The translations under genes and the position numbers were made by a program. Below, piece by piece: positions 1 to 64,000 of a DNA stretch of 64,000 nucleotides. Position 1 is the stretch's first letter, and every line of letters starts with the position of its first letter. Below the pieces are notes generated by a model. The model did not search any database, had not been told where the DNA came from, and was given only the letters and a program-made list of their open reading frames with translations. The stretch comes from Acidobacteriota bacterium (GTDB taxonomy: Bacteria > Acidobacteriota > UBA6911 > JACOSC01). The stretch lies in contig JACOSC010000025.1 in the NCBI GenBank assembly GCA_016179055.1, forward strand, positions 2,214 through 66,213, given 5' to 3'.

Positions 1-2
1 TT

Positions 3-401
3 ATCTTCGGCGGGAAACGGCCGGAAGGCCCCGGGTTTGAAAAGGGATTCTTTTACCTGCCCACGCTCCTGGTCGACGTCCCCGATAACGCGCGCGTGGC
101 GACCGAGGAAGTTTTCGGGCCGGCGCTGCCGATCTTCAAGGTCAAAGATTTGGATGAAGCGATTGCCAAAGCGAACAGCTCTATCTACGGTCTCGGCTCC
201 TCGATTTGGACGAAAGACTTAACGCGTGCCCGCCGTGGGGCCGAACGTCTGCAAGCCGGCAATGTTTGGATTAACTCGCTGCACATCGGGTACGACGAGA
301 TGCCTTTCGGCGGAGTCAAGCAAAGCGGTATCGGGCGTGAGCACGGCCCGGAAGCGCTCGAATATTATTTGGAGACCAAGGGTATCGTGGTGGCGACCTG
401 A
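3..401 (+). CDS. Aldehyde dehydrogenase, C-terminal part (5' truncated by window)
   Basis: Open frame from base 3; EEVFGP, YGLGSSIWT and PFGGVKQSGIGREHG ALDH motifs. Confidence 0.9.
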   Translation: MFGGKRPEGPGFEKGFFYLPTLLVDVPDNARVATEEVFGPALPIFKVKDLDEAIAKANSSIYGLGSSIWTKDLTRARRGAERLQAGNVWINSLHIGYDEMPFGGVKQSGIGREHGPEALEYYLETKGIVVAT

Positions 402-425
402 TAAGTAGCCTCGCGATAGCCGCAA

Positions 426-609
426 TGTGGAAGCGGCTTCCAGCCGCTTCCTGAAGTTTCGACATTTTATGTGGTCCCGCAGGTCGGGAGAGTCGGCTTG
501 TCTTGGAAGCAGTCAGAGCCCCGACATGTCGGGGCTTTACATACGGAAATGTCCAAACTCTATGGACAGGCAAGATGCCTGTCCCACCTTACGGCTCGTC
601 CGGGTTAGG
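426..609. repeat. Composite palindromic intergenic repeat
   Basis: Hairpins GGAAGCGGCTTCCAGCCGCTTCC (429-451) and GGACAGGCAAGATGCCTGTCC (from 564) enclose an inner imperfect inverted pair AGTTTCGACATTT/AAATGTCCAAACT (455-467, 547-559); ends in GGCTCGTCCGGGTTAGG. Confidence 0.6.
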
Positions 610-649
610 TTTCAGGAAATTACTTGAAAACGTAAGGAGCAAATGGCAG

Positions 650-2086
650 ATGGCAAAAATGATTATTGGGGGAGAAGCGGTCGATTCGGTGAGCGGTGAG
701 CGCTATGAAGTGCGCAGCCCAGCCACCGGCGAAATTGTCGATACGAGCCCCAATGGGACAGTCGAGGATGCCCGGCGAGCCATTGCTGCCGCCGATTTGG
801 CGTTTAAAACATGGTCGAAAACCCCGCCCGCTAAGCGAGCCGAGATTTTGGCCCGTGCGGAACATGTGATTAGCGAGCATGAGGAAGATCTGGCCTGTAC
901 TTTGACGTTGGAGCAAGGCAAGACGTTACGCGAAGCTAAAATGGAAATCCACCGCTTTTGTCACACGATCAAGCATTATGCCGGCCTCGGGAAAAGCCTG
1001 CGCGGCGGCTATGTGCCTATGCTGGATGAGAAGCGTTATGGCATGATCATCAAGAAGCCGCTGGGGGTTTGCGGCGCCATTGTGCCATGGAACTTTCCAA
1101 TATCTCTGATGGGCAACAAGATTGCTCCCGCACTATTGACGGGAAACACGGTGGTGGTTAAGCCCGCCGGCACCACGCCGCTGACGACGATAAAAGTGAT
1201 AGAGCTTTTCCACAAAGCCGGACTGCCTGCCGGTGCGTTGAACGTCGTTATTGGTTCCGGTCGCTCAGTCGGAGAGGAGATTTTGCGCCACCCCAAGGTA
1301 CGTAAGATCGGGTTTACCGGCGCGACCAGCACAGGCAAACACGTGATGGCGGTAGCAGCAGCCGAGCTCAAGCATGTCACTTTGGAGCTCGGCGGCAGCG
1401 ATCCCATGATTGTATGTGATGATGCCAATCTGGAAGCGGCCGTGAGCGCCGCCTCCGTAGGTCGGTTCTTCAATTGCGGACAAGCCTGCCTGGCGGTCAA
1501 ACGCCTTTTCCTCTTCGAAAAAATTTATGATGAATTCCTCAGCCGCCTGTGCGAGAAGGTGAAAAAGCTGAGAGTCGGCAACGGGCTGGATCCCAAAAGC
1601 ACTCTGGGCCCGCTGCATTCCAGCGGGCAACGCCAGGAAGTCGAAGAGCAGGTGCAAGACGCCGTCGCCCGCGGGGCCCGTGTGATCGCCGGTGGGAAAC
1701 GCCCGGAAGGCAAGGAATATGAGAAAGGCTATTTTTATCTTCCCACGCTGGTAGTGGATGTGCCGGACGAGGCCCGCATGCTGACCGAAGAATGCTTCGG
1801 CCCCGCTTTGCCGATTGTGAAGGTCAAGGATCTGTCGGAAGCGTTGGCCAAAGCGAACAGCTCTATATATGGTCTTGGATCTTCCGTGTGGACGAGAGAC
1901 ATCAACAAGGCCACTATCGCCGCCGAGCAACTAGAGGCCGGTTATACGTGGGTCAATTCGGCTCAGATTATTTATGACGAGCTGCCGTTTGGCGGCGTCA
2001 AGCAAAGCGGACTTGGCAAAGAGCATGGATCCGAAGTGCTCGATTATTACATGGAAACGAAGTCGGTGGTCATTGCCATCGAGTGA
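650..2086 (+). CDS. NAD(P)-dependent aldehyde dehydrogenase (possible BoxD/PaaZ-type semialdehyde dehydrogenase role)
   Basis: AAGGAG upstream of ATG650; PWNFP, FTGAT, LELGG, FNCGQAC (catalytic Cys), EECFGP, PFGGVKQSG. Confidence 0.92.
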   Translation: MAKMIIGGEAVDSVSGERYEVRSPATGEIVDTSPNGTVEDARRAIAAADLAFKTWSKTPPAKRAEILARAEHVISEHEEDLACTLTLEQGKTLREAKMEIHRFCHTIKHYAGLGKSLRGGYVPMLDEKRYGMIIKKPLGVCGAIVPWNFPISLMGNKIAPALLTGNTVVVKPAGTTPLTTIKVIELFHKAGLPAGALNVVIGSGRSVGEEILRHPKVRKIGFTGATSTGKHVMAVAAAELKHVTLELGGSDPMIVCDDANLEAAVSAASVGRFFNCGQACLAVKRLFLFEKIYDEFLSRLCEKVKKLRVGNGLDPKSTLGPLHSSGQRQEVEEQVQDAVARGARVIAGGKRPEGKEYEKGYFYLPTLVVDVPDEARMLTEECFGPALPIVKVKDLSEALAKANSSIYGLGSSVWTRDINKATIAAEQLEAGYTWVNSAQIIYDELPFGGVKQSGLGKEHGSEVLDYYMETKSVVIAIE

Positions 2087-2177
2087 GGAACGCGTAGAAA
2101 CAGAGACCTATATTCGGCCGGTGCGCGCGCGCCGAACATCGGCCGCGCCCTGGACCCAGAACAACGGAGCCATCATC

Positions 2178-2966
2178 ATGACGGAAAAAATGATCGAATA
2201 TCAAGTGGACAACGGCGTCGGCATTATGGCGCTTAACCGGCCGAAGGCCAACGCCTACACTCTGGAAATGCTGAAGGAGCTGGATGAGGCGATCCTCGCC
2301 GCTCGGCTCGATGAAAACGTCCATGTCATCGTGTTACGCGGCAAAGGCGAGAAGTTCTTTTCGGCCGGCGCCGATATTGAAATGTTGACGAGCCACTCCA
2401 CTTCCTACCGTTATTACTTTTCCTTGTATGGCCATGAAACTCTGACCCGCCTGGAGAATACGCCGAAGCTGGTGATTGCAGCGCTCAACGGGCACACGGT
2501 GGGCGGAGGATTGGAAATCGCGCTGGCGTGCGACATAAGGATCGCCAAACGCGATGGCGGTCGCTTGGGGCTGGCCGAAGTCAATCTGGGAGTGCTGCCA
2601 GGCATGGGCGGCACACAGCGGCTGCCGCGTTGGATCGGCCGCGCCCAGGCCTTGGAAATGGCCGCCACTGGACGGCAGCTTTCTTTTGAAGAAGCCCACG
2701 AGCTGGGTCTCGTCAATCACATTTATGAATCGGAAAATTTCTTTGAACAAGTTTTGGATTATGCCCGACAGTTTGTGCCGCCCAATAAAGCAAGTTTTGC
2801 CGTGGGGCGAATAAAGCGGGCCATTCATGCCGGATTGGATGGGTCCCTGAGCGAAGGGTTGGCCCTCGAGCGCGAGGTCCTGCTGGAAGCTTTTCTCAGC
2901 GAAGATGCCGCGGAAGGGCTCGCTGCCAACCGCACACGGCGGACGCCGCAGTTTAAGGGCCGCTAA
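2178..2966 (+). CDS. Enoyl-CoA hydratase/isomerase (crotonase family)
   Basis: FFSAGADI, GGGLEIALACDIR and EVNLGVLPGMGGTQRL motifs; GGAG upstream of ATG2178. Confidence 0.9.
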   Translation: MTEKMIEYQVDNGVGIMALNRPKANAYTLEMLKELDEAILAARLDENVHVIVLRGKGEKFFSAGADIEMLTSHSTSYRYYFSLYGHETLTRLENTPKLVIAALNGHTVGGGLEIALACDIRIAKRDGGRLGLAEVNLGVLPGMGGTQRLPRWIGRAQALEMAATGRQLSFEEAHELGLVNHIYESENFFEQVLDYARQFVPPNKASFAVGRIKRAIHAGLDGSLSEGLALEREVLLEAFLSEDAAEGLAANRTRRTPQFKGR

Positions 2967-3024
2967 TCGGATATTTTCGGGCGAAGGTGCCCTTGGCTCG
3001 GCCATAGTATTGGAGGATTTGCTC

Positions 3025-4125
3025 ATGACAAGAGTGGCGACATTCGACGATTGGAAAGATATGTTTCGCCAATGGGAGAAGGAGATTGATCTCGACGTTT
3101 CCAAGTTTAAGGATTATGAATTCGAGATTAAATTTGAACCGACGGAGTGCGAGGAGATTGAGTTCGGCGATTTCAAGGGCCGTAAGAAATGGGAAACCGT
3201 CCTGCAGATTCCGGATCAGCGCATTCGTGACGGTCTGCAACACTTGATTGTCTATCAGGGCGATACCGAATTCGGCTCCGTTGAGCAACAACGCCGGCTT
3301 TTGCGCCATCCTCCTAACGATTACGATTTAGGCAGCCTGGTGCGGGTCATGCGTGAAGAGATGCGTCACGGGTGGCAGATGTGCTACTTGCTCGTCAATT
3401 ATTTCGGGCACTCCGGCAAGATTGAGGCGCAAAAGCTGCTTGAGCGCCGGTCGTTCAAAAAGACGCGGTTGCTCGGCTCCTTTAACCAGTCCATCGATAC
3501 CTGGCTGGATTTCTTCTGCTTCACGCAGTTCGTCGACCGTGATGGCAAGTATCAATTGGGCATGCTGCACCATTCCGGTTTCGGACCCTTGGCCCGCAGC
3601 ATGGGTCCCATGCGCAAGGAAGAATTCTACCACGTGCTGACCGGCCACACGGGCCTTGCGCGTATTATCAAAGCCGGTCGAGTTCCGCGTGATCTCTTAC
3701 AAAGATTTGTCAACAAGTGGTACCCTTCGGCGCTGGACTTGTTCGGGGTCGATAACTCTACCTCGGCCGCTTGGTTCTATGTGTGGGGCCTGAAGGGGCG
3801 CTATGATGAGCATCCGGATCTGCCGCCGGCCGATCGGGAAAATCTTAACGATGAGGCTCGACATCATTACATGCAGGAGATGCGCGCGCTTTTTGCCGAT
3901 CTCAACCAACGATTGCCGGCCGACCAGTCGCCCTTGCGGTTGCCGGAGGAAAAGTTTAACCGCAAGATGGGCCGCTATGCTGATATGGCCTTTGATGTGA
4001 ACGGCGAGCCGCTGGCCGCCGCCGACTATATGGCCTACCTGGCGAGTGTATTGCCGGGCCCCGAAGACTATCGCCGGCTGGAAGAGATCTGTAAAGACAA
4101 AGACTGGATCGTGGCCGTTTCCTAG
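3025..4125 (+). CDS. boxB: BoxB-like ferritin-fold di-iron aryl-CoA epoxidase (short form)
   Basis: IVYQGDTEFGSVEQQ, EEMRH, FVDRDGKYQL and EEFYH resemble BoxB (QGDTEPASVEQQ, EEGRH, DRDGKFQL, EEAHH); GGAGG RBS. Confidence 0.8.
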   Translation: MTRVATFDDWKDMFRQWEKEIDLDVSKFKDYEFEIKFEPTECEEIEFGDFKGRKKWETVLQIPDQRIRDGLQHLIVYQGDTEFGSVEQQRRLLRHPPNDYDLGSLVRVMREEMRHGWQMCYLLVNYFGHSGKIEAQKLLERRSFKKTRLLGSFNQSIDTWLDFFCFTQFVDRDGKYQLGMLHHSGFGPLARSMGPMRKEEFYHVLTGHTGLARIIKAGRVPRDLLQRFVNKWYPSALDLFGVDNSTSAAWFYVWGLKGRYDEHPDLPPADRENLNDEARHHYMQEMRALFADLNQRLPADQSPLRLPEEKFNRKMGRYADMAFDVNGEPLAAADYMAYLASVLPGPEDYRRLEEICKDKDWIVAVS

Positions 4126-4248
4126 GTGAAGAGATTGCCGATCATATTTTTAGAAATAACGTTTTTGCAATGGCCCATGCGAAGTTTTTTTGGAGAGGCG
4201 CGGTTTTGAAGTTCAAACGCGTAATGGTCGTACGGGAGCGATAATTCT

Positions 4249-4581
4249 GTGGCGAAGGTTTCACACATACTAGTTTGCCAAAATGTGGATTGCCGGGTGC
4301 GAGGGTCCGACCAGGTTATGAAGGCACTTTCCCTCCAACTGGCCGAGAAAGGGCGCCGAGATATCACCGTCAAATCCTATATGTGCTTTGGCGCTTGCCA
4401 GGCCGGCCCCAATATGGTTTTTTATCCCGAGCGAACTTGGTATGCCGGCGTACGGCTCAGCGACGTTGACGCCATTGTCGATCACGTTATGGGTGGCCCG
4501 AAAGTAGAAGCCCTCGAGGGCAAAGTCGATCCAGCGCTGCGCGAGCTGATCTACCAGTTATTGGATGCCGGCTTGTTCTGA
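4249..4581 (+). CDS. Thioredoxin-like [2Fe-2S] ferredoxin
   Basis: CQNVDC...CFGAC..GP...YPERTWY pattern. Confidence 0.85.
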   Translation: MAKVSHILVCQNVDCRVRGSDQVMKALSLQLAEKGRRDITVKSYMCFGACQAGPNMVFYPERTWYAGVRLSDVDAIVDHVMGGPKVEALEGKVDPALRELIYQLLDAGLF

Positions 4582-4683
4582 AGCAGGCCATCCGCGTACG
4601 GCTTTGGTGGGTCTTCCAGTCTTACCGCCAAAGCAGCGCAACGACGAACTGGCTGTTGATGGCCGGTCGCGCAATGAATTATG

Positions 4684-4874
4684 GTAACTGTTCACGGGGA
4701 TCGGGGGTCAGGGATCAAGGGCCAAGGGCACAGTGGTACCGATGTCTGTTGGGAATTATCATGATTTAGCGATTGGGTGGTGGGGCGGATGCTTAACGGA
4801 TTGCGGGAGTCTTTGGAAAAGAAATCCAAGTATTATCGACCGATCCCCGATCCCTGACCCCCGTGAACAGTAAC
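4684..4874. mobile_element. MITE, TIR GTAACTGTTCAC/GTGAACAGTAAC, 8-bp target duplication GAATTATG
   Basis: GAATTATG at 4676-4683 and 4875-4882; interior is a diverged reverse-complement copy of 61837-62020. Confidence 0.85.
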
Positions 4875-4879
4875 GAATT

Positions 4880-6142
4880 ATGCAGACCATTTTGTTTCCA
4901 GAGGATTTGATCAAAGGCGAAGAGACGTTCGATGCCTATATCAATCGAGAAGGCTACTGCACGTTGCGCGCGTTGGCCGCGCAAGCTCAGCCGGAGACCT
5001 TGATTGAAGAGATTGCGCGGGCCGGTCTGCGCGGACGAGGTGGCGCCGGCTTTCCTACGGCCAAGAAATGGTCTGTGGCGCGCCAGACGGAAGTATTCCC
5101 GCGCTACCTGGTCGGCAATGGGGGCGAAGATGAGCCCGGCAGCCTTAAGGATCGTCGGCTTATGGAAGCGCGCCCACACTTGATATTGGAAGGCGCTCTG
5201 CTAGCCGCCCTGGCCATTGGCGCGGAAAAAGTCATTTTGTATGTGAATCACATGTTCGACCATGCCGCGACGCGACTGCAGACAGCCGTAGATGAAGCGC
5301 GCGCCGCAGGCTACTTGGGAGCCTCTATCCTCGGAGGCCGCTATTGCATCGAAGTCGAAATCTGCAAGGCGCCGAGCAACTATGTCGCGGGTGAAGATAC
5401 CGCGGCGCTGGAAGTCATCGAGGGACGCCCGCCGTTGCCGCGACAAAAACCTCCTTACCCGGCCGTGCAAGGATTGTATGGCAAACCCACGGTGGTAAAC
5501 AATGTCGAAACCCTGGCCAATGTTCCGGTGATTGCGCGCATGGGTGCGGAAGCCTATCGTCGCATCGGCGCCGCCGACAGCCCCGGCACCATGCTTTTCA
5601 GTTTGGGAGCAGAGGTCCGTAGGCCCGGGGTTTATGAGCTGCCTTTCGGCACACCGCTGCGTCATTTAATTTTCGCATGCGGGGGCGGTTTAAGCAACGG
5701 GAGCGCAATTAAAGCCATTCTTCCCGGCGGGCCATCGACCGCTTTCCTGACGCCGGATCATCTGGATACCGCCCTTGATCACGCGTCATTAGCCGACGCC
5801 GGCTCGGCTATCGGCTGTGGCGTCGTGAGCTTGTTTGATGTTGGCGCCTGCATGGTGGAAGAAACTCTGGCGCTGGCGCAATTCTTTGCCCGCGAATCTT
5901 GCGGCCAATGCCCGGCGTGCCGTATGGAGACGGCGATGCTGGCGACGCTTATCGAGCGCGTGCAAAATGGGGCGCCGCCGGTTATCCTGGATCAGATTGA
6001 CAAGGTGCTCGATTTTAATCGGGGCAAAGGGTATTGTGCGCTGGTCAACATGCCGGGTCCTCCGCTACGTAGCGCCGTGCGGTGGTTCGGCGCGGACTTT
6101 GATCACCATCTCAGACACGGGACTTGTCCGATAAGGCCGTGA
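4880..6142 (+). CDS. Stand-alone NuoF-like NADH:FMN/[4Fe-4S] oxidoreductase
   Basis: GLRGRGGAGFPT, EDEPGSLKDR, YVAGEDTA, KPTVVNNVETL and ESCGQCPACR..C; no other nuo genes nearby. Confidence 0.88.
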   Translation: MQTILFPEDLIKGEETFDAYINREGYCTLRALAAQAQPETLIEEIARAGLRGRGGAGFPTAKKWSVARQTEVFPRYLVGNGGEDEPGSLKDRRLMEARPHLILEGALLAALAIGAEKVILYVNHMFDHAATRLQTAVDEARAAGYLGASILGGRYCIEVEICKAPSNYVAGEDTAALEVIEGRPPLPRQKPPYPAVQGLYGKPTVVNNVETLANVPVIARMGAEAYRRIGAADSPGTMLFSLGAEVRRPGVYELPFGTPLRHLIFACGGGLSNGSAIKAILPGGPSTAFLTPDHLDTALDHASLADAGSAIGCGVVSLFDVGACMVEETLALAQFFARESCGQCPACRMETAMLATLIERVQNGAPPVILDQIDKVLDFNRGKGYCALVNMPGPPLRSAVRWFGADFDHHLRHGTCPIRP

Positions 6143-6349
6143 AAGCCCGGAACAAGCTCGTGCGGGTTAGTATCTGACAAGATGAAATTGTGCTGAAACG
6201 GGTCAAATATTTTTTGAAGGTAGCCTTCCACGCTTTATTCATGCGGGTATTTGACAGTTTTCCAGCGTCACTAACCTTTTGAATTTTACCGGGTTTGTTT
6301 ACGCTCGTCCAGGTTAGGGCTGGTCATTACCCAAGCTATTGCGCTAAAC

Positions 6350-7088
6350 CGAAGGCTGGATAAACCGGCCGCGTAGCGGCCGCATGACTTTAGCCGTGCC
6401 TTTCAAGGCACGGTAGGTCTGGCGGCGGAAAGCTCTTTCGTCCCGACGCTGTCGGGACGGTTGAACCGCATCCACCGGGTAGAAATTATGGCTAATACGT
6501 ATACTTCACTCCACTACCACATCGTCTTCAGCACCAAAAATCGTATTGGTTACCTAAAACCGGAGAGCCAACACCGAGTCTGGGCTTACCTCGGCGGGGT
6601 CGCGCGCGAACACCAGATGACGGCTTTACAGGTAGGTGGTAGCGATGATCATATTCACGCTTTGGTTATGGCGCCAGCCACGCGGGCTCCTAGTCAGATC
6701 GCGCAATACCTCAAAGGCGATTCTTCCAAATGGATTCACCAAGAGTTTCCCGAGTGGCGCGGTTTCGGCTGGCAAGACGGATATAGCGCCTTTACCGTGA
6801 GTCAATCAAACGTTCCCGAGGTTATACGCTACATTCAGAATCAGCGAGAGCATCATCACCAGAAGACCTTTCAGGAAGAGTATGTGGAATTCCTGAAAAA
6901 ACACGGGATCTCCTACGACGAGCGTTATGTATGGGGCTGAATTTTCCAAGGCGTCCTAGAACGCCATTATCGCCTGAATCAATCGTCGCTGACGCGACGG
7001 GGGCCAGCGGCGGGCCCATCGGATCCGTGCCCTAAAGGACACGGCTAAAGTCAACGGGCCGCTACGCGGCCGGTTCATACAGCCTTCG
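6350..7088. mobile_element. IS200-like/REP-associated element bounded by ~64-bp hairpin-containing inverted repeats
   Basis: 6350-6413 and 7025-7088 are near reverse complements; weaker similarity extends to ~6303 and ~7127. Confidence 0.75.
6488..6940 (+). CDS. tnpA: IS200/IS605-family Y1 (HUH) transposase
   Basis: YHIVFSTKNR, DHIH (HUH), WQDGY and YIQNQ (catalytic Tyr). Confidence 0.92.
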   Translation: MANTYTSLHYHIVFSTKNRIGYLKPESQHRVWAYLGGVAREHQMTALQVGGSDDHIHALVMAPATRAPSQIAQYLKGDSSKWIHQEFPEWRGFGWQDGYSAFTVSQSNVPEVIRYIQNQREHHHQKTFQEEYVEFLKKHGISYDERYVWG

Positions 7089-7239
7089 AGTCATTGCCAT
7101 AGTCTGGGTAAGGACAAGGCGGACGAGTGGGGCAATTACGTGGCCGATCAGCGAACCTGTCTCCGATGGGTTACCGCGATTTATTGAGAGCCTACTACTT
7201 TTACATGTTTGGTTCCGGCTCGTGCCGGTTAGGATGTTT

Positions 7240-8028
7240 ATGACGATTTATAAAACGATACTTTACGAGGTTAGTGATAATGTCGCGGTCATTACGATGA
7301 ATCGTCCGGAAAGTCTAAACGCCATCAGTCTGGAGATGCTGGATGACTTGCTGCACGCTTTATTTGAGTGTACTCAGGATGAACGGGTGCGCGTCATAGT
7401 ACTTACCGGCCGCGGGCGCGCCTTTAGCTCCGGCGGCGACATTAATATCATGAAGGATTTCCTAGACAAAGATGTCGGGGCCTTCATGACGGAATGGATA
7501 ACCCGTGTCCACCTGCTGGAAATGCAGATTCGTACGGTGCCCAAGCCGGTGGTTGCGGCTATTAATGGCATTGCCAGCGGTCAGGGCTTCAACCTGGCGT
7601 TGGCTTGTGACATTCGCATTGCCGCCGAGAGCGCGCAATTTAACCAATCGTTTGTCAATCTCGGGCTCACTTCCGAGGGAACTTACTTTCTGCCGCGCAT
7701 GGTGGGTGTGAGCAAGGCCACCGAATTGTGTTTTACCGGTGACGCCATCGACGCCCGCGAGGCCGAGCGGCTGGGGATCATCAATCGCGTCGTTCCCGAG
7801 GCCGATCTGTACAATGAAGTTCACGCCTTTGCGCAGCGATTGGGGCGAGGACCCACGGCCGCGCTCGCTCGCATCAAATGGCTGATCAACGCCAGCTATC
7901 GCAATCCGCTTGACACACATTTACAGCAGGAGTGCAAATTGATTGCGGAAACCGCCGGCACGCAAGATTTCCGCGAGGGCGTTCTCGCCTTTTTCGAAAA
8001 ACGCAACCCCAATTTCACCGGCAGGTAG
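7240..8028 (+). CDS. Enoyl-CoA hydratase/isomerase, PaaG-like
   Basis: NRPESLNA, AFSSGGDI, FNLALACDIR, DFREGVLAFFEKRNPNFTGR; start 7234 or 7240. Confidence 0.85.
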   Translation: MTIYKTILYEVSDNVAVITMNRPESLNAISLEMLDDLLHALFECTQDERVRVIVLTGRGRAFSSGGDINIMKDFLDKDVGAFMTEWITRVHLLEMQIRTVPKPVVAAINGIASGQGFNLALACDIRIAAESAQFNQSFVNLGLTSEGTYFLPRMVGVSKATELCFTGDAIDAREAERLGIINRVVPEADLYNEVHAFAQRLGRGPTAALARIKWLINASYRNPLDTHLQQECKLIAETAGTQDFREGVLAFFEKRNPNFTGR

Positions 8029-8169
8029 TCGCACTGTTCAGGGGGTCTACGTGTCATACGTCTCTTGCCCGGTCGCTACCGCTTCCCGTTCCGTATCGGA
8101 CGATTACTTCACAAATTTGTCAAAGAGTCTTTTCAACAACATCCGTGGTAAAATCTAACCACACGATAG

Positions 8170-8468
8170 GTAACTGTTCAAGGGGGGTCCGCTGATGAGC
8201 CTATCGACAAAAGGTAGCCCTACGGTGCCCGGTCCCCGAAGGGGACGCTGTTAATAGCCGGGGGTGGCGTTTCGCCACCCCCGGACAGTAACCCCCGCGC
8301 AGGCCGACCCTGAAAGGGTCGCAGTCGTCCACCCACACCGGACCCTACGTGCACCCTTTCAGGGTCCGGCCGGGGGTGATAGCATTCCGTGGGTGGCGCG
8401 GGGCGCCACCCACGGCTATTAACAAGGTCCCCTTCGGGGACCGGCCAGCGACCGCCCTGAACAGTTAC
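8170..8468. mobile_element. MITE, TIR GTAACTGTTCA/TGAACAGTTAC, 8-bp duplication CACGATAG, carrying a nested multi-hairpin palindrome
   Basis: CACGATAG at 8162-8169 and 8469-8476; inner inverted hairpin set ~8230-8445. Confidence 0.85.
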
Positions 8469-8683
8469 CACGATAGGTAGTAAGATGTGGCCGGGAAGCA
8501 CAGGTCATTATCGTAACGCGAAGGAGCGGTCTCGCTCCCTGGCGTTTCCCGGAGCGGAGTATTGCTTTATGTTTGGCATGGCTAAGCCAATAAACCATGA
8601 CAATACCACGATACAAGTCAGCGAGGTCGAGTTGAAATTGGGTAACCAGGGCTCAGCCGCTGATTCTTGGGAGGGACTTCCTC

Positions 8684-9820
8684 ATGGCAGAAGAATGGGA
8701 GAAGGCAATGGAGCGTTGGTTGAAAGCCAACCTCATTGACGCCGCCACCGCTGCACGCATACGCGCTTTTGAGAGTGGCGAAAAGCAATCGCAGGGGCTA
8801 CGGTGGCCGGTAATTCTGGCCCTGGCCTTAGGCGGCTTGATGCTGGGAGCCGGGGTGTTGCTCTTTGTGGCCGCGCATTGGGATAAGCTTTCACCCACTC
8901 AGCGGTTTACTTTAGTGCTGTTTATGGTGTCGGCATTCCACGTAGCAGGTGCGCTGACGGTGGAACGCTTCGAAAATTTGGCTGTCACGTTGCACGCCCT
9001 GGGCACGGTAGCGCTCGGGGCCGGAATATTTTTATCCGGACAAATTTTCAATTTGCAGGAACACTGGCCCGGCGGGTTGATGCTATGGGCTTTGGGCGCA
9101 TGGATTGGATGGGGTATGCGCCGAGATTGGGTGCAAGCTACACTGGTGGCCTTGCTGACGCCCGCCTGGTTGATTGGAGAATGGATCGTCGTCACGGAGC
9201 GTCTGCGAGGCGGGTATCGCATCCTTCTTGTAGGAACGCTGCTCCTTTCGTTCTCCTATCTCACGGCGCGCACCGCGGCAAGAGATAGCCTGGTGCGACG
9301 AGCGCTGATGTGGATCGGTGGTCTGGCTCTGATTCCCAGCACGGTGATGCTGGCGGAGCTGGCGTGGGAGCGTCCTTGGCAAGTATCAAATCTTCCCTTG
9401 CCAATGACGATTCTGGGATGGACGGCCGCCTTAGGCCTCCCCTTGCTGGTTGCCCTATTGGCACGCGGAAGCGCCGCCGGGCTAAATCTTCTGGCTGCGT
9501 TGTGGGTACTGGTCTTGGGGCTCCTGGGTCAGTGGGCCGCCGAGCGTGAGGGGATCAGGTTGCTGGTTTATCTGTGGTGCGCCCTCGGCTCGTGCGGATT
9601 GGTGGCATGGGGCGTGACGGAGTCTCGCCGCGAGCGTATTAATTTAGGTGTCGCAGGTTTTGCACTCACAGTACTCTTCTTCTATTTTTCGAGCGTGATG
9701 GACAAACTTGGCCGCGCGGTCAGCTTGATCGGTCTGGGCGCGCTGTTCCTGCTGGGAGGCTGGGTTTTGGAAAAATTGCGCCGGCAACTGGTAGCTATGG
9801 TAAGGGGGAGACAAGTATGA
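8684..9820 (+). CDS. DUF2157-family integral membrane protein
   Basis: RWLKANLID, GVLLFVAAHW and GQIFNL motifs; about 10 hydrophobic segments. Confidence 0.8.
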   Translation: MAEEWEKAMERWLKANLIDAATAARIRAFESGEKQSQGLRWPVILALALGGLMLGAGVLLFVAAHWDKLSPTQRFTLVLFMVSAFHVAGALTVERFENLAVTLHALGTVALGAGIFLSGQIFNLQEHWPGGLMLWALGAWIGWGMRRDWVQATLVALLTPAWLIGEWIVVTERLRGGYRILLVGTLLLSFSYLTARTAARDSLVRRALMWIGGLALIPSTVMLAELAWERPWQVSNLPLPMTILGWTAALGLPLLVALLARGSAAGLNLLAALWVLVLGLLGQWAAEREGIRLLVYLWCALGSCGLVAWGVTESRRERINLGVAGFALTVLFFYFSSVMDKLGRAVSLIGLGALFLLGGWVLEKLRRQLVAMVRGRQV

Positions 9821-10323
9821 GACCACTATACAAAGGACTAATATTAGCGCTGATCCACATTCTCCTGGTTTCAAGTCTTGGAGGCAAATTGCTCATCGAC
9901 CGTAGCAGACTGCCGAGAATCTGGATTCCTACGGCGCCGGTGGATCCGGAATTGCCCATACGAGGCCGCTATATTCGCTTGCTAGTCGAGGCCGATGCTT
10001 CTCGCCTGGCGGTAAAAGTGGCTACCTCCGCGAAGACCTGGGTCCATGTGAATTTCCAGGCGGAAAATGGGAAGCTCCTTGCGCTGCCTGCTACAGCGAG
10101 TGACGGTGTAGCGGCTTACTTAACGGGCTCGGGCGCCGCGGCAAGAATTCAAACCGTCGATCCCATGGCATGTTTTATTCCGGAGCATGTGCCCGATCCG
10201 TCTCGGCGGGCGCCCGATGAGGAGTTATGGGTTGAGGTTACTGTGCCGCACAAAGGCCCACCGCGGCCCATACGTATCGGTGTAAAGAAGGCCGGCGTTC
10301 TAACTCCACTGGAATTAAACTGA
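9817..10323 (+). CDS. GDYXXLXY-family membrane-anchored protein
   Basis: APVDPELPIRGRYIRL motif; ATGA overlap with the DUF2157 gene, its usual partner. Confidence 0.75.
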   Translation: MRPLYKGLILALIHILLVSSLGGKLLIDRSRLPRIWIPTAPVDPELPIRGRYIRLLVEADASRLAVKVATSAKTWVHVNFQAENGKLLALPATASDGVAAYLTGSGAAARIQTVDPMACFIPEHVPDPSRRAPDEELWVEVTVPHKGPPRPIRIGVKKAGVLTPLELN

Positions 10324-10439
10324 GCGTACAATTTCTAGGATTTCACAATTTTTTCATTTGACCCGGACGTCGGCTAAAGAAACCCCTCGTTTACCGCCTG
10401 GCCCAGCATTATGGCTGCATGCCTTCACTCGCCCGTGCA

Positions 10440-10515
10440 GTCTAACGTCGTGCTCTGCCGCGCGCGCTATTCGATCTCCTTCTCGGCGCGCGTCGCCAGA
10501 AGCGAGTAGTTGGGT
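10440..10515 (-). other. attC-like integron recombination site
   Basis: Minus strand ACCCAAC...GTTAGAC, imperfect palindrome with a left-arm CGAC bulge. Confidence 0.6.
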
Positions 10516-10519
10516 GGTT

Positions 10520-10577
10520 TTATACCGGTCGCGTTCACCTGCGCGCGGAGCGCGTCAAGTGCAACGCGTTGTCAGCC
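10520..10577 (-). other. Degenerate attC-like site immediately after hepT
   Basis: Minus strand GGCTGAC AACGCGTTGCACTTGACGCGCTCCGCGCGCAGGTGAACGCGACC GGTATAA; both R boxes mutated. Confidence 0.45.
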
Positions 10578-10581
10578 GCCA

Positions 10582-10926
10582 TTATTCTGTTGTATCTTCT
10601 ATCGTTTCAAGCTGCGAGGCTACTTGAGGTAATTCAACAGTGGCAATTTGCCAGATGATATCAAGGTTAATGCCAAAGTAATGGTGGATTAGTCGATCGC
10701 GGGCTCCGGCCATGCTCCTCCAGGGGACAGATGGATACTTGGCACGGAGTTCATCCGATAGGTTCTTGGCGGCCTCCCCAAGAATTTCCAGATTGCGAAC
10801 GACAGCATCCTGAGTTTTGGGGTCGGTTACAAACGACTCATACGTCATTCCGGCCACATAGGCCTTGATGCGCTGAAGGGCCTCGCCGATGTCGATAAGA
10901 AATTCTTGGTCGGTCCGCTTAGACAT
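10582..10926 (-). CDS. hepT: HepT-like HEPN RNase toxin (DUF86)
   Basis: DAVVRNLEILGEAAK and RDRLIHHY (RX4HXY). Confidence 0.9.
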   Translation of the reverse strand: MSKRTDQEFLIDIGEALQRIKAYVAGMTYESFVTDPKTQDAVVRNLEILGEAAKNLSDELRAKYPSVPWRSMAGARDRLIHHYFGINLDIIWQIATVELPQVASQLETIEDTTE

Positions 10927-11221
10927 ACACAATGCTTTGAGAAATACTGCGAGCGACCCGTTCGACGCGGATGTTTTGAATCCCGGCTGGCGTGAGCACA
11001 TCTACCTTGCGGCCCAGCAAGTTTTCCAGATAGTCAACGAGTTCAATAAAGCGAAATCCAATTGGGCGCTCAAACTCGACGATAAGATCAATATCACTGG
11101 CATCGGTTGAATGTCCTTTGGCATATGAGCCAAACAAGCCAATCTTACTAACGCCGAACTCTGCGGCAAGATAAGGATGCTTTTCTTGAAGTAACCTGAC
11201 AGCTTTCTCTCTGGTCAGCAT
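10919..11221 (-). CDS. mntA: MntA-like minimal nucleotidyltransferase antitoxin
   Basis: GLFGSYAKG..SDIDLIV; overlaps hepT. Confidence 0.9.
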   Translation of the reverse strand: MLTREKAVRLLQEKHPYLAAEFGVSKIGLFGSYAKGHSTDASDIDLIVEFERPIGFRFIELVDYLENLLGRKVDVLTPAGIQNIRVERVARSISQSIVYV

Positions 11222-11330
11222 GACTACCTCTGCTAAAGTATACCTGATAATGATTGTGATGGCTAATGCCCGCTATATGGCTGCACTTCCAATGGAGCCA
11301 CCAATTTGACCAGGGTTTTGGAAGTATCGC

Positions 11331-11531
11331 CTAGCCTCGATTTCCACGTAAGTAATTTACGTAAGCGCCAGGCCCGTTTGGTGGTTTCGGCGCCAGGCTT
11401 ACCACCTCTCGTTCGCTTTGCTTCTCCTTTTCTTTTAGATCACGATAAACCGCCTCCAAGTCATAATCAAACTGCGCGGCATATTCCTCACGGACTTTCC
11501 TTGTTTCCTCGACGATAGTGTCTTTCCACAT
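11331..11531 (-). CDS. Small protein, probable partner of the upstream PIN gene
   Basis: 66 aa, MWKDTIVEETRKVREEYAAQFDYDL; 3 bp after the PIN stop. Confidence 0.55.
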   Translation of the reverse strand: MWKDTIVEETRKVREEYAAQFDYDLEAVYRDLKEKEKQSEREVVSLAPKPPNGPGAYVNYLRGNRG

Positions 11532-11534
11532 AGG

Positions 11535-12009
11535 TTAAGCTCCCATTAGTTCTTCGGGTGTACAAATGGCTGGCGGCGCATACCCGCTGACCAGACCTAG
11601 GGCGGCTATGGCCGGCTGCCTCTCTGCATTAGCAATATGTTTGCAATTCCCAGTAAGCAAGTAATCCGTACCGTGGACGGTCGCTATAGCAATGTGTAAG
11701 GCGTCTACCCCGGCCTTCTCCGGCAACGGTCCCTTGGTTACCATCGCACGCGCCAATTCCAGAGCCGCCGCGTTCAATTCAAGCAGAGGCATCGGAGCCA
11801 GAACCTGCAATCGGGTTTTGTGCCGCCTGTTGATCTCCCACACTGGATTCTTGGATGACGAGTTGTGAGATGAATAAATCGAAATCTGTACGACGGTTTT
11901 GCCGCTAGTCCTGCGTGAGCTGTTGATGAGCCGCGATAATTAGATCTCTGCTAGGTCGCGCCGTTTGGTAGCTTACAATGGTTGTTTCTATATAAACTTT
12001 CGGCTTCAT
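11535..12009 (-). pseudogene. PIN/VapC-like toxin pseudogene
   Basis: MKPKVYIETTIVSY start; in-frame TAG at 11905-11907; frameshift near 11815; C-terminal DALHIAIA..DYLLTGNCKHIAN in another frame. Confidence 0.8.
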
Positions 12010-12376
12010 AAAACTAACGTGCAATAGAGGCTCAAACAGAAAGTTTAGCATAAAGGCTGATGCAATACTGTCACTAATTGCTCAGCATCTTTCTGTTCAG
12101 TAGCTATTCCGTCCTTTGAGTGAGCCCGAGAGCAGTACCGGTGTGCACGTGAGCTTTTTCCTCCCCGGCCGGCTAGGCCGGGCTCCTTCAGTCCGGCGGC
12201 CACAGTGTGAAAATTGTTTCACAGGAATAGGAAACAAATTGCATATAATTCCTCAACCGATGTGGTTACTGTGGCGGTTACCTTGGCCGTCGGCAATGGA
12301 AAAAGCACTGATTTTTTATTTAAAGCCGTAGGAAATTGCGGTTTAGGTCATTTACCGGCTGAGCTCTCTGGAGCTT

Positions 12377-12392
12377 GGGCACGACGCTTGCA
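12377..12392 (+). promoter_or_regulatory. Putative sigma54 -24/-12 promoter
   Basis: GGGCACGACGCTTGCA (GG-N10-GC); TGTGA-N8-TCACA palindrome at 12206-12223 upstream. Confidence 0.45.
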
Positions 12393-12654
12393 ATATACCA
12401 GGCATGAATGCCCGAAAGAAAAATAAAGCAGAGGAAAAAGAGACGTGGCCGGCGCCAATCACCGGCGCCAGCCGCCGAAATTCGAAGCGAAGATAAAGGA
12501 GGCAGGGCATGTTTTGTTATAGAGTCACTCTCCATGGAATTCACTACGCGGCCTCCCCCTCTGCCTGGCTTACCAACGCATGATTTCCAGTGCGGGCGGC
12601 TACCCCCCTCAGGCCGCTCGCACACCCGAAAAATTGCAACGGCGGCCTATAATG

Positions 12655-12734
12655 CACCACAGAGACACCGAGGCCACCGAGAAGCCAACAATATGAAGGC
12701 CTTTTCCCTCTGAGAACTCTGTGCCTCTGTGGTG
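12655..12734. repeat. REP-like palindrome
   Basis: CACCACAGAGACACCGAG ... CTCTGTGCCTCTGTGGTG. Confidence 0.6.
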
Positions 12735-13103
12735 AGAAGAGAGAGGCCGTGTTGAAGGGATTTGTAAACGTCAAATACCCGCATGAATAAAGGGCGAACT
12801 CCGACCTCAAATCAATATCACAATCATTAGCCCCAGCATCGTCCTCGGAAACCCCGCCTACGCAGCGAGAGAGAGGAAGCGACCTACAGGCTTTCAGATC
12901 ATGTCCCGGGCTACGGATAAAAAAAGTACCTACGGGCTTTCTGCTTGTCGTGGTTTTATATCATCGAATTTGAGTTTAATTTCTTGACGCTTGATGAAGT
13001 CGTGTAGGCCGGGTATTATGTTAGCGGTGCGGCCGTTGTTCATTGATTCACGGCGACGATAAGCGTGACTGTTGATTAGCGATTTCAAACATAGGTGATT
13101 GTC

Positions 13104-13949
13104 ATGAAAATTGCGATTCTAGGCGCCGGGGACTTAGGGGCGACTATAGCCCGCAAATTAGCAGAGACGGATCTGTTGCATGAGATTGTTTTATTTGACG
13201 ATGTCGTGGGCGTGGCTCAAGGAAAAGCGCTCGACATTATGGAGTCGGGTCCCATCGTGCGGTTTGACACACATGTTTCTGGCAGCGCCGACATGGAGAC
13301 GCTGAGAGAGGCGACTATACTGGTTAGCGCTAATTATTTTCAACAAGCCGGGGCCGGGCTGGATGAAAATCGGGCGACCGCCTTCTTCAAAGCGCTTAGC
13401 GGGATCGCTAAAAAATCATGCCTTGTGGTTGCTGAAGATTCCGGGGCACATCTCGCGGAGTTGGCCGTGCTTAGAGGCCGCTACTCTCCCCGCGCCGTAA
13501 TTGGGAGTGCGCCTATGGCCTTTGCGGCCGCCGTGCGGGCCGGTTTGGCTCAGGCACTCAAGGCGTCCGCCGGCGAGATTAGCGTACCGCTGTTGGGCCG
13601 CCTGCCCTCGCCGCTTATTGTTCCATGGGCCATGGTTACCGCGTGTGCTGTACCGGTCGATCGATTGCTGCATGTGTCGGCGACGAGAAAATTATCAAAC
13701 CGGTTGCTGCAGGGGTGGCGCCTCGGTCCCTGTACCTTAGGCTATGCCGCGGCGGCCTTGGTATGCGATATGGTGCTCGATCGCGTTAGTCTACGGCCCG
13801 TTCTGGCTTATCTTATGGGTGAATACCAGCAGCGAAATCAATTCCTGGTCGTCCCGGCCCGCGTCGGCGGCCAAGGCGTCATCGAAATTCCTGAATTAAG
13901 TCTGGACCCTGTGGACCGCGCGGCCTTCGAGCGCGCTCGCCACGGCTAA
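13104..13949 (+). CDS. Malate/lactate dehydrogenase-fold protein, catalytic motifs missing
   Basis: GAGDLG and AQGKALDIMESGPI match MDH; RKPGMSR, NPxD and GxHG not found. Confidence 0.75.
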   Translation: MKIAILGAGDLGATIARKLAETDLLHEIVLFDDVVGVAQGKALDIMESGPIVRFDTHVSGSADMETLREATILVSANYFQQAGAGLDENRATAFFKALSGIAKKSCLVVAEDSGAHLAELAVLRGRYSPRAVIGSAPMAFAAAVRAGLAQALKASAGEISVPLLGRLPSPLIVPWAMVTACAVPVDRLLHVSATRKLSNRLLQGWRLGPCTLGYAAAALVCDMVLDRVSLRPVLAYLMGEYQQRNQFLVVPARVGGQGVIEIPELSLDPVDRAAFERARHG

Positions 13950-14321
13950 CAGGCTGCCGTACAGCCGACTGCTGGAAAGAGAGGCCAAGTACCTACAGGG
14001 CGCTACTCTCGAGTCCAATGTCGCGCATCTCGGTTTTTTGGCTTCAGAACAGAAGCCTATAGAGAGCGACCTGGGCCAGTCTTGAGGGGATCGTGTACCT
14101 CATCGCAGACACCTAAGCCAGCCAGGGTTTTAATGTTTCGGCCGCAGACCACAACGGTTACGAGAAGCGGAGCAAAATGTCCAAGAATGCAAGGGCTCTC
14201 TGCTCGGATCAGCCCGCACTTCCGTACTGCCCCGCATTATTATTGGGGTTTTAAATGATTACCTACCGGTTTTTTCCGTTTTCGGTGGAAGATACGCAGG
14301 GTAAGCGTCTGAGCCCCTGCG

Positions 14322-16214
14322 CTACTCCGGCGCGGGGCGATTCTCTAAGCCCTGGCGGGTTGTGGCATCACGGTCAGCCGCTGCCCATATGAGCTGTTCC
14401 AAGCTAAATCCCAGTTTGCCATTTTCTTCATTTTCATACGGAGTGCCGGCCGGATCGAACGTTTGATCGGTATTGATTTCCAGCGACGACCACGCGTCCA
14501 CTTCGAGGTCCTGGCCGGGAATCAAGAACGTTTTTATAAACGTATGAGTCTCTTGGCGGAACTCCGCCAGCAGGCGGCCGTCCAAATAAAGTGAAATGAG
14601 GGGAGGCTGCTTAAGCTGCTCAATCGGCACAAAAGCCTTAATGGTTAACATCTTATCCGAAGAATTCTTGTTCTTCAAAAAACAATAACTCTTATTGCCG
14701 GTCCATAGAAACGTACGAAAGTACCCGCGATCAAAATCCAAGAAGGCAATGTCAGCCGTACTAATCCACACCGTTTGGTAATGGGAAGCTGTACTGCGTG
14801 CGATTCCGAGCAGACGAAAAGCCTCGGATTCCCTGCTAAAGCCAAGCGCCCAGGTGTAATTTAGCTCGGGATAATGATGGGACAAGATGACGGCATTCAT
14901 GCCTGGCTGGGGCAGAGTGTGCTCGCCGGCGGAAGGAATTAGGGACTGGGATGTGTAGTTTTTCAGATACTGTCGAACAAAAGGGAAATACTGCTTATCG
15001 TAAAAAATGGTAACATTTTGTGGAGAGATGTTTTTTTGAATGTACTCTATCGCCTGCACGACCGGCGCTTTCTGTTCTCGAAAAATGCTGACTAGGGGGA
15101 GCGCTTGGACGCTTTCGGTTATTAATAGCAGGGTCATTCCTGTGAGGAACGCCGGGTTTCTCAGATGTCCCAGACGCGAGGACAACTCATTAACGCCGAC
15201 GGCAGTAAAAAAAGCGAATAGGGGAATATATGGTATCGTGTACTTCATGTAATCCAAAGAATTGAAAAGGAAGGCAAAAATAAGAAAAGGGAAAAAACAA
15301 CCGAGGACAATCAGCAGTTCGCGCCACTTTTTCTTGGTAATATAGGATAGCAAGCCCACGGCCGATAGCAAATAACAAATGGCAGCTAAGAATGGAGTAC
15401 CCCATATAGTGAGAAACAGCTCTCGCAAAACCCACCCTCCAAGCCGAAATTCCATGAAAGTCTGCATGGTTAGGCCCCACCTATCCGCTTCTTTGATTTC
15501 GTCCGTATACGTGGTAATTAAATCAGCATACTCCTTTAATCCGCCGGCGCCATAGATCGCCATGGGTATGAGCCAGGCCAAGCAAGTAACGCCTAGGATC
15601 GTGATACCCGTCAAGGCCGCCCAAAAATCCCTTGCTCTTAACTTCCCCCATAAAGGGACCAAAAAAAATACTCCCAAAGCAAGATTGGGGGGTCGCACAC
15701 CCAAGCCCAAGCCCAGAAGAAAACTGCCAAGGTAAAAATAGCGGTTGTCCTTGCTGCGCAGCAGGAAAGCCAGTGCCATAGCAAAAACAAAAAATGCCGT
15801 AGGGTCATTGTAACCGGTCTCTCCCGTTGTCCACACCACCGGATTGAAAAGGTAGACCAAGAGCCCGCCGATAGCTATTTTGGCAGAGGCGGCTTGACGA
15901 AAAATATCGTATAGCGGAAAGACGGCGAGGCTTCCAAAAAGCACGCTCATTAGAACTTGCGCGTCTACTTCATTGCCAAAGAGTTTATAGGATATACGTA
16001 TCAAACAAACCCAAAGGGGGTACCCAATAGGATGAGGGCTATTATTGAAGAGATCGTAATTGTGTATCGCCGATGCATAGAGCAGTTCGTCCCAATCCCA
16101 GAATGAAATCTGACGAAAATATAATCGAATGAAGAAAACCGCGGTGAAAATCAGCAATACAAGCCACGCGGTACGGTTCTGTCGGTTCGGATCCATGAGG
16201 TTGTTCTTGCTCAT
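14322..16214 (-). CDS. GT-C fold (ArnT/PMT-like) membrane glycosyltransferase
   Basis: DWDELLY, PHPIGYP, about 11 TM segments and a C-terminal extracytoplasmic domain; start uncertain (16196-16271). Confidence 0.7.
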   Translation of the reverse strand: MSKNNLMDPNRQNRTAWLVLLIFTAVFFIRLYFRQISFWDWDELLYASAIHNYDLFNNSPHPIGYPLWVCLIRISYKLFGNEVDAQVLMSVLFGSLAVFPLYDIFRQAASAKIAIGGLLVYLFNPVVWTTGETGYNDPTAFFVFAMALAFLLRSKDNRYFYLGSFLLGLGLGVRPPNLALGVFFLVPLWGKLRARDFWAALTGITILGVTCLAWLIPMAIYGAGGLKEYADLITTYTDEIKEADRWGLTMQTFMEFRLGGWVLRELFLTIWGTPFLAAICYLLSAVGLLSYITKKKWRELLIVLGCFFPFLIFAFLFNSLDYMKYTIPYIPLFAFFTAVGVNELSSRLGHLRNPAFLTGMTLLLITESVQALPLVSIFREQKAPVVQAIEYIQKNISPQNVTIFYDKQYFPFVRQYLKNYTSQSLIPSAGEHTLPQPGMNAVILSHHYPELNYTWALGFSRESEAFRLLGIARSTASHYQTVWISTADIAFLDFDRGYFRTFLWTGNKSYCFLKNKNSSDKMLTIKAFVPIEQLKQPPLISLYLDGRLLAEFRQETHTFIKTFLIPGQDLEVDAWSSLEINTDQTFDPAGTPYENEENGKLGFSLEQLIWAAADRDATTRQGLENRPAPE

Positions 16215-16354
16215 GTTAGAAGAAAGCCGTATCCAAACCGGGGCGTTCTTAGCCACCCACAGCTTGACCATCGACCGAAAGACAATTCGGTAATGCCACC
16301 CCTATCGAATTAGCCGACACGCGGCTCGCTCATCCCGCCACTGTGACAAAATAT

Positions 16355-16984
16355 TTAAAACAACTTTCTGGTAAGGACAAAGACCTGATAGTCGCAGAAG
16401 CCGCTGAGTACGGGGAATTGCAAGTCGATTTTAAAATAGCGCTCAATCCACGTGCTGTAAACAGCGGGTGGGCGAATGTGTGCGCCTAAATCGGCCGCAT
16501 GAATGAGCCGACCCGGAAGATTCCACCAAGCGCGGGTAGGTATATCTTCCAATACTAGAACGCGTCCGCCCGGCTTGATCACCCGTTGAATTTCCGTCAT
16601 CGTGGCATCGACCGTGGATTCATCCATGTGGTGAAGCACACCCACGACGAGGATAGCGTCAAAGCGCGCCGATGGAAAGGCCATGGCGCGGCCATCCACT
16701 TGCGTAAACCCACGATCAGGATAGCGGCGGGCGGCATGGCGGAGATGCTGCCAGAAAAAATCCATCCCAATATAACTCTTTGCAGGGATCAGATGACTCA
16801 ATTCGCCGGTGCCACAGCCCATATCGAGTATCTTCGCATCGCCGGCGCACAAACCCGGAGCCGTCAGCAAGTGTTCGCGTATCAGACGTTTTTGCGCGCT
16901 GAAATTATTTTCGACCAGCCGACGCAGGATATTCGAAAAAACCGCGCTCGAACCCAACCAGTTTAATAAATTTCCCAAGGGCAT
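16355..16984 (-). CDS. Class I SAM-dependent methyltransferase
   Basis: ILDMGCGTG, FDAIL..VLHH, RVIKPGG. Confidence 0.88.
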   Translation of the reverse strand: MPLGNLLNWLGSSAVFSNILRRLVENNFSAQKRLIREHLLTAPGLCAGDAKILDMGCGTGELSHLIPAKSYIGMDFFWQHLRHAARRYPDRGFTQVDGRAMAFPSARFDAILVVGVLHHMDESTVDATMTEIQRVIKPGGRVLVLEDIPTRAWWNLPGRLIHAADLGAHIRPPAVYSTWIERYFKIDLQFPVLSGFCDYQVFVLTRKLF

Positions 16985-16999
16985 GATATCGCTCTTCTC

Positions 17000-18124
17000 C
17001 TAACCGGCTCGAAAGCGCAGAATCGTCCGCGCCGCTCGCTCAGCATCACCCAAAGATAGTTCCGGCCAGAGCGGCAGGGAAAGCACTTCATCGGCCGCGC
17101 GCTCGGCGTGCGGCAGGTCGCCGCGCCGATACCCTAAATGTGCATAGGCTTCTTGCAGATGGGCCGGGATGCGGTAGTGGATCTGCGTGTCGATCCCTTC
17201 AGCGGCGAGAAAGTCCCGCAGCGCGTCGCGCGCGGCCGTCCGTACAACGTAAAGGTGATTGACGCTCCGGCCATAGGGCATTTCTGTCGGCGACGACACG
17301 ATACGGCTATCCTTTAACAGTGCGGTATAGAGGGCAGCGCGCTGGCGCCGAGCGGCATTGTCGGAATCGAGATGCCGCAATTTTACACGAAGCACCGCCG
17401 CCTGAATCTCATCCAGTCGGCTGTTGAGCCCAACAATAGGGTGATGATAGTAGTCACTGCGGCCGCCATTGCGCAGCAAACGCGCCCGCTCGGCGACGGC
17501 AGCGTCGTTGACGGTAACCATACCGCCGTCGCCAAACGCTCCCAGGTTCTTGGTCGGGTAAAAACTGAACGCGGCCGCGTCGCCAATGCTGCCGACGCGC
17601 CGATCTCCGTATGTAGCGCCATGCGCCTGCGCGCAGTCCTCAACCAGCTTAAGCCGACGAGCGCGGGTTAGCTCCAGCAACGGGGTAAGGTCGGCCGCCT
17701 GACCATACAGATGCACGGGTAATACGGCTCTAGTGCGCGGAGTGATCTTTGCGGCCACGGCTTCAGGGTCTATATTAAAGGAGGTTGGGTTGATGTCGGC
17801 GAAAACCGGCGTGGCGCCCGTGGCGCTGATGCCCAGCACCGTGAACAGGGCCGTGTGCGGGCTCGTGATAACTTCATCACCATGACCCACTCCCACGGAC
17901 TGCAAGGCGATCTGGATGGCCTCGGTGCCATTGCCGCAGCCGATGGCATGCGCCACCCCAATATAGGCCGCAAATTCCTGTTCAAACTGTTCGCCCTCCT
18001 GGCCTAATATGAACCAAGAACGCTCCAATACCCCGGCTATGGCCGAATCGAATTCTGCCTTATGACGCACATATTGCTCTTGAGTGCTGCTCTGCGGGAT
18101 ACGCGCCGAGTTATTTGTCTGCAA
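17000..18124 (-). CDS. DegT/DnrJ/EryC1/StrS PLP sugar aminotransferase
   Basis: EDCAQAHG and FSFYPTKNLGAFGDGG; probable TTG start after GAGGAG. Confidence 0.9.
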   Translation of the reverse strand: MQTNNSARIPQSSTQEQYVRHKAEFDSAIAGVLERSWFILGQEGEQFEQEFAAYIGVAHAIGCGNGTEAIQIALQSVGVGHGDEVITSPHTALFTVLGISATGATPVFADINPTSFNIDPEAVAAKITPRTRAVLPVHLYGQAADLTPLLELTRARRLKLVEDCAQAHGATYGDRRVGSIGDAAAFSFYPTKNLGAFGDGGMVTVNDAAVAERARLLRNGGRSDYYHHPIVGLNSRLDEIQAAVLRVKLRHLDSDNAARRQRAALYTALLKDSRIVSSPTEMPYGRSVNHLYVVRTAARDALRDFLAAEGIDTQIHYRIPAHLQEAYAHLGYRRGDLPHAERAADEVLSLPLWPELSLGDAERAARTILRFRAG

Positions 18125-19142
18125 GATTCTTCTCCTCATTCCAATAGTGAGCATGGTGCTCGCGGTAGTAAGCGACCATACGTGTGAGGCCTTCGCGGAG
18201 AGGCACGCGCGGCTGCCAACTGAGTTCCTTACTGATCTTGCCATAGTTGCCGTAATAAGCGCCAATGTCAATCCGCTTGCGGTCGTCGGGCCATGGATGC
18301 AAAATATAACCACCGGGACTTTGTGTAATCTCGACCAGCAACTCGACAAATTGCCGCAGGGTCACCGGGTCATTTCCCAGGTTATAGATTTGGCCATTGG
18401 CGACATCGCCGGCGCCAACCATCAGGAAAGCCTCGACCACATCATCGACGTAATTCAAGTCGCGAATCTGCTCCCCGTCCCCCCACAGCGGAATGGGACG
18501 CCCCTCGATAGCCAGGCGGACAAACCAACTGATGAAACCCATGCGCTCATCTTTCATCCACTGTCGCGGGCCATAAGTGTTGGTCAGGCGCAGTGACGTC
18601 GCGCGCAAGCCATACACATTGTTGTAAAGAATGTGATACCATTCGCCTGCCATCTTGTTGATGCCGTTCACATCTGTGGGATGCATCAGATGTCGCTCAT
18701 CGACCGGCAAATAATCGGCTTTGCCATATTGTTGTCGAGTTCCGGCAAATATGATCTTAACGCCGGGATTATAGTGACGGCAGGCTTCCAAAATTACTAC
18801 CTGGCTGCGGCAATTGATTTCCAGGTCCGTATAGGGATCAATCATGCTGTCGCGATGGCTAACTTGTCCCGCCAAATTAAAAATGATGTCCTGCCCCTGC
18901 ACAAGATAGTTCATCGTAGGGGCCGTACGAATATCGGCGACATTAACGCGGACGCGCGCGGAGTAGCCATCGAGGTTCAGATTAAAAAGATTGCCGCCAT
19001 AAACCGGAATTAATGAGTCTACTACCAGCACATCGGCGCCCAGATCGGCCAACCGCCGGGCGAGGTTACTGCCGATAAAACCTAGACCACCGGTGACCAT
19101 CACGCGGCGCCCCCGGTAAGCTTCCCTATAGTCTACTTCCAT
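18111..19142 (-). CDS. NAD-dependent sugar epimerase/dehydratase
   Basis: TGGLGFIG, NGINK (Asn in place of the YxxxK Tyr), RLTNTYGP. Confidence 0.88.
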   Translation of the reverse strand: MEVDYREAYRGRRVMVTGGLGFIGSNLARRLADLGADVLVVDSLIPVYGGNLFNLNLDGYSARVRVNVADIRTAPTMNYLVQGQDIIFNLAGQVSHRDSMIDPYTDLEINCRSQVVILEACRHYNPGVKIIFAGTRQQYGKADYLPVDERHLMHPTDVNGINKMAGEWYHILYNNVYGLRATSLRLTNTYGPRQWMKDERMGFISWFVRLAIEGRPIPLWGDGEQIRDLNYVDDVVEAFLMVGAGDVANGQIYNLGNDPVTLRQFVELLVEITQSPGGYILHPWPDDRKRIDIGAYYGNYGKISKELSWQPRVPLREGLTRMVAYYREHHAHYWNEEKNLADK

Positions 19143-19173
19143 GAGCTGTCCCAAATAATCTCCTCTAAAAAAA

Positions 19174-19450
19174 CCTGGGAGCGCCCCGACTACCGTCGGG
19201 GCGAATCCCTTAGCGAATTGCGTCCACCCTTGCCCCGATGGTAGTCGGGGCGCTCCCAGGCGCGTCGTTGCTATATTCATTCGTCGGGGTACCCCTCACA
19301 GGGGCATGAACAACTCCTCTGAATACAGCACCGGTTGCGGTAGCGACCGAGTGCGCCCCAGCCTATCCGCCTCGGCCATCCGCCCGCTACCGCAGGCGGT
19401 TCTGTTTTTCAATCGTCGTGGCGCCCCAAAGGGGTATGAACAACTCCTTA
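19174..19450. repeat. Composite REP-like repeat cluster
   Basis: Palindrome CCTGGGAGCGCCCCGACTACC...GGTAGTCGGGGCGCTCCCAGG (19174-19260), two ATGAACAACTCCT units and a GCGGTAGCG/CGCTACCGC palindrome; modules recur at 29660-29802. Confidence 0.75.
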
Positions 19451-19592
19451 GTTAACGCTGATCCGAAAAACTGACACTACAGAAGCCGCTCACGGCGGTT
19501 AGGAGCCTCTTCATACCTGAATTTTGCACGAGAATCACCAGGATCGTCTGGAAACAAGGCTTCAGCGTTGTTTTACGCTGATTAGCTGAGAA

Positions 19593-19650
19593 CGCACAGT
19601 CATCGCTAAGTTACCCTCCGTGGTGATGATCGTCCGTGCAAAAATTTTTT
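19593..19650. repeat. 58-bp dispersed repeat, inverted copy at 46343-46400
   Basis: Exact reverse-complement match by eye. Confidence 0.85.
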
Positions 19651-19948
19651 CTAAACCGATAAGATGACTGGAAGCCCACGCCTTTAGGATTTCAATGTGT
19701 AGACCGCTCACTAAGGAGAAGCGTTACGAGCATACCCCCAAAGACAACCCACCCTCACATAATCCGAAAGAGAATTGCGCCGGGCGAGTGACTCTGATGG
19801 CGCATGGTAAGAAATGGTGCCCTGAGCAAATCGGCTAAACATAAAGACTTTCTATTCCCAAAAGCTCAATTATATTAATTAATCCACTTTACGTCAATGA
19901 AAAATTAAGCCGTGACCAATTAAGCCGGAAAATCCAAGGTGGGCGCGC

Positions 19949-20707
19949 TCAGGGACTATTAATACCAAATGGTTTTTTAAAAGTGCCCACGACGGATAAT
20001 CCAAACGGGAAGTGAATACGCTTCAACAATAAGTTTTCCACTCGCATGATGCTTAATAGGAGTTTGTTAACCAGGGGATGCGCAGGTTGTATCCCCGAGG
20101 TAGGCGCCTGTTGAAAGTGTTCCATTACTCTTTGCAGCACGGCCAAGGGAAAAAGCATGGCGAGCCGGTATCCTATTCTTAAGCGGACGAATCCAGCCTG
20201 CTCAGCCAGCTCTTCGAGTTCCGGGCAAGTAAAGCGGTGCTTGGTGTGGACAATAGCGTCGTGACCTGAACGCAACCATTCGTACGCCGCCAATTGGATA
20301 ACGAGTAGGCCGCCGGGCTTGAGGACTCGAAAAAGTTCAGCCATGGCCTGGGCATGAAGGGCCTTCTCAATCAAGTAGACCACATCTATCGAGATCACTA
20401 CATCAAAACAGCTATTCCCATAGGGAATGTTGAGTATGGATCCTTGCTTAGTAAAAGTGAGGCCGCGCAACCAACAAAACTTAATAGCTTCGGTGGAGTA
20501 ATCAAAACCGCTCAGCGACAACCCTTCGAGGTCTTGTAGTTGTAAGAGCAATCCACCGGTTCCACAGCCCGCATCACAAACCCGCAATTCTTTAGAGCTG
20601 CGCTTTTGATAGTCAAGAATAATTTGTTTGACATACTCATGAAGAGAAACGTACCACCAGTGTGCTCGTTCATTTTCATAAATATTCTTATATTCGCTTA
20701 TTTCCAT
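19949..20707 (-). CDS. Class I SAM-dependent methyltransferase
   Basis: ERAHWWY, DAGCGTG, LFRVLKPGG. Confidence 0.88.
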   Translation of the reverse strand: MEISEYKNIYENERAHWWYVSLHEYVKQIILDYQKRSSKELRVCDAGCGTGGLLLQLQDLEGLSLSGFDYSTEAIKFCWLRGLTFTKQGSILNIPYGNSCFDVVISIDVVYLIEKALHAQAMAELFRVLKPGGLLVIQLAAYEWLRSGHDAIVHTKHRFTCPELEELAEQAGFVRLRIGYRLAMLFPLAVLQRVMEHFQQAPTSGIQPAHPLVNKLLLSIMRVENLLLKRIHFPFGLSVVGTFKKPFGINSP

Positions 20708-21674
20708 CAGACCTATAAACTTCCTTCACAATATACAACGGTGTGCCATTTTGGGTAAAAAAAATGCGGCCAAGATACTCGCCAATCATTCCCAGCGAGG
20801 TCAGTTGCACCCCGGAAAATATGATAAACAAAATCATCAATGATGCGTAACCGGCGGGCACGTTCGGGTATCGGAGCCTTTCGATGACGGTAACCATACC
20901 AAAAACTAAACCGATCCCCGTAACCATCAAACCCAGCACAATCGAGAGACGCAAAGGCAGAATCGAAAAATTAGTGAACATATTGAGCCAGAGCCGGATC
21001 AAACGGTGAATGTTGTAGTTGGACTTCCCTTCCATCCGCCAGTTATGTCGAACCTTGACTTTGCCATAGCTCCGGCTAATGCGAAAGATTATTCCATCCA
21101 GATAAGGGAAAGGTCCCTGGTATTTGCAAACCTCATTAATAAGAAACCGGCTGAGCACTTTAAAACTGGAAAGATACAGATCGCGAGGTTTTTTAAGCAT
21201 GATGGTAGCGACGCGATCATTAAAGCGACTGCCCAAATTTCTAAACAGGCTATGCTTCTTCTTGTCAAAAAAGCTATACACGACATCGCAGTGGCACTTG
21301 AGAGCATGTTCGACCAGTGCAATGATTTCCTCAGGTGGGTTTTGAAAATCATCATCGATGATCCCCGCGTAGTCTCCCGAGGTGTGGGCTAATCCCGCAA
21401 GAACGGCATTATGTTCCCCAAAATTTCTCGACAAATTAACAAAGACCGTTGACTCCGGAAAACGCTTATGCACTCTGATACAGGCCTCGGCACTGTTATC
21501 CTCGCTGCCGTCATTGACCATGACGACCTCAGTTCGATAGTATGGTGAAAGCGCGGCGAAAACGCTTTCCACTAGTGGCTCGATAGATTTCTCGCCATTA
21601 TATACCGGAATCACCACTGATATAAAAAGATTAGAATTTGTTGGAGGGATAATTTCGTGCGTGCCTTGTTTCAT
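20688..21674 (-). CDS. GT2 glycosyltransferase, ArnC/GtrB-like (polyprenol-phosphate glycosyltransferase)
   Basis: VVIPVYN, VNDGSED, RNFGEHNA, DDDFQNPP; two C-terminal TMs; GEYLGR. Confidence 0.9.
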   Translation of the reverse strand: MKQGTHEIIPPTNSNLFISVVIPVYNGEKSIEPLVESVFAALSPYYRTEVVMVNDGSEDNSAEACIRVHKRFPESTVFVNLSRNFGEHNAVLAGLAHTSGDYAGIIDDDFQNPPEEIIALVEHALKCHCDVVYSFFDKKKHSLFRNLGSRFNDRVATIMLKKPRDLYLSSFKVLSRFLINEVCKYQGPFPYLDGIIFRISRSYGKVKVRHNWRMEGKSNYNIHRLIRLWLNMFTNFSILPLRLSIVLGLMVTGIGLVFGMVTVIERLRYPNVPAGYASLMILFIIFSGVQLTSLGMIGEYLGRIFFTQNGTPLYIVKEVYRSDGNKRI

Positions 21675-21988
21675 AGAGCTATGTCAACATTGAACGACCC
21701 GTATCGGATCGACCGCGGCCCGCCATCTGGCCGATGCCATCGGCTTGTCTAAGTATCCATGGCCATCTGACGCGCATCGTAAAGTCTCATCAACAATTGA
21801 GAACGTTTGTAGTACTCTGCCGGGAATAATAACCCGTTTACGACCCGTATTTTATCAAACTTTCCGCGAAAACACCAATCTGATTTGTCAAGTTCAGGAA
21901 TTCCCGGTCGGCGGGCAAGCGGTATAATCGTTGAGTTTCCTTTCACGTCACCAGAACATGGGTTGTCCTCGCTATTGTCTCGAAAAAA

Positions 21989-23224
21989 TTAGACGCACGT
22001 TCGGTAATGCCGTATAACCTTATGGACGGCCTTAACCACGTCCCTCGCATCTTCTATGGTCAAGCGGGGCGACATCGGAAGTGAAAGAATCTGCTCTCCG
22101 GTTCGATACGCCACCGGGTAGTCTTCCGGTTTATATCCGTACTTGTCCCGATAAAAAGGGTTCGTATGCAAGGAGCGATAGTGCAGGGAGACTCCAATAT
22201 TTTCTGCCATCAGGGCCTCAAGAATTTGGTTGCGGCTTACGGAAAACTGGTCCATATCAAATATCAGCACGTAAAGGTGCATGGCATGCCGATCGATTTC
22301 ATCGTTCGGGTGCGGTTGCGTCCGCAGATAATCCACCGTGGAAAAAGCCTCGTCATAGACTTTCGCGGCCTCATAGCGACGAACCAAGAGTGACTCTTGT
22401 TTGCGCAGTTGGTGCAAGCCCAGAGAGGCTTGTATGTCCGTCATGTTGTATTTATAGCCGGCATAGACAACTTCCGCCGGCACGTAACGCCGTGATGTGA
22501 AGCGCTGCCACGCGTCGCGTCCCAAACCGTGCAAACGGTACACCAGCAACTTGTCCGCCAGGCCGGCGTCATCCGTCGTAATCATCCCACCCTCGCCGGT
22601 CGTCAGATTCTTATTGGCATAAAAACTGAAGCTCGTCAGCGGGCTGATCGACCCTACCATACGTCCCTTGTATTTGGTCGAAATCGCGTGGGCCGCATCC
22701 TCGATGACCGTCAGGCCATGCTTATTGCAGATCTGATGAATCTCGTCCATATCGCAGGCTAACCCACCATAATGTACCGCGATGATGCCGCGCGTTCTCG
22801 GGGTAATTGCGGCTTCTATGGCGGCGGGGCTCATGTTGAGCGTGCTGGGATCAATATCGACAAAAACCGGACGAGCATTAACATGTTCGATAACATTGGC
22901 AGAGGCGCAAAAAGTCAGCGGAGTCACGATGACTTCATCGCCGGCGCCAATTCCGCTCACGACAAGGCTCAAGTGTAGCCCGGCGGTACACGAGTTTACT
23001 GAGATGGCGTACTTGGCCCCGACGTACTTGGCGAACTCTTCTTCAAATCTCATGGTCTTCGGACCAGTGCTGAGCCAACCGGACTTAAGCGTGTCGACCA
23101 CTTCATCAATCTCATCGCCGTCAATGCTCGGTGGCGCCAATGACAGGAACGACTCGCGCACCGGATTTCCGCCTTCGATCGCTAACAAATCAGTGTTTTC
23201 AAAAGGCATCTTTAGCCTATCCAT
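21989..23224 (-). CDS. DegT/DnrJ-family PLP sugar aminotransferase (ArnB/SpsC-like)
   Basis: SGWLSTGP, EDAAHA, FSFYANKNLTTGEGG, GYKYNMTD. Confidence 0.9.
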   Translation of the reverse strand: MDRLKMPFENTDLLAIEGGNPVRESFLSLAPPSIDGDEIDEVVDTLKSGWLSTGPKTMRFEEEFAKYVGAKYAISVNSCTAGLHLSLVVSGIGAGDEVIVTPLTFCASANVIEHVNARPVFVDIDPSTLNMSPAAIEAAITPRTRGIIAVHYGGLACDMDEIHQICNKHGLTVIEDAAHAISTKYKGRMVGSISPLTSFSFYANKNLTTGEGGMITTDDAGLADKLLVYRLHGLGRDAWQRFTSRRYVPAEVVYAGYKYNMTDIQASLGLHQLRKQESLLVRRYEAAKVYDEAFSTVDYLRTQPHPNDEIDRHAMHLYVLIFDMDQFSVSRNQILEALMAENIGVSLHYRSLHTNPFYRDKYGYKPEDYPVAYRTGEQILSLPMSPRLTIEDARDVVKAVHKVIRHYRTCV

Positions 23225-23507
23225 AGCTTTTTCTCCAAATTCTCGGATCTCGTAGCGGCATGGATAGCTCGTAGACCGCCTGTGTGCCTCTTGCCCAACG
23301 TAATAATCCAATAACGCGTTGGTTGATCGGCTTTAGGGCGAGCTAAGGCTGGACCTATGAACGTCCTACGCGGTAAACCAGTACACCAAACTCATGTTCC
23401 TAGGGCCTCATGTAGAAGGCTCTCTCCACGCTTACCTTACTTAGCCGCGACTCTGACAACGCATTCCGAAATCTTATTTCGCGGCCTATCGGCGCGACCA
23501 ACCTCCA

Positions 23508-24110
23508 TTATAGTCGGTCCAGGTCCCCTTTCAAGACCGCCACTATCTCTACGTCCCCTTCGATCAGCGTAATCAGGCGATCTTTGTAATTCTCCAGAAA
23601 TGCCTTGAACGACGCCGGAGTAAATCGGTGCGGCTTCATGCCATCGCCAGGATCATTAAGCAAGTAGGCCAGTTTACGTATGAACCAGCATGATGACTCC
23701 GTGTTGTTGCGAACGGGTTCCACGAGAATAAATCGCTTGGAATACGCCAGAATTTTGTCGATCAAGGCCTTGTGAGCTGGAATAAATTGGTAAAGGCTGG
23801 CCATCATTAAGCTGAAGTCGGCCGGCACAGGCTCGTCTACACAAATATTCATAACTTGGCACGGAACGCCGCGTTGGTCGCGCAGCCGCGCAATGAACTG
23901 TTCATTAAAATCCAAGCCCAGGTACGCAACATCCCGGTGTTTTAAATGCGACGTGTATATCTCGGCGTCTCCACAACAATAGTCGACGACTCGAACGTGG
24001 TCGGGCACGAGTGCTGCCACCGTCGTATAGCGTTTCCGATATTTACTCCGGTACGAAAGCAGCAGACCGAGCTTATATAAGAGGAGGGAGCGATAAATAA
24101 TGGATGGCAT
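23508..24110 (-). CDS. Putative SAM-dependent methyltransferase
   Basis: VVDYCCGDA motif I variant, YLGLDFN. Confidence 0.65.
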   Translation of the reverse strand: MPSIIYRSLLLYKLGLLLSYRSKYRKRYTTVAALVPDHVRVVDYCCGDAEIYTSHLKHRDVAYLGLDFNEQFIARLRDQRGVPCQVMNICVDEPVPADFSLMMASLYQFIPAHKALIDKILAYSKRFILVEPVRNNTESSCWFIRKLAYLLNDPGDGMKPHRFTPASFKAFLENYKDRLITLIEGDVEIVAVLKGDLDRL

Positions 24111-24111
24111 T

Positions 24112-24852
24112 TTAGACCACACCTCCTGCGGTGCGACGGCCGACTTTCTCCTTTCTCTTGTAAGCATAAAGGGCCCTGGAAAAGTTTACGACGTCTCTGA
24201 CAACGCGCATACTGCTGCGTTTGTCATTACGACGGGTTACTACTACAGGCGCCTGGACCACGCGTTGTGAATGCCTAATCGCTTCGGCGACTACTTCCGT
24301 ATCCCAAAACCATCGTTTATCGCGCACTTCACCAAGAAATTCCAACACCGCTGACCGCCGAAAGAGCTTGGCGCCGGTCTCCGTGTCCAGGGATCCCAGA
24401 TCAAGCGCCCACGATGTTATTCGACGGACAACTAAACTGCCAAAGTTGCGTATGAGGTTCCTGAGGTTGAGATTCCAGCGATAGCAGCGATCCGCGATAA
24501 CCATGTCGGCGCCGGGTTCGAATACCGTCGCAGTATAATACAGCACGAGCAGAGTATACGCCGGAATTTCCAAGTCTGAGTCAATGAAGCAGACGTAATC
24601 CTTGGACGCGGTCCGTATACCTTTCGTCACTGCCGCTCCGCGGCCCTCGTTTTGTGAGGATAAAATCAGCCGGACGCGCCCTTCCGGAAAGAACGCCTGC
24701 AATGCGCGCTGAACAGCCTCTGAGCTTCCATCATCGACCACAATAAACTCATAGTCTATGCGGGCGGCCTGCATCATCGTCGTCAGCGCCGTATACGATC
24801 CGAAGATGATGGGTACTTCGTTAAAACAAGTCAGAATAATGGATAGGCTCAT
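24112..24852 (-). CDS. GT2 glycosyltransferase (DPM-synthase-like)
   Basis: VVDDGS, NEGRGAAV, FIDSDLE, DTETGAK, WFWDTE. Confidence 0.85.
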   Translation of the reverse strand: MSLSIILTCFNEVPIIFGSYTALTTMMQAARIDYEFIVVDDGSSEAVQRALQAFFPEGRVRLILSSQNEGRGAAVTKGIRTASKDYVCFIDSDLEIPAYTLLVLYYTATVFEPGADMVIADRCYRWNLNLRNLIRNFGSLVVRRITSWALDLGSLDTETGAKLFRRSAVLEFLGEVRDKRWFWDTEVVAEAIRHSQRVVQAPVVVTRRNDKRSSMRVVRDVVNFSRALYAYKRKEKVGRRTAGGVV

Positions 24853-24978
24853 AGGCTCTCCGAAAGAATCCAACCATCGGCTGATCGGCCCAGATCGAGG
24901 CTTGAATCAGCCATTACGGCTCCGTCAAAAAACTCTAGGGCGAGTCAGTAGGGCACGTTCGCCGTGCGAGAGTTTTTC

Positions 24979-25839
24979 TTAGCGTTCGGAGACTTTCTCG
25001 AAACACGCTAAGAGAAGGTCATACGTATTTAAAAAAATACATTTCCTCTCGAGAAATGCGCCGAGGCCGGAACGGTTTTTTCCAAATACAAAGTAGAGGA
25101 TGTATTTAAGTATATAGCTAAGCTGAAAATATTTACCTCGATAGGAAAACGAGCACAAGGTGTAGCCATGCTCACGCAACAATCGTATTAAGCCGGCTTT
25201 TGAAAAATAGGAGAGGTGATATTTATTGTAAAAATGCCAATATTTACCAAGAATGATGGATGGCAGTGTTCCGCACACGGGGATTTCGATAATGACGTGC
25301 CCGCCAATCGGCTGTATATCTGAGATGATCTCTAAGACCGAGCGTGGCTGCGGCACATGTTCCAAGACGTCGCACAACGTAACCACGTCAAACTGCGATT
25401 GGACCTTCGTGGCGAGGCTTTGCAGCGGGAAGTTATAAAAGTGTGAATTTCCTTTCAAGTACCTATCAAAGAGCGGTTTGGAAGGCTCTAAGCCCACCGC
25501 GTCAATTCTGTTTTCTCTTAGGAAGTTGACGAATTTGCCGCTTCCGCACCCGATGTCGAGCAGTTTTTTACCGGAAAGATTAACCTGTCGGGAGATCCAA
25601 GCGAGTAACGAATTGAAATTATGTCTATCGGAAGGATTGGCTTCCAGATAATTGATATAAGCTTCCTCGTAGCTTTCAATATCCGTTTGGTCATTAAGAT
25701 TTACCTCGGGCCTTGAAAACCGGAATGTGCAGTGGCGACACTTGTAATATCTAATGGTATCCTTAACGAAAAGGGAGGAAGTGTCCACAGAGAGACACAA
25801 AGGGCAGCCTGTTTCTGTTGCCAACCTATCCAAAGCCAT
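24979..25839 (-). CDS. SAM-dependent methyltransferase with N-terminal Zn ribbon
   Basis: CPLC..CRHC, LLDIGCGSG, DVLEHV, HLSYFS. Confidence 0.88.
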   Translation of the reverse strand: MALDRLATETGCPLCLSVDTSSLFVKDTIRYYKCRHCTFRFSRPEVNLNDQTDIESYEEAYINYLEANPSDRHNFNSLLAWISRQVNLSGKKLLDIGCGSGKFVNFLRENRIDAVGLEPSKPLFDRYLKGNSHFYNFPLQSLATKVQSQFDVVTLCDVLEHVPQPRSVLEIISDIQPIGGHVIIEIPVCGTLPSIILGKYWHFYNKYHLSYFSKAGLIRLLREHGYTLCSFSYRGKYFQLSYILKYILYFVFGKNRSGLGAFLERKCIFLNTYDLLLACFEKVSER

Positions 25840-26109
25840 GAACACTAACTCGATAAGGTTCTCCAGAGCAAAACACGATGGTGGAATGTTGCCCCGTAAG
25901 CGAACTAACTATATCATACACCGAGGCGCCGGACCAGATCTGCTTTGTCACTTTTACCCTAACCAATCCATCGCTGCTTGAAAAAAATAGGAATTCGTTG
26001 ACCGTGGCCGTCGCGTTTGGTATGATCTAGTTCAGGATTTTTGAGAAGGCAGCCGTCGCTTGGTCTTCCTATAAAATTCTTCGCAGATTATCAGGCTTGC
26101 ATGTAGGGA

Positions 26110-26805
26110 ATGCCCATGAGAGATGAAAAATGCACCGACCCACAGATTGGTAAGCTTATCGGAAATTATGAAAACGGCTCGCTCAAAGGGGACCCGCGCG
26201 AGCGCTTTGAAATTCATTTGGTTCATTGCACATTTTGCCTCAATCAGACCCTGCAAAACCAACCCATTATCCGAAATATGCGCTTGAAGGCGCCTACCCT
26301 TATAACTCGAATCCCGCGCGAGCGGCCTAACCCGAAGCCGCTGCTCCCGGAGCGGATGTTCTCACTGAGCGATAGCCGGTCGTGGGCCGGGCTGGCTCTG
26401 ATATTTCTTGCGGCCATAGTAGCGATATTTATTTATACGGAGAGAGGACGACGTCTCAGCACCGAGCATGGCGTTGAGAGGGCCAGCCCGGAGTTCCGCG
26501 TGCTCGATCTCAGCCCCAGCGGCCTCATCGACAGCGCGCCAACAGAGTTTCAATGGCGGGACATTCCAAACGCCGGGTACTACCAGGTTGAGTTATTTGA
26601 TGAATTCGGAAAATCTCTGTGGCGACAAGAGACCGCGAGGCGCCGGCTATCGCTTCCCGACTCACTCCGTTTGTTGCTGCGCCCAGGCTATCGTTACACG
26701 TGGGAGATTCGCGCCGTAGAGAGCCAAAAATTGCGGCCATTTCACGGGAGCGCTGATTTTATGATTCGCCTCGACTCGCCATCCCACCCCACGTCGAGAC
26801 CGTAG
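26110..26805 (+). CDS. Zinc-finger (zf-HC2) anti-sigma-like membrane protein
   Basis: FEIHLVHCTFC (HxxxCxxC), one TM and a C-terminal beta-rich domain. Confidence 0.65.
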   Translation: MPMRDEKCTDPQIGKLIGNYENGSLKGDPRERFEIHLVHCTFCLNQTLQNQPIIRNMRLKAPTLITRIPRERPNPKPLLPERMFSLSDSRSWAGLALIFLAAIVAIFIYTERGRRLSTEHGVERASPEFRVLDLSPSGLIDSAPTEFQWRDIPNAGYYQVELFDEFGKSLWRQETARRRLSLPDSLRLLLRPGYRYTWEIRAVESQKLRPFHGSADFMIRLDSPSHPTSRP

Positions 26806-26861
26806 CTCGGTGCAGCGGCGCACAGACGGAAGGGCATCCCCTATCATTGTCTATCGAGGAA

Positions 26862-27809
26862 ATGATGGCCGTATACGCGCTGGAGACCAGAGAGTTAACC
26901 AAAGTATTTAAGAGCCCCATTCGTAAACATTCCCTAACCGCCTTGGATCGCATTGGTCTTACGGTCAATCAAGGTGAAATCTTTGGATTGCTCGGACCGA
27001 ACGGCGCCGGCAAGACCACATTCGTCAAGATACTGCTCGGCATCACGCACCCCTCCGAAGGCTGTGTATCTATCTTGGGAGAAGATCTGTCGAGCGTTCG
27101 GGTTAAAGAGCGACTCGGATACTTGCCGGAGAATCATAAATTCCCGGGATATTTGACCGGCGAGACGGCCCTGAATATTCTGGGACGCCTTGGCAATATA
27201 CATGGCGCCGAGTCGCGTGCGGCTATCGAGAGTTGGCTTAAGCGAGTAAACATGTATGAATGGCGCGCCATGCGGCTCAAGCGCTATTCCAAGGGCATGC
27301 TGCAACGAATCGGCTTGGCGCAATCACTGCTGAACAATCCCGAGCTTGTATTTCTCGATGAGCCAACCGATGGTGTGGATCCGGTCGGACGCTTCGAGAT
27401 CCGCAATATTCTTCTGGAACAAAAAGCACTCGGAAAAACTATTTTTATTAATTCGCATTTACTGTCCGAGGTCGAGCGCCTTTGCGACCGCGTGGCCATT
27501 CTGAATCGTGGGAAACTGATACGGATTGGCTCGATGGCAGACCTCACGCGTGCGACGCAAGAGTACCGAATTGAGCTGCACGAACCCTTCGACGCGAGTT
27601 GTCTAAGCACCGTCACCGCGGAGTGGACCGGCGCCCGACTGGAAAACAATTGGTTGAATATCTCTGTGGGCAACGTTGCGGACTTGAACCGTGTCATTGA
27701 CCGCCTGCGCGCCGCCGCCGTACAAGTGGTCGCCGTGGTACCCGTGCGCCGGTCGCTCGAAGAGACCTTCATGGATCTTATACAGGTTGAGAATCCCTCC
27801 CATGGCTGA
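26862..27809 (+). CDS. ABC transporter ATP-binding protein (ABC-2 type)
   Basis: GPNGAGKT, YSKGM, VFLDEP, SHLL. Confidence 0.9.
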   Translation: MMAVYALETRELTKVFKSPIRKHSLTALDRIGLTVNQGEIFGLLGPNGAGKTTFVKILLGITHPSEGCVSILGEDLSSVRVKERLGYLPENHKFPGYLTGETALNILGRLGNIHGAESRAAIESWLKRVNMYEWRAMRLKRYSKGMLQRIGLAQSLLNNPELVFLDEPTDGVDPVGRFEIRNILLEQKALGKTIFINSHLLSEVERLCDRVAILNRGKLIRIGSMADLTRATQEYRIELHEPFDASCLSTVTAEWTGARLENNWLNISVGNVADLNRVIDRLRAAAVQVVAVVPVRRSLEETFMDLIQVENPSHG

Positions 27810-29232
27810 GTGGAGCGAACAAATCCGACAAATATTGGCCGGCCGCGCGCCTTCGCCGTCCCCGGCGCCGGCGGACGACGTCTCGCTGGTCCGCGCCGCC
27901 GTGCTGATCCCGCTGTACGAATGCGAGGGTCAAATCTACGTTCTATTGACCCGGCGCACCGACAAGGTGGATCATCATAAGGGACAAGTGTCTTTCCCCG
28001 GCGGGCGCTACGACGACTCTGATCAGAATTCCCTCAATACGGCTCTGCGAGAGGCGTACGAAGAGGTGGGCTTACAGCCGGCCGACATCAAAATTTTAGG
28101 CGTCTTGGACAGCATGCTCACCAGCACCGGATTCGTTGTCACGCCTTACGTGGGAATGATTCCTTATCCCTACAAATTTCATCTCAATGAGGACGAAGTG
28201 GCCGCCGCCTTACACGTCCCTTTAGCGGTTTTTCAAGATCCATCGCATTTTCGTGAGGAAATCTGGGAATGGAATGGTGAGTTCATTCCTATGCAGTTTT
28301 ACAGGCATCAAGAAGAGGTGATATGGGGGGCGACGGCCCGTATCATGAAGAGCTTCCTCGAAGTCGTGGGTGACGAGGCGATCGCTTGGCCGCTGGCGAC
28401 GCCGGTTCCGGCGCGTGCAGGGAAACTGCAACTCGGTTCCCAGCGCGGTTTTCACTACGTCGAGTGGGGATCCGCGGGTCGCCCTTGTCTCGTGCTATTG
28501 CACGGCGCCTTGCAGACGGCACACTCATGGGATGATCTTGCCGCGGTTTTGCAAGACCGCTACCGGCTTTTGGCGCTTGACCAACGGGGCCATGGCGAAA
28601 GCGACTGGGCCGATAGTTATCGCCTGGATGACTACGTGATGGATCTGGAAGCCTTCTTGGATCATTGGCAGATTGGCCCAGTCGCACTGATCGGCATGTC
28701 GATGGGCGGTCTTAACGCCATGGTATATGCGGTTCGTCGCCCCTCACAGGTCAAGGGGCTGGTGCTCATGGACGCCGGACCTGGGCTTTGTGAAGAGGGG
28801 GTACGGACGCTACGTGATTTCGCCAAGTCGGTCCCGGATGAATTTTCTTCACTGGAAGAGGCTGTCGAGCTTGCCCGCCTATTTAACCCGCGTCGTTCGA
28901 TTCAAAATCTGCGACATCGGCTATTCCATAATCTTCGGCGACGGGTCGACGGAAAATGGGTGTGGCGCTACGATCCGCAATTTAAGCAATTCGGTAGCGC
29001 CTATTCCGAGCCGCTGCCCGATTTGTGGCCGGTATGGGCGCAAGTGACATCCCCGACGCTGATCGTCCGCGGGCAAGAGAGCAACGTCCTTACCCAGGCC
29101 GTGGCCCACCGTATGACGGAAGGTTGCTCACGCGTAGTTCTGGCGGAAGTGGCGGGCGCCGGGCATGCCGTCGTGGGCGATAACTTGGAAGGCTGCTTAG
29201 CGGCACTGGAACCATTTTTGGCTAATTTATAG
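27802..29232 (+). CDS. CoA-pyrophosphatase-type Nudix hydrolase fused to an alpha/beta hydrolase
   Basis: LLTRR..HKGQVSFPGG..ALREAYEEVG and IWGATA, then LLHG, DQRGHG, GMSMG, AGH. Confidence 0.82.
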   Translation: MAEWSEQIRQILAGRAPSPSPAPADDVSLVRAAVLIPLYECEGQIYVLLTRRTDKVDHHKGQVSFPGGRYDDSDQNSLNTALREAYEEVGLQPADIKILGVLDSMLTSTGFVVTPYVGMIPYPYKFHLNEDEVAAALHVPLAVFQDPSHFREEIWEWNGEFIPMQFYRHQEEVIWGATARIMKSFLEVVGDEAIAWPLATPVPARAGKLQLGSQRGFHYVEWGSAGRPCLVLLHGALQTAHSWDDLAAVLQDRYRLLALDQRGHGESDWADSYRLDDYVMDLEAFLDHWQIGPVALIGMSMGGLNAMVYAVRRPSQVKGLVLMDAGPGLCEEGVRTLRDFAKSVPDEFSSLEEAVELARLFNPRRSIQNLRHRLFHNLRRRVDGKWVWRYDPQFKQFGSAYSEPLPDLWPVWAQVTSPTLIVRGQESNVLTQAVAHRMTEGCSRVVLAEVAGAGHAVVGDNLEGCLAALEPFLANL

Positions 29233-29235
29233 TGT

Positions 29236-29634
29236 ATGTCGCGGACCCGTGTCGATAAAGCCAAAGCCAAGAAATTCCTGAAAAATGCCTTGCAATTAAT
29301 TCCGAGCTTGTTGCGACTGCTTTATCGCTTGCTGCGGGATGATCGAGTAAGCCCCGGCGACAAACTGATTGTGGCAGCGGCGATAGCTTATGTCCTGCTG
29401 CCGTTTGATGTGATTCCAGACTTCATTCCTTTTTTCGGGCAAGTCGATGACATTTACGTCGTTGCCCTTGCGCTGCTTCGCCTCTTACATCACTCGGACG
29501 AATCCGTGTTAAGGGAAAACTGGGATGGGCCCGGGGATATCGTGAAACTCCTCGAGCAAGTCCGTCGAATGGCCCTATTTTTCCTGCCCCGTCGCGTCCA
29601 AGAGATTCTGCTCGGCGTCCTTCGACATCACTAA
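29236..29634 (+). CDS. DUF1232 (YkvA) family protein
   Basis: YVLLPFDVIPDFIPFFGQVDD. Confidence 0.88.
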   Translation: MSRTRVDKAKAKKFLKNALQLIPSLLRLLYRLLRDDRVSPGDKLIVAAAIAYVLLPFDVIPDFIPFFGQVDDIYVVALALLRLLHHSDESVLRENWDGPGDIVKLLEQVRRMALFFLPRRVQEILLGVLRHH

Positions 29635-29659
29635 TTTCCATTCGGAACGAAGCTGACGA

Positions 29660-29802
29660 GGAGATGTTCCTGCTCCGTGGTGAGGCGCCCCGACGAATGA
29701 AAAACAGAACCGCCGCGCCTAGGAGCGCCCCGACTACCGTCGGGGCAAGGGTGGACGCGGTCCGCGAGGGGACTCGCCAGCAGGGATACCGGCGCTCCCA
29801 GG
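29660..29802. repeat. Composite REP-like repeat related to 19174-19450
   Basis: GGAGCGCCCCGACTACCGTCGGGGC and AAAAACAGAACCGCC shared with the 19 kb cluster. Confidence 0.7.
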
Positions 29803-30296
29803 TATTTTCAGGGAAGCTAACCATCTTCGTCTAACGACAAGCAGACGTTTCCATCCGCGTGCCAGCGGCGGACCCGGCCGCAAATAATCAGCCTACTCTA
29901 GCGCGAGAACTAAAGTTTGTTCGGCTCTACTCCACGCGCTTAGGCTTATTTTGGGATGCCCCACAAACGCCCTGGGTGAACGCCGTCGGTGTCGCCGCGT
30001 AGTCGAGGTCTGTCGCTCACCAGTCCAAAAAGAGAGACGGACGGAAAGGAGCGTTAGTCGGATAAGAGGGGCGACGTGCGCCGCTCCCGTCCGCCAGACC
30101 CTCGGCGATGATCCGCCCCTGCCCCTGCCGCCCAATGATGTCCAAATTTTTTTGGTTGTCCATCCCCGACTGTGCTATAGTGCTCCCGTAGGAAAAATGT
30201 CATTTCCTAACTGTTTATTATAACCGCTAAGGTTTAGCTGTATTCGTTTGCCGCTTTCTTACACAGCATTTGAGTGTTTAGAATGAGGAGTCATTT

Positions 30297-31154
30297 GTGG
30301 GATGGAGAACCGAATGGAATGCGATATCAAATCAGATTCAGGGTCTCTTAGAGGCAGGTCGTTTCTATGTAAGTTGTCTATCTACTGATAATAAAGATCC
30401 TCACGAGATTGCAAGAAGGGAAGTGCTGCCGCAGACCGATCGAATGTTTGAATCACTCAGAAAGTTTTATGAAATTTACCAGGCTAACCTGCCTACCCCT
30501 GCGGCTGCATGTTTGAATAGATTTCTCGAAAATAAGGAAAAGTGGGATAAAATATCTGTGCATCTCGTTATGCAGGGGCTTCCCGCTGTTCAAGCACGCT
30601 TAACAGCTCTTAGTTCGTTTGGGTCTGAATTCACGTACCAAATTTCGGATTGGTCCGCAGTGGCAAGACGCCTATCTGAGCGCGCATTTTTACATTTACA
30701 ACGAAGCATTGTGGCTGATTCGAGTATACGGGAACGTTGGAAGAGCGCATTTGAAGAGGGAGAGCTGGCCTGCGAAAAGCTTGGTGGCGCTCATCTGCTG
30801 CTTCATGGTATTTGGGCTTTCAAAGTTAATGCCGAGCGCGAACGGACGGACCTCGTTTTATCTAATCAGTTGACTGATCTCTCCGAAGTCGAGAGAACCG
30901 CTGAAGCCTTGGTCCTAACGGAATGGAAGATTGTTCGTGAGGAAAATGAAGTAGGCGCCAAGATCAAAGAGGCTCACAGACAAGCCGCTCGCTATGCTTT
31001 CGGTGCTCTGGCGGGTATTGAGCTAGCAAGCTACCATTACTTGGTCATGGTAACTGAGCGGGTGCTCCAAATGCGGGGTTCTTGGATCGAAGACGGTGTA
31101 ACCTACCAGTGTATCAATGTTGCCGTCGATCCAAAAACGCCTTCGGGTAGATGA
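30297..31154 (+). CDS. Hypothetical protein, possible C-terminal PD-(D/E)xK nuclease
   Basis: GAGGAG then GTG start; RTDLV...LTEWK...QAARY spacing. Confidence 0.6.
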   Translation: MGWRTEWNAISNQIQGLLEAGRFYVSCLSTDNKDPHEIARREVLPQTDRMFESLRKFYEIYQANLPTPAAACLNRFLENKEKWDKISVHLVMQGLPAVQARLTALSSFGSEFTYQISDWSAVARRLSERAFLHLQRSIVADSSIRERWKSAFEEGELACEKLGGAHLLLHGIWAFKVNAERERTDLVLSNQLTDLSEVERTAEALVLTEWKIVREENEVGAKIKEAHRQAARYAFGALAGIELASYHYLVMVTERVLQMRGSWIEDGVTYQCINVAVDPKTPSGR

Positions 31155-31170
31155 AGGAAGTAGGTAATTG

Positions 31171-31200
31171 ATCTAACCGATGCTTAAATCCTTGTTAGGC
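31171..31200 (+). other. Collapsed attC-like site
   Basis: ATCTAAC and GTTAGGC core boxes only 16 bp apart, between a gene end and hsdM. Confidence 0.35.
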
Positions 31201-31254
31201 GCTCCGGAGCGCGACCCATTGCAGCCTTGGCTGCTCAGGAAGATGACTTGACCC

Positions 31255-33243
31255 ATGCCCGACCATAACTACTTCGCAAACCTGATATGGCAGATCGCCG
31301 ATCTGCTGCGCGGCCCGTACCGGCCGCCGCAATACGAGCGCGTCATGCTGCCGATGACCGTACTGCGCCGGTTCGACTGCGTGCTGGCGCCGACGAAGGC
31401 CGAGGTCCTGGCGGAGCATGAGAAGCGGAAAGGCGGGAGGCTGGAAGGCGACGCCCTCGACAAGAAGCTCAGCGAGAAGGCCGGCCAGCGTTTCCACAAC
31501 CACTCGCCGCTCGACTTTGAGAAGCTCAAGGGCGATCCCGACAACATCGAGAAGCATCTAGTCAGCTACATCAAGGGCTTCTCGGCGAACGTGCGCGGCA
31601 TCTTCGAATTCTTCGAGTTCGAGAACGAGATCGAGCGGATGCGCGAGGCGAACATCCTCTACCTCGTCGTTTCCAAGTTGTGCGACGTGGACCTGCACCC
31701 GAGCACGGTCCCCAACGAGCAGATGGGGCTGATCTTCGAGAACCTCATTCGCCGCTTCAACGAGCTGGCCAACGAGACCGCGGGCGACCACTTCACGCCG
31801 CGCGAAGTCATACGGCTCATGGTGAATGTCCTGTTCATCAATGACGACAAGCTGCTCGCCACGGCGGGCACCGTGCGCAAGCTCCTCGACCCGGCCTGCG
31901 GCACCGGCGGCATGCTGGCGGAGGCGCAGAACTACCTGCGCGAGCACCACGGGGAGGCGAGGCTCTTCGTCTACGGGCAGGACTACAACAAGCGCGCCTT
32001 CGCCACGGCCGCCTCCGACATGCTCATGAAGCAGGTGGACCATAACGGTGGTGGCGACAATGTGCGATTTGGCGACAGTTTCACCGACGACCAGTTCGCA
32101 GCCGAGACCTTCGACTACCTGCTCACCAACCCGCCGTTCGGCGTGGATTGGAAGAAGCAACTAAACGAGATCAAGAAAGAACACGACCAGCGCGGCTTCG
32201 ATGGCCGTTTCGGCGCTGGGCTCCCGCGGGTCAACGACGGCTCGCTGCTCTTCCTGCAGCACATGATCAGCAAGTTCGAGCCCGTGCGCCCGGCGGAGCA
32301 CAAGCACGGCTCGCGCCTTGCTATTGTTTTCAGCGGATCGCCGCTCTTCACCGGCGGCGCGGGCTCGGGCGAGAGCGACATCCGCAAGTGGATCATCGAG
32401 AACGACTGGCTCGAGGCGATCATCGCCCTGCCGGAGCAAATGTTCTACAACACCGGCATCGGCACCTACGTCTGGATTCTCACCAACCGCAAGGAGAAGC
32501 GCCGCAAGGGCGAGATCCAGCTCCTCGATGCCCGCGAGTTCTACGTCCCCATGCACCGGAGTCTCGGGGACAAGCGCCGGAAAATCGGCGAGAAGGAAGA
32601 CGGGCGCGACCAGATCGCCGAGATCGTGCAGATCTATGGCCGCTTCTCCGACGGCGATACTTCGAAGATTTTCGACAACGCCGATTTCGGTTACACCCGC
32701 GTCACCGTCGAGCGGCCGCTGCGCCTGCGCTACCAGATGACCACTGAGGACAAGACCCGCTTCCTCGATGGCTGCCCACATCTGCTCGATGATGTGCAGG
32801 CCATCGACAAAGCCCTGGGGCGCGAGCCGCAACGCGACTGGAACGCCGTGTGGACGCGCATCGAGGATCTGCTGCATGAGCGGAAGTCCCGCTGGAAGGC
32901 GCCCGAGCAGAAGCTCTTCCGCGGCATCTTCACACAAAGGGATCCCGATGCCAAGCCGGTCACGAAAGGCAGTCGCGACGAGGACTATGAGCCCGACACC
33001 GACCTGCGTGACTTCGAGAACGTGCCGCTCAAGGACGACATTGATGCCTACTTCGAGCGCGAGGTGCGGCCCCACATGCCTGATGCCTGGATGGACCGAT
33101 CCAAGGACAAGGTGGGCTACGAGATCAACTTCAACCGCCACTTTTACAGGCACACGCCCCCGCGCCCGCTGGAAGAGATCGATGCGGACCTGAAGCAGGC
33201 CGAGGAGGAGATTATGCGGTTACTGCGGGAGGTGACAACGTGA
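31255..33243 (+). CDS. hsdM: Type I R-M N6-adenine methyltransferase
   Basis: IWQIADLLRG, GDHFTPREV, DPACGTGGML, NPPF, KVGYEINFNRHFY. Confidence 0.95.
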   Translation: MPDHNYFANLIWQIADLLRGPYRPPQYERVMLPMTVLRRFDCVLAPTKAEVLAEHEKRKGGRLEGDALDKKLSEKAGQRFHNHSPLDFEKLKGDPDNIEKHLVSYIKGFSANVRGIFEFFEFENEIERMREANILYLVVSKLCDVDLHPSTVPNEQMGLIFENLIRRFNELANETAGDHFTPREVIRLMVNVLFINDDKLLATAGTVRKLLDPACGTGGMLAEAQNYLREHHGEARLFVYGQDYNKRAFATAASDMLMKQVDHNGGGDNVRFGDSFTDDQFAAETFDYLLTNPPFGVDWKKQLNEIKKEHDQRGFDGRFGAGLPRVNDGSLLFLQHMISKFEPVRPAEHKHGSRLAIVFSGSPLFTGGAGSGESDIRKWIIENDWLEAIIALPEQMFYNTGIGTYVWILTNRKEKRRKGEIQLLDAREFYVPMHRSLGDKRRKIGEKEDGRDQIAEIVQIYGRFSDGDTSKIFDNADFGYTRVTVERPLRLRYQMTTEDKTRFLDGCPHLLDDVQAIDKALGREPQRDWNAVWTRIEDLLHERKSRWKAPEQKLFRGIFTQRDPDAKPVTKGSRDEDYEPDTDLRDFENVPLKDDIDAYFEREVRPHMPDAWMDRSKDKVGYEINFNRHFYRHTPPRPLEEIDADLKQAEEEIMRLLREVTT

Positions 33244-34520
33244 GCGCATCAGCAGGCCGCGAGCAGCAGCGACTGAAGTATGTCGCCTCGATCAATACTG
33301 AGACCCTCACTGAGGAGACTAGCCCCGACTACGAGATGCGGTACGTGGATATCGGCAACGTTGATTCCTCAGGCGTTATCCATGAGATCGCCACATACCG
33401 CTTTGACGACGCGCCGAGCAGAGCCCGACGCGTGGTCCGCGATGGGGACGTCATTATTTCCACGGTTCGCACGTATTTGCAGGCGATTGCTCCTATCCAA
33501 GAGTCTCCCGAAAACCTAATCGTCTCTACGGGCTTCGCGGTGGTCCGCCCGCAGGCAAGCGTGTTCGATCCAGGTTTCTGCAAGTACGCACTGCGCGAGC
33601 CGGCCTTCCTCGCGGAAGTGGAAATGCGCTCAGCGGGTGTGAGCTACCCCGCTATCAACGCTTCCGATCTTGGTGACATCCCCATCCACCTGCCGACGCT
33701 GCAACAGCAGCGGGCTGTAGCGGGCTACCTCGACCGGGAGACGGCGCGGCTGGATGCGCTGGTGGCGGCGAAGGAGCGGCTGTTCGGGCTGCTGGCTGAG
33801 AAGCGCCGGGCGCTCATCACCCGCGCCGTCACCCGCGGCCTCGACGCCCGCGCCCCTCTCCGCGACTCCGGCATCCCCTGGCTCGGCGAGATTCCGGTGC
33901 ATTGGGAGACGAAGAGGCTCAAGCACTTTGCTACGATTTACTACGGACTAAGCCAACCACCGGAATACGTGCCGTGTGGCGTCCCGTTCTTACGCGCGAC
34001 GAACGTAAAGCGCGGAGAGCTGTTCAAGGATGGGCTCGTATACGTTGACGAAGCTGATTTGCCTGAATCAAGAGTCGTGCGACTTCGCTCTGGCGACATT
34101 ATCGTGGTGCGAAGCGGAGCGTATACAGGAGACTCCGCTATCGTCACCGAAGAATGGGGCGGAGCTGTAGCTGGTTACGACATGGTGGTTCGGATGGCCC
34201 GGGCTGCTGAGCCCGAGTACATATCGTTGGCTCTCCTGTGTCAGTATGTGCTCGAGGCGCAAATCGATCCATTGCGTCTCCGAGCTGCGCAACCCCATCT
34301 GAATGCGGAAGAGCTCGGCAACATTCAGTTCGCCATACCTCTCCTGTCGGAGCAGAGAGACATCGTGGCATACGTCGGTGCCGAAACTACCAAGCTCGAC
34401 GCGCTCCGATCTGCCACCGAGCGCACCATCGCTCTACTCAAGGAGCGTCGGGCCGCCCTCATCGCCGCGGCAGTAACGGGGCAAATTGATGTGAAGGAGG
34501 TGATGGCAAATGCCCGCTAG
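33240..34520 (+). CDS. hsdS: Type I R-M specificity subunit
   Basis: Two TRDs separated by PTLQQQRAVAGYLD..RRALITRAVT and DSGIPWLGEIP; ends LIAAAVTG. Confidence 0.93.
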   Translation: MSASAGREQQRLKYVASINTETLTEETSPDYEMRYVDIGNVDSSGVIHEIATYRFDDAPSRARRVVRDGDVIISTVRTYLQAIAPIQESPENLIVSTGFAVVRPQASVFDPGFCKYALREPAFLAEVEMRSAGVSYPAINASDLGDIPIHLPTLQQQRAVAGYLDRETARLDALVAAKERLFGLLAEKRRALITRAVTRGLDARAPLRDSGIPWLGEIPVHWETKRLKHFATIYYGLSQPPEYVPCGVPFLRATNVKRGELFKDGLVYVDEADLPESRVVRLRSGDIIVVRSGAYTGDSAIVTEEWGGAVAGYDMVVRMARAAEPEYISLALLCQYVLEAQIDPLRLRAAQPHLNAEELGNIQFAIPLLSEQRDIVAYVGAETTKLDALRSATERTIALLKERRAALIAAAVTGQIDVKEVMANAR

Positions 34521-35691
34521 GGATAAGAAGAAGCCCGTCACGGCAGCCGTGCAGCCACAACTCCTCCGCTGGGCGAGGGAGCGCGTGCCCCTAACGACTG
34601 CCGCTCTCGCTAAGAAGGTCGGGCTCAAGGAGGAGCGGGTCATCGAGTGGGAAGCGACGGGCAAACTGACACTGGCGCAACTGGAGAAGGTCGCCGGCAA
34701 GACGTACACGCCCGTGGGGTATCTCTTCCTCCCCATACCGCCCCGGGAAGATCTGCCCATCGCCGATTTTCGCCGCGTGGCTGGCCAGCCAGTCGGCCGG
34801 CCAAGCCCCGACCTACTCGACACGATCTACGTGTGCCAGCAACGGCAGAACTGGTACCGAGAGCACCTGGTCGCGGAAGGAGAGAGGCCTCTGCCATTCG
34901 TCGGCAGCGCCAGGCTCACGGAGCAGCCGGCGATCGTGGCGGGGCGCATCCGGGCGGTGATCGGCCTCGATGACGCGTGGAGCGGGTCGGTCCGGAATAC
35001 GAATGAAGCATTTCGCTCCCTGGTTGAGAAGGTGGAAGCAGCCTGCATTCTGGTGATACGGAACGGTGTGGTCGGCAATAACAACTATCGCAAACTCAGC
35101 GTTTCGGAGTTCCGCGGCTTCGCGCTGTCTGACGAGTACGCGCCCCTCGTCTTCATTAATGCTGGCGACTGGCCCGCCGCGAAGATTTTCACCCTGGCAC
35201 ACGAACTCGGTCATATTTGGCTTGGGCACTCCGGCGTCTCCGACGCGGATATGGAATCGGACCACCAGGAAGAACACTTCTGCAACGAGGTGGCGGCGGA
35301 GGTGCTCGCGCCCATGGCCGAGTTTCGGGACGCCTGGCGCAAAACCGCCGATCCCTTGGATGAGGCGCGGCGGCTGGCCGATCTGTTCAAGGTGAGCATG
35401 CTGGTGGCGCTCATTCGCGCTCGGGCCGCTGGCCTTATCTCGCAGAAGAAGTTTGACGCCCTGTACGAGGCCGAGCGTGAAGGCTTTCCGCCCACGGAGA
35501 GTAAGACGGGTGAGAAAGGCGGGGGCGATTTTTACAGGACGCAGGGCAGCCGCCTGAGCAAGCGGTTCGCTCGCGCGGTGATCGTGAGCGCTCTCGAAGG
35601 GCGCACCACGTTCACAGAGGCGTTCCACCTGCTGGGGCTAAGGGAAGGAACGTTCGATGAATACGCTCGGAAACTGGGGGTCGTTCACTGA
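34510..35691 (+). CDS. XRE-HTH + ImmA/IrrE Zn metallopeptidase (RmrA-like antitoxin)
   Basis: LLRWARER HTH; EFRGFAL, FTLAHELGH (HExxH), EEHFCNEVAAEVL. Confidence 0.88.
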   Translation: MPARDKKKPVTAAVQPQLLRWARERVPLTTAALAKKVGLKEERVIEWEATGKLTLAQLEKVAGKTYTPVGYLFLPIPPREDLPIADFRRVAGQPVGRPSPDLLDTIYVCQQRQNWYREHLVAEGERPLPFVGSARLTEQPAIVAGRIRAVIGLDDAWSGSVRNTNEAFRSLVEKVEAACILVIRNGVVGNNNYRKLSVSEFRGFALSDEYAPLVFINAGDWPAAKIFTLAHELGHIWLGHSGVSDADMESDHQEEHFCNEVAAEVLAPMAEFRDAWRKTADPLDEARRLADLFKVSMLVALIRARAAGLISQKKFDALYEAEREGFPPTESKTGEKGGGDFYRTQGSRLSKRFARAVIVSALEGRTTFTEAFHLLGLREGTFDEYARKLGVVH

Positions 35692-36188
35692 TGGCCTACC
35701 TGCTTGATGCTGACGTGTTCATATCGGCGAAGCGGCATCATTATCGCTTCATCGTCTGCCCGGGATTCTGGGAGTGGTTGCTCCATGCGAACGGACGCGG
35801 GAGGGTCTTCAGCATCGACAAGGTTCAGCGTGAGTTAAAAAATGGAACGGACGAACTTGCGGCTTGGGCTGAGGAGCAGTCAACGTCATTCTTCCTTGAG
35901 GGGGACGCCCAGGTTATCGAGGCGGCGGAGAGGGTGAGCGCGTGGGCGCACCAGCAGCATTACGAGCCGCAGGCCATCTCGGAGTTCTTCAGGTCCGCGG
36001 ATTACTGGCTTGTCGCGCACGCGATATCGAGGGGATGGAAAGTGATCACGCACGAAGTCTCGGCCCCCGAATCGAAGAAGAAGATCAAGCTGCCCGACGC
36101 CTGCGCCGCGGTCGGGGTAGCGACCACGAGTCCGTTTCAGATGTTGGAAGACGAGGGGGCGCGGTTTGTCCTGGGGGTGCGATTATGA
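35691..36188 (+). CDS. DUF4411 PIN-domain protein (RmrT-like toxin)
   Basis: YLLDADVFI, FWEWL, ADYWLVAHA, VITHE, KIKLPDAC. Confidence 0.85.
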   Translation: MAYLLDADVFISAKRHHYRFIVCPGFWEWLLHANGRGRVFSIDKVQRELKNGTDELAAWAEEQSTSFFLEGDAQVIEAAERVSAWAHQQHYEPQAISEFFRSADYWLVAHAISRGWKVITHEVSAPESKKKIKLPDACAAVGVATTSPFQMLEDEGARFVLGVRL

Positions 36189-39100
36189 CACAAACGAACG
36201 AAGCGGCCTTCGAGACCGTCATTGAAGCCCATTTCCTCGCCAACGGCTACGTGTGGGTGAGTCGGGACGGATTCGACCGCGAACGGGCGATCTTCCCCGA
36301 AGTCGTCCTCGATTTCATCCGTCAGACCCAGCCGAAGGAGTGGGCCAAGTTGGAGGCGCTGCATGGGGACAAGACCGGCGAACAGATTCTCGGCGACCTG
36401 TGTAAGTGGATGGATGCCAATGGCTCGATCGCGACGCTGCGCCACGGCTTCAAGTGCTACGGACGGACGCTGCACGCAGCCTACTTCAAGGCGGCGCACG
36501 AGCTGAACCCGGAGCTTGAGGCGCGTTACGCCGCGAACCGTCTAGGGATCACCCGGCAGCTTCACTTCTCGTCGCGCTCGGAGAAATCTCTCGATGTCAC
36601 GCTGAGCCTGAATGGCATCCCCGTCGCCACGCTGGAGCTGAAGAACCCGCTCACGGGGCAGACCGCCGAGGACGCGCGCCGGCAGTACAAGCAGGACCGC
36701 GACCCGCGCGAGCCGATCTTCGAGTTCAAGCGCCGCACGCTGGTGCACTTCTCCGTGGACACCGAAGCGGTGCTGATGACTACGCGCCTCGCAGGCACGG
36801 CCACTCACTTCCTGCCGTTCGACAAGGGCTGCGGGGGCGGCGCGGGCAACCCGCCGGACCCGGCGGGACGCACCTACCGCACGGCCTATCTCTGGGAGGA
36901 AGCGCTGCAGCGGGACAGCCTGCTCGATCTCCTGGCCAGATTCATTCATATTCAGATGGAAGAGAAGCGCGCGGAAGACGGACGAAAGGTTAAGACCGAA
37001 ACAATGATTTTCCCCCGTTATCACCAGCTCCAGGCCGTGCGTATGCTGGTGGAGGCGGCCCGCCGCGAGGGCGTGGGAAACAACTATCTCGTCGAGCACT
37101 CGGCCGGCAGCGGCAAGAGCAACACGATCGGCTGGCTGGCGCACAGGTTGGCGTCGCTGCACGACGCCGCGAATCAGCGCGTATTCGACAGCGTCATCGT
37201 GGTAACCGATCGGGTTGTGCTCGATCAGCAGTTGCAGGACACGATCTACCAGTTCGAACATAAACGCGGCGTGGTGCAGAAGATTGACGAGAGTTCTCGG
37301 CAACTGGCGGAAGCGCTCGAGAACGCGGTGCCGGTGGTCATCACCACGTTGCAGAAGTTCCCATTCGTCTCGCGCCAGTTGCTCAAGATGGCAGAGGAGC
37401 GCGGCGAGAGTGGTACCGGCACGCTGCCGACCCGCCGCTGCGCCGTGATCATCGACGAGGCGCACAGCTCGCAGGGCGGCGAGACCGCCACCGACCTCAA
37501 GGAGGTTCTGGGCGGCGAGGCGTTGCGGGAAGAGGCGAAGCTAAAGGCCTCCGATGAGGGTCAGGAGGACATGGAGGAACTCTTCCGCAGCATGGCCAAG
37601 CGCGGTCGGCAGGCGAACTTGAGCTTCTTCGCCTTCACGGCGACTCCCAAGCACAAGACCCTCGCCGTCTTCGGTCGCGACGGGCGGCCGGCCCACCGCT
37701 ACACGATGCGCCAGGCAATCGAGGAGGAATTCATCCTTGATGTGCTGAAGCACTACACGACATACGCCGTTTACATCAAACTTCTCAAGGCATGCTCTGA
37801 CGACCCAAACGTCGAGCGCAAGAAGGCGGCGAAGGCACTGGCGCGGTTCCTAAGGCTGCACCCGCACAACATCGCGCAGAAGACCGAGGTGATGGTCGAG
37901 CACTTCAACGCCGTCACTCGCCACAGGATTGGTGGCCGAGCCAAGGCGATGGTTGTAACGGGATCTCGACTCGAAGCGGTGCGCTACAAGCAGAGCTTCG
38001 ACCGGTACATTAAGGAGAAGGGCTATCCCATCAAGACTCTGGTCTCGTTCTCCGGTACAGTGCAGGACGACAAACTCTCCAATGTGACCTACACGGAAGA
38101 GGGAATGAACCTCGGGATTCGCGAGAAGGAGTTGCCGGAGAAGTTCGCGACGCAGGAATACCATGTTCTTCTGGTGGCGGAGAAGTACCAGACGGGCTTC
38201 GACCAACCGCTGTTGCACACGATGTATGTGGACAAGCGACTGGCGGGTATCCAAGCTGTACAGACCCTGTCGAGGCTGAACCGCACCCACCCGCTCAAGG
38301 AAGACACCTTCGTCCTCGACTTCGTGAACGACCGCGAGGAGATCCGCGAGGCGTTCAAGACGTACTACGAGGGCGCAGAAATGGGCGACGAAGTCGACCC
38401 GGCGCGCATGTATCAGCTAAAGGGCGAGCTGGACACCTCGGGCATCTACCTGGCCGAAGAGCTCGAGCGGTTCTGCACGGTCTACTTCAAGCCCAAGCAG
38501 CGGCAGAGCGCCGCGGATCATCAGGCGATGAATGCGGCGCTGGATCCGGCGGTCTCGCGATTTACGGTGCGCCAGCGCGACGACGAGGACGAAGCGGAGT
38601 TGTGGCGGGGGAAGGTGCAGGCGTTCCGCAACCTGTACGGATTCCTCAGCCAGGTGATCCCATATCAGGACTCGGACCTCGAGCGGCTGTACGTGTTCCT
38701 CCGTCATCTGGCCGCGAAGTTGCCCCGGCGACGAAGCGGCCCGGCCTACCAGTTCGACGACGAGGTGCGGCTCGAGTACTACCGCCTGCAGAAGATCAGC
38801 GAGGGCTCGATCTCGCTGCAAGATGGCGATGCCCGACGCCTGGACGGTCCCACGGACGTCGGCAGCGGCCTCGTACGGTTGCAGCCTATGCCGCTGTCGC
38901 AGTTGATCGACATCGTGAACGAACGGTTCGGGACGGACTTCAACCAGGCCGATCAACTCTTCTTCGATCAGATGGTCGAGGCCGCCATGGACGACGATGG
39001 ACTGCGGCAGGCGGCGGCGGTGAATCCGGGAGACAAGTTCGAGTTGCTGTTCAAGAATCTGCTCGAAAGTCTCTTTGTGGAGCGCATGGATCAGAATGAG

Positions 39101-39730
39101 GAGATCTTCGTGCGCTTTATGAACGACCTGCCGTTCCAGAAGGTTGTAACGGCTTGGATGGCGTCAGAGGCCTACCGGCGGCTGCGGGCTTGCTCCGCCG
39201 ATGCCGGCGCCGGCAGCGATCAACGGTCGGGAACGTCAAGGCTTCGCATCGTTCGGCCGCGTCCCGAGGAGTGCTACGTCACTTGCGTTCCGCTCATTCC
39301 GCTTGAGGCGGCGGCGGGCGCGTTCAGCGACCCGCAACTCGTCGAGAACAGTGACTGGGAGTGGGTTGCCATCAACCCGACCCGCAAGCTCCGTCCGGGG
39401 ATGTTCGTCGCCCGGGTGGTCGGTAAGTCAATGGAACCGACTATTCCGGACGGTTCCTATTGCCTGTTCGCCACGCCCGTTACCGGCACGCGGCAAGGGA
39501 AGATCGTGCTTGTCCAGCTCCACGATGCCGCCGACCCCGAAACGGGTGAACGCTACACCGTAAAGCGCTACGAGAGCGGGAAGGTCCCCATTGAGGGATC
39601 GTGGCGTCACGCCAAGATCATCCTGAAGCCGATCAACCCCGACTTCGCGCCGATCGAACTCAGTGGCGCAGAGGAGGGCCAGCTCCAGGTTATCGCCGAA
39701 TGGCTCGTGGTCCTCGGTCGCGGCCAATGA
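36185..39730 (+). CDS. hsdR: Type I R-M restriction subunit with C-terminal S24 (LexA-like) peptidase domain
   Basis: D..ELK..QY nuclease motif, HSAGSGKS, DEAH, TATP, TGFD, QTLSRLNR; tail EAAAG..GKSMEP..YTVKRY; ATGA overlap. Confidence 0.93.
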   Translation: MTQTNEAAFETVIEAHFLANGYVWVSRDGFDRERAIFPEVVLDFIRQTQPKEWAKLEALHGDKTGEQILGDLCKWMDANGSIATLRHGFKCYGRTLHAAYFKAAHELNPELEARYAANRLGITRQLHFSSRSEKSLDVTLSLNGIPVATLELKNPLTGQTAEDARRQYKQDRDPREPIFEFKRRTLVHFSVDTEAVLMTTRLAGTATHFLPFDKGCGGGAGNPPDPAGRTYRTAYLWEEALQRDSLLDLLARFIHIQMEEKRAEDGRKVKTETMIFPRYHQLQAVRMLVEAARREGVGNNYLVEHSAGSGKSNTIGWLAHRLASLHDAANQRVFDSVIVVTDRVVLDQQLQDTIYQFEHKRGVVQKIDESSRQLAEALENAVPVVITTLQKFPFVSRQLLKMAEERGESGTGTLPTRRCAVIIDEAHSSQGGETATDLKEVLGGEALREEAKLKASDEGQEDMEELFRSMAKRGRQANLSFFAFTATPKHKTLAVFGRDGRPAHRYTMRQAIEEEFILDVLKHYTTYAVYIKLLKACSDDPNVERKKAAKALARFLRLHPHNIAQKTEVMVEHFNAVTRHRIGGRAKAMVVTGSRLEAVRYKQSFDRYIKEKGYPIKTLVSFSGTVQDDKLSNVTYTEEGMNLGIREKELPEKFATQEYHVLLVAEKYQTGFDQPLLHTMYVDKRLAGIQAVQTLSRLNRTHPLKEDTFVLDFVNDREEIREAFKTYYEGAEMGDEVDPARMYQLKGELDTSGIYLAEELERFCTVYFKPKQRQSAADHQAMNAALDPAVSRFTVRQRDDEDEAELWRGKVQAFRNLYGFLSQVIPYQDSDLERLYVFLRHLAAKLPRRRSGPAYQFDDEVRLEYYRLQKISEGSISLQDGDARRLDGPTDVGSGLVRLQPMPLSQLIDIVNERFGTDFNQADQLFFDQMVEAAMDDDGLRQAAAVNPGDKFELLFKNLLESLFVERMDQNEEIFVRFMNDLPFQKVVTAWMASEAYRRLRACSADAGAGSDQRSGTSRLRIVRPRPEECYVTCVPLIPLEAAAGAFSDPQLVENSDWEWVAINPTRKLRPGMFVARVVGKSMEPTIPDGSYCLFATPVTGTRQGKIVLVQLHDAADPETGERYTVKRYESGKVPIEGSWRHAKIILKPINPDFAPIELSGAEEGQLQVIAEWLVVLGRGQ

Positions 39731-39743
39731 CGACGCAAGGCGC

Positions 39744-39803
39744 GCCTAGCAACCGGTTGCCGCCGACGGCGCGGCACGCCGCCGCTGAACCGGCGCGTTG
39801 GCG
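39744..39803 (+). other. attC-like site after hsdR
   Basis: GCCTAGC AACCGGTTGCCGCCGACGGCGCGGCACGCCGCCGCTGAACCGGCGC GTTGGCG; 60 bp, CGAC bulge, AAC mutated to AGC. Confidence 0.55.
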
Positions 39804-40207
39804 AAGTTTTTAATACGTCAACGGCAGAGATTTTAGAGGGGCTAATAATTGTCTTAAAGTCGTGCGCCTGTCTCACAAAAGTCGGGGAGATGCGCCAGAG
39901 TTAGTCTAACTATTTTTGGCACATAACCTCTTATCTAGCGCCTACTCACTCATCTCGAGGGTCTTAGCCAACCGCAACCATACCGGCATATGTAGGTCAG
40001 CACTTAAACCGTTCGGAGGTCGAGAAGGCGCCGATCAGAAAGTTATCGTTTGAAATCGGATCAGGAAAACCTCCCGTCACAGATTTTAGAGAGCTTGGTG
40101 GCAACGGGCGGATAGGCGACTCGCTGGAGGCATGGACCCGAAAGGGCAGAAGTCCGTCGGCATCGCCAGTCCAGGACAGCACCGCGCCCTCATTTTACTC
40201 AGTTCTA

Positions 40208-40903
40208 TTATTGTTGCCCTGGACGCAGACGTTGTATAAGCTCTTCCGCCATAGGAACTAGAAATGTCCTTAGCTCTTCCAGGCCGAGCGGCTTAATCAT
40301 GCGCGGCAATTTGCGCAATTTTTGTACTCTGTGTAAGTTGGTCGCAAAGACAAGAGTACCGTCTTCGCCGTCGAACACCGCGTCCTTTTCACGCGCCCGA
40401 CCGATCAGGTAGTCCAGTGTATAGCGCGACTCTTTAAGAATGAAAAAGAGGTCACAGTAGTCCTTCAGGTCTGGTGGTTCTCTGCCATAGATCGCGCAGA
40501 TTTTGTTTACGGCTATATCCTCGAAAGAGTCCATGACAATTCGTTCGTGTGTTTGGGGCTCATCCATCTGTGCGGCCACGTCTTTAATAAACTCAAGCTT
40601 GAGCTGATTTTCTATCTGACCCTCCGGGTAGACAAAAAATCTTCCAAAGTCGGCGTCCGTCTCGGGCTGTTCATCGATAGTCAGTCCTACAGAGGCCAAA
40701 ATCTCCTGGACTTTTCTGAAGTCTTTATCCAGCGGGTCCGGCTTCCGGGTAAAAAAGTCCAAGTCATCCGAATAGCGATGTTGCAGGTAGAACTCAGACA
40801 ACGCGGTGCCGCCCGAAAGGAAATATCCTTCATCGCCGAATCCACGATCAAACAGGGCCATCAGCACTTTGCTTTGCAGATCGGTAAGAACTTTAAACGG
40901 CAT
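40208..40903 (-). CDS. AbiEii/AbiGii-family nucleotidyltransferase
   Basis: FLSGGTAL..YLQHRYSDDLDFF; NKICAI..R..KDYCDL. Confidence 0.88.
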   Translation of the reverse strand: MPFKVLTDLQSKVLMALFDRGFGDEGYFLSGGTALSEFYLQHRYSDDLDFFTRKPDPLDKDFRKVQEILASVGLTIDEQPETDADFGRFFVYPEGQIENQLKLEFIKDVAAQMDEPQTHERIVMDSFEDIAVNKICAIYGREPPDLKDYCDLFFILKESRYTLDYLIGRAREKDAVFDGEDGTLVFATNLHRVQKLRKLPRMIKPLGLEELRTFLVPMAEELIQRLRPGQQ

Positions 40904-43900
40904 GTCGCCAGACCTCAAGCGCCGCTTCCAGCATCTTGCGCTTTTTTTCCGGAAGATCCACTTGCGGCAACGCTTCTTCAATATCTTCGACGGTCAGCCA
41001 TCGCTTTGCATCTTTCCATGCGGCATATTTCAAAATCCGACCAATAGCCCAAATCCGCTGGTCGGAATTCTTGTCCTGAATGTACCGGCGCAGATCGTTT
41101 ACGTCTTCATCATAGTCCCATACGATCTGACGGGAGACTTCTCCTTCTAGGCGATTCATCACTTCACGCAGCCAGTCACGCGCGCGCGGTGGCGTGGCGG
41201 GGTCCTGCAATACACGCTCAATCTCACGCTTGCGCCCTTCGTAAAACCGCGACATAGGCCCTTCAATGATCGTTTCCTCTTGCTCTATGCCTGCAGTCAG
41301 CCGGCGGCGCAATATTTCGTCATTGGGGTACATCTCAACCAGCTTGAACGCCAGGGGCCAGAATCCGGGTTTGGCGCCGGTCAAGCCGTTAGCGACGGCG
41401 CGTGCAGACTCTTCGCCCTTCCTGGCAAAATCGAGCAGCAGGTTTCCGTCACTTTCTTGGTCAAGCAGACCTTTCAGATCAAAGAAAAGGGAGGTATCCG
41501 TTTGAGCAACGTTCAGAACCAACTCAATAAGACGTCCTCTGTTATTACGGTAAAGGATTTCCCAGAATTTATGGGTGTCATAGGGGTCTAGAGGGTTCCA
41601 CTGCTTCTCCGAAATCTCGGACTGTTGGATAAGCTTTTCGAGAAACTTAAATCCGCGCTCCGTATCATCTTGCGCCAGACCGGCGGCCAATTGATCAAAG
41701 TGCCGACCGCTGGTTGATGACGCAACCGGTAGTTCGTGTTCCAGGCAACACCAGGCAAACTCGGCCAAGCTGCCTTTCAACGCATGACCACCTTGTACCC
41801 AAAAAGCTAACTGGCGAACGGCAACCGCGGCATATTCAAAATACTCGCCGGCAATTACCTTTAGAAGCTGCTCGAGCTGATCTGCCATATCGGCGCGAAA
41901 TTCAAGGGTGTCTGCAACGTATTTCGGAGTAACCTGTTTATTCTGAATCAGAGTCTTAACACGTGTTACAGTCGTCGGACCTACGCCAAGCCAAGCGGTG
42001 GCTTGCACAATAGCCGCTCCAAAGGGAGCACCCGAATCGGTTAATTCGTCCAGACGCGCCTCTGCCGCTTCTCGGTCCCGCTGCGCCCAACCTTGCCAGT
42101 AGGCGGCAAAGGCGCGCACGCTCTCGGGCTCGGGTTGTGCGCCAAATTCCTCTATGCGGTTTTGATAGCTCAACTCTTTATCCGCGCTTCCAAGAAAGAA
42201 GAAAAAAGTGCTGGATTTCTGCGCGGATGGAGATACTAGCCATGCCACTAAATCAGCCGTTAGAAGGCTGGGTTCCTTAACCACATCACAGGCTAGCGCT
42301 TTGAGCTCGTGCGCGAAACGCGGATGGTCATCAGCCAAGATACCGCCACTCATATCATTTCCTGCCCAGCGTTTCAATCGTATGGCGAAGCCTGCTTGCC
42401 CCAGACTGTCTTCTAACTGTTGCAAGCCGGTAATACATTGGCGAAACCTATTCTGCAGATCGGATGGTAGCGTTACTGCTCCTTGTTCAAGTTGTTTAGA
42501 AAGATGCTCTCGCATTAAGCGAAGCGCCCTAAGAAGTGACGCTATATCAAGGCCGGCCTTGTCGGAACGAGCCCATTCCACGAGTTTTTTAAACAGTTCC
42601 AATGCCTCCTGATCCTGGCCAGCGCGAATACCTAATTGTGCAGTTAACCACGGCAATTTATCAAGTGCCGCTTTCGCAACCTCATCACTCTGGTTCGCGA
42701 GGCACATCAGAATATCCACCAGATTACAAGCATAGTCGTAAAAGTCATTGTACGTAAAGTCCGGCTTCCAGTCTAAGGGCTCTGAACCGGTACTCTGGCG
42801 AGCGCGGAACCACTTGTCAACCCAAGCGGCGGCCACCGCTTTAACAACAACTAGCTTTCCTTCCTTTGAAGCCTTGTCCGAGATGAATTCGTTAAGCAAC
42901 TCGATCCGCTCACCAAGAGGAAGCGGCATCTGGGGATGGGACGGATGAAAACATTCGATCAGCACTCCGGTTGCATTATTAGCATAGGTTTCATTCTCAG
43001 CCTCTGCCAACAGCCATAACAGGCGGACAGATCTCCGACTCGTACTTGCGCGAAAGATCAACTGCTCAAGCGTCCTTACGAGTTCACGGCGTTCGTTATC
43101 TGCGATCCCAAGTCGAGTTTCCCTGTTGCTGTTTAGTAAACCGGATTCGAGCAAGCGTACTGTGTAATCCGGTACAGTACCTGCAACCAGCGTCAATAGT
43201 TTTGCATTTTTAAGGGCCGCCTGAAAATTCTCTAGTGGGCCGCTGTGTGTAGAAAATTCCTTCCAAAACCGTGCTACCTCATCTCCAGTTACGCCGCTAA
43301 GCCTTTTTAACAAACGAATACGTCCTGGCTCGTCCAGCCTTCCAAATAAGGCAAGCATCACTTGTTGCCGTCCTTGCAGAAGTTTTGAAACCAGAGAATT
43401 GGCGAGCATGGGAATGGTTATCGCGACAAAGGATCCTCCGCGTTTCGCCAATCCCGCCTTTTCGAGTTCTGGCAATTTTAAAAGCACATTATGCCGATCC
43501 CATCCTTCCCCAAACAATTCGCAAATGACGTTAAGTTCATTTTCAAAGGCTCCGGAAATCCCCACATGCGTCAGAAGCGAGAACAACTGAGCACCGTGGA
43601 GCGCATCGGGACCGAGTTCTTTTTTGATCCGATCCTCGAATTCCTGCCCTACTTGCTCGGCGAAGTCCTCTGACGTGTCTCGCAATTTGTTTCCAACACT
43701 AGCAGCCACCAGGAGCACTCCCGGAACTCCACCGGCATTACGGATAATCCAATCCTCAATGGAAAAATCCAAAGGCCGGCCGGCAGCTCTCAGAAGCTTT
43801 CGGGCATTTTCTTCCGAGAGGGGCTGAAGATGTACAGACTGTACCCGTTCATCGCGCCCGTAAGACGGCGCGGGGGCGTTGGCTGAGGTGGGCAACGTTA

Positions 43901-44825
43901 TGATTAGTTTTAAGGTCGGTAACGTCAGCGCCTCACTCACCAATAAATCAATCGATTCCGAATCCGGGTCCTCAACGATGCATAGGATCTCGCCCTTATC
44001 CGAAACGAGCTGTCGGTAATCGTTCAGAGCCATGGAGCGCGGGTCAAGCGCCTGGACGACATAGTGGGGTCGGTGTCGAGTGGCTTCTAGAGCAAGACGG
44101 CTCTTTCCAACATCGTGCGGCCCAGTCAGAACTACCACGCGTACTCGCGGATCGTCAACCAACAATTTAAGACGATTAAGCTCGCCCTCCCGACCTGTGA
44201 GTTCGACATCTGCCCCATTATGCTTTTGACTTTGGTGTGCTTGGTAAGCCTCTTGCCAGGTCTTGAAAGATTCGCGAGTAAAGTAGGCGGCGCGTAGATG
44301 TGGATTGTCATTTAGAAGCACGGCTAATTCCGCTGCGCCCACGATTTCCACATGAACCATGGATGAATTCGCGTATCCATCCAAAATGGCCTTTTTTATC
44401 GGAGGTTTGCCATCATGATTTAGATCTGCATTGACGAAGAGAACGTATCGGTCCGGGTGCCGTCCGTTTCTTTCAGTCAGATCCTTCACAGCCCCTTTGA
44501 GCGACGATTTTAAATTAGAAATGACTGCTCGACGTCCATCGGCGATCAGGTCACGCTTCTTGTATTGAAACACATTCCAACCGGGACCAAGAATCGGCGT
44601 TGGCAGCGCATGACCATCATCGGGAAGCACGATGTCCCACTCGGCGTCAATGCCTTTATCCTTCGCATTGACACGCGCAGTAAACGAAGGTAGCTTTGGG
44701 CAAGCCCGTCCCGATGCGGCCCAGGCCAGGGCATCGCACAGCGACGCAAATCGATCCGGGGGCCACTCGCTGGTCCACTGTTCCAGGTGGCGTCCAGTAA
44801 TCGCTTGTCCAATCAATAAAGCCAT
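40893..44825 (-). CDS. Large nuclease-STAND NTPase protein with C-terminal antitoxin-like domain
   Basis: DKGIDA..FQYK (Mrr/PD-(D/E)xK-like); TGREGEL, GPHDVGKS (Walker A), CIVED (Walker B), GGVPG; long helical region; WDYD..IWAIGRILKY..ALEVW tail. Confidence 0.75.
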   Translation of the reverse strand: MALLIGQAITGRHLEQWTSEWPPDRFASLCDALAWAASGRACPKLPSFTARVNAKDKGIDAEWDIVLPDDGHALPTPILGPGWNVFQYKKRDLIADGRRAVISNLKSSLKGAVKDLTERNGRHPDRYVLFVNADLNHDGKPPIKKAILDGYANSSMVHVEIVGAAELAVLLNDNPHLRAAYFTRESFKTWQEAYQAHQSQKHNGADVELTGREGELNRLKLLVDDPRVRVVVLTGPHDVGKSRLALEATRHRPHYVVQALDPRSMALNDYRQLVSDKGEILCIVEDPDSESIDLLVSEALTLPTLKLIITLPTSANAPAPSYGRDERVQSVHLQPLSEENARKLLRAAGRPLDFSIEDWIIRNAGGVPGVLLVAASVGNKLRDTSEDFAEQVGQEFEDRIKKELGPDALHGAQLFSLLTHVGISGAFENELNVICELFGEGWDRHNVLLKLPELEKAGLAKRGGSFVAITIPMLANSLVSKLLQGRQQVMLALFGRLDEPGRIRLLKRLSGVTGDEVARFWKEFSTHSGPLENFQAALKNAKLLTLVAGTVPDYTVRLLESGLLNSNRETRLGIADNERRELVRTLEQLIFRASTSRRSVRLLWLLAEAENETYANNATGVLIECFHPSHPQMPLPLGERIELLNEFISDKASKEGKLVVVKAVAAAWVDKWFRARQSTGSEPLDWKPDFTYNDFYDYACNLVDILMCLANQSDEVAKAALDKLPWLTAQLGIRAGQDQEALELFKKLVEWARSDKAGLDIASLLRALRLMREHLSKQLEQGAVTLPSDLQNRFRQCITGLQQLEDSLGQAGFAIRLKRWAGNDMSGGILADDHPRFAHELKALACDVVKEPSLLTADLVAWLVSPSAQKSSTFFFFLGSADKELSYQNRIEEFGAQPEPESVRAFAAYWQGWAQRDREAAEARLDELTDSGAPFGAAIVQATAWLGVGPTTVTRVKTLIQNKQVTPKYVADTLEFRADMADQLEQLLKVIAGEYFEYAAVAVRQLAFWVQGGHALKGSLAEFAWCCLEHELPVASSTSGRHFDQLAAGLAQDDTERGFKFLEKLIQQSEISEKQWNPLDPYDTHKFWEILYRNNRGRLIELVLNVAQTDTSLFFDLKGLLDQESDGNLLLDFARKGEESARAVANGLTGAKPGFWPLAFKLVEMYPNDEILRRRLTAGIEQEETIIEGPMSRFYEGRKREIERVLQDPATPPRARDWLREVMNRLEGEVSRQIVWDYDEDVNDLRRYIQDKNSDQRIWAIGRILKYAAWKDAKRWLTVEDIEEALPQVDLPEKKRKMLEAALEVWRHAV

Positions 44826-45355
44826 AGCAGAAATACTCTTAACGATTCGATCTCTTCGGAAAAACTATATCAAATGGCCGACGGGAAATCCAATTTCGGA
44901 AAGGAGCGCCTTAAATTTGTATAGGCCAAGCTTCCCTGCCTGCCACTCCACCCGGCGCCGCGCCGACTTTCTCTCTTGCGCTTTGTGCGCTTTTTTGCGG
45001 TCCATTATTTCTTGTCGTAAAGAGGCACAAGAAGCGCAAGACTATGCTTTCCGCATTTTGGATTTAACTAAAACCCATGAAATTTGTCTAACTCCAATCA
45101 GGCCTTTGTTGCGGTATCCTCGGGCTTGTGCGTTCACGTGGTATTATAGGAATCCGTGACGGCGCGGGTGTGGGGCACGGATTGCCGCCGTCGTCATCGA
45201 CATCTTCTGCTGCTGCCCTTCGGGGTTTGTCCTCGGCGCTCAAACAGGTCTCCTTATTGCCAAGCTCTGTTCGAGACACAGGGAAGATTTTGTGCGAGGG
45301 GAGAAGCAGAGCCGGGACATTACAAAAGGTAATGACCCAGAGTACGGGAGTTCAC

Positions 45356-46225
45356 ATGCTGATACTATCTCGATCGCTTCTACGCAGGGTCGCTTGGGCC
45401 GCCCTTAGTTTTATTATTCTGGGCTATGCGGCGCCGGCCGCAGAAGAATCTGCCGAAAAGTCGCTCGAGTGGAGCGGTTCCGTGGGTGTGTTCTCCAATT
45501 ATATCGCGCGCGGCTTATCGCAATCCTGGGGAAAACCGGTGTTACAGGCCGAGGTAGACGCGGCCCACAAAAGCGGATTTATCTTTGGCGCCTTTGCCTC
45601 ATCCCTTAGCCGGAACCTCTATCCGGGCGGCCATACTGAAATCGACGCCTGGGTGGGGTATGAGTACCCGTTGTCGGAGGAAATGGCCGTCAGTGTCGAG
45701 GCCTTCTATTATGCTTTCCCGAAAGCCAATATCAGCAAGGCCACTTGCGGGGTAGCCATCCCCTGTCCGAGCCGGCCGCATAGCTTTAACACGGCTCAGG
45801 TACGGGTCGGGACCACGTGGCACGGTGTCACTCTCCGCCTGGATTATTCTCTTACCGATTATTTCGCTGATTCTCGGCCAACCGGCTTTGCCGGGAGCAC
45901 GCGTGGGACTATGTACTGGGAGCTTAATTTCAAACAAGCGCTTCCACGGACGCAAAGTTGGACGCTTATGTCGCATCTTGGTGCTACGCGATTTCCAGTA
46001 AAATACGCGATAGCCGGTACGGGGATTAGTCAGAATCCTAATTACTGGGATTGGCATGCGGGAGTGGCGAAGGAATTTAAGGGTAAGCTGATGGGATGGC
46101 GCGCAAGTCTTCTCGGCGCCGGGGCCCTCGGTCGTTCGTTCGATAGTACTCCCTCGCTGATTAGCGTACGTTCAAAGGATCTTGGAAAACCCGTATTGGT
46201 CCTGGGTATCGAAAGGGCGTTTTGA
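45356..46225 (+). CDS. TorF-family putative outer-membrane porin
   Basis: Signal peptide; SNYIARGLSQSWGKPVLQ, EIDAWVGY, YWDW; terminal Phe. Confidence 0.75.
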   Translation: MLILSRSLLRRVAWAALSFIILGYAAPAAEESAEKSLEWSGSVGVFSNYIARGLSQSWGKPVLQAEVDAAHKSGFIFGAFASSLSRNLYPGGHTEIDAWVGYEYPLSEEMAVSVEAFYYAFPKANISKATCGVAIPCPSRPHSFNTAQVRVGTTWHGVTLRLDYSLTDYFADSRPTGFAGSTRGTMYWELNFKQALPRTQSWTLMSHLGATRFPVKYAIAGTGISQNPNYWDWHAGVAKEFKGKLMGWRASLLGAGALGRSFDSTPSLISVRSKDLGKPVLVLGIERAF

Positions 46226-46342
46226 AAAAGTCTGGCGGTTCCAAAGTAAGGTTGATATCACCTGAATTTTGCACGACAAGGAGGTTTCTCTAACAAATGA
46301 TCCATTTTTGTCCGGCTCTGCTTGTTCGCGCGGATCCGTGCA

Positions 46343-46400
46343 AAAAAATTTTTGCACGGACGATCATCACCACGGAGGGTAACTTAGCGATGACTGTGCG
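46343..46400. repeat. Second copy of the 58-bp dispersed repeat
   Basis: Reverse complement of 19593-19650. Confidence 0.85.
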
Positions 46401-46446
46401 CAGGAGCGGCCTGTTTATCGCAAGAATGCATGTGTGAGTTCGAACA

Positions 46447-46572
46447 AGCCCCGTAGGGGCGGCCTGTGTAAGGTTGATTTCGTCGACGAACGCGTCCGGA
46501 CAGGTCGCTCCTACGGAGCTTTAGGACCTACCATAGGAATCGCTACTATAAGCAGGCCGCCCCTACGGGGCT
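46447..46572. repeat. REP-like palindrome
   Basis: AGCCCCGTAGGGGCGGCCTG ... CAGGCCGCCCCTACGGGGCT, with a third unit at ~46501-46520. Confidence 0.75.
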
Positions 46573-47425
46573 GAGACGCATTGCCTGAGTAGTTACGATA
46601 TTAATCTATATTGCCTCCCCCACGCACCTCAGAACCAACACGTTTATATTCTCTACGGCGGATGCGGCTAGATAAATTTCTAAATTACATGTCCGGATGA
46701 AAAATTTATATTGACTTTTGCGCTCTCATAATTTATAAATATAAACATAACTGACCAATGGTTGGGCGTAGTTAGTCCTTTCTGTTTTTTTCAAATCAAA
46801 CACTCAGCAGGCAACGATAATGTGTTTGTTACGGTATACCCTTTAGATCAACACCACATGTCAGTTGTACCGGTTTAACAAATGCCGATGTAGTGACCAG
46901 ATCTGTGTAAACTTAATTTTTTATACTGGCAATCTGACCACCGCCCAGGAGGCGTCGGGAAGGAACGCACCCGTAGTCTTCATTTTTCTTGACGCTCCTC
47001 TGGTGCTACGCCAGTCTCAAGGCTGTCTGGACCGTAGTCACCAGTTAAGGTTTCCCGCTTGCCACCGCTGCGGCGGTGTCACTGAGTTTTACTTTTAACA
47101 ACAGGCTCCGGTAATGGTGCAACGCGACGCACCCGTTTGGGCCTCGGTCCGAACTGCGGTCATGTTGTCCCTTATATGGAGTGGCGACTGTTGTAATTTC
47201 ACCACGAGCCTGGCTCTACTGAACAGGGTTTAGCGCGACAACTGGCAGAAAAAACAAACGCTTCGAGTCCGCTACGTCGAATCCGTGCCATGGAGCGGCT
47301 CGGATTTTCTTCGTATCAGCGATGAGATCACGGCTGTTGTCTATGCGCCGTTCGATCTCGAGCACATTCCACGCAATCCCATGGGATTAGCCGCGCCGCG
47401 GCGCCGCGTGCAGTAGGAGGAACGA

Positions 47426-48865
47426 ATGATGATACAAGGCAGGACAGAAGGTTATGACTTAGAGACCGTGCCTAACTTGAAGCCCCCGGCGGGCCCCGAG
47501 GCGCTCGAGCACATGAACCTGCTGCAGGGCGAGTTCTGGCGGAAGGTTCCCGCCTACCGAGAGATCGACGAGGCTACGTTTCTCGACCACCTGTGGCAAT
47601 ACCGGCACTCGGTGAAAACGCCAAAGGAACTGACCGATACCGTACAGGATCTCGTATCGGCGTCGTTCCTAGAGGACCTGCAGGCCGGCTTCTATCGCGC
47701 GCCGATGAATGTACGCGTCTCGCCATACGTGATGGCGCTCATTGACTGGACCAACCCTTACGACGATCCGATTCGCACTCAGTTTATTCCGCTGGCCTCG
47801 CGGCTGCTGCCCGATCACCCCAAGTTGACACTCGATTCGCTCCATGAGCAGGAGGACTCCCCGGTACCCGGCATGACCCACCGCTACGCCGACAAGGCCC
47901 TGTTTCTTCCCACCAGCGTATGCCCGGTGTACTGCCGGTTTTGCACGCGCTCGTACGCCATCGGCGGTGACACCGACGTCGTTGAAAAGGCGGAATTGGC
48001 CACCGATCCCAAGCGCTGGCAGCAAGCCTTTGCCTACATCGCCTCCCATCCCGAATTGCAAGACATCGTCATCTCCGGCGGCGACACTTATCAGTTGCCG
48101 GCCAAAAGCCTGAAGAAAATCGGCGACGCCCTGCTCGACATTCCCAACGTACGGCGCATGCGCTTTGCCTCCAAAGGTGTGGCGATTCTGCCGAGCAAGA
48201 TCCTCACCGACCACGCCTGGGTAGACGCACTCTGCTCGGTCGTTCAGCGTGGCCGTTCGATGGGAAAGGACGTCGTCCTTCACACGCACTTCAACAGCCC
48301 GAACGAGATCACGTGGATAACGGAGAAAGCGATGCGTCGGCTGTTCGAGCGCGGGGTGACCGTGCGCAACCAGTCAGTACTGATACGCGGCGTCAATGAC
48401 GATAAGGAAACGATGCGGCTGCTCGTGCGGCGTCTCGGCTATCTCAACGCGCATCCCTACTATGTCTACTTGCATGACATGGTCAAGGGCGTGGAAGACT
48501 TGCGCACTACTGTGCAGACCGCCATCGACATTGAAAAGTTCGTCCGCGGCTGCACGGCCGGTTATAACACGCCGACGTTCGTCTGCGACGCGCCCGGCGG
48601 CGGCGGTAAGCGCGACGTACATTCCTACGACTATTACGATCGCGAGAACGGCATCGCCGTTTACAGCGCACCCGGGGTAAAGCCCAACCAGTGGTTCCTG
48701 TACTTCGATCCGTTAACGCAACTGGAACCGCAGGCGCGGCGCCGCTGGACGGACCCGGCGAACCATCGAGCGATGATCGAGGCCGCACTGGCCCAGGCCA
48801 AGCGTTGTGACGCCTTTGACCTGAGGCCGGTCTCCTTTGCAAGCGCGAACACAGAAATCAGGTAG
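47426..48865 (+). CDS. KamA-family radical SAM/PLP 2,3-aminomutase
   Basis: HRYADK, CPVYCRFCTR, ISGGD, NQSVL, YYVYLHD, FVCDAPGGGGK; AGGAGG RBS. Confidence 0.9.
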   Translation: MMIQGRTEGYDLETVPNLKPPAGPEALEHMNLLQGEFWRKVPAYREIDEATFLDHLWQYRHSVKTPKELTDTVQDLVSASFLEDLQAGFYRAPMNVRVSPYVMALIDWTNPYDDPIRTQFIPLASRLLPDHPKLTLDSLHEQEDSPVPGMTHRYADKALFLPTSVCPVYCRFCTRSYAIGGDTDVVEKAELATDPKRWQQAFAYIASHPELQDIVISGGDTYQLPAKSLKKIGDALLDIPNVRRMRFASKGVAILPSKILTDHAWVDALCSVVQRGRSMGKDVVLHTHFNSPNEITWITEKAMRRLFERGVTVRNQSVLIRGVNDDKETMRLLVRRLGYLNAHPYYVYLHDMVKGVEDLRTTVQTAIDIEKFVRGCTAGYNTPTFVCDAPGGGGKRDVHSYDYYDRENGIAVYSAPGVKPNQWFLYFDPLTQLEPQARRRWTDPANHRAMIEAALAQAKRCDAFDLRPVSFASANTEIR

Positions 48866-48870
48866 GAGCT

Positions 48871-51800
48871 ATGAAAGAAACACAGCCAAGTAATGAACAG
48901 ATAAACCCTAAAATGACTGCAGAAGTTGAAAGGACCGCCTGTGACGAATCGGCAGGGTGTCTCCACGAGCTTTTCGAAGCTTGGGTCGACCTACGGCCGG
49001 ACGCCCCTGCGATCCTCAGCGATGGTCTGTGCTTATCTTACAAAGAGCTTGAAGACCGGGCCAACCGCTTGGCACGGTGTATACGCACCTACGGGGTCGG
49101 GCCCGGCGATCTGGTGGCGATTTATTTCGAGCGCTCGGCGGCGCCGATCGTCGCCATACTGGCTTGCCTCAAGGCGGAAGTCGCTTACGTGCCCATAGAT
49201 CCGATTTACCCGGCGGACCGCATCCGCCATATTTTGCTTGAAGCGGAAGTGAGCCTCGTCCTCACCGAGCAGGCGCTTGCGGCCCGCGCGCAAAGCTTTT
49301 CCTCCAGCCGGTTGCTCGTCACTGACGCGCCCGGCGACGAGATCAGCGGCCAATCGGCGGCGCGCCTTTCTCGCCAGGACAGCGGACTCACGCCGCAAGA
49401 TCTTTGTTACGTCATTTATACGTCCGGCACCACGGGTCGCCCAAAGGGCGTGATGACCGAGCACCGCAACGCCTGGAAATTCGTCTTAGCGTTCAACGAA
49501 GTGTGCAGCACGACGCAGGAAGATCGTATTTACCAAGGTTTTTCGTTGAGCTTCGACGGATCGGTAGAAGAGATCTGGATGGCGTTTTCCAACGGCGCGC
49601 CCCTGGTGGTCGGCACTCCTCAGACCCCGCGATTCGGCAACGATATGGCGCGGTTCCTCAGCCGGCACGGCGTAACGTATTTTTCAACCGTTCCAACCAT
49701 GCTCTCCACTATGACGGAGGACATCCCCTCGCTAAGGCAACTCGTGGTCAGCGGTGAAGTCTGTCCGCCTGAGCTGGTGGCCCGCTGGGCCCGACCCGGC
49801 CGGCGGGTTTTGAACGCCTATGGACCCACCGAAGCCACGGTCAATACCACGGTCGCCGAGTGCATGCCGGGCCGGCCCATCACGATAGGCCGGCCACTGC
49901 CCGGTTATGACGTATACATTCTGGATGACGATATGCAGCCCCTGCCCCCGGGTGAGAAGGGCGAACTCTTCGTCGGCGGAGACACTCTGGCGCGGGGCTA
50001 CCTCAAACAGCCCGACCTGACCGCCGAGCGCTTCGTCACCTCTTCCTATGTCGGCAACGGTGAACCGACGCGGCTCTACCGGACCGGTGATTCGGCCTTG
50101 ATCAACGTCCAGGGCGATATCGAGTTTTTTGGCCGCCTCGATGGTCAGGTCAAGATACGCGGCTACCGCGTCGAGTTGGCGGAAATCGAAACTGTGCTGA
50201 TCGAATGCCCCGGCATTCGTGCCGCCACGGTCAGCCTGTTGGAGCACGACGGATTACGGGAGCTGGCCGCCTTCGTCCTGGTTGACAACGCCGGCGCGCC
50301 GATGGATCGCAATACCGTGCTGGAATTGCTGAGGGCGCGGCTTCCGGATTACATGGTCCCCGCCTACCTCGATATCCTTCACGAGTTTCCCACCCTTGCC
50401 AGCGGCAAAGTAGACCGCAAGCGACTGCCCGCGCCGGTTTCGCCGCTGGTGCGCACTGCACGCCATATCATTCCGCCGAAGACGGATCTCGAGCTCAAGA
50501 TCGTGGCGGTATGGCAACGGTTATTCGGCGTCACCGAAATTTCCATTGAAGACGACTTTTTCCTGGACCTCGGCGGCTACTCGCTGCTTGCCGCACAGAT
50601 GGTCACGATGCTGCGCAGCGAGGCGGGGTTAACCGTCGCCGTGCGCGACGCGTATCGTTTTCCCACGGTAAAAAAACTGGCGGAGCAAATCGCCACGACG
50701 GAGACTCGATCGCCCGCAGAGCCTACCACGGCCGATAAGGCCAAGCTGTCGAGCCGAGCTGCGTTTGAAAGCCTTTCGCCCTGGGCCCGCCGGGCGTGCG
50801 TGGCACTGCAAGCGCATTCGCTTTACCTTTTATACGGACTGGGGACGGCTCCCTTGTGCGCCTTCCTGTTGTTGGCCCTCAATGTCAAGGAAGGCGCCCT
50901 GGCGCTTAAGCCGGCAGTCGCCGTCGGCATCGCCCTTGGGTTTGCCACTTGGCCGACGCTGCTGTGCGTGAGCCTCGCAGCCAAATGGCTGATCATCGGG
51001 CGTTACAAGCCGGGACGGTATCCGGTTTGGGGGCTTTATTACTGGCGTTGGTGGCTGGTGATGCATATGCAAGGCATGAGCGGCGCCGGCGCGCTTACCG
51101 GGACTCCCGTGCTGCGCGTGTACTACCGTTTGATGGGCGCAAAGGTCGGTCGAGATGTCGCGCTCGATACTGCGCAATGCTTTATTTGGGATCTCGTAAC
51201 CATTGGGGATGAAACGAGCATCGGCGCGGATACCCAACTTTTAGGCTGTCGGGTTGTGGACGGCATGCTGGTCATGGGCCGTATCGACATCGGGAGCCGG
51301 TGTTTCATCGGCATACATTCGGCGCTGGGTCTGAACGTACGCATGGAAGACGATACACGGCTCGACGATCAATCCTTGCTTCCCGACGGGGCCGTCATGG
51401 AGGCCGGTGAATCGCGTCGCGGCTCGCCGGCGTTGCCCGCGCCGGTGGCCGTGCCCGAGCCGAATCCTCACTGCGCGCTCCAAAGTCGTCGCTCGGCCCT
51501 GCTGTATGGGATGGCGCATTTTATCCTGATCGAACTGCTGGGCTGGCTGCTTCTGCTCCCCGCGGCGCCGCTTGCCGTCGGAATCAACTTTGCCTATGTG
51601 ACCGGCGGCTGGCCGTGGGGCCTGCTCGCGCTGCTCGCTTCGGTACCGGCGGCGGAGGTGCTCTATTGCTTCTTCATCGCCGGCCTCAAAGCTTTGGCCT
51701 TGCGCCGCCCGGCGCCAGGCGTGTATCCACTGGCCAGCGTTTTCTATCTGCGCAAGTGGTTTGTGGACGAGTTGATTAAATTGAGCCGTGTGGTTCTGCT

Positions 51801-52899
51801 GCCCCTGTACACGACGCTCTACCTGCCGCCCTGGCTGCGCCTGCTCGGCGCCCGCATCGGCGCGCGCGCCGAGCTGTCCACAGTATGGTATTTTTCTCCC
51901 GAAACTATGGACGTCGGAGAAGAGAGCTTTTTTGCGGACGGCTCGATAATCGGAGGAAAGAGAATCTTCCGCGGCCAGTGCGAGATCGGTGTAAACCACG
52001 TCGGCCGCCGCAGCTTCGTGGGCAACAGCGCCATACTGCCCGTCGGACGCGGACTGGGGGACAAGTGTTTGCTCGGCGTACTTTCGGCGCCGCCCTGCAC
52101 GGCAGAGGCTGCGGTCCCCGACGGGACCGAATGGTTAGGCTCGCCGGCCTTCGCTCTGCCCCATCGGCGAAAAGTAGAAGGTTTCTCAGATGCCGTGACC
52201 TATCGGCCCACGCCGAAACTCTATTTCCAGCGGGCCGTTATCGACGGTATGCGAATTCTAATCCCCGGCTATATCGCCACGGTCGTCGGCGGCGCCTTTT
52301 TCGCGGCGCTTTACTTCTGCCGGCTGTGGTTCGGAACCGTCGGGCTGTTTGCGCTGGCGCCAGTGTTGGGAATCATCACGTCGATCGTGCTTTGTTGTAT
52401 CGTGGCGGGGTTAAAAAAACTGGTGATGGGAACTTTTCAGCCGGTCATAAAACCCTTGTGGTCGCCCTATGTCTGGTTTAACGAAATGATAAACGGCATC
52501 TACGAATCAGTCATGGCCCCGGCGATGGCGACCTATTTGGGAACGCCTTTTGTGGTGCCCCTACTGCGTTTAATCGGATGCAAAATCGGCCGTCGCACCT
52601 TCATTGACTCGACACTGTTCTCGGAATTCGATCTCGTTGAAGTCGGCGATTATGCCGCGCTCAATCACGGATCGGTGGTGCAGACGCACCTTTTTGAAGA
52701 TCGCATTATGAAGTCTTCGTATGCGAAAATCGGCGACGAGTGCTCGCTGGGCAACATGGCCATTATTCTTTATGATGCGGAGATGCAGCAAGGAGCCTCG
52801 CTGGGCCCGCTCTCGCTCTTGATGAAAGGGGAGACGCTCGGCCCCTATACCCGCTGGCACGGAATTCCTACGGTGTCGGCTCGGTCTTCGGAGACCTAA
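48871..52899 (+). CDS. Pls/PosA-type single-module membrane NRPS (homopoly-amino-acid synthetase)
   Basis: A domain (YTSGTTGRPKG, YGPTE, YRTGD), T domain (LGGYSL) and three TM-flanked repeats (RLMGAKVG, RLLGARIG, RLIGCKIG; QTHLFEDRIMK). Confidence 0.92.
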   Translation: MKETQPSNEQINPKMTAEVERTACDESAGCLHELFEAWVDLRPDAPAILSDGLCLSYKELEDRANRLARCIRTYGVGPGDLVAIYFERSAAPIVAILACLKAEVAYVPIDPIYPADRIRHILLEAEVSLVLTEQALAARAQSFSSSRLLVTDAPGDEISGQSAARLSRQDSGLTPQDLCYVIYTSGTTGRPKGVMTEHRNAWKFVLAFNEVCSTTQEDRIYQGFSLSFDGSVEEIWMAFSNGAPLVVGTPQTPRFGNDMARFLSRHGVTYFSTVPTMLSTMTEDIPSLRQLVVSGEVCPPELVARWARPGRRVLNAYGPTEATVNTTVAECMPGRPITIGRPLPGYDVYILDDDMQPLPPGEKGELFVGGDTLARGYLKQPDLTAERFVTSSYVGNGEPTRLYRTGDSALINVQGDIEFFGRLDGQVKIRGYRVELAEIETVLIECPGIRAATVSLLEHDGLRELAAFVLVDNAGAPMDRNTVLELLRARLPDYMVPAYLDILHEFPTLASGKVDRKRLPAPVSPLVRTARHIIPPKTDLELKIVAVWQRLFGVTEISIEDDFFLDLGGYSLLAAQMVTMLRSEAGLTVAVRDAYRFPTVKKLAEQIATTETRSPAEPTTADKAKLSSRAAFESLSPWARRACVALQAHSLYLLYGLGTAPLCAFLLLALNVKEGALALKPAVAVGIALGFATWPTLLCVSLAAKWLIIGRYKPGRYPVWGLYYWRWWLVMHMQGMSGAGALTGTPVLRVYYRLMGAKVGRDVALDTAQCFIWDLVTIGDETSIGADTQLLGCRVVDGMLVMGRIDIGSRCFIGIHSALGLNVRMEDDTRLDDQSLLPDGAVMEAGESRRGSPALPAPVAVPEPNPHCALQSRRSALLYGMAHFILIELLGWLLLLPAAPLAVGINFAYVTGGWPWGLLALLASVPAAEVLYCFFIAGLKALALRRPAPGVYPLASVFYLRKWFVDELIKLSRVVLLPLYTTLYLPPWLRLLGARIGARAELSTVWYFSPETMDVGEESFFADGSIIGGKRIFRGQCEIGVNHVGRRSFVGNSAILPVGRGLGDKCLLGVLSAPPCTAEAAVPDGTEWLGSPAFALPHRRKVEGFSDAVTYRPTPKLYFQRAVIDGMRILIPGYIATVVGGAFFAALYFCRLWFGTVGLFALAPVLGIITSIVLCCIVAGLKKLVMGTFQPVIKPLWSPYVWFNEMINGIYESVMAPAMATYLGTPFVVPLLRLIGCKIGRRTFIDSTLFSEFDLVEVGDYAALNHGSVVQTHLFEDRIMKSSYAKIGDECSLGNMAIILYDAEMQQGASLGPLSLLMKGETLGPYTRWHGIPTVSARSSET

Positions 52900-52968
52900 C
52901 GGCCACGAAGAACCCTAGTCATAGATTGATCGGCACTTTCGATGTCCCTTTCGCGTCAACCTTGATAG

Positions 52969-55900
52969 TTACGCGGATGGGCGAGCCTCGGCGTACACCG
53001 TTGTCGCTACTTTAACCGTCGGCGAGGCCGTCGCGGATTTGGGCTGCACCTTCCAAAACATCGGCGCAAAGTTATCCCATTGCGACAACACTTCGGCGGC
53101 CCGGGCGCTCTGGGTTTGCTTGTGATGACGCTCGATCATACCGCGCATCCGGTCAATCTCTTCGAAATCAGTGAGGCGCAATACTTCCACGGTCTGTTTA
53201 TTGCAATGAGACTGAAATCGCTCCGTCTCATCCAAAACGTAGACGGTACCCCCCGTCATCCCGGCCGCAAAGTTCTTGCCGGTTTCGCCTAGCACCAGAA
53301 CCGTTCCGCCGGTCATATATTCGCAGCCATGGTCCCCGACACCCTCGACTATGGCCATGGCGCCGCTGTTGCGGACGGCGAAGCGCTCTCCCGCGCGACC
53401 GGCAGCATAGAGTTCGCCGCCGGTGGCGCCGTAGAGTACCGTATTGCCAAGCAAGACATTTTCATGGGAGACGAAAGTCGCCTCGGCCGGAGGTCGTATG
53501 GCGATGACGCCGCCGGTCATGCTCTTACCCACATAGTCATTGGCCTCGCCGATCAGAACCAGCGTCATGCCGGGAACGCAGAAGGCGCCGAAGCTCTGGC
53601 CGGCGCTGCCGCGGAAATAACACTCGATGGTGTTTTCCGGCAAACCGCGGTTGCCCCAGAGCTGTGCAATCTCGCCGGCGAGCCGAGCCCCAATCGCGCG
53701 ATCCGTATTGCGAATTAAGTACTCAAGAAAGATCGGCCGCTTTTCGATAACTGTCGAGCGCGAGTCCATGACGAGCCGCTCATTTAGAGGATTTTCGGCG
53801 ACGCGCGGGGCGGCGTCCGCCAAGCGCCGCGGCGCGTCGTGATCAACCGTGGCCAAGACTTGGCTAAGATTGATAGGCGCATAATCACCGGACTTTGGTT
53901 CCAGCAGATCCGCACGGCCGACGATCTCCTCCATTGTACGAAATCCCAACGTCGCTAGAATCTCGCGTGTTTCCCGGGCCACGTATCGCAGGAAATTGAT
54001 GAGGTGCTCCGGCTTGCCATCAAAGCGGCCGCGCAACTCCTCACGTTGCGTGGCTATGCCTTTCGGGCACGTATTCATATGGCACTGACGGGCCATGACG
54101 CAGCCCAGCGCTACTACCGCCGCCGCGCCGAAGCCGAACTCCTCGGCGCCCAGCAGCGCGGCGACCACGACATCACGGCCGGTCTTGAGTCCGCCATCCA
54201 CTTGCAGGCGCACGCGGCTGCGCAAGCCGTTCCATCGAAGAATTTGCTGCGCCTCCGCCAATCCCAATTCCCAGGGGACGCCGACGTTTTTGATCGATCC
54301 CAACGGCGACGCTCCCGTCCCGCCATCATAGCCGCTGATCAAAATGGTATCGGCGTGCGCTTTGGCGACACCGGCGGCAACCGTACCCACTCCGGCTTCC
54401 GCAACCAGCTTAACGCTGATGCGCGCCCGTGGATTGACCTGGCGCAAATCGTAAATGAGTTGCGCTAAATCTTCGATGCTATAAATATCGTGATGCGGCG
54501 GCGGAGAAATTAAACTGACGCCGGGCACTGAGTGTCGTATGGCGGCAATCTCGGCGGATACTTTATGACCCGGCAGTTGCCCGCCCTCGCCCGGCTTGGA
54601 CCCTTGCGCGATCTTGATCTGCAATTCTTGGGCGGCCATGAGATACTCGGTCGTGACGCCAAACCGCCCCGACGCCACTTGCTTGACCGCGCTATTGAGC
54701 CGGTCTTCTCCCGATGCGGAGCGAAAACGGCGGGGGTCCTCACCGCCTTCGCCGCTGTTGCTTCGCGCTCCGACGCGATTGGCGCCGGCGGCCAGCGTTT
54801 CATGGGCTTCTCGACTTAAGGCTCCGTGCGACATCGCCGATGTGACAAAGCGACGGACAATTTCTTCAACGGGTTCCACTTCGGCTAGCGGTATCGGCGT
54901 TCCGGTGCGAAACTGCAAGAGATCGCGCAACGCCGTCGGTGGTCGTTTTTCCACAAGCTCCCGATAAAGCCGGTATTGTCCCTCATAATCGGATTGGCGA
55001 ACGGCTTGGTGTAGAGCCTTGAATACCTGCGGATTGAAAGCGTGATACTCGCCATCGGCGCGGAAGCGATAGACGCCGGCATCTTCCAGCCGCGTAGAAC
55101 CGGACTCAAAGGCCGACGCATGGCGGAGGAGAAGTTCCTGTGCCAAATCTTTAAATCCAATTCCGCCGATGCGAGAAGGAGTGCCGGGAAAACACCGATC
55201 GATGATTTCTGCGGAGAGTCCGAGGGCTTCAAAAAGCTGGGCGCCACGATAGCTACTCAACGTAGAAATGCCCATCTTCGACATGATTTTCAAGAGGCCA
55301 TTCTCGAGCGCCAGTTTATAATTATGAAGGATGGTGCGAGCCGTAAGGCATTCAACGTCACCGTTAGAAACCATGGCTGCCATCGTAGCAAAGGCCAGGT
55401 AGGGATAAAGGGCGTTAGCGCCGTAGCCCAGCAAAGCCGCGCAGTGATGTTCCTCAAAAGCGCATCCGGTCTCGACGACCAGGCTGGCTTGGCCGCGCAA
55501 GCCCGAACGAATCATGTGATGGTGGACGGCCCCCACGGCCATAAGCATAGGGATGGGCGCCTGGTCGGGACTGACGGGACGATCCGTAAGGATCAATATT
55601 GAATTCCCTTCTCGTACGGCGGCAGCCGCCGTTTCGCAGAGCGCGCTGATCGCCACGGCAAGGGCTTCGCTCCCTTCCGAGGCATCAAAAAGACACGGCA
55701 ACGTCTTGGAGCGGAAAGTGGGACCCGTCAGCGACTGCAGCCATGCTACCTCCGTCCGAGTGAGAATCGGCGTCTTCAATTTGATACCAGTGGCGTTTTC
55801 TTCGCAGTCCACCAGCCATTGTCCCCGGTTGCCCAGGAATGTCGTGAGCGACATGACCAGCTTTTCACGTAAGGGATCGATGGGAGGGTTGGTCACTTGA

Positions 55901-57474
55901 GCGAAGAGCTGCTTGAAATAGGTAAATAGCGATCGCGTTTTCTGAGCGAGCACAGAAAGCGGCGTGTCATCGCCCATGGAGCCGATGGCCTCTTTGGCCT
56001 CGAGGCCCATGGGCTTCATCATACGTTCCAGGTCTTCTGCGGTGTATCCGAAAGTTTTTTGCTGCCTGAGCAACTGCTCCGGCAGAAACGACTCGGCTTC
56101 GATGTCGTATAGACTCACTTCCACCGGCACCATCCTGCGACGTACCCAATCGCCGTAAGGATTTTCCCCAGCTAGTTGCGCTTTAATAGCGGAATTATCC
56201 AGAATGATACCCTTCTCCATATTCACGGCAATCATTTGACCGGGACCTAGCCGCCCCTTGCTTACCACGCGTGCTGGATCGATGGGGAAGACGCCGACCT
56301 CCGAAGCCAGACTCAGCAGGCCATCGTCGGTAACTTGATACCGAGCCGGCCGCAGGCCATTGCGATCAAGCGCCGCGCCCACTACGGCGCCGTCACTGAA
56401 AATCACCGCCGCCGGTCCATCCCATGGCTCCATAAGGGGAGCATGATAATCGTAAAAGGCTTTGAGATCGGCGCTCAGGCCGGGAACCGTTTCATAGGCC
56501 TCCGGAAACATCATGGCCGCACTGCGCAGTATTGTGCGGTTGGAATGGGTCAGGAATTCTAAAACGTTGTCGACGCCGGCCGAGTCGCTGCGCCCCGGCT
56601 GCACAATAGGACGTAGTTGATCAGACGCCGCCGCATCCCAAAGGGTCGCCGGTAGATGAGCTTCGCGCCCCGCCATCCAATGGCGGTTGCCTTTGATCGT
56701 ATTGATTTCGCCATTATGCGCCACCATGCGAAACGGATGAGCAAGCGACCAATTGGGAAACGTATTGGTGCTATAGCGTTGGTGGAAGAGAACCATGGCC
56801 GTCTCGAACAGCGGGTCCTGGAGGTCACGATAGAACTCCGGTAGATGCGCCGGCGTCATGAGGCCTTTATAAACGATAGTCTTATGTGAGAGTGATGGAA
56901 TGTAAAACCGCTCTATCGACGACGTTCTCGCTTCAATCGCTTTACGGGTCAGGTATAAGGCTCTTGCGAAGCCGGCGCCGGACATTCCTTCCGGGCGCGC
57001 CAGCAATACTTGCTCGATATACGGTCGCGTGGCGGCCCCTTTGGGGCCGAGGGCAGATAGCTCTACCGGCACCTCGCGATAACCAAGCAGTGATAGGTGG
57101 TGAATCCGCATAGCGTTCTCGATAGCCGTCCGACAAAACTGCTGCGCTTCCATATCGTCCGGTGGAAGAAAGAGCATGCCGACGGCTAGGCGGGAAGGAT
57201 CGATGGCTGCAATCCCTCGCGCAGCCAACGCGGCCGCGAGAATTTTATAAGGCAACTGTGTCAGCACGCCGGCGCCGTCTCCGGTCTGATCGTCGGCATC
57301 CACCGCGCCGCGATGAGCCAAACGATCTAAAGCATGTATCCCCATATCCAGAATCGTACGGCTGGAGTGGCCGTTAATACTGGCGACGAAACCGACGCCG
57401 CAGGCATCATGCTCAAAATCCGGCGAATATAATGGCGGATGAGCACGCTGAAGAGCATCAAACATAATACGCAA
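52969..57474 (-). CDS. gltB: Glutamate synthase large subunit
   Basis: EHDACGVGF, HQRYSTNT, KPGEGGQLPG, CVMARQCHMNTC, GDHGCEYMTGG. Confidence 0.96.
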   Translation of the reverse strand: MRIMFDALQRAHPPLYSPDFEHDACGVGFVASINGHSSRTILDMGIHALDRLAHRGAVDADDQTGDGAGVLTQLPYKILAAALAARGIAAIDPSRLAVGMLFLPPDDMEAQQFCRTAIENAMRIHHLSLLGYREVPVELSALGPKGAATRPYIEQVLLARPEGMSGAGFARALYLTRKAIEARTSSIERFYIPSLSHKTIVYKGLMTPAHLPEFYRDLQDPLFETAMVLFHQRYSTNTFPNWSLAHPFRMVAHNGEINTIKGNRHWMAGREAHLPATLWDAAASDQLRPIVQPGRSDSAGVDNVLEFLTHSNRTILRSAAMMFPEAYETVPGLSADLKAFYDYHAPLMEPWDGPAAVIFSDGAVVGAALDRNGLRPARYQVTDDGLLSLASEVGVFPIDPARVVSKGRLGPGQMIAVNMEKGIILDNSAIKAQLAGENPYGDWVRRRMVPVEVSLYDIEAESFLPEQLLRQQKTFGYTAEDLERMMKPMGLEAKEAIGSMGDDTPLSVLAQKTRSLFTYFKQLFAQVTNPPIDPLREKLVMSLTTFLGNRGQWLVDCEENATGIKLKTPILTRTEVAWLQSLTGPTFRSKTLPCLFDASEGSEALAVAISALCETAAAAVREGNSILILTDRPVSPDQAPIPMLMAVGAVHHHMIRSGLRGQASLVVETGCAFEEHHCAALLGYGANALYPYLAFATMAAMVSNGDVECLTARTILHNYKLALENGLLKIMSKMGISTLSSYRGAQLFEALGLSAEIIDRCFPGTPSRIGGIGFKDLAQELLLRHASAFESGSTRLEDAGVYRFRADGEYHAFNPQVFKALHQAVRQSDYEGQYRLYRELVEKRPPTALRDLLQFRTGTPIPLAEVEPVEEIVRRFVTSAMSHGALSREAHETLAAGANRVGARSNSGEGGEDPRRFRSASGEDRLNSAVKQVASGRFGVTTEYLMAAQELQIKIAQGSKPGEGGQLPGHKVSAEIAAIRHSVPGVSLISPPPHHDIYSIEDLAQLIYDLRQVNPRARISVKLVAEAGVGTVAAGVAKAHADTILISGYDGGTGASPLGSIKNVGVPWELGLAEAQQILRWNGLRSRVRLQVDGGLKTGRDVVVAALLGAEEFGFGAAAVVALGCVMARQCHMNTCPKGIATQREELRGRFDGKPEHLINFLRYVARETREILATLGFRTMEEIVGRADLLEPKSGDYAPINLSQVLATVDHDAPRRLADAAPRVAENPLNERLVMDSRSTVIEKRPIFLEYLIRNTDRAIGARLAGEIAQLWGNRGLPENTIECYFRGSAGQSFGAFCVPGMTLVLIGEANDYVGKSMTGGVIAIRPPAEATFVSHENVLLGNTVLYGATGGELYAAGRAGERFAVRNSGAMAIVEGVGDHGCEYMTGGTVLVLGETGKNFAAGMTGGTVYVLDETERFQSHCNKQTVEVLRLTDFEEIDRMRGMIERHHKQTQSARAAEVLSQWDNFAPMFWKVQPKSATASPTVKVATTVYAEARPSA

Positions 57475-57960
57475 TCCTTTCTGAAGTCCTCAGCCCAAAT
57501 GCTAAGGCGCGGCAAGAGCCCGCGTCGATCACAATTTCGCGCGGAGACACTAAGCCCGCGCCACTAACCAAGAACCTTCTGTTTATATATGAATTGGCCG
57601 CGCCACCCGATGGCCGGCCACGGCGTGCGGCCTTGCTTACGCCATCGCCCTATTTTGGACCGCCGCCCCGCCTATCCCGATCCGGGGCCTTATACGGCGT
57701 AACTATCTTTTACTATAATTGCATAAGATAAGTAAAATAGAATTATTTCATAGATTCGATAAGCAAAACTCATAGGAGTGCTATGCAGAATAATCATTAT
57801 TTGCATCGAGTTTAATTATGGCGCGGGATTATTTCCAGGTATCGGTTGGCAAAGATCTTTACCACTCTGCTACCGCATATTAGCCCGTTTGTGCTGAGAA
57901 TCTTGCCAAAATGGAAAAAGAAATTCTTATGTTATCAGAGTTCACCGAGGGATACGGGTT

Positions 57961-58095
57961 TCATACACTCTTGCTACGGATACCGTCTTTAGCCGCGGCA
58001 CTCCTCATAGTAGATTCCAGCAGACCTGGCCCCAGCGTCCGATGCACGTCGATGGCGGCTACGATAATTTGTTCTGTGATCTTGTTCAAATCCGT
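57961..58095 (-). pseudogene. GxxExxY protein remnant
   Basis: NKITEQIIVAAIDVHRTLGPGLLES, a frameshift to YEEC, then directly KDGIR (middle deleted). Confidence 0.7.
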
Positions 58096-58123
58096 TGCAG
58101 CGATTCGCGGCGGGGCGCGAAAA

Positions 58124-58340
58124 CAATCCCAAAGGGATTGCGGAACAAAGCCCAGGGTTAGCCGCGTCCCCGCGGCCAACCCTGGGAATGCGATACGCAT
58201 TGGATCCAACCCCCAAGGGGTTGCGGCACGACCGAGGAACCGACGCAACCCCGTTGGGGTTGCTAATGTCCGCCGATCTTTTCCCAGGGTAGCTCGTGCC
58301 TCGCAACCCTGGGCTTGGAGACGGAATCCCGTTGGGATTC
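58124..58340. repeat. Three-hairpin inverted repeat element (REPIN-like)
   Basis: AATCCCAAAGGGATT / AGCCCAGGGTT..AACCCTGGG / AACCCCAAGGGGTT mirrored on the right arm. Confidence 0.75.
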
Positions 58341-58706
58341 TGAAACGGTCAAAATATTTTCAGGAAGTGCCATTCAGGCATTTATTCATGCAGTCTGTTG
58401 GGTTCTGGCTCGTCCGGGTTAGGGAGCAAGTTGAAGATCACAGGTGGGGAGACCATACTTTAACCGCTCAAAACCTTGCACCGTTATTCAGGTTGTACCC
58501 CCCAAATTCATCTTGATTATCCAGAGATAAGCGCTGGTCTGCAATTTGCTAAAGTACCATGTATTGACGTATACCTTGGTATAAATCGTCAATAGGTAAT
58601 GCTTGAAATTTAAAGGAAGGTTTATTGTAGGAGAAAGGCAATGATAGCGCTCTTAATTATAGGCTATATGGGAGCATTGTACATGAGGCTTCTTGAGCGG
58701 ATACGA

Positions 58707-58735
58707 TTGACTTTTACACATCCCTTTCATAAACT
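58707..58735 (+). promoter_or_regulatory. Putative sigma70 promoter
   Basis: TTGACT-17 bp-TAAACT ending 9 bp before the riboswitch. Confidence 0.6.
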
Positions 58736-58744
58736 TCTATTGGT

Positions 58745-58807
58745 GGCGATGGGGTCCGCCAGGGAGTGCCCGCTCCCAAACCGTCCCAGCTAGGACTGAT
58801 GGCTCCT
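58745..58807 (+). ncRNA. Fluoride (crcB) riboswitch
   Basis: GGCGATGGGGTCCGCC..AAACCGTCC..GGACTGATGGCTCCT fits the consensus P1, pseudoknot and P2. Confidence 0.85.
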
Positions 58808-58844
58808 AAATAATTAGTCACCTTCAAAGAGAAAGGAGCTATGA

Positions 58845-60017
58845 ATGGACCTCTACGTGGGACTGCTGCTGGCAGTCTTAACCTTTATAGCGAGTTTGCT
58901 CTCTATTAAGTTGGGACTTTCGGCAGCCATCATAGAAATCACGCTCGGCGTCATCGCGGGGAATTTTCTTGGTGTAACACAACTTGACTGGGTAAAATAC
59001 ATTGCCGGCTTCGGCGGAATCCTGCTGACTTTTCTAGCCGGTGCGGAAGTAGACGTGCAAGTTATGCGCGGAAAGGCCAAGGAAAGTATTCTTATCGGGA
59101 CACTCTCATTTGCTATACCGTTTCTTGCTACAATGCTACTCTGTCGTTATCTGCTGCATTGGGACTGGCCACCGGCGCAAATTGCGGGCCTGGCTCTGAG
59201 CACAACATCGTTGGCTGTGGTCTATGCCGTCCTTGTCGAGTCTGGCCTTACGCATACTGAAATCGGCAAGATTATCATGGCTAGTACTTTCGTGACGGAT
59301 TTTGGCACCGCCGCGGGGCTTTCCCTGCTTTTTATTACACCCAACACAAACACCCTCGGGTTCGGAGTTGTCTCTGTTGGAATCATTGCGCTGGCGCCTC
59401 TCGTCATGCCGCATTTTGTTCGCCGCTATGGCGCGCGTGTCATCGAGCCGGAGATTAAGCTCCTCTTTTTACTCCTGCTGGCGCTGATGTACTTTGCTCA
59501 TAAAGGCGCAAGCCATGCCATCTTACCGGCATTTGTGCTAGGTTTGGCGCTCTCGCGGTTATTCCATAGCAATCCGGAGCTCCAGCGCAAACTGCGTATC
59601 GTTGCCTTTGCTTTCATCACGCCAATTTTCTTTTTAAATGGGGGATTAAATATTTCGTTACCACTGCTCTGGGCAAATATCAGTCTCTTCCTAATTCTTT
59701 TATTTGTGAAACTCATTGCTAAGTTTGTCGGCGTCTACCCGATCTCAAAGTTCTTCCTTCCGCGTGAAGCTACCTATACAACGCTGTTGATGAGTACCGG
59801 CCTTACGATGGGTACCATCAGTTCGATGTTCGGCTATCAAGCCGGGATTATTAGTCAGGCGCAGTTTTCTGTATTAGTAGCGGTCGTGATTGCCAGCGCC
59901 ATTGTTCCGACGTTTTTGGCCCAACGTTTCTTTCATCCACATCATGCGCTCGAAGCTATAGGTGGCGAGGTTGACCCGGAACTCCTGGAGAGCAAGAGGT
60001 CAAATCCACGCCCATGA
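58845..60017 (+). CDS. Cation:proton antiporter (Na+/H+ exchanger family)
   Basis: About 12 TMs; LTFLAGAE, ALSTTSLAVV, FVTDFG; AAGGAG RBS. Confidence 0.88.
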   Translation: MDLYVGLLLAVLTFIASLLSIKLGLSAAIIEITLGVIAGNFLGVTQLDWVKYIAGFGGILLTFLAGAEVDVQVMRGKAKESILIGTLSFAIPFLATMLLCRYLLHWDWPPAQIAGLALSTTSLAVVYAVLVESGLTHTEIGKIIMASTFVTDFGTAAGLSLLFITPNTNTLGFGVVSVGIIALAPLVMPHFVRRYGARVIEPEIKLLFLLLLALMYFAHKGASHAILPAFVLGLALSRLFHSNPELQRKLRIVAFAFITPIFFLNGGLNISLPLLWANISLFLILLFVKLIAKFVGVYPISKFFLPREATYTTLLMSTGLTMGTISSMFGYQAGIISQAQFSVLVAVVIASAIVPTFLAQRFFHPHHALEAIGGEVDPELLESKRSNPRP

Positions 60018-60215
60018 TCGCAATGAACATATCACTTGCTCCGGAATTAGGCTGACCCCAACCGAGTGCCACTCCGTCTTGACTTCGACGTTTCCTCGTA
60101 TCGAGAAAAAACCATATCAGGTTATGGGTTATCTACGTCCGTTTCAATTATTATGTCGACTTATCTAGGCAACGTTATATAGTAACGACGGCTCTCTTAA
60201 GGCTGACCGGTATGG

Positions 60216-61733
60216 CTATGGCCGGGTGGACGGCTTTCCCCGATTCGCCATGAGCGCTTCAATTTCCGTAATGGTGCGGGGACTGCCGTTGCTCAACAGT
60301 TCGTAGGAGGTGTCTGTCACAACGACGTCGTCCTCAATGCGTATACCAATGTCTTTATATTTCTTGAGCGCCGGTTCGATGGCCGTTAGAAATTTATGTT
60401 GCTCGGGATCCTTGCGCAGATTATCCAACGCCGCCTCCCGTATGTAGATTCCCGGCTCAACGGTCAATACCATCCCTGGACGAAACGGTTCGTCGCGATC
60501 GCCTACGTCATGCACGTTCATTCCCAACCAATGCGAGACGCCGTGGGGAAACCATAGGCGGTACTGTTCACTGTCCTTGTCCGTGATCAAGCCCACGCGC
60601 AGCAGCCCTTCCTTAAGGAGATCGACCGCTCGCTCATGGACATCGGAAATACGCGATCCGACGCGAACCTTGGTGAGCGCGGCGTCGGCCGCTTGCAGAA
60701 CAATAGAGTAAATCTCCGCTTGGGCAGAGGTGAATTTTCCATTGACCGGGACCGTGCGCGTGACGTCGGCGCTGTACTGCTTATACTCGGCCCCAACGTC
60801 CATCAAAGCCAGATCGCCATTCTTCATGGCGACGTCGCGTGGAGAATAGTGGAGTACGGTGGCATTGGCGCCCGATCCCACAATCGGCGGATAGCCATAG
60901 CCGCTCGTATTGCTTTTACGGAAGACGTATTCGATGAGCGCGCCGATTTCGAATTCCTTAACGCCGCTGTTTATGGCTTTAATCGCCTCGTTGAGCGCGT
61001 GATTGGTAACGGTTGTGGCCCGGCGAAGCAAGCTGATTTCATAGGGAGACTTTACCAGCCGTAGCCCGGCCAGCCATTTCGAAACATCGCGCACCTGAAT
61101 GCCGAGAAAATTTTCTCGGATACGGTTGGCCAATTTCCACTCTCGATTGGCTTGCCCCCGCAGCCCGGGTCCATTCTCCAGAATCAAATACGTCTGCGCT
61201 TCTCCCCGATCCAGCGCGGAGAAAAAGGTTTCAAATTCTGTTGAGCGAGCATAGCGGCGAGGTCCAAAATGGCGACGGCTTAGCGTGGCTTCAAGAAAGC
61301 TGTCAAATTGCGCGGTGCTGTGGATGACGCTGATTCCGCTGATTTGGTCCGCTTCCTCACGCGTCAGATTTTTTCCGAACCAGGTTTCTTTGGAGAGGTC
61401 GCGGTCGGGGATAAACAGGATCTCTCGCGCCGAAGAATTGCCCGGGAGGAGGACGAGAGTGACGTCGGGCTGAGTGATTCCCGTCAGATAATAGAGATTG
61501 CTATCCTGGCGATAAAGGTAATCCACGTCGCGCTCATAGTTTTTTACTTCTCCACTGAAGATGACGCACAGGGCGTTTGGGCCCAGCTTATCCATCAGCG
61601 CGGCTCGGCGACGCACGACTTCCTGCCGAAGGGTTTCTCTGTCGCCTTTGTCTTGCGCCATTACGGCCGCCGCCGGCAGCCCGGCCACGGTCAACAGTAA
61701 AATCATGAGTGCTCGACCAACCCAATTCATCAC
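60216..61733 (-). CDS. Secreted Xaa-Pro aminopeptidase (M24B)
   Basis: Signal peptide; YRQDSNLYYLTG, DVGAE..DVTRT, HWLGMNVHD, EPGIY, GIRIEDD. Confidence 0.92.
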   Translation of the reverse strand: MMNWVGRALMILLLTVAGLPAAAVMAQDKGDRETLRQEVVRRRAALMDKLGPNALCVIFSGEVKNYERDVDYLYRQDSNLYYLTGITQPDVTLVLLPGNSSAREILFIPDRDLSKETWFGKNLTREEADQISGISVIHSTAQFDSFLEATLSRRHFGPRRYARSTEFETFFSALDRGEAQTYLILENGPGLRGQANREWKLANRIRENFLGIQVRDVSKWLAGLRLVKSPYEISLLRRATTVTNHALNEAIKAINSGVKEFEIGALIEYVFRKSNTSGYGYPPIVGSGANATVLHYSPRDVAMKNGDLALMDVGAEYKQYSADVTRTVPVNGKFTSAQAEIYSIVLQAADAALTKVRVGSRISDVHERAVDLLKEGLLRVGLITDKDSEQYRLWFPHGVSHWLGMNVHDVGDRDEPFRPGMVLTVEPGIYIREAALDNLRKDPEQHKFLTAIEPALKKYKDIGIRIEDDVVVTDTSYELLSNGSPRTITEIEALMANRGKPSTRP

Positions 61734-61836
61734 GTAGTATCCTCCATAGCCCGTTCGCGGTAGTCGCGTTATGCGATCCTATGATTCAGCATTGCTGTCT
61801 TCAACACCCGCGCCGGGGTGATCATGAGACGAGATC

Positions 61837-62020
61837 GTAACTGTTCACGGGGGTCGGGGATCGGGCGATATTACTTGGATTTCATTTCCAAAGACTTCCG
61901 CAATCCGTTACGCATCCGCCCTATAACACAATCTCTAAATTATCATAATTTCTAAGAGTCATCGGCACTACCGGGCCCATGGTCCCTGAGCCCTGACCCC
62001 AGATCGCCGTGAACATTTAC
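61837..62020. mobile_element. MITE, TIR GTAACTGTTCAC/GTGAACATTTAC, 8-bp duplication ACGAGATC
   Basis: ACGAGATC at 61829-61836 and 62021-62028; inverted homologue of 4684-4874. Confidence 0.85.
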
Positions 62021-62254
62021 ACGAGATCTTACGCATTTCTTAACACCGCCGCTCATCTATGCTATTTTAGGATAGCCAAGTTCTAGGATATCGGCAATAG
62101 CAGGTGTACGGATGTTTCCATAGGAGCCGGGGTTGCCACGTGGCGCGCCGCTGCGTGGCACCGTATACTGTGCGCCAGTGCGGTATTGGTTTTTTCCGTC
62201 CTATGGAACTTTATCGCGGCGATCTACGTTGAACTATCCGAACGGAGGTTTGTT

Positions 62255-62593
62255 ATGAAACCCATCAAACCGCAGGTTGCCTTGATCGTGGCGGTTCTAC
62301 TGGCCTTATTCCTGGTCTATGAAATCTTCCTAGGCGGCCTAGCCTTTTTGGTCTGGTTCTTTACCAAGTTTCTGGTAGGCTTTCTCGTATGGCTGTTGGT
62401 GGGAGTGGTGCTGGTTAAGTTTTCAAAGCCGTTGGGACGCTCCTATTTCTTCGCCTCGCTTGCGTTGCTGGGTGTTTACCTCTTTTGGTTGGCGTTGAAG
62501 GGGTTTTTCTTCTGGTCAAAAACCTTGATCCTGATCGTACTCGGTGTAGTCGCATTCTATATGGCGGCGCGCTTGTGGCGACGCATCCTTTGA
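62255..62593 (+). CDS. Small multi-TM hypothetical protein
   Basis: GGAGG RBS; four hydrophobic segments. Confidence 0.6.
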   Translation: MKPIKPQVALIVAVLLALFLVYEIFLGGLAFLVWFFTKFLVGFLVWLLVGVVLVKFSKPLGRSYFFASLALLGVYLFWLALKGFFFWSKTLILIVLGVVAFYMAARLWRRIL

Positions 62594-62699
62594 TGCGGGC
62601 AACTTCATGCCTGGCGGTGGAGCCTCTTACGAGACGCTACGGATTCCCATTCACCGGTGCGGCGTTGGCGTTGGGACCCCTTCTGCCCGGGCCTCTCTA

Positions 62700-63998
62700 T
62701 TATCCCATCAGTTTTTTTCTTAGCGAAGAGTGGAAGAAGAAATTAAGGGCGCGCGTCATGATACGGGCGCTTTTCTTAGAGTAGGGATACCATGTGAGCT
62801 CACGCGTCAGTCCCAGCTTGTCGACCAGAACCGATTGTGTGGTGCAGTAACGGCGGATCCCGGCTTCGCCATGGCGATGGCCGAGCCCGCTTTCTTTGAT
62901 GCCCCCAAAAGGCGATCCAGTGGCCACAAAATTAACCATGCAATCGTTCACACAGACGTTGCCGGCTTGCAGCCGGCGCGCCAGCGCGAGCCCCTTACGT
63001 TGGTCGCCGCTCCATATACTCGAATTGAGCCCGTAGCGCGAATCGTTGGCCAGCCGCAGGGCTTCATTTTCGTCGCAAACACGCATGATCGGCAGCACGG
63101 GGCCGAAGGTTTCTTCGGTCATGATCTCCATGGAATGATCGACCTTGTCGAGCACAGTGGGCTCGTAGAACAGGCCTTTGAAGTTGGGATTTCGACGCCC
63201 GCCAGTCAAGACTATGGCGCCTTTGCGTACGGCGTCGGCGACGTGGCGTTCAACAATTTGGAGCTGGCGAGGCATGGTCATCGAACCAACGTCCACGGAA
63301 AAGTCGTGATCGATTCCCTGACGCAGCTTCCTGGTCTTCTCCACCACCCGTTGCGTGAACGCTTCGGCGATCGGCGCCTCGACATAAACGCGCTCGACCG
63401 ACATGCATATTTGGCCGGAATTGGCGAAGGCACCCCACACCGCGGCGTTGGCCGCACGTTCCACATCGGCATCCTTAAGCACAACCATCGGATCTTTACC
63501 GCCCAACTCAAGCACGACGGGAATCAAGCGCTTGGCCGCCGCCTCCAGGACGCGCCGGCCGGTGGCTACGCTGCCGGTGAAGGATATCATATCGGCCGCC
63601 TCGATAAGGGCGGCGCCCGTGCTGCCGTCGCCGGTTACGGTTTGCACTACACCGGCCGGAAAGCCCACTTTCTCGCAAATCTCGGCGGCCAGCATCGCCG
63701 TGCGCGGCGTGAATTCCGAGGGCTTGATGATAACCGTGTTGCCGGCCATCAAGGCCGGGATGGTTTCTCCGAGGGTCAAAGTCAAAGGAAAGTTCCAGGG
63801 ACAAATGAAGCCGACGGCCCCCACGGGATGGTAAGCTGTAAATACTTTCTTGTGTCGCAACAACCAATGCAGGGGAGCGCCGCGATCACGCAGAAATCTC
63901 TTGGCATGCTTCGCATAGAAATCGATAGCAAAGCAAATGTAAGTAACCTCGAGCAGCAGCGCTTCGCTTTTGGGTTTGCCTGTTTCCGAGCAGATGAC
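62700..63998 (-). CDS. Aldehyde dehydrogenase (5' truncated by window)
   Basis: ETGKP, PWNFP, FTGS, LELGGKD, NSGQIC, EETFGP; frame open to the window edge. Confidence 0.92.
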   Translation of the reverse strand, partial: VICSETGKPKSEALLLEVTYICFAIDFYAKHAKRFLRDRGAPLHWLLRHKKVFTAYHPVGAVGFICPWNFPLTLTLGETIPALMAGNTVIIKPSEFTPRTAMLAAEICEKVGFPAGVVQTVTGDGSTGAALIEAADMISFTGSVATGRRVLEAAAKRLIPVVLELGGKDPMVVLKDADVERAANAAVWGAFANSGQICMSVERVYVEAPIAEAFTQRVVEKTRKLRQGIDHDFSVDVGSMTMPRQLQIVERHVADAVRKGAIVLTGGRRNPNFKGLFYEPTVLDKVDHSMEIMTEETFGPVLPIMRVCDENEALRLANDSRYGLNSSIWSGDQRKGLALARRLQAGNVCVNDCMVNFVATGSPFGGIKESGLGHRHGEAGIRRYCTTQSVLVDKLGLTRELTWYPYSKKSARIMTRALNFFFHSSLRKKLMG

Positions 63999-64000
63999 CT

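Follow-up and report, generated by a model that had tools for sequence, protein, structure and literature searches.

The window, the 64,000-nt stretch of DNA that was analysed, carries a two-gene cassette on its reverse strand in which a gene for a large STAND-like protein is followed by a gene for an AbiEii/DUF1814-family nucleotidyltransferase (NTase) (Table 1). The 1310-aa protein consists of four parts in the order nuclease fold, STAND-like P-loop module, helical body and 85-aa tail. The GC content of the cassette is ~51% while that of its flanks is ~61%. A type I restriction-modification (R-M) operon adjoins the locus, as had been predicted. This neighbour is convergent with the cassette, with 477 nt between the AbiEii stop codon and the operon, in which hsdM (31255-33243) and hsdS (33240-34520) are followed by genes that end with hsdR at 39730.

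Table 1. Features of the cassette and the adjoining operon (positions in the window)
Feature	Positions	Strand	Basis
STAND-like protein gene (P0001), 1310 aa, stop codon included	40893..44825	-	ORF and translation
Mrr-type PD-(D/E)xK nuclease fold, residues 1 to ~195	44241..44825	-	AF2 model and VIA-align
P-loop NTPase module, residues ~196-520	43266..44240	-	motif positions and conservation
Walker A GPHDVGKS, residues 235-242	44100-44123	-	sequence motif
Walker B CIVED, residues 282-286	43968-43982	-	sequence motif
LQPLSEENARKLL in P-loop module	43791-43829	-	sequence motif, conserved
GGVPG, residues 365-369	43719-43733	-	sequence motif, conserved
Long helical body, residues ~521-1225, presumed sensor	41151..43265	-	partial PADLOC match
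DUF6922-like tail, 85 aa, residues 1226-1310	40896..41150	-	homology to small upstream AbiEii partners
STAND stop/AbiEii start overlap, 11 nt, ATGCCGTTTAA	40893..40903	-	reading of both frames
Gene for AbiEii/DUF1814-family nucleotidyltransferase, 231 aa, stop codon included	40208..40903	-	Pfam PF08843, PADLOC AbiEii models
Type I R-M operon: hsdM, hsdS, M78 peptidase, DUF4411, hsdR	31255..39730	+	convergent with cassette

Domains of the two proteins

The N-terminal region of the large protein contains the motifs DKGIDA (residues 56-61) and QYK (residues 87-89), in which D56, D60, Q87 and K89 are candidate catalytic residues; these and G58 are each conserved in 90% or more of 60 sequences. The AF2 model of the domain (pLDDT 86.2) has the element order alpha-beta-beta-beta-alpha-beta. 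When the model was compared with 48,161 chains using VIA-align, the best PDB match of residues 6-187 was to residues 1-178 of Avs4 (Z 8.5, 142 aligned, rmsd 3.6), and further matches were to the N-terminus of LlaBIII (Z 7.3), AspBHI (7.1) and MspJI (7.0). The nuclease-like N-terminus of the original prediction is thus confirmed by the top structural match and the conserved motif, and a PD-(D/E)xK fold with conserved D..D..QxK residues occupies the position of the N-terminal effector of STAND/Avs-like receptors.

The P-loop module contains, in order, Walker A, Walker B, LxPLxxxxAxxLL and GGxPG motifs, all of which are conserved. By the patterns GxxxxGK[ST] for Walker A and hhhhD[DE] for Walker B, the protein is a P-loop NTPase in which the G and GK of Walker A and the ED of Walker B are at least 90% conserved (60 sequences). 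In STAND proteins the NTPase core is followed by a helical domain with a GxP motif and by a winged-helix domain, and LQPLSEENARKLL and GGVPG, in the expected order, are candidate hallmarks of this region. Pfam AAA_16 matches the 1310-aa protein at E 7e-5, which is under the family cut-off, and by manual count ~43 homologues among the 120 matches listed have precomputed AAA_16 and/or ATPase_2 assignments. An hmmscan of the 1310-aa protein gave no match to nSTAND3, NB-ARC or NACHT at E<=1. In ESM Atlas features, residues 195-560 are nearest to nSTAND3/NB-ARC clusters (score 0.97, 216 of 256 features common), and these neighbours together with the conserved Walker motifs favour the P-loop/STAND assignment made beforehand. 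For the helical body, where Avs-like receptors have a C-terminal repeat sensor that binds a phage protein, the PADLOC model PD-Lambda-4_A (Avs8) aligns weakly but collinearly, with residues 412-715 matching positions 422-731 of the 1283-position profile (E 1.7e-8, 30.6 bits). HEAT_2 was found in one homologue of the protein.

The AbiEii ORF was listed from a TTG at 40981, and the ATG at 40903 is the likely start, giving a protein of 231 aa. This protein matches Pfam AbiEii at E 6.6e-16 with 59.4 bits, above the cut-off of 22.5. The NTase motifs G[GS]..., SxDxD, K and DxxD are all present, and the residues G31, G32, T33, S45, D47, D49, K102, D125, D129, N133, K134, R141, K147, D148 and D151 are invariant in 11 cassettes. 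Since the catalytic motifs are all conserved, the enzymatic activity of the NTase is under selection; by analogy with characterised relatives, the enzyme would be a toxin. The overlap with the sensor gene is 11 nt because ATGCCGTTTAA is common to both frames, and the AbiEii ATG is preceded, 9 nt upstream, by a GAGG. The same 11-nt geometry is present in 32 of 32 other cassettes, in which the start codon is ATG (23), GTG (5) or TTG (4). An 11-bp overlap between the stop of the large ORF and an intact AbiEii-like NTase had been read from the sequence, and both the overlap and the family are as stated.

The tail, its relatives and its linkage to AbiEii

The tail motifs lie at residues 1236-1249 (WDYDEDVNDLRRYI, window positions 41079-41120), 1257-1272 (RIWAIGRILKYAAWKD) and 1299-1306 (LEAALEVW); like the nuclease and P-loop motifs, they are where the original prediction placed them in the ORF. 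The tail is modelled as five short helices with pLDDT of 82-89. A profile of 12 tails, searched against 1.84 billion representatives, gave 159 matches at E<=1e-3, of which 141 were sorted into 74 small proteins (<=160 aa, without a STAND part), 63 members of the STAND family and 4 others. Stand-alone proteins of 83-115 aa were matched across the whole tail profile with library-wide E-values of 4.8e-12 to 1e-4 (for example P0174, 88 aa, E 4.8e-12; P0175, 91 aa, E 1.1e-11), and they align with the tail end to end at 21-34% identity. In 18 of 27 more distant AbiEii loci the tail profile matches a small ORF abutting the AbiEii start, and none of the non-adjacent ORFs in these 27 loci was matched. 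Several stand-alone pairs of small protein and AbiEii overlap by 8-20 nt. The tail thus belongs to a family of AbiEii partners, as proposed.

The prediction had also called these proteins DUF6922-like, a label that is fair but loose. The tail alone has no match in Pfam even at E<=10, and of 48 members of the tail/small-protein family 14 match DUF6922 (PF21956) at E<=0.1 (best 1.4e-4), all below its gathering threshold of 27 bits. By hhalign, the family aligns with bona fide DUF6922 over 66 columns at a probability of 93.5% (E 2.3e-7), and the tails alone at 65% (E 6e-5). Judged by profile comparison, the tail and the small proteins are distant relatives of DUF6922. DUF6922 genes that score above the cut-off have an AbiEii-like ORF directly downstream in 15 of 17 places, which fits the earlier statement that small DUF6922-like proteins are stand-alone genes upstream of this AbiEii subtype. 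A Foldseek search with the tail fold gave no solved relative (best E 0.86), and a VIA search with the tail model aligned only the helical hairpin before the tail, not the tail domain proper. A search of PDB sequences with the small-protein profile gave no genuine relative and reached no MenA or AbiEi chain. By analogy, the tail and its stand-alone relatives are presumed antitoxins; the literature search found no publication on DUF6922 or on stand-alone pairs of DUF6922-like proteins and AbiEii, and the term antitoxin is therefore drawn here from gene order and analogy.

The fusion is not peculiar to this contig. The 1310-aa protein has 131 homologues at E<=1e-3, more than 100 of which are full length with 32-60% identity; most of the 120 matches listed are 1290-1350 aa long with ~100% coverage. 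The tail is at the extreme C-terminus in 88 of the 108 family members of at least 1150 aa, so that an assembly artefact does not account for it. AbiEii lies directly downstream in all 32 canonical-tail loci, besides the window, in which the sequence continues downstream for 690 nt or more (in one of them, L087, AbiEii matches in its first half only); homologues with both the fusion and the toxin gene, which had been proposed as a check, thus exist. Clustering at 90% AbiEii identity divides these loci and the window into 30 groups, and the loci come from metagenome-assembled genomes labelled Nitrospirota, Deltaproteobacteria, Planctomycetota and Elusimicrobia. The arrangement recurs in 32 further loci and is therefore not due to chance. 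Members with the canonical tail essentially make up a single clade, however, so that the 32/32 co-occurrence represents few independent events; a FastTree tree, its root being assumed, gives at least three changes. A six-frame search found no AbiEii-like frame in 13 tail-less, 6 divergent-tail and 3 remnant loci. In the sister clade, whose DUF6922-like tail is divergent but still recognisable (17-43 bits with the HMM of the small family), AbiEii is absent nearby in 6/6 loci; the domain can therefore be kept in the absence of the toxin and may serve a purpose independent of it. The existence of tail-less relatives makes the NTase arm an accessory. Relatives of the window's R-M genes occur at only 3 of 93 loci, the neighbour genes in sampled loci are for the most part housekeeping genes, and the family does not have a consistent defence-island setting. 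Copies were not found in the phage, plasmid and viral-contig collections searched.

The pairing of tail and NTase was also assessed by co-folding, a check that had been proposed with the prediction. The median ipSAE was 0.56 (runs 0.49, 0.62 and 0.56) while the best of three controls was 0.00, the partner pLDDT was at least 75, and the runs agreed in at least 92% of contacts. In the calibration, 58 of 80 solved complexes attained the mark, as did 2 of 110 mismatched pairs, and scores of 0.60 or below came from only 7 of the 80 solved complexes and from both mismatches; a score at this level is thus wrong more often than right, except where a pairing was already likely. The model weakly supports a contact between tail and NTase.

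Relation to known systems

The large protein resembles Avs4 (PDB 8dgf) and Avs8/PD-lambda-4 in its size of ~1300 aa and in the order of nuclease, P-loop STAND module and helical sensor. Sequence similarity to Avs proteins is marginal, however, and no PADLOC or Pfam model matches the 1310-aa protein at a family-level score. The cassette also differs in having an antitoxin-like C-terminal domain and an obligatory second gene. In the PADLOC check proposed earlier, the AbiEii models match the NTase (best E 7.6e-13). Membership of PD-lambda-4/Avs8 was considered and rejected, the PD-Lambda-4_A match being limited to the stretch given above instead of full length and the AbiEii protein having no PD-Lambda-4 match. 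Avs8 senses a capsid protein, according to the available text of the report (10.64898/2026.01.04.697583). The main text of a 2026 survey of STAND defence families, as available, does not mention AbiEii, nucleotidyltransferase, DUF1814, NTase or toxin.

The cassette shares with AbiE and MenAT a PF08843 NTase, here with all motifs, and a partner encoded upstream, with overlapping stop and start codons. Their known antitoxins bind the toxin and induce its inactivating auto-phosphorylation, as the available text of two reports on AbiEii and MenT toxins describes (10.64898/2026.01.19.700257; PMC11375011). The partner here differs from these in being a DUF6922-like domain covalently joined to a 1225-aa sensor, and no relationship with a solved chain was detected for it, MenA among them. 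AbiE in the strict sense, whose AbiEi antitoxin has a winged HTH and a C-terminal domain, was rejected as a classification, the Pfam and NCBIfam matches of the large protein and the tail including no AbiEi family. The stand-alone pairs of DUF6922-like proteins and AbiEii have the same placement of the partner relative to AbiEii but are free two-gene modules without a sensor.

The same concept is found in the ParA-centred 'apoptosis' systems, in which, as far as the available text goes, an NTPase that has a sensor, TPR or otherwise, is genomically tied to a toxin-antitoxin pair, Pol-beta NTase toxins included, and the NTPase switch is proposed to reorganise the toxin-antitoxin contact upon sensing (10.64898/2026.10.19.760177). 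By the same text, the NTPase there is a SIMIBI ParA while here it is a STAND protein, the antitoxin is unfused to the sensor in a set of three separate genes, and the toxins and antitoxins are apparently of other families. A covalent link between an antitoxin domain and another module, with phage sensing and toxin control in one polypeptide, is shared with CapRel(SJ46). In CapRel(SJ46)-type systems toxin and antitoxin form one chain and the antitoxin itself is the sensor, whereas here a separate STAND sensor with its own nuclease carries the antitoxin-like domain and the toxin is a second protein.

Proposed mechanism and alternative explanations

The reading that we favour, with a probability of roughly 0.6, is that an Avs-like sensor captured an AbiEii pair whose antitoxin became fused at its C-terminus, and that the tail restrains the NTase until sensing frees it as a second arm. 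A nuclease-STAND gene would have captured a whole DUF6922-like/AbiEii pair downstream, after which the antitoxin would have been fused onto the C-terminus of the sensor and the AbiEii gene left translationally coupled to the first gene by the 11-nt overlap. In the resting state the tail would be bound to an inactive NTase. By analogy with MenA1/MenT1 and AbiEi/AbiEii, silencing may involve sequestration, induced auto-phosphorylation of the conserved Ser45 (S-x-D-x-D), or both; the correspondence of Ser45 to the MenT1 phospho-site T39 is taken from the published T-x-D pattern rather than from an alignment, and the PDB profile search did not reach MenT. Binding of a phage protein to the helical body may then lead to NTP-dependent oligomerisation and activation of the nuclease, and the same activation may alter the grip of the tail on the NTase. 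The freed NTase would block translation, by analogy through addition of nucleotides to tRNA 3' ends, and so act as a second abortive-infection arm. We infer a defence role for the cassette, neutralisation of the NTase by the tail, and a dual action of the ligand, which would set off the nuclease and free the NTase. The full version, in which a phage protein and NTP-driven oligomerisation of one STAND sensor turn on the nuclease and free AbiEii from its tethered antitoxin for a two-armed response against DNA and translation, is put forward only tentatively.

The strict pairing of tail and AbiEii could also come from an ordinary toxin-antitoxin module that retains a costly 3.9-kb sensor gene, with the nuclease alone providing defence and no phage-triggered release. 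The antitoxin would be encoded by the final 85 codons of the sensor gene, and loss of the cassette or a mutation that truncates the sensor would remove it while toxin already made persists, so that such cells would be counter-selected. Antitoxin-then-toxin order with overlapping genes is typical of such modules, the stand-alone homologues are laid out alike, and the tail-less relatives show that a nuclease-STAND protein can stand alone. AbiEii without a tail-coding ORF directly upstream was seen in 0 of 32 loci; in one locus (L098) the sensor ORF is split, yet its C-terminal 217-aa tail ORF and AbiEii are both intact, and three remnant loci (L013, L146 and L147) keep the tail ORF with the toxin gone. 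Split sensor genes also seem commoner without the module (~6 of 21 distinct non-canonical versus ~2 of 31 canonical loci in our own tally), a lead that comes from related, non-independent sequences in metagenome assemblies in which frameshifts may be errors. The 11-nt overlap weakens this explanation, however, because it implies coupling, and a premature stop in the sensor would lower toxin synthesis too. Nor does retention of the sensor give a reason for a fused antitoxin instead of a third gene, and we consider this explanation unlikely.

The covalent tether, by its architecture, may also tie toxin control to the integrity of the sensor, in which case the NTase would be freed not by normal sensing but through attack on that protein, its degradation or its sequestration by a phage inhibitor, protease or decoy, and the cassette would punish anti-Avs strategies. 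Back-up effectors are discussed for other NTPase-centred systems in the available text of the ParA report (10.64898/2026.10.19.760177), but the tail has no sequence sign of proteolytic lability and no anti-Avs factor is on record for this STAND family, which leaves such a guard improbable. It is likewise improbable that the NTase, instead of being a toxin, serves the sensor complex in a regulatory or accessory capacity, with the tail as a docking site that recruits it to modify the sensor, phage molecules or some nucleotide signal. Clades without a tail or with a divergent one do separate the tail domain from toxin neutralisation, the conserved catalytic motifs fit an active subunit, and the co-fold hints at direct tail-NTase contact. 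However, the characterised relatives AbiEii, MenT1 and MenT3 are growth-arresting toxins, with MenT acting on tRNA, according to the available text on them, and a sensor that could be regulated is absent from the stand-alone DUF6922-like/AbiEii pairs.

A published description of a fused sensor-antitoxin and AbiEii cassette was not found in the literature search. The cassette points to a new means of connecting a toxin with an infection sensor; should the full two-armed version hold, a STAND receptor would for the first time be seen to gate a toxin-antitoxin pair, and the DUF6922-like proteins would gain their first function. Partnership with AbiEii is the first plausible role for DUF6922 and its relatives, which are widespread small uncharacterised proteins, and Avs-like sensors would be shown to be able to carry a second, trans-acting effector. 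How phage trigger toxin-antitoxin modules is a long-standing open question, which an antitoxin-like domain hard-wired to a dedicated pattern-recognition receptor makes directly testable. Within one family, members with a canonical tail and the toxin, with a divergent tail and no toxin, and without a tail form a natural series that serves as a tool for dissecting the tail.

Linkage between the sensor tail and AbiEii

The large nuclease-STAND protein of the window (the sensor, P0001) ends in an 85-residue tail (residues 1226-1310), and its gene overlaps that of an AbiEii/DUF1814 nucleotidyltransferase (NTase); the two genes are referred to here as the cassette. The original prediction held that the tail is an AbiEii antitoxin tethered to the sensor. 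Loci with sensor relatives came from a scan of genome contigs (13), a search of the window's phylum (2) and a metagenome scan that started from tail-less members (80), and homologues that keep both the fusion and the downstream AbiEii gene were found among them. Where at least 690 nt of downstream sequence was available, an AbiEii-like ORF lies directly downstream at all 32 loci with a canonical tail (>95 bits), the match at one of them (L087) being limited to the N-terminal half of AbiEii. No such ORF was found in six frames at 13 tail-less loci, 6 loci with a divergent tail (20-42 bits) or 3 loci with decayed remnants, nor was a small DUF6922-like frame found at the tail-less and divergent-tail loci. 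In 32/32 canonical loci the NTase start codon (23 ATG, 5 GTG and 4 TTG) is placed so that the two genes overlap by exactly 11 nt, sensor stop included; together with the window, these loci form 30 clusters at 90% NTase identity. The loci from the genome-contig scan carry the MAG labels Nitrospirota, Deltaproteobacteria, Planctomycetota and Elusimicrobia. Because the tail is present in 88/108 long sensor homologues and the same junction recurs at 32 other loci, a misassembly or one-off fusion is ruled out.

Features of the window and of loci with sensor relatives
Feature	Location	Strand	Remarks
Sensor gene	window 40893-44825	-	single open frame, 1310 codons
AbiEii/DUF1814 NTase gene	window 40208-40903	-	231 codons; PF08843 59.4 bits (cut-off 22.5); many PADLOC AbiEii models
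Gene overlap	at ATGCCGTTTAA	-	NTase start 11 nt ahead of end of sensor stop
Type I R-M operon	ends at window 39730		convergent to cassette
hsdR ORF	window 35942-39730	+	C-terminal Peptidase_S24 (LexA-like) match, residues 1149-1252 of listed ORF, E 3e-8
M78/IrrE-type peptidase and DUF4411 genes	window 34510-36188	+	between hsdS and hsdR, within R-M operon
Further low-GC patches	window 30000-31000 and 46000-47000		47-48% vs ~61%
ORF	window 30297-31154		no Pfam family
AAA_15/AAA_21 (OLD/ABC-type) ATPase gene	L080 2198-3931		directly upstream of a cassette
Type I R-M genes	L070 4103-5368; L103 8010-11222; L126 and L130 265-2981		adjoin sensor relatives
Decayed sensor gene	L013 5959-7297		L146 on same contig; sibling L147
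Sensor gene in two ORFs	L098 242-4861		ORFs 242-3529 and 3526-4179

Tail-less proteins end in ...EADEEINLF, exactly where the tail begins. Downstream of tail-less and divergent-tail relatives, a search for a third gene or other partner found no ORFs in common except between L103 and L106. A FastTree phylogeny, which left out the last 130 sensor residues and was rooted on five distant members, places 82/83 canonical-tail rows in one clade, and the sister clade mixes divergent and tail-less rows. The tail-type label needs at least three changes on this tree; therefore the co-occurrence of tail and AbiEii is strict, yet few independent events stand behind it. P0112 and P0115, both basal, bear tails; that of P0112 is canonical, and that of P0115 is labeled divergent in the tree but scores 84 bits in the exhaustive profile search described below. 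This hints at an early gain followed by decay. Taken together, the findings fit a model in which a nuclease-STAND gene captured an entire DUF6922-like/AbiEii module and the partner domain became fused to the sensor C terminus.

Members of the sister clade (L070, L073, L079, L103, L106 and L143; proteins P0096-P0098 and P0101) carry a DUF6922-like tail of divergent sequence, and their loci lack AbiEii; in the four named proteins a basic C-terminal extension comes after the tail. The divergent tail may be an antitoxin domain that was orphaned or put to another use. At the decayed locus L013, the middle of the sensor gene and AbiEii are lost; what remains is an ORF of 293 aa from the N terminus and one of 174 aa from the C terminus, the latter with a canonical tail still in place. 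At L098, the ORF that codes for the tail and AbiEii are intact, and the split of the sensor gene could be a true frameshift or an assembly error.

The tail and small AbiEii partners

The 85-residue tail has no Pfam or NCBIfam match. A word-indexed search with it returned 9 matches on contigs of 589-2123 nt (49-81% identity), which are read as pieces of the large sensor family and not as stand-alone genes. An exhaustive HMMER search of 1.84 billion representatives with a profile of 12 tails gave 159 matches at E<=1e-3, and the 141 newly stored among them comprise 74 proteins of <=160 aa without a STAND part, 63 members of the STAND family and 4 oddities. The small proteins cover profile positions ~9-83, which is the entire domain (best E 4.8e-12), and align with the tails end to end at 21-34% identity around the consensus YFxWDYD...RxWAIxRIL..A.W.DIW.YLT....LP.L.L...R..W..AL..W. 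Stand-alone homologues at library-wide significance exclude, as a full account, the possibility that the tail does no more than cap the end of the helical sensor.

The NTase was searched in 401 genomes of the window's phylum, 28 of which had a match; L015 and L016 hold the same cassette as the window, and the NTases at the remaining 27 places are 27-38% identical to it. In 18/27 places, an ORF of 73-195 aa that abuts or overlaps the NTase start (gap -47 to +4 nt) gives a tail-HMM match at E<=0.01, while no non-adjacent ORF at these places did better than E 0.33 (E-values that refer to a small ORF set).

The tail had been called a DUF6922-like AbiEii partner. PF21956 (DUF6922), the sole recurrent family, appears below cut-off in 14/48 members of the tail/small-protein family. 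A comparison by hhalign of tails plus small proteins with ten bona fide DUF6922 proteins gave a probability of 93.5% (E 2.3e-7, 66 columns), and tails alone gave 65%. An AbiEii-like ORF comes directly after bona fide DUF6922 genes (above cut-off, 301 genomes) in 15/17 places. The label is therefore right in substance, with the tail being a remote DUF6922 relative and a non-member by the Pfam threshold. Identification of the tail as AbiEi or MenA was rejected, as no AbiEi match was obtained from Pfam or NCBIfam. A profile search of PDB sequences with the tail family returned nothing beyond a designed repeat protein and one weak match without relation to the tail, and Foldseek of the tail model against the PDB returned just helical noise, 14-3-3 included (best E 0.86). 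A wide VIA-align search with the tail model aligned only model residues 1-58, a hairpin ahead of the tail domain.

The DUF6922-like domain also occurs, rarely, in other arrangements. P0134 (182 aa) has two matched DUF6922-like stretches, and P0255 (180 aa) and P0190 (143 aa) combine a DUF6922-like stretch with an AbiEii one, which could reflect a gene fusion, a frameshift or a fragmentary sequence.

Sensor, nucleotidyltransferase and proposed mechanism

At E<=1e-3 the sensor family has 131 homologues. Of the 120 listed, most have lengths of 1290-1350 aa, with 32-60% identity and ~100% coverage. The sensor has no Pfam family above cut-off, and its full-length profile has no match among PDB sequences at E<0.04. 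Every motif quoted in the first reading of the protein was located where it had been placed. The model of residues 1-200 (60-row alignment) has a pLDDT of 86.2 and an alpha-beta-beta-beta-alpha-beta order, and its best structural matches among 48,161 PDB representatives (VIA-align) are all PD-(D/E)xK nuclease domains: Avs4 (residues 1-178, 142 aligned; Z 8.5), the N terminus of LlaBIII (Z 7.3) and the nuclease domains of AspBHI (Z 7.1), MspJI (Z 7.0), Card1 (Z 7.0) and FokI (Z 6.4). Z values of 7-8 are frequent according to the tool's own note; here, one fold dominates the match list. The top match is the domain in the equivalent position of a known antiviral STAND (Avs). Residues D56, G58, D60, Q87 and K89 are >=90% conserved, and D56/D60/Q87/K89 presumably represent the nuclease motif as a D...D...QxK variant.

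The P-loop module contains, in order, GPHDVGKS, CIVED, LQPLSEENARKLL and GGVPG, all conserved. It matches AAA_16 under cut-off (E 7e-5), and by our own count AAA_16 and/or ATPase_2 is precomputed on ~43/120 listed homologues. Residues 412-715 are collinear with positions 422-731 of the 1283-position PADLOC PD-Lambda-4_A profile (E 1.7e-8); PD-lambda-4 is Avs8, which senses a capsid protein according to the main text of a STAND survey (10.64898/2026.01.04.697583). The ESM-feature neighbors of the module are nSTAND3/NB-ARC clusters (score 0.97), some with Mrr_cat. The profile support for a STAND module is weak, though concordant.

In the NTase, G31, G32, T33, S45, D47, D49, K102, D125, D129, N133, K134, R141, K147, D148 and D151 are invariant in 11 cassettes. 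The closest solved chains to the AbiEii profile are 4o8s and 4ok0 ('Putative'; E ~3e-11), and MenT was not reached in this PDB search. AbiEii/MenT toxins are neutralized when antitoxin binding induces auto-phosphorylation at a conserved Ser/Thr beside the catalytic Asp, which in MenT1 is T39 with D41, as described in two reports (10.64898/2026.01.19.700257; PMC11375011). The invariant S45-x-D47 has the same pattern, and we infer that Ser45 is equivalent to the MenT1 phospho-site.

Co-folding of the NTase and tail alignments gave a median ipSAE of 0.56 (0.49, 0.62 and 0.56) against 0.00 for the best of three controls, with a partner pLDDT of >=75 and >=92% of contacts shared between runs; the verdict was weak support, short of proof. 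By calibration, a pass at <=0.60 is wrong more often than right unless the pairing is likely a priori, as it is here because of homology and linkage, to which the predicted score adds little.

The tail would keep the NTase inactive, and a STAND switch would govern both the sensor's own nuclease and the NTase. That the tail restrains the NTase and the cassette is an anti-phage system is, judged from sequence, the favored reading (probability about 0.6); the specific step in which sensing gates NTase release is more tentative and somewhat doubtful. Evidence against the favored reading includes the sister clade, which has a divergent tail but no toxin, and the lack of a consistent defense neighborhood (relatives of the window's R-M genes at 3/93 loci). 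It also includes carriage: tblastn against 50,697 phage and 72,556 plasmid records gave no match, and viral contigs scanned with P0001 held no relative. The main rival, an addiction or integrity lock in which the NTase guards the long sensor gene, is rather unlikely; the decayed copies L098 and L013 point toward it, and split sensor genes are rarer among canonical loci, both being leads and not evidence of weight. A guard against anti-defense factors and a non-toxic NTase with an accessory role are lesser possibilities.

Relation to known systems and genomic surroundings

As an anti-phage system with a restrained NTase, the cassette would resemble, in how it works, an Avs protein combined with an AbiE/MenAT pair. 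The sensor belongs by profile to none of the defined Avs types, and the cassette lies outside AbiE in the strict sense because AbiEi is absent. In ParA-centered systems, which pair an NTPase with a captured toxin-antitoxin unit (10.64898/2026.10.19.760177), each part has its own gene, and the NTPase belongs to a class other than the STAND of the cassette. A literature search found no paper on DUF6922 and none joining DUF1814 and NLR; among the papers listed for the pair, one mentions both AbiEii and a STAND NTPase, with AbiEii in another context. Kaur et al. (2020) do not mention 'AbiE', and the main text of the 2026 STAND survey (10.64898/2026.01.04.697583) names no AbiEii, NTase or toxin, although its supplements may list the clade. 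The cassette is of high interest because it makes the triggering of a toxin-antitoxin system by a dedicated receptor testable.

The sensor-NTase pair has a GC content of ~51% in a region of ~61%, and a promoter and terminator scan gave no signal exceeding shuffles. Ten sampled neighbors are mostly housekeeping genes, with one AAA_15/AAA_21 ATPase (at L080). Some sensor relatives have type I R-M genes beside them: by eye, the nearest ORFs downstream in L070 and L103 resemble hsdS and hsdR, and the hsdM of L126 and L130 is 73% identical to that of the window. Within the window, the joining of Peptidase_S24 to the type I restriction subunit hsdR is an unusual fusion.

Follow-up and report, generated by a model that had tools for sequence, protein, structure and literature searches.

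Two adjacent genes in the window (the whole 64,000-nucleotide stretch of DNA analyzed here) quite probably form a cassette that makes an isopeptide homopolymer of beta-lysine, with epsilon-poly-L-beta-lysine as the likeliest product. One encodes a KamA-family aminomutase (P0001) and the other a synthetase of the Pls/PosA family (P0002). Poly-beta-lysine was the product proposed in the original prediction, and this proposal is supported, at the level of sequence, by an adenylation (A) domain code of the beta-lysine type and by a KamA pairing that is specific to this code.

The features of the gene pair are collected in Table 1. Both reading frames are unbroken, with 479 codons for KamA and 1342 for the synthetase, and a gap of 5 bp separates the stop codon of the former from the ATG of the latter. 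The open reading frames coincide exactly with the arrangement that had been proposed, in which a KamA gene lies 5 bp before a complete synthetase gene and the second ribosome-binding site overlaps the first stop codon. This overlap amounts to a single base, as the first G of GGAG (in TAGGAG) is also the last base of the KamA stop codon, and just 2 nt lie between the end of GGAG and the start codon. The database record of the synthetase (P0003) has 1328 aa, 14 residues fewer than P0002, and its length would fit an alternative start at the second ATG (48913); a Shine-Dalgarno-like stretch for this ATG was looked for in the sequence and none was seen. Whichever start is used, KamA and synthetase form one operon, the promoter of which presumably lies within the upstream stretch listed in Table 1. 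At Rfam gathering thresholds, the whole window gave only a fluoride riboswitch located elsewhere, and a permissive RNA-family scan of 46200-47450 returned three sub-threshold, chance-level matches and no lysine riboswitch. When 46200-53100 was scanned for promoter and terminator patterns, 5 and 11 matches were obtained, compared with 2.8 and 7.9 in shuffled sequence, and because these counts are close to those of shuffled sequence nothing is drawn from them.

Table 1. Features of the aminomutase-synthetase operon (window coordinates).
Feature	Coordinates	Strand	Basis and remarks
Upstream stretch, 1.2 kb	46226..47425	.	No ORF of at least 80 aa; GC 0.496
Shine-Dalgarno-like AGGAGG, 5' of KamA	47409..47414	+	Read from sequence; 5-nt spacer and 6 further bases to ATG at 47426
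KamA-family gene (P0001, 479 aa)	47426..48865	+	ORF list; radical-SAM/PLP 2,3-aminomutase
Purine-rich AGGTAGGAG, putative ribosome-binding site of synthetase gene	48860..48868	+	Read from sequence; overlaps KamA stop TAG 48863-48865
Pls/PosA-family homopolymer synthetase gene (P0002, 1342 aa)	48871..52899	+	ORF list, profiles

P0002 matches the Pls/PosA model TIGR02353 with 562.5 bits (cut-off 423.1) over profile positions 2-694 of 695. Its A domain spans approximately residues 35-520 (AMP-binding PF00501, 296.5 bits; PF13193, 27.3 bits) and matches 7WEW with an E value of 4.2e-79. It is followed by a T domain at residues 543-606 (PP-binding PF00550, 42.9 bits), in which the GGYS motif provides the phosphopantetheine serine, S571. 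The remainder follows the order TM1-2 (650-709), C1, TM3-4 (875-944), C2, TM5-6 (1127-1190), and C3, with three hydrophobic pairs detected by hydropathy separating three soluble segments that can be aligned with one another. The complete A-T-(TM/C-like)x3 layout that had been described for this enzyme is thus upheld by both the profile score and the three repeats. In an alignment of 30 sequences, S571, H816, and H1273 are invariant. A Pfam search (E ≤ 0.01), which reported only five families, gave no condensation, thioesterase, or epimerase domain in P0002. A full-length synthetase that is 84% identical (P0004) is present in another sample.

The specificity code of the A domain, mapped by alignment columns, is DGESVSAVNK. 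This code is identical at 8/10 positions to DGESISVVNK, the code of the characterized epsilon-poly-beta-lysine synthetase of Streptoalloteichus hindustanus (PMC10522769), and the two changes, I to V and V to A, are both conservative. The code was compared across 121 sequences, made up of the query, the query's record in the database, and 119 matches. The column mapping recovers DGESISVVNK exactly in 15 of these sequences, and in others it exactly recovers the codes of PosA (DMEHNGTVSK) and of Bdellovibrionales (DSECYGGVTK); the mapping is considered validated because three published codes were recovered exactly elsewhere. DGES[VI]S[VA]VNK or a close variant is carried by 118/121 sequences, while Ala at code position 7, as in P0002, is found in only five. 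The commonest code of the beta clade, DGESVSVVNK, differs from the published code by one change (I to V) and is also carried by actinomycete rows. A proteobacterial enzyme with DGESISVVNK has already been noted, and very little soluble protein was obtained for a Methylomarinum A domain (PMC10522769). Supplementary Table 2 of the same paper, in which the codes of many homologs are tabulated, may already contain a sequence like P0002.

P0001 is recognized by the KamA family model TIGR00238 (236.7 bits, cut-off 199.2), and for both proteins the family match far exceeds what chance would give. P0001 scores below the cut-offs of the equivalog models for AblA (TIGR03820; 248.6 bits against 525.4), Glu (202.2 against 650), Arg (196.9 against 600), and EpmB (164 against 369.3). 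Other Pls-linked KamAs likewise fall under the AblA cut-off, with 260.5 bits for L024 and 152.5 bits for L022. Being under this cut-off, P0001 is classified as a KamA-family member with presumed lysine specificity and not as an AblA equivalog. It aligns with the lysine 2,3-aminomutase of Clostridium subterminale (2A5H) at an E value of 1.4e-64, with CPVYCRFC (C166/C170/C173) matching the CxxxCxxC cluster motif and K395 matching K337, the PLP-binding lysine. D351 (in YLHD) and D388 (in VCD) correspond to D293 and D330 of 2A5H, which we take to be the aspartate ligands of the epsilon-ammonium group of lysine. Their retention, as originally described, is therefore correct. The argument that they favor a basic substrate was rejected. 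Of 35 aligned KamA-family rows, 32 have a residue in both columns, and 31 of these keep both aspartates, canonical and apparently housekeeping enzymes included, so that the aspartates are compatible with lysine but do not discriminate. Lysine as the substrate of P0001, and the stereochemistry of the product, are what we infer from the sequence. P0001 is 63 residues longer than the clostridial enzyme, and its match to the LAM_C domain model is confined to the first 27 residues of that model. Clostridial KamA presumably carries a C-terminal zinc site, which seems to be missing in P0001 because its last 80 residues contain a single cysteine.

The genome also encodes a second, more canonical KamA (481 bits to the AblA model), and P0001 is for this reason regarded as an extra, dedicated copy. 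In a KamA tree, 21/25 Pls-linked KamAs, P0001 included, form one clade (SH-aLRT 100) apart from the canonical KamAs. The KamAs that lie beside actinomycete beta-code synthetases (L022, L029, and L041) belong to the same large clade, and P0001 is just 33-35% identical to them.

That the pairing would be absent from other genomes had been named as an outcome that would speak against the prediction, and the survey gave the opposite result. Among 63 related genome loci (33 beta-code, 22 other-code, and eight with an unreadable code), a KamA homolog lies within the fetched locus in 24/33 beta-code loci and in 0/22 and 0/8 of the others. Among loci flanked by 3 kb or more on each side, KamA is near 19/24 beta-code loci vs. 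0/16 other-code loci. The Fisher p-value of 1.9e-8 for the association of KamA with the code overstates it because the rows are related and not independent. Five beta-code genomes with long flanks lack an adjacent KamA, and four of them carry a KamA of the same clade elsewhere; in genome G045 the sole KamA is of the canonical type. A conserved third cassette gene was sought by clustering the ORFs of the 33 beta-code loci and the window, and this candidate was rejected, with no family besides Pls and KamA present in more than seven loci. PPTase, PF03417 acyltransferase-like, and ABC ATPase genes make up the accessory families, none of which adjoins the window operon.

In a tree of Pls sequences, a single clade of 34 rows (local support 100) gathers the beta-code rows; it includes P0002, and the actinomycete rows (Actinoplanes, Kineosphaera, Pilimelia, and Propionibacteriaceae) are nested in it. 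A placement of P0002 next to the S. hindustanus enzyme, whose sequence is not among these rows, would follow from the published code and from the other actinomycete rows. In public genomes the clade is mostly non-actinomycete, and the cassette has been found in six phyla (Pseudomonadota, Myxococcota, Bdellovibrionota, Planctomycetota, Verrucomicrobiota, and Actinomycetota). Judged from sequence, the cassette consists of two genes, is compact and conserved, and is common outside actinomycetes, which is new here. Also new is its occurrence in a deep-branching genome of Gram-negative type, the sole case among 301 sampled genomes of its own phylum. Ten further Pls loci in the phylum sample include no beta code (nine readable, one unreadable) and no nearby KamA, and a search of 40 class-level relatives found no related gene. 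The cassette was probably acquired horizontally. In GC3 it ranks at the 95th-98th percentile among the long ORFs of the genome. It neighbors a variable, defense-rich stretch, and a GltB gene is located near the operon. The best matches to the N-terminal 500 residues of this GltB were just 55% identical and carried mixed names (Acidobacteria, Binatia, Verrucomicrobiae, Blastocatellia, and Dehalococcoidia), which gave no placement of the host. The host is an uncultured groundwater bacterium, and its kdsB gene hints at an LPS-type cell envelope. Four runs on record contain the stretch, all of them DNA and all from one groundwater study, and the window may itself derive from them.

The closest known system is that of S. 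hindustanus NBRC 15115, an actinomycete in which a Pls-type A-T-membrane synthetase likewise adjoins a KamA-type aminomutase (Yamanaka et al., 2022, ACS Chem Biol 17:171; via PMC10522769 and PMC9606270). The codes of the two systems are similar (8/10) and the predicted product is the same, while the window's host is an LPS-type (kdsB-bearing) groundwater bacterium. Epsilon-poly-beta-lysine was itself discovered through an aminomutase gene adjacent to a Pls homolog (Yamanaka, 2022, as cited in PMC10522769). The degree of novelty first claimed is accordingly reduced, as the pairing was known and the beta-code clade is mostly non-actinomycete; this locus is most likely a further, non-actinomycete example of a pairing already described in an actinomycete. 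The epsilon-poly-L-lysine synthetase Pls of Streptomyces albulus (A domain structure 7WEW) has the same domain order as P0002 and the same six-TM, three-repeat polymerization domain, and iterative isopeptide synthesis would be expected for P0002 by analogy. Pls differs in that it activates L-alpha-lysine and has Ala at code position 2 (PMC10522769), and it needs no aminomutase. PosA, the delta-poly-L-ornithine synthetase of Acinetobacter baumannii, belongs to TIGR02353 like P0002 and is a working Gram-negative enzyme, but it differs in code and uses ornithine (PMC10522769). In the streptothricin pathway, epsilon-linked beta-lysine oligomers resembling the predicted product are made from aminomutase-derived beta-lysine; there, however, amide bond formation is the work of a stand-alone A domain, ORF19, with streptothrisamine as the scaffold, and such genes are absent here (PMC10522769; PMC9606270).

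By the proposed mechanism, KamA, with its [4Fe-4S] cluster, SAM, and PLP, would shift the alpha-amino group of L-lysine to C3 to yield beta-lysine, as its family and conserved residues suggest. The A domain, given its code and its link to KamA, would adenylate beta-lysine and load it as a thioester onto the phosphopantetheine arm of the T domain, and this arm would be attached by a PPTase encoded elsewhere in the genome, which has two PPTase genes. By analogy with Pls and PosA, the C-terminal membrane domain, with its six TM helices and three beta-helix-like repeats, would let either free beta-lysine or the growing chain attack the thioester repeatedly through its epsilon-amino group, resulting in a polycationic chain made without a template, condensation domain, or thioesterase.

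It is improbable that a different basic amino acid or a different mode of joining, such as (R)-beta-lysine (EpmB-type), a beta-amino linkage, or another beta-diamino acid, leads to an undescribed polymer. The conservative nature of both code changes argues against this, as do the single I to V step between the commonest clade code and the published one, the presence of DGESVSVVNK in actinomycete rows, and the retention of both aspartates that presumably contact lysine. On the other side are the failure of P0001's KamA clade to pass any NCBIfam equivalog cut-off, the two code positions that differ from the characterized enzyme, and the fact that Pls homologs with new codes can have unexpected substrates (PMC10522769). 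Quite improbable is ordinary epsilon-poly-L-alpha-lysine or a mixed alpha/beta polymer, with the aminomutase serving another purpose or supplying part of the monomer. Pls-family A domains can accept more than one diamino acid, an example being PosA, which activates Orn and, to a lesser degree, Lys (PMC10522769), and 9/33 beta-code loci are without a neighboring KamA. However, P0002 has Gly at code position 2 in place of the Ala of lysine-activating enzymes (PMC10522769), KamA is near 0/18 DAES-code loci and near none of three more in the phylum sample, L043, the only DAES-code enzyme nested in the beta clade, is without KamA, and the two genes of the window are tightly coupled.

The cassette could also be a silent or decaying passenger of horizontal origin that yields no product in its host, which is very improbable. 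The variable surroundings, the high GC3, and the lack of a related gene in the class-level relatives would fit such a passenger, and the locus is absent from the runs on record as RNA, which is no evidence either way. Intact reading frames, the retention of all checked catalytic and cofactor residues, and a Shine-Dalgarno-like site before each gene oppose this, and the existence of P0004 suggests that the gene is kept intact.

In practice, the beta-lysine type can be recognized by the code DGES[VI]S[VA]VNK when a KamA gene lies nearby, and in genome annotation the Pls-partner KamA clade, which passes no current equivalog model, could receive a name. Isopeptide polycations, epsilon-polylysine among them, serve as food preservatives and are under study as antimicrobials and cell-penetrating carriers, and by analogy an antimicrobial or antifungal role would be expected here. 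Because the cassette is compact, consists of two genes, and is conserved, it lends itself readily to heterologous expression, and chain length and activity could be compared across its variants. In the literature covered, the characterized producers of beta-lysine polymers are all actinomycetes. It is unlikely that the product is a new polycation (another beta-lysine stereochemistry, linkage, or chain-length class) made by a horizontally mobile cassette that unites a dedicated KamA clade with a beta-code Pls clade in at least six phyla; the spread of the cassette is observed here, and the new chemistry is hypothetical. If this were true, such polymers would be a widespread weapon of environmental Gram-negatives and not an actinomycete speciality.

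The aminomutase and synthetase genes of the window (P0001 and P0002) quite likely constitute a beta-lysine homopolymer cassette. Both reading frames were called at exactly the coordinates of the original prediction, on the same strand, with the P0001 stop codon (TAG, 48863-48865) followed five bases later by the ATG of P0002. As had been described, the second ribosome-binding site overlaps the first stop codon: a GGAG within 'AGGTAGGAG' overlaps the TAG, and only 2 nt separate it from the P0002 ATG. An AGGAGG lies upstream of the P0001 start. The database copy of the synthetase (P0003) is 14 residues shorter, compatible with translation beginning at the second ATG (48913), before which no ribosome-binding stretch was seen by inspection; under either start the two genes form one operon. 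The 1.2 kb 5' of this operon (46226-47425), bounded by a Gcw_chp outer-membrane-type gene, is low in GC (0.496) and contains no ORF of at least 80 codons. Within it, a long hairpin at 46444-46523 gave a sub-threshold match on both strands.

Features of the cassette and its surroundings (window positions except where a contig is named)
Feature	Position	Strand	Remarks
Type I restriction-modification set (HsdM, HsdS, M78-peptidase ORF, HsdR)	31255-39730	+	
AbiEii-type nucleotidyltransferase ORF overlapping the end of a 1310-aa ORF	40208-44825	-	
P0001, KamA-family aminomutase	47426-48865	+	479 codons
P0002, Pls/PosA-type synthetase	48871-52899	+	1342 codons
Glutamate synthase large-subunit gene	52969-57474		convergent to operon, 69 bp downstream
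Fluoride riboswitch RF01734	58736-58815	+	42.7 bits against 34
Na+/H+-exchanger-family gene	58845-60017	+	directly downstream of riboswitch
Second KamA neighbourhood (L009; contig C231 of the same genome, G000)	24-3706		KamA between D-Ala-D-Ala-ligase-like (Ddl-like) ATP-grasp gene and kdsB

In P0002, AMP-binding and carrier domains are followed by a Pls/PosA terminal domain over residues 646-1333 (TIGR02353, 562.5 bits against a cut-off of 423.1), and the domain search reported no condensation or thioesterase domain. Three hydrophobic-helix pairs in the hydropathy profile and three mutually alignable soluble stretches bear out the complete A-T-(TM/C-like)x3 architecture originally proposed. 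The ten specificity positions, taken from the conserved A4, A5, and A10 motifs, read DGESVSAVNK. According to PMC10522769, DGESISVVNK is the code of the characterised epsilon-poly-beta-lysine synthetase of Streptoalloteichus hindustanus and of a Methylomarinum homologue, DMEHNGTVSK that of PosA (ornithine), and DSECYGGVTK that of a Bdellovibrionales enzyme, while lysine-activating enzymes carry Ala at position 2. P0002 matches the first of these at eight of ten positions, with V in place of I and A in place of V at the other two. The 121 sequences compared comprised the query, its database record, and 119 hits sharing 53-84% identity; DGESVSVVNK occurred in 96 of them, DGESISVVNK in 15, and DGESVSAVNK in five, with three near variants and two of a different type. 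The column mapping can be trusted because published strings (DGESISVVNK in these 15, together with DMEHNGTVSK and DSECYGGVTK) were recovered exactly in other sequences.

P0001 passes the KamA family model (TIGR00238, 236.7 bits against 199.2) and falls far under all equivalog cut-offs in the profile search, namely those for lysine, glutamate, and arginine 2,3-aminomutase and for EpmB. It aligns with the lysine 2,3-aminomutase of Clostridium subterminale (2A5H; E 1.4e-64), its CPVYCRFC falling on the cluster motif, K395 on K337, and D351 and D388 on D293 and D330, the lysine-binding aspartates that had been thought retained. Since ORFs, families, domains, and hydropathy agree, the original description of the locus was right in every particular.

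The pairing on which the original prediction had been made to depend is conserved in other genomes. In a survey of one genome per species (63 loci), each locus was searched for a KamA homologue, its synthetase code was read, and the results were cross-tabulated. KamA was present in 24 of 33 loci with a beta-type code (DGES[VI]S[VA]VNK or a close variant; 19 of 24 where each flank reached 3 kb or more) versus none of 22 with other codes (DAES..GTV.K, DFE.., DGEDIGTIVK; none of 16 with such flanks) and none of eight with the A domain off the contig (flanks not counted). The Fisher p value of 1.9e-8 overstates the link because the rows are related; even so, the pattern is plain. This code-specific pairing, with the beta-type code of P0002, supports the poly-beta-lysine reading. 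KamA most commonly lies upstream on the same strand, as in the window (14 loci), and is otherwise divergent (8) or downstream (2). Whole-genome searches covering all five KamA-less beta-code loci with long flanks found a KamA elsewhere: from the window's subclade in two genomes (63% and 68% identity), from the related actinomycete-type subclade in two, and of canonical type only in one. Another ten Pls loci, taken from the phylum of the window, carried other codes (nine readable), with KamA nearby in none. Beside one proteobacterial beta-code synthetase, KamA matches as two separate pieces (L012, 3723-4911), which suggests a frameshift or assembly error.

In a clustering of every ORF from the window and the 33 beta-code loci, only the synthetase and KamA recurred widely. 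Three others, namely a PPTase, an acyltransferase-like protein of family PF03417, and an ABC ATPase, turned up in 6-7 beta-code loci apiece and are missing from the surroundings of the window's operon; two PPTase genes are present elsewhere in the same genome. The PF03417 gene (acyl-CoA:6-aminopenicillanic-acid acyltransferase-like, Ntn-hydrolase type), found with the cassette in 7 of 33 loci (L018, L023, L024, L025, L030, L032, L037), could encode an enzyme that processes the polymer or serves in self-protection. A glutamate synthase large-subunit gene also lies near the beta-code synthetase of an unrelated Pseudobdellovibrionaceae genome (L013, 13896-15995); its proximity, within a few kb or less in both genomes, is probably coincidental.

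The synthetase tree (FastTree, 53 rows) omits 11 of 63 loci with frames below 1200 residues or unreadable codes, as well as L060, a longer multi-domain protein. Beta-code rows form one clade (34 rows, local support 100) spanning Actinomycetota, Pseudomonadota, Myxococcota, Bdellovibrionota, Planctomycetota, and Verrucomicrobiota, and P0002 has its closest row in a Bdellovibrionales genome (58% identity, support 99). The single nested exception, from a Lacipirellulaceae genome (L043, synthetase 6001-9951), reads DAESIGTVDK, a code of the lysine type, and lacks a KamA within 6 kb; it looks like a specificity reversion plus aminomutase loss. In a quick IQ-TREE of 35 KamAs, 21 of 25 Pls-linked sequences, including P0001, group with four unlinked KamAs from the long-flank beta-code genomes (SH-aLRT 100). 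The other four Pls-linked KamAs fall in a separate canonical group; at least once, a canonical-type KamA took over the partner role. This group also holds the second KamA of the window's genome (AblA model, 481 bits against a cut-off of 525), whose surroundings show neither a beta-lysine acetyltransferase nor an EF-P context. Given this canonical copy and the position of P0001 in the Pls-linked clade, which travels with beta-code synthetases, P0001 is an extra, dedicated copy.

A search of 40 class-level relatives gave no Pls-family gene scoring above the cut-off. Among 301 sampled genomes of the phylum, 11 had a Pls-like match (seven above the cut-off, the window's among them), and none of the other ten carried a beta-type code. 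At 0.77 and 0.71, GC3 of the two genes reaches the 98th and 95th percentiles of the long ORFs in this genome (0.63 +/- 0.06), and the neighbouring genes comprise those of a type I restriction system as well as an AbiEii gene and a large AAA-type ORF. Absence in relatives, rarity of the beta type, raised GC3, and defence-gene neighbours thus point to horizontal acquisition of the cassette, short of proof. The HsdR ORF has a C-terminal S24 LexA-like peptidase domain, and the 1310-aa ORF, whose sole match is a weak AAA_16 hit, may represent a defence gene of unassigned family beside the restriction system. The riboswitch and exchanger gene look like an ordinary fluoride-response unit. Elsewhere in the phylum, one genome (L095, G139) has a Pls-family gene with the exact PosA ornithine code, and four (L101-L104; G248, G269, G170, G228) have the exact DSECYGGVTK, the code of an enzyme that activates arginine weakly (PMC10522769).

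At the level of sequence, the locus displays the architecture, cofactor and substrate-contact residues, code, operon structure, and a conserved, specific pairing. KamA would convert lysine to beta-lysine, the A domain would load it onto the carrier domain, and the membrane domain, by analogy with Pls and PosA, would extend the chain via the epsilon-amino group, yielding epsilon-poly-beta-lysine. The S. hindustanus product behind this last step is reported second-hand in PMC10522769 and PMC9606270. The closest known system is the S. hindustanus aminomutase and synthetase pair; a proteobacterial enzyme with the DGESISVVNK code was also noted earlier, its A domain yielding very little soluble protein (PMC10522769). 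The window's cassette is thus a further example of a known system. Searches of the openly readable literature turned up no characterised beta-lysine polymer from outside the actinomycetes; subscription papers and the supplementary table of PMC10522769 may contain more. Beyond the known pair, the survey shows the cassette to be a conserved unit of two genes that is common outside actinomycetes and is accompanied by a KamA clade of its own, covered by none of the NCBIfam equivalog models.
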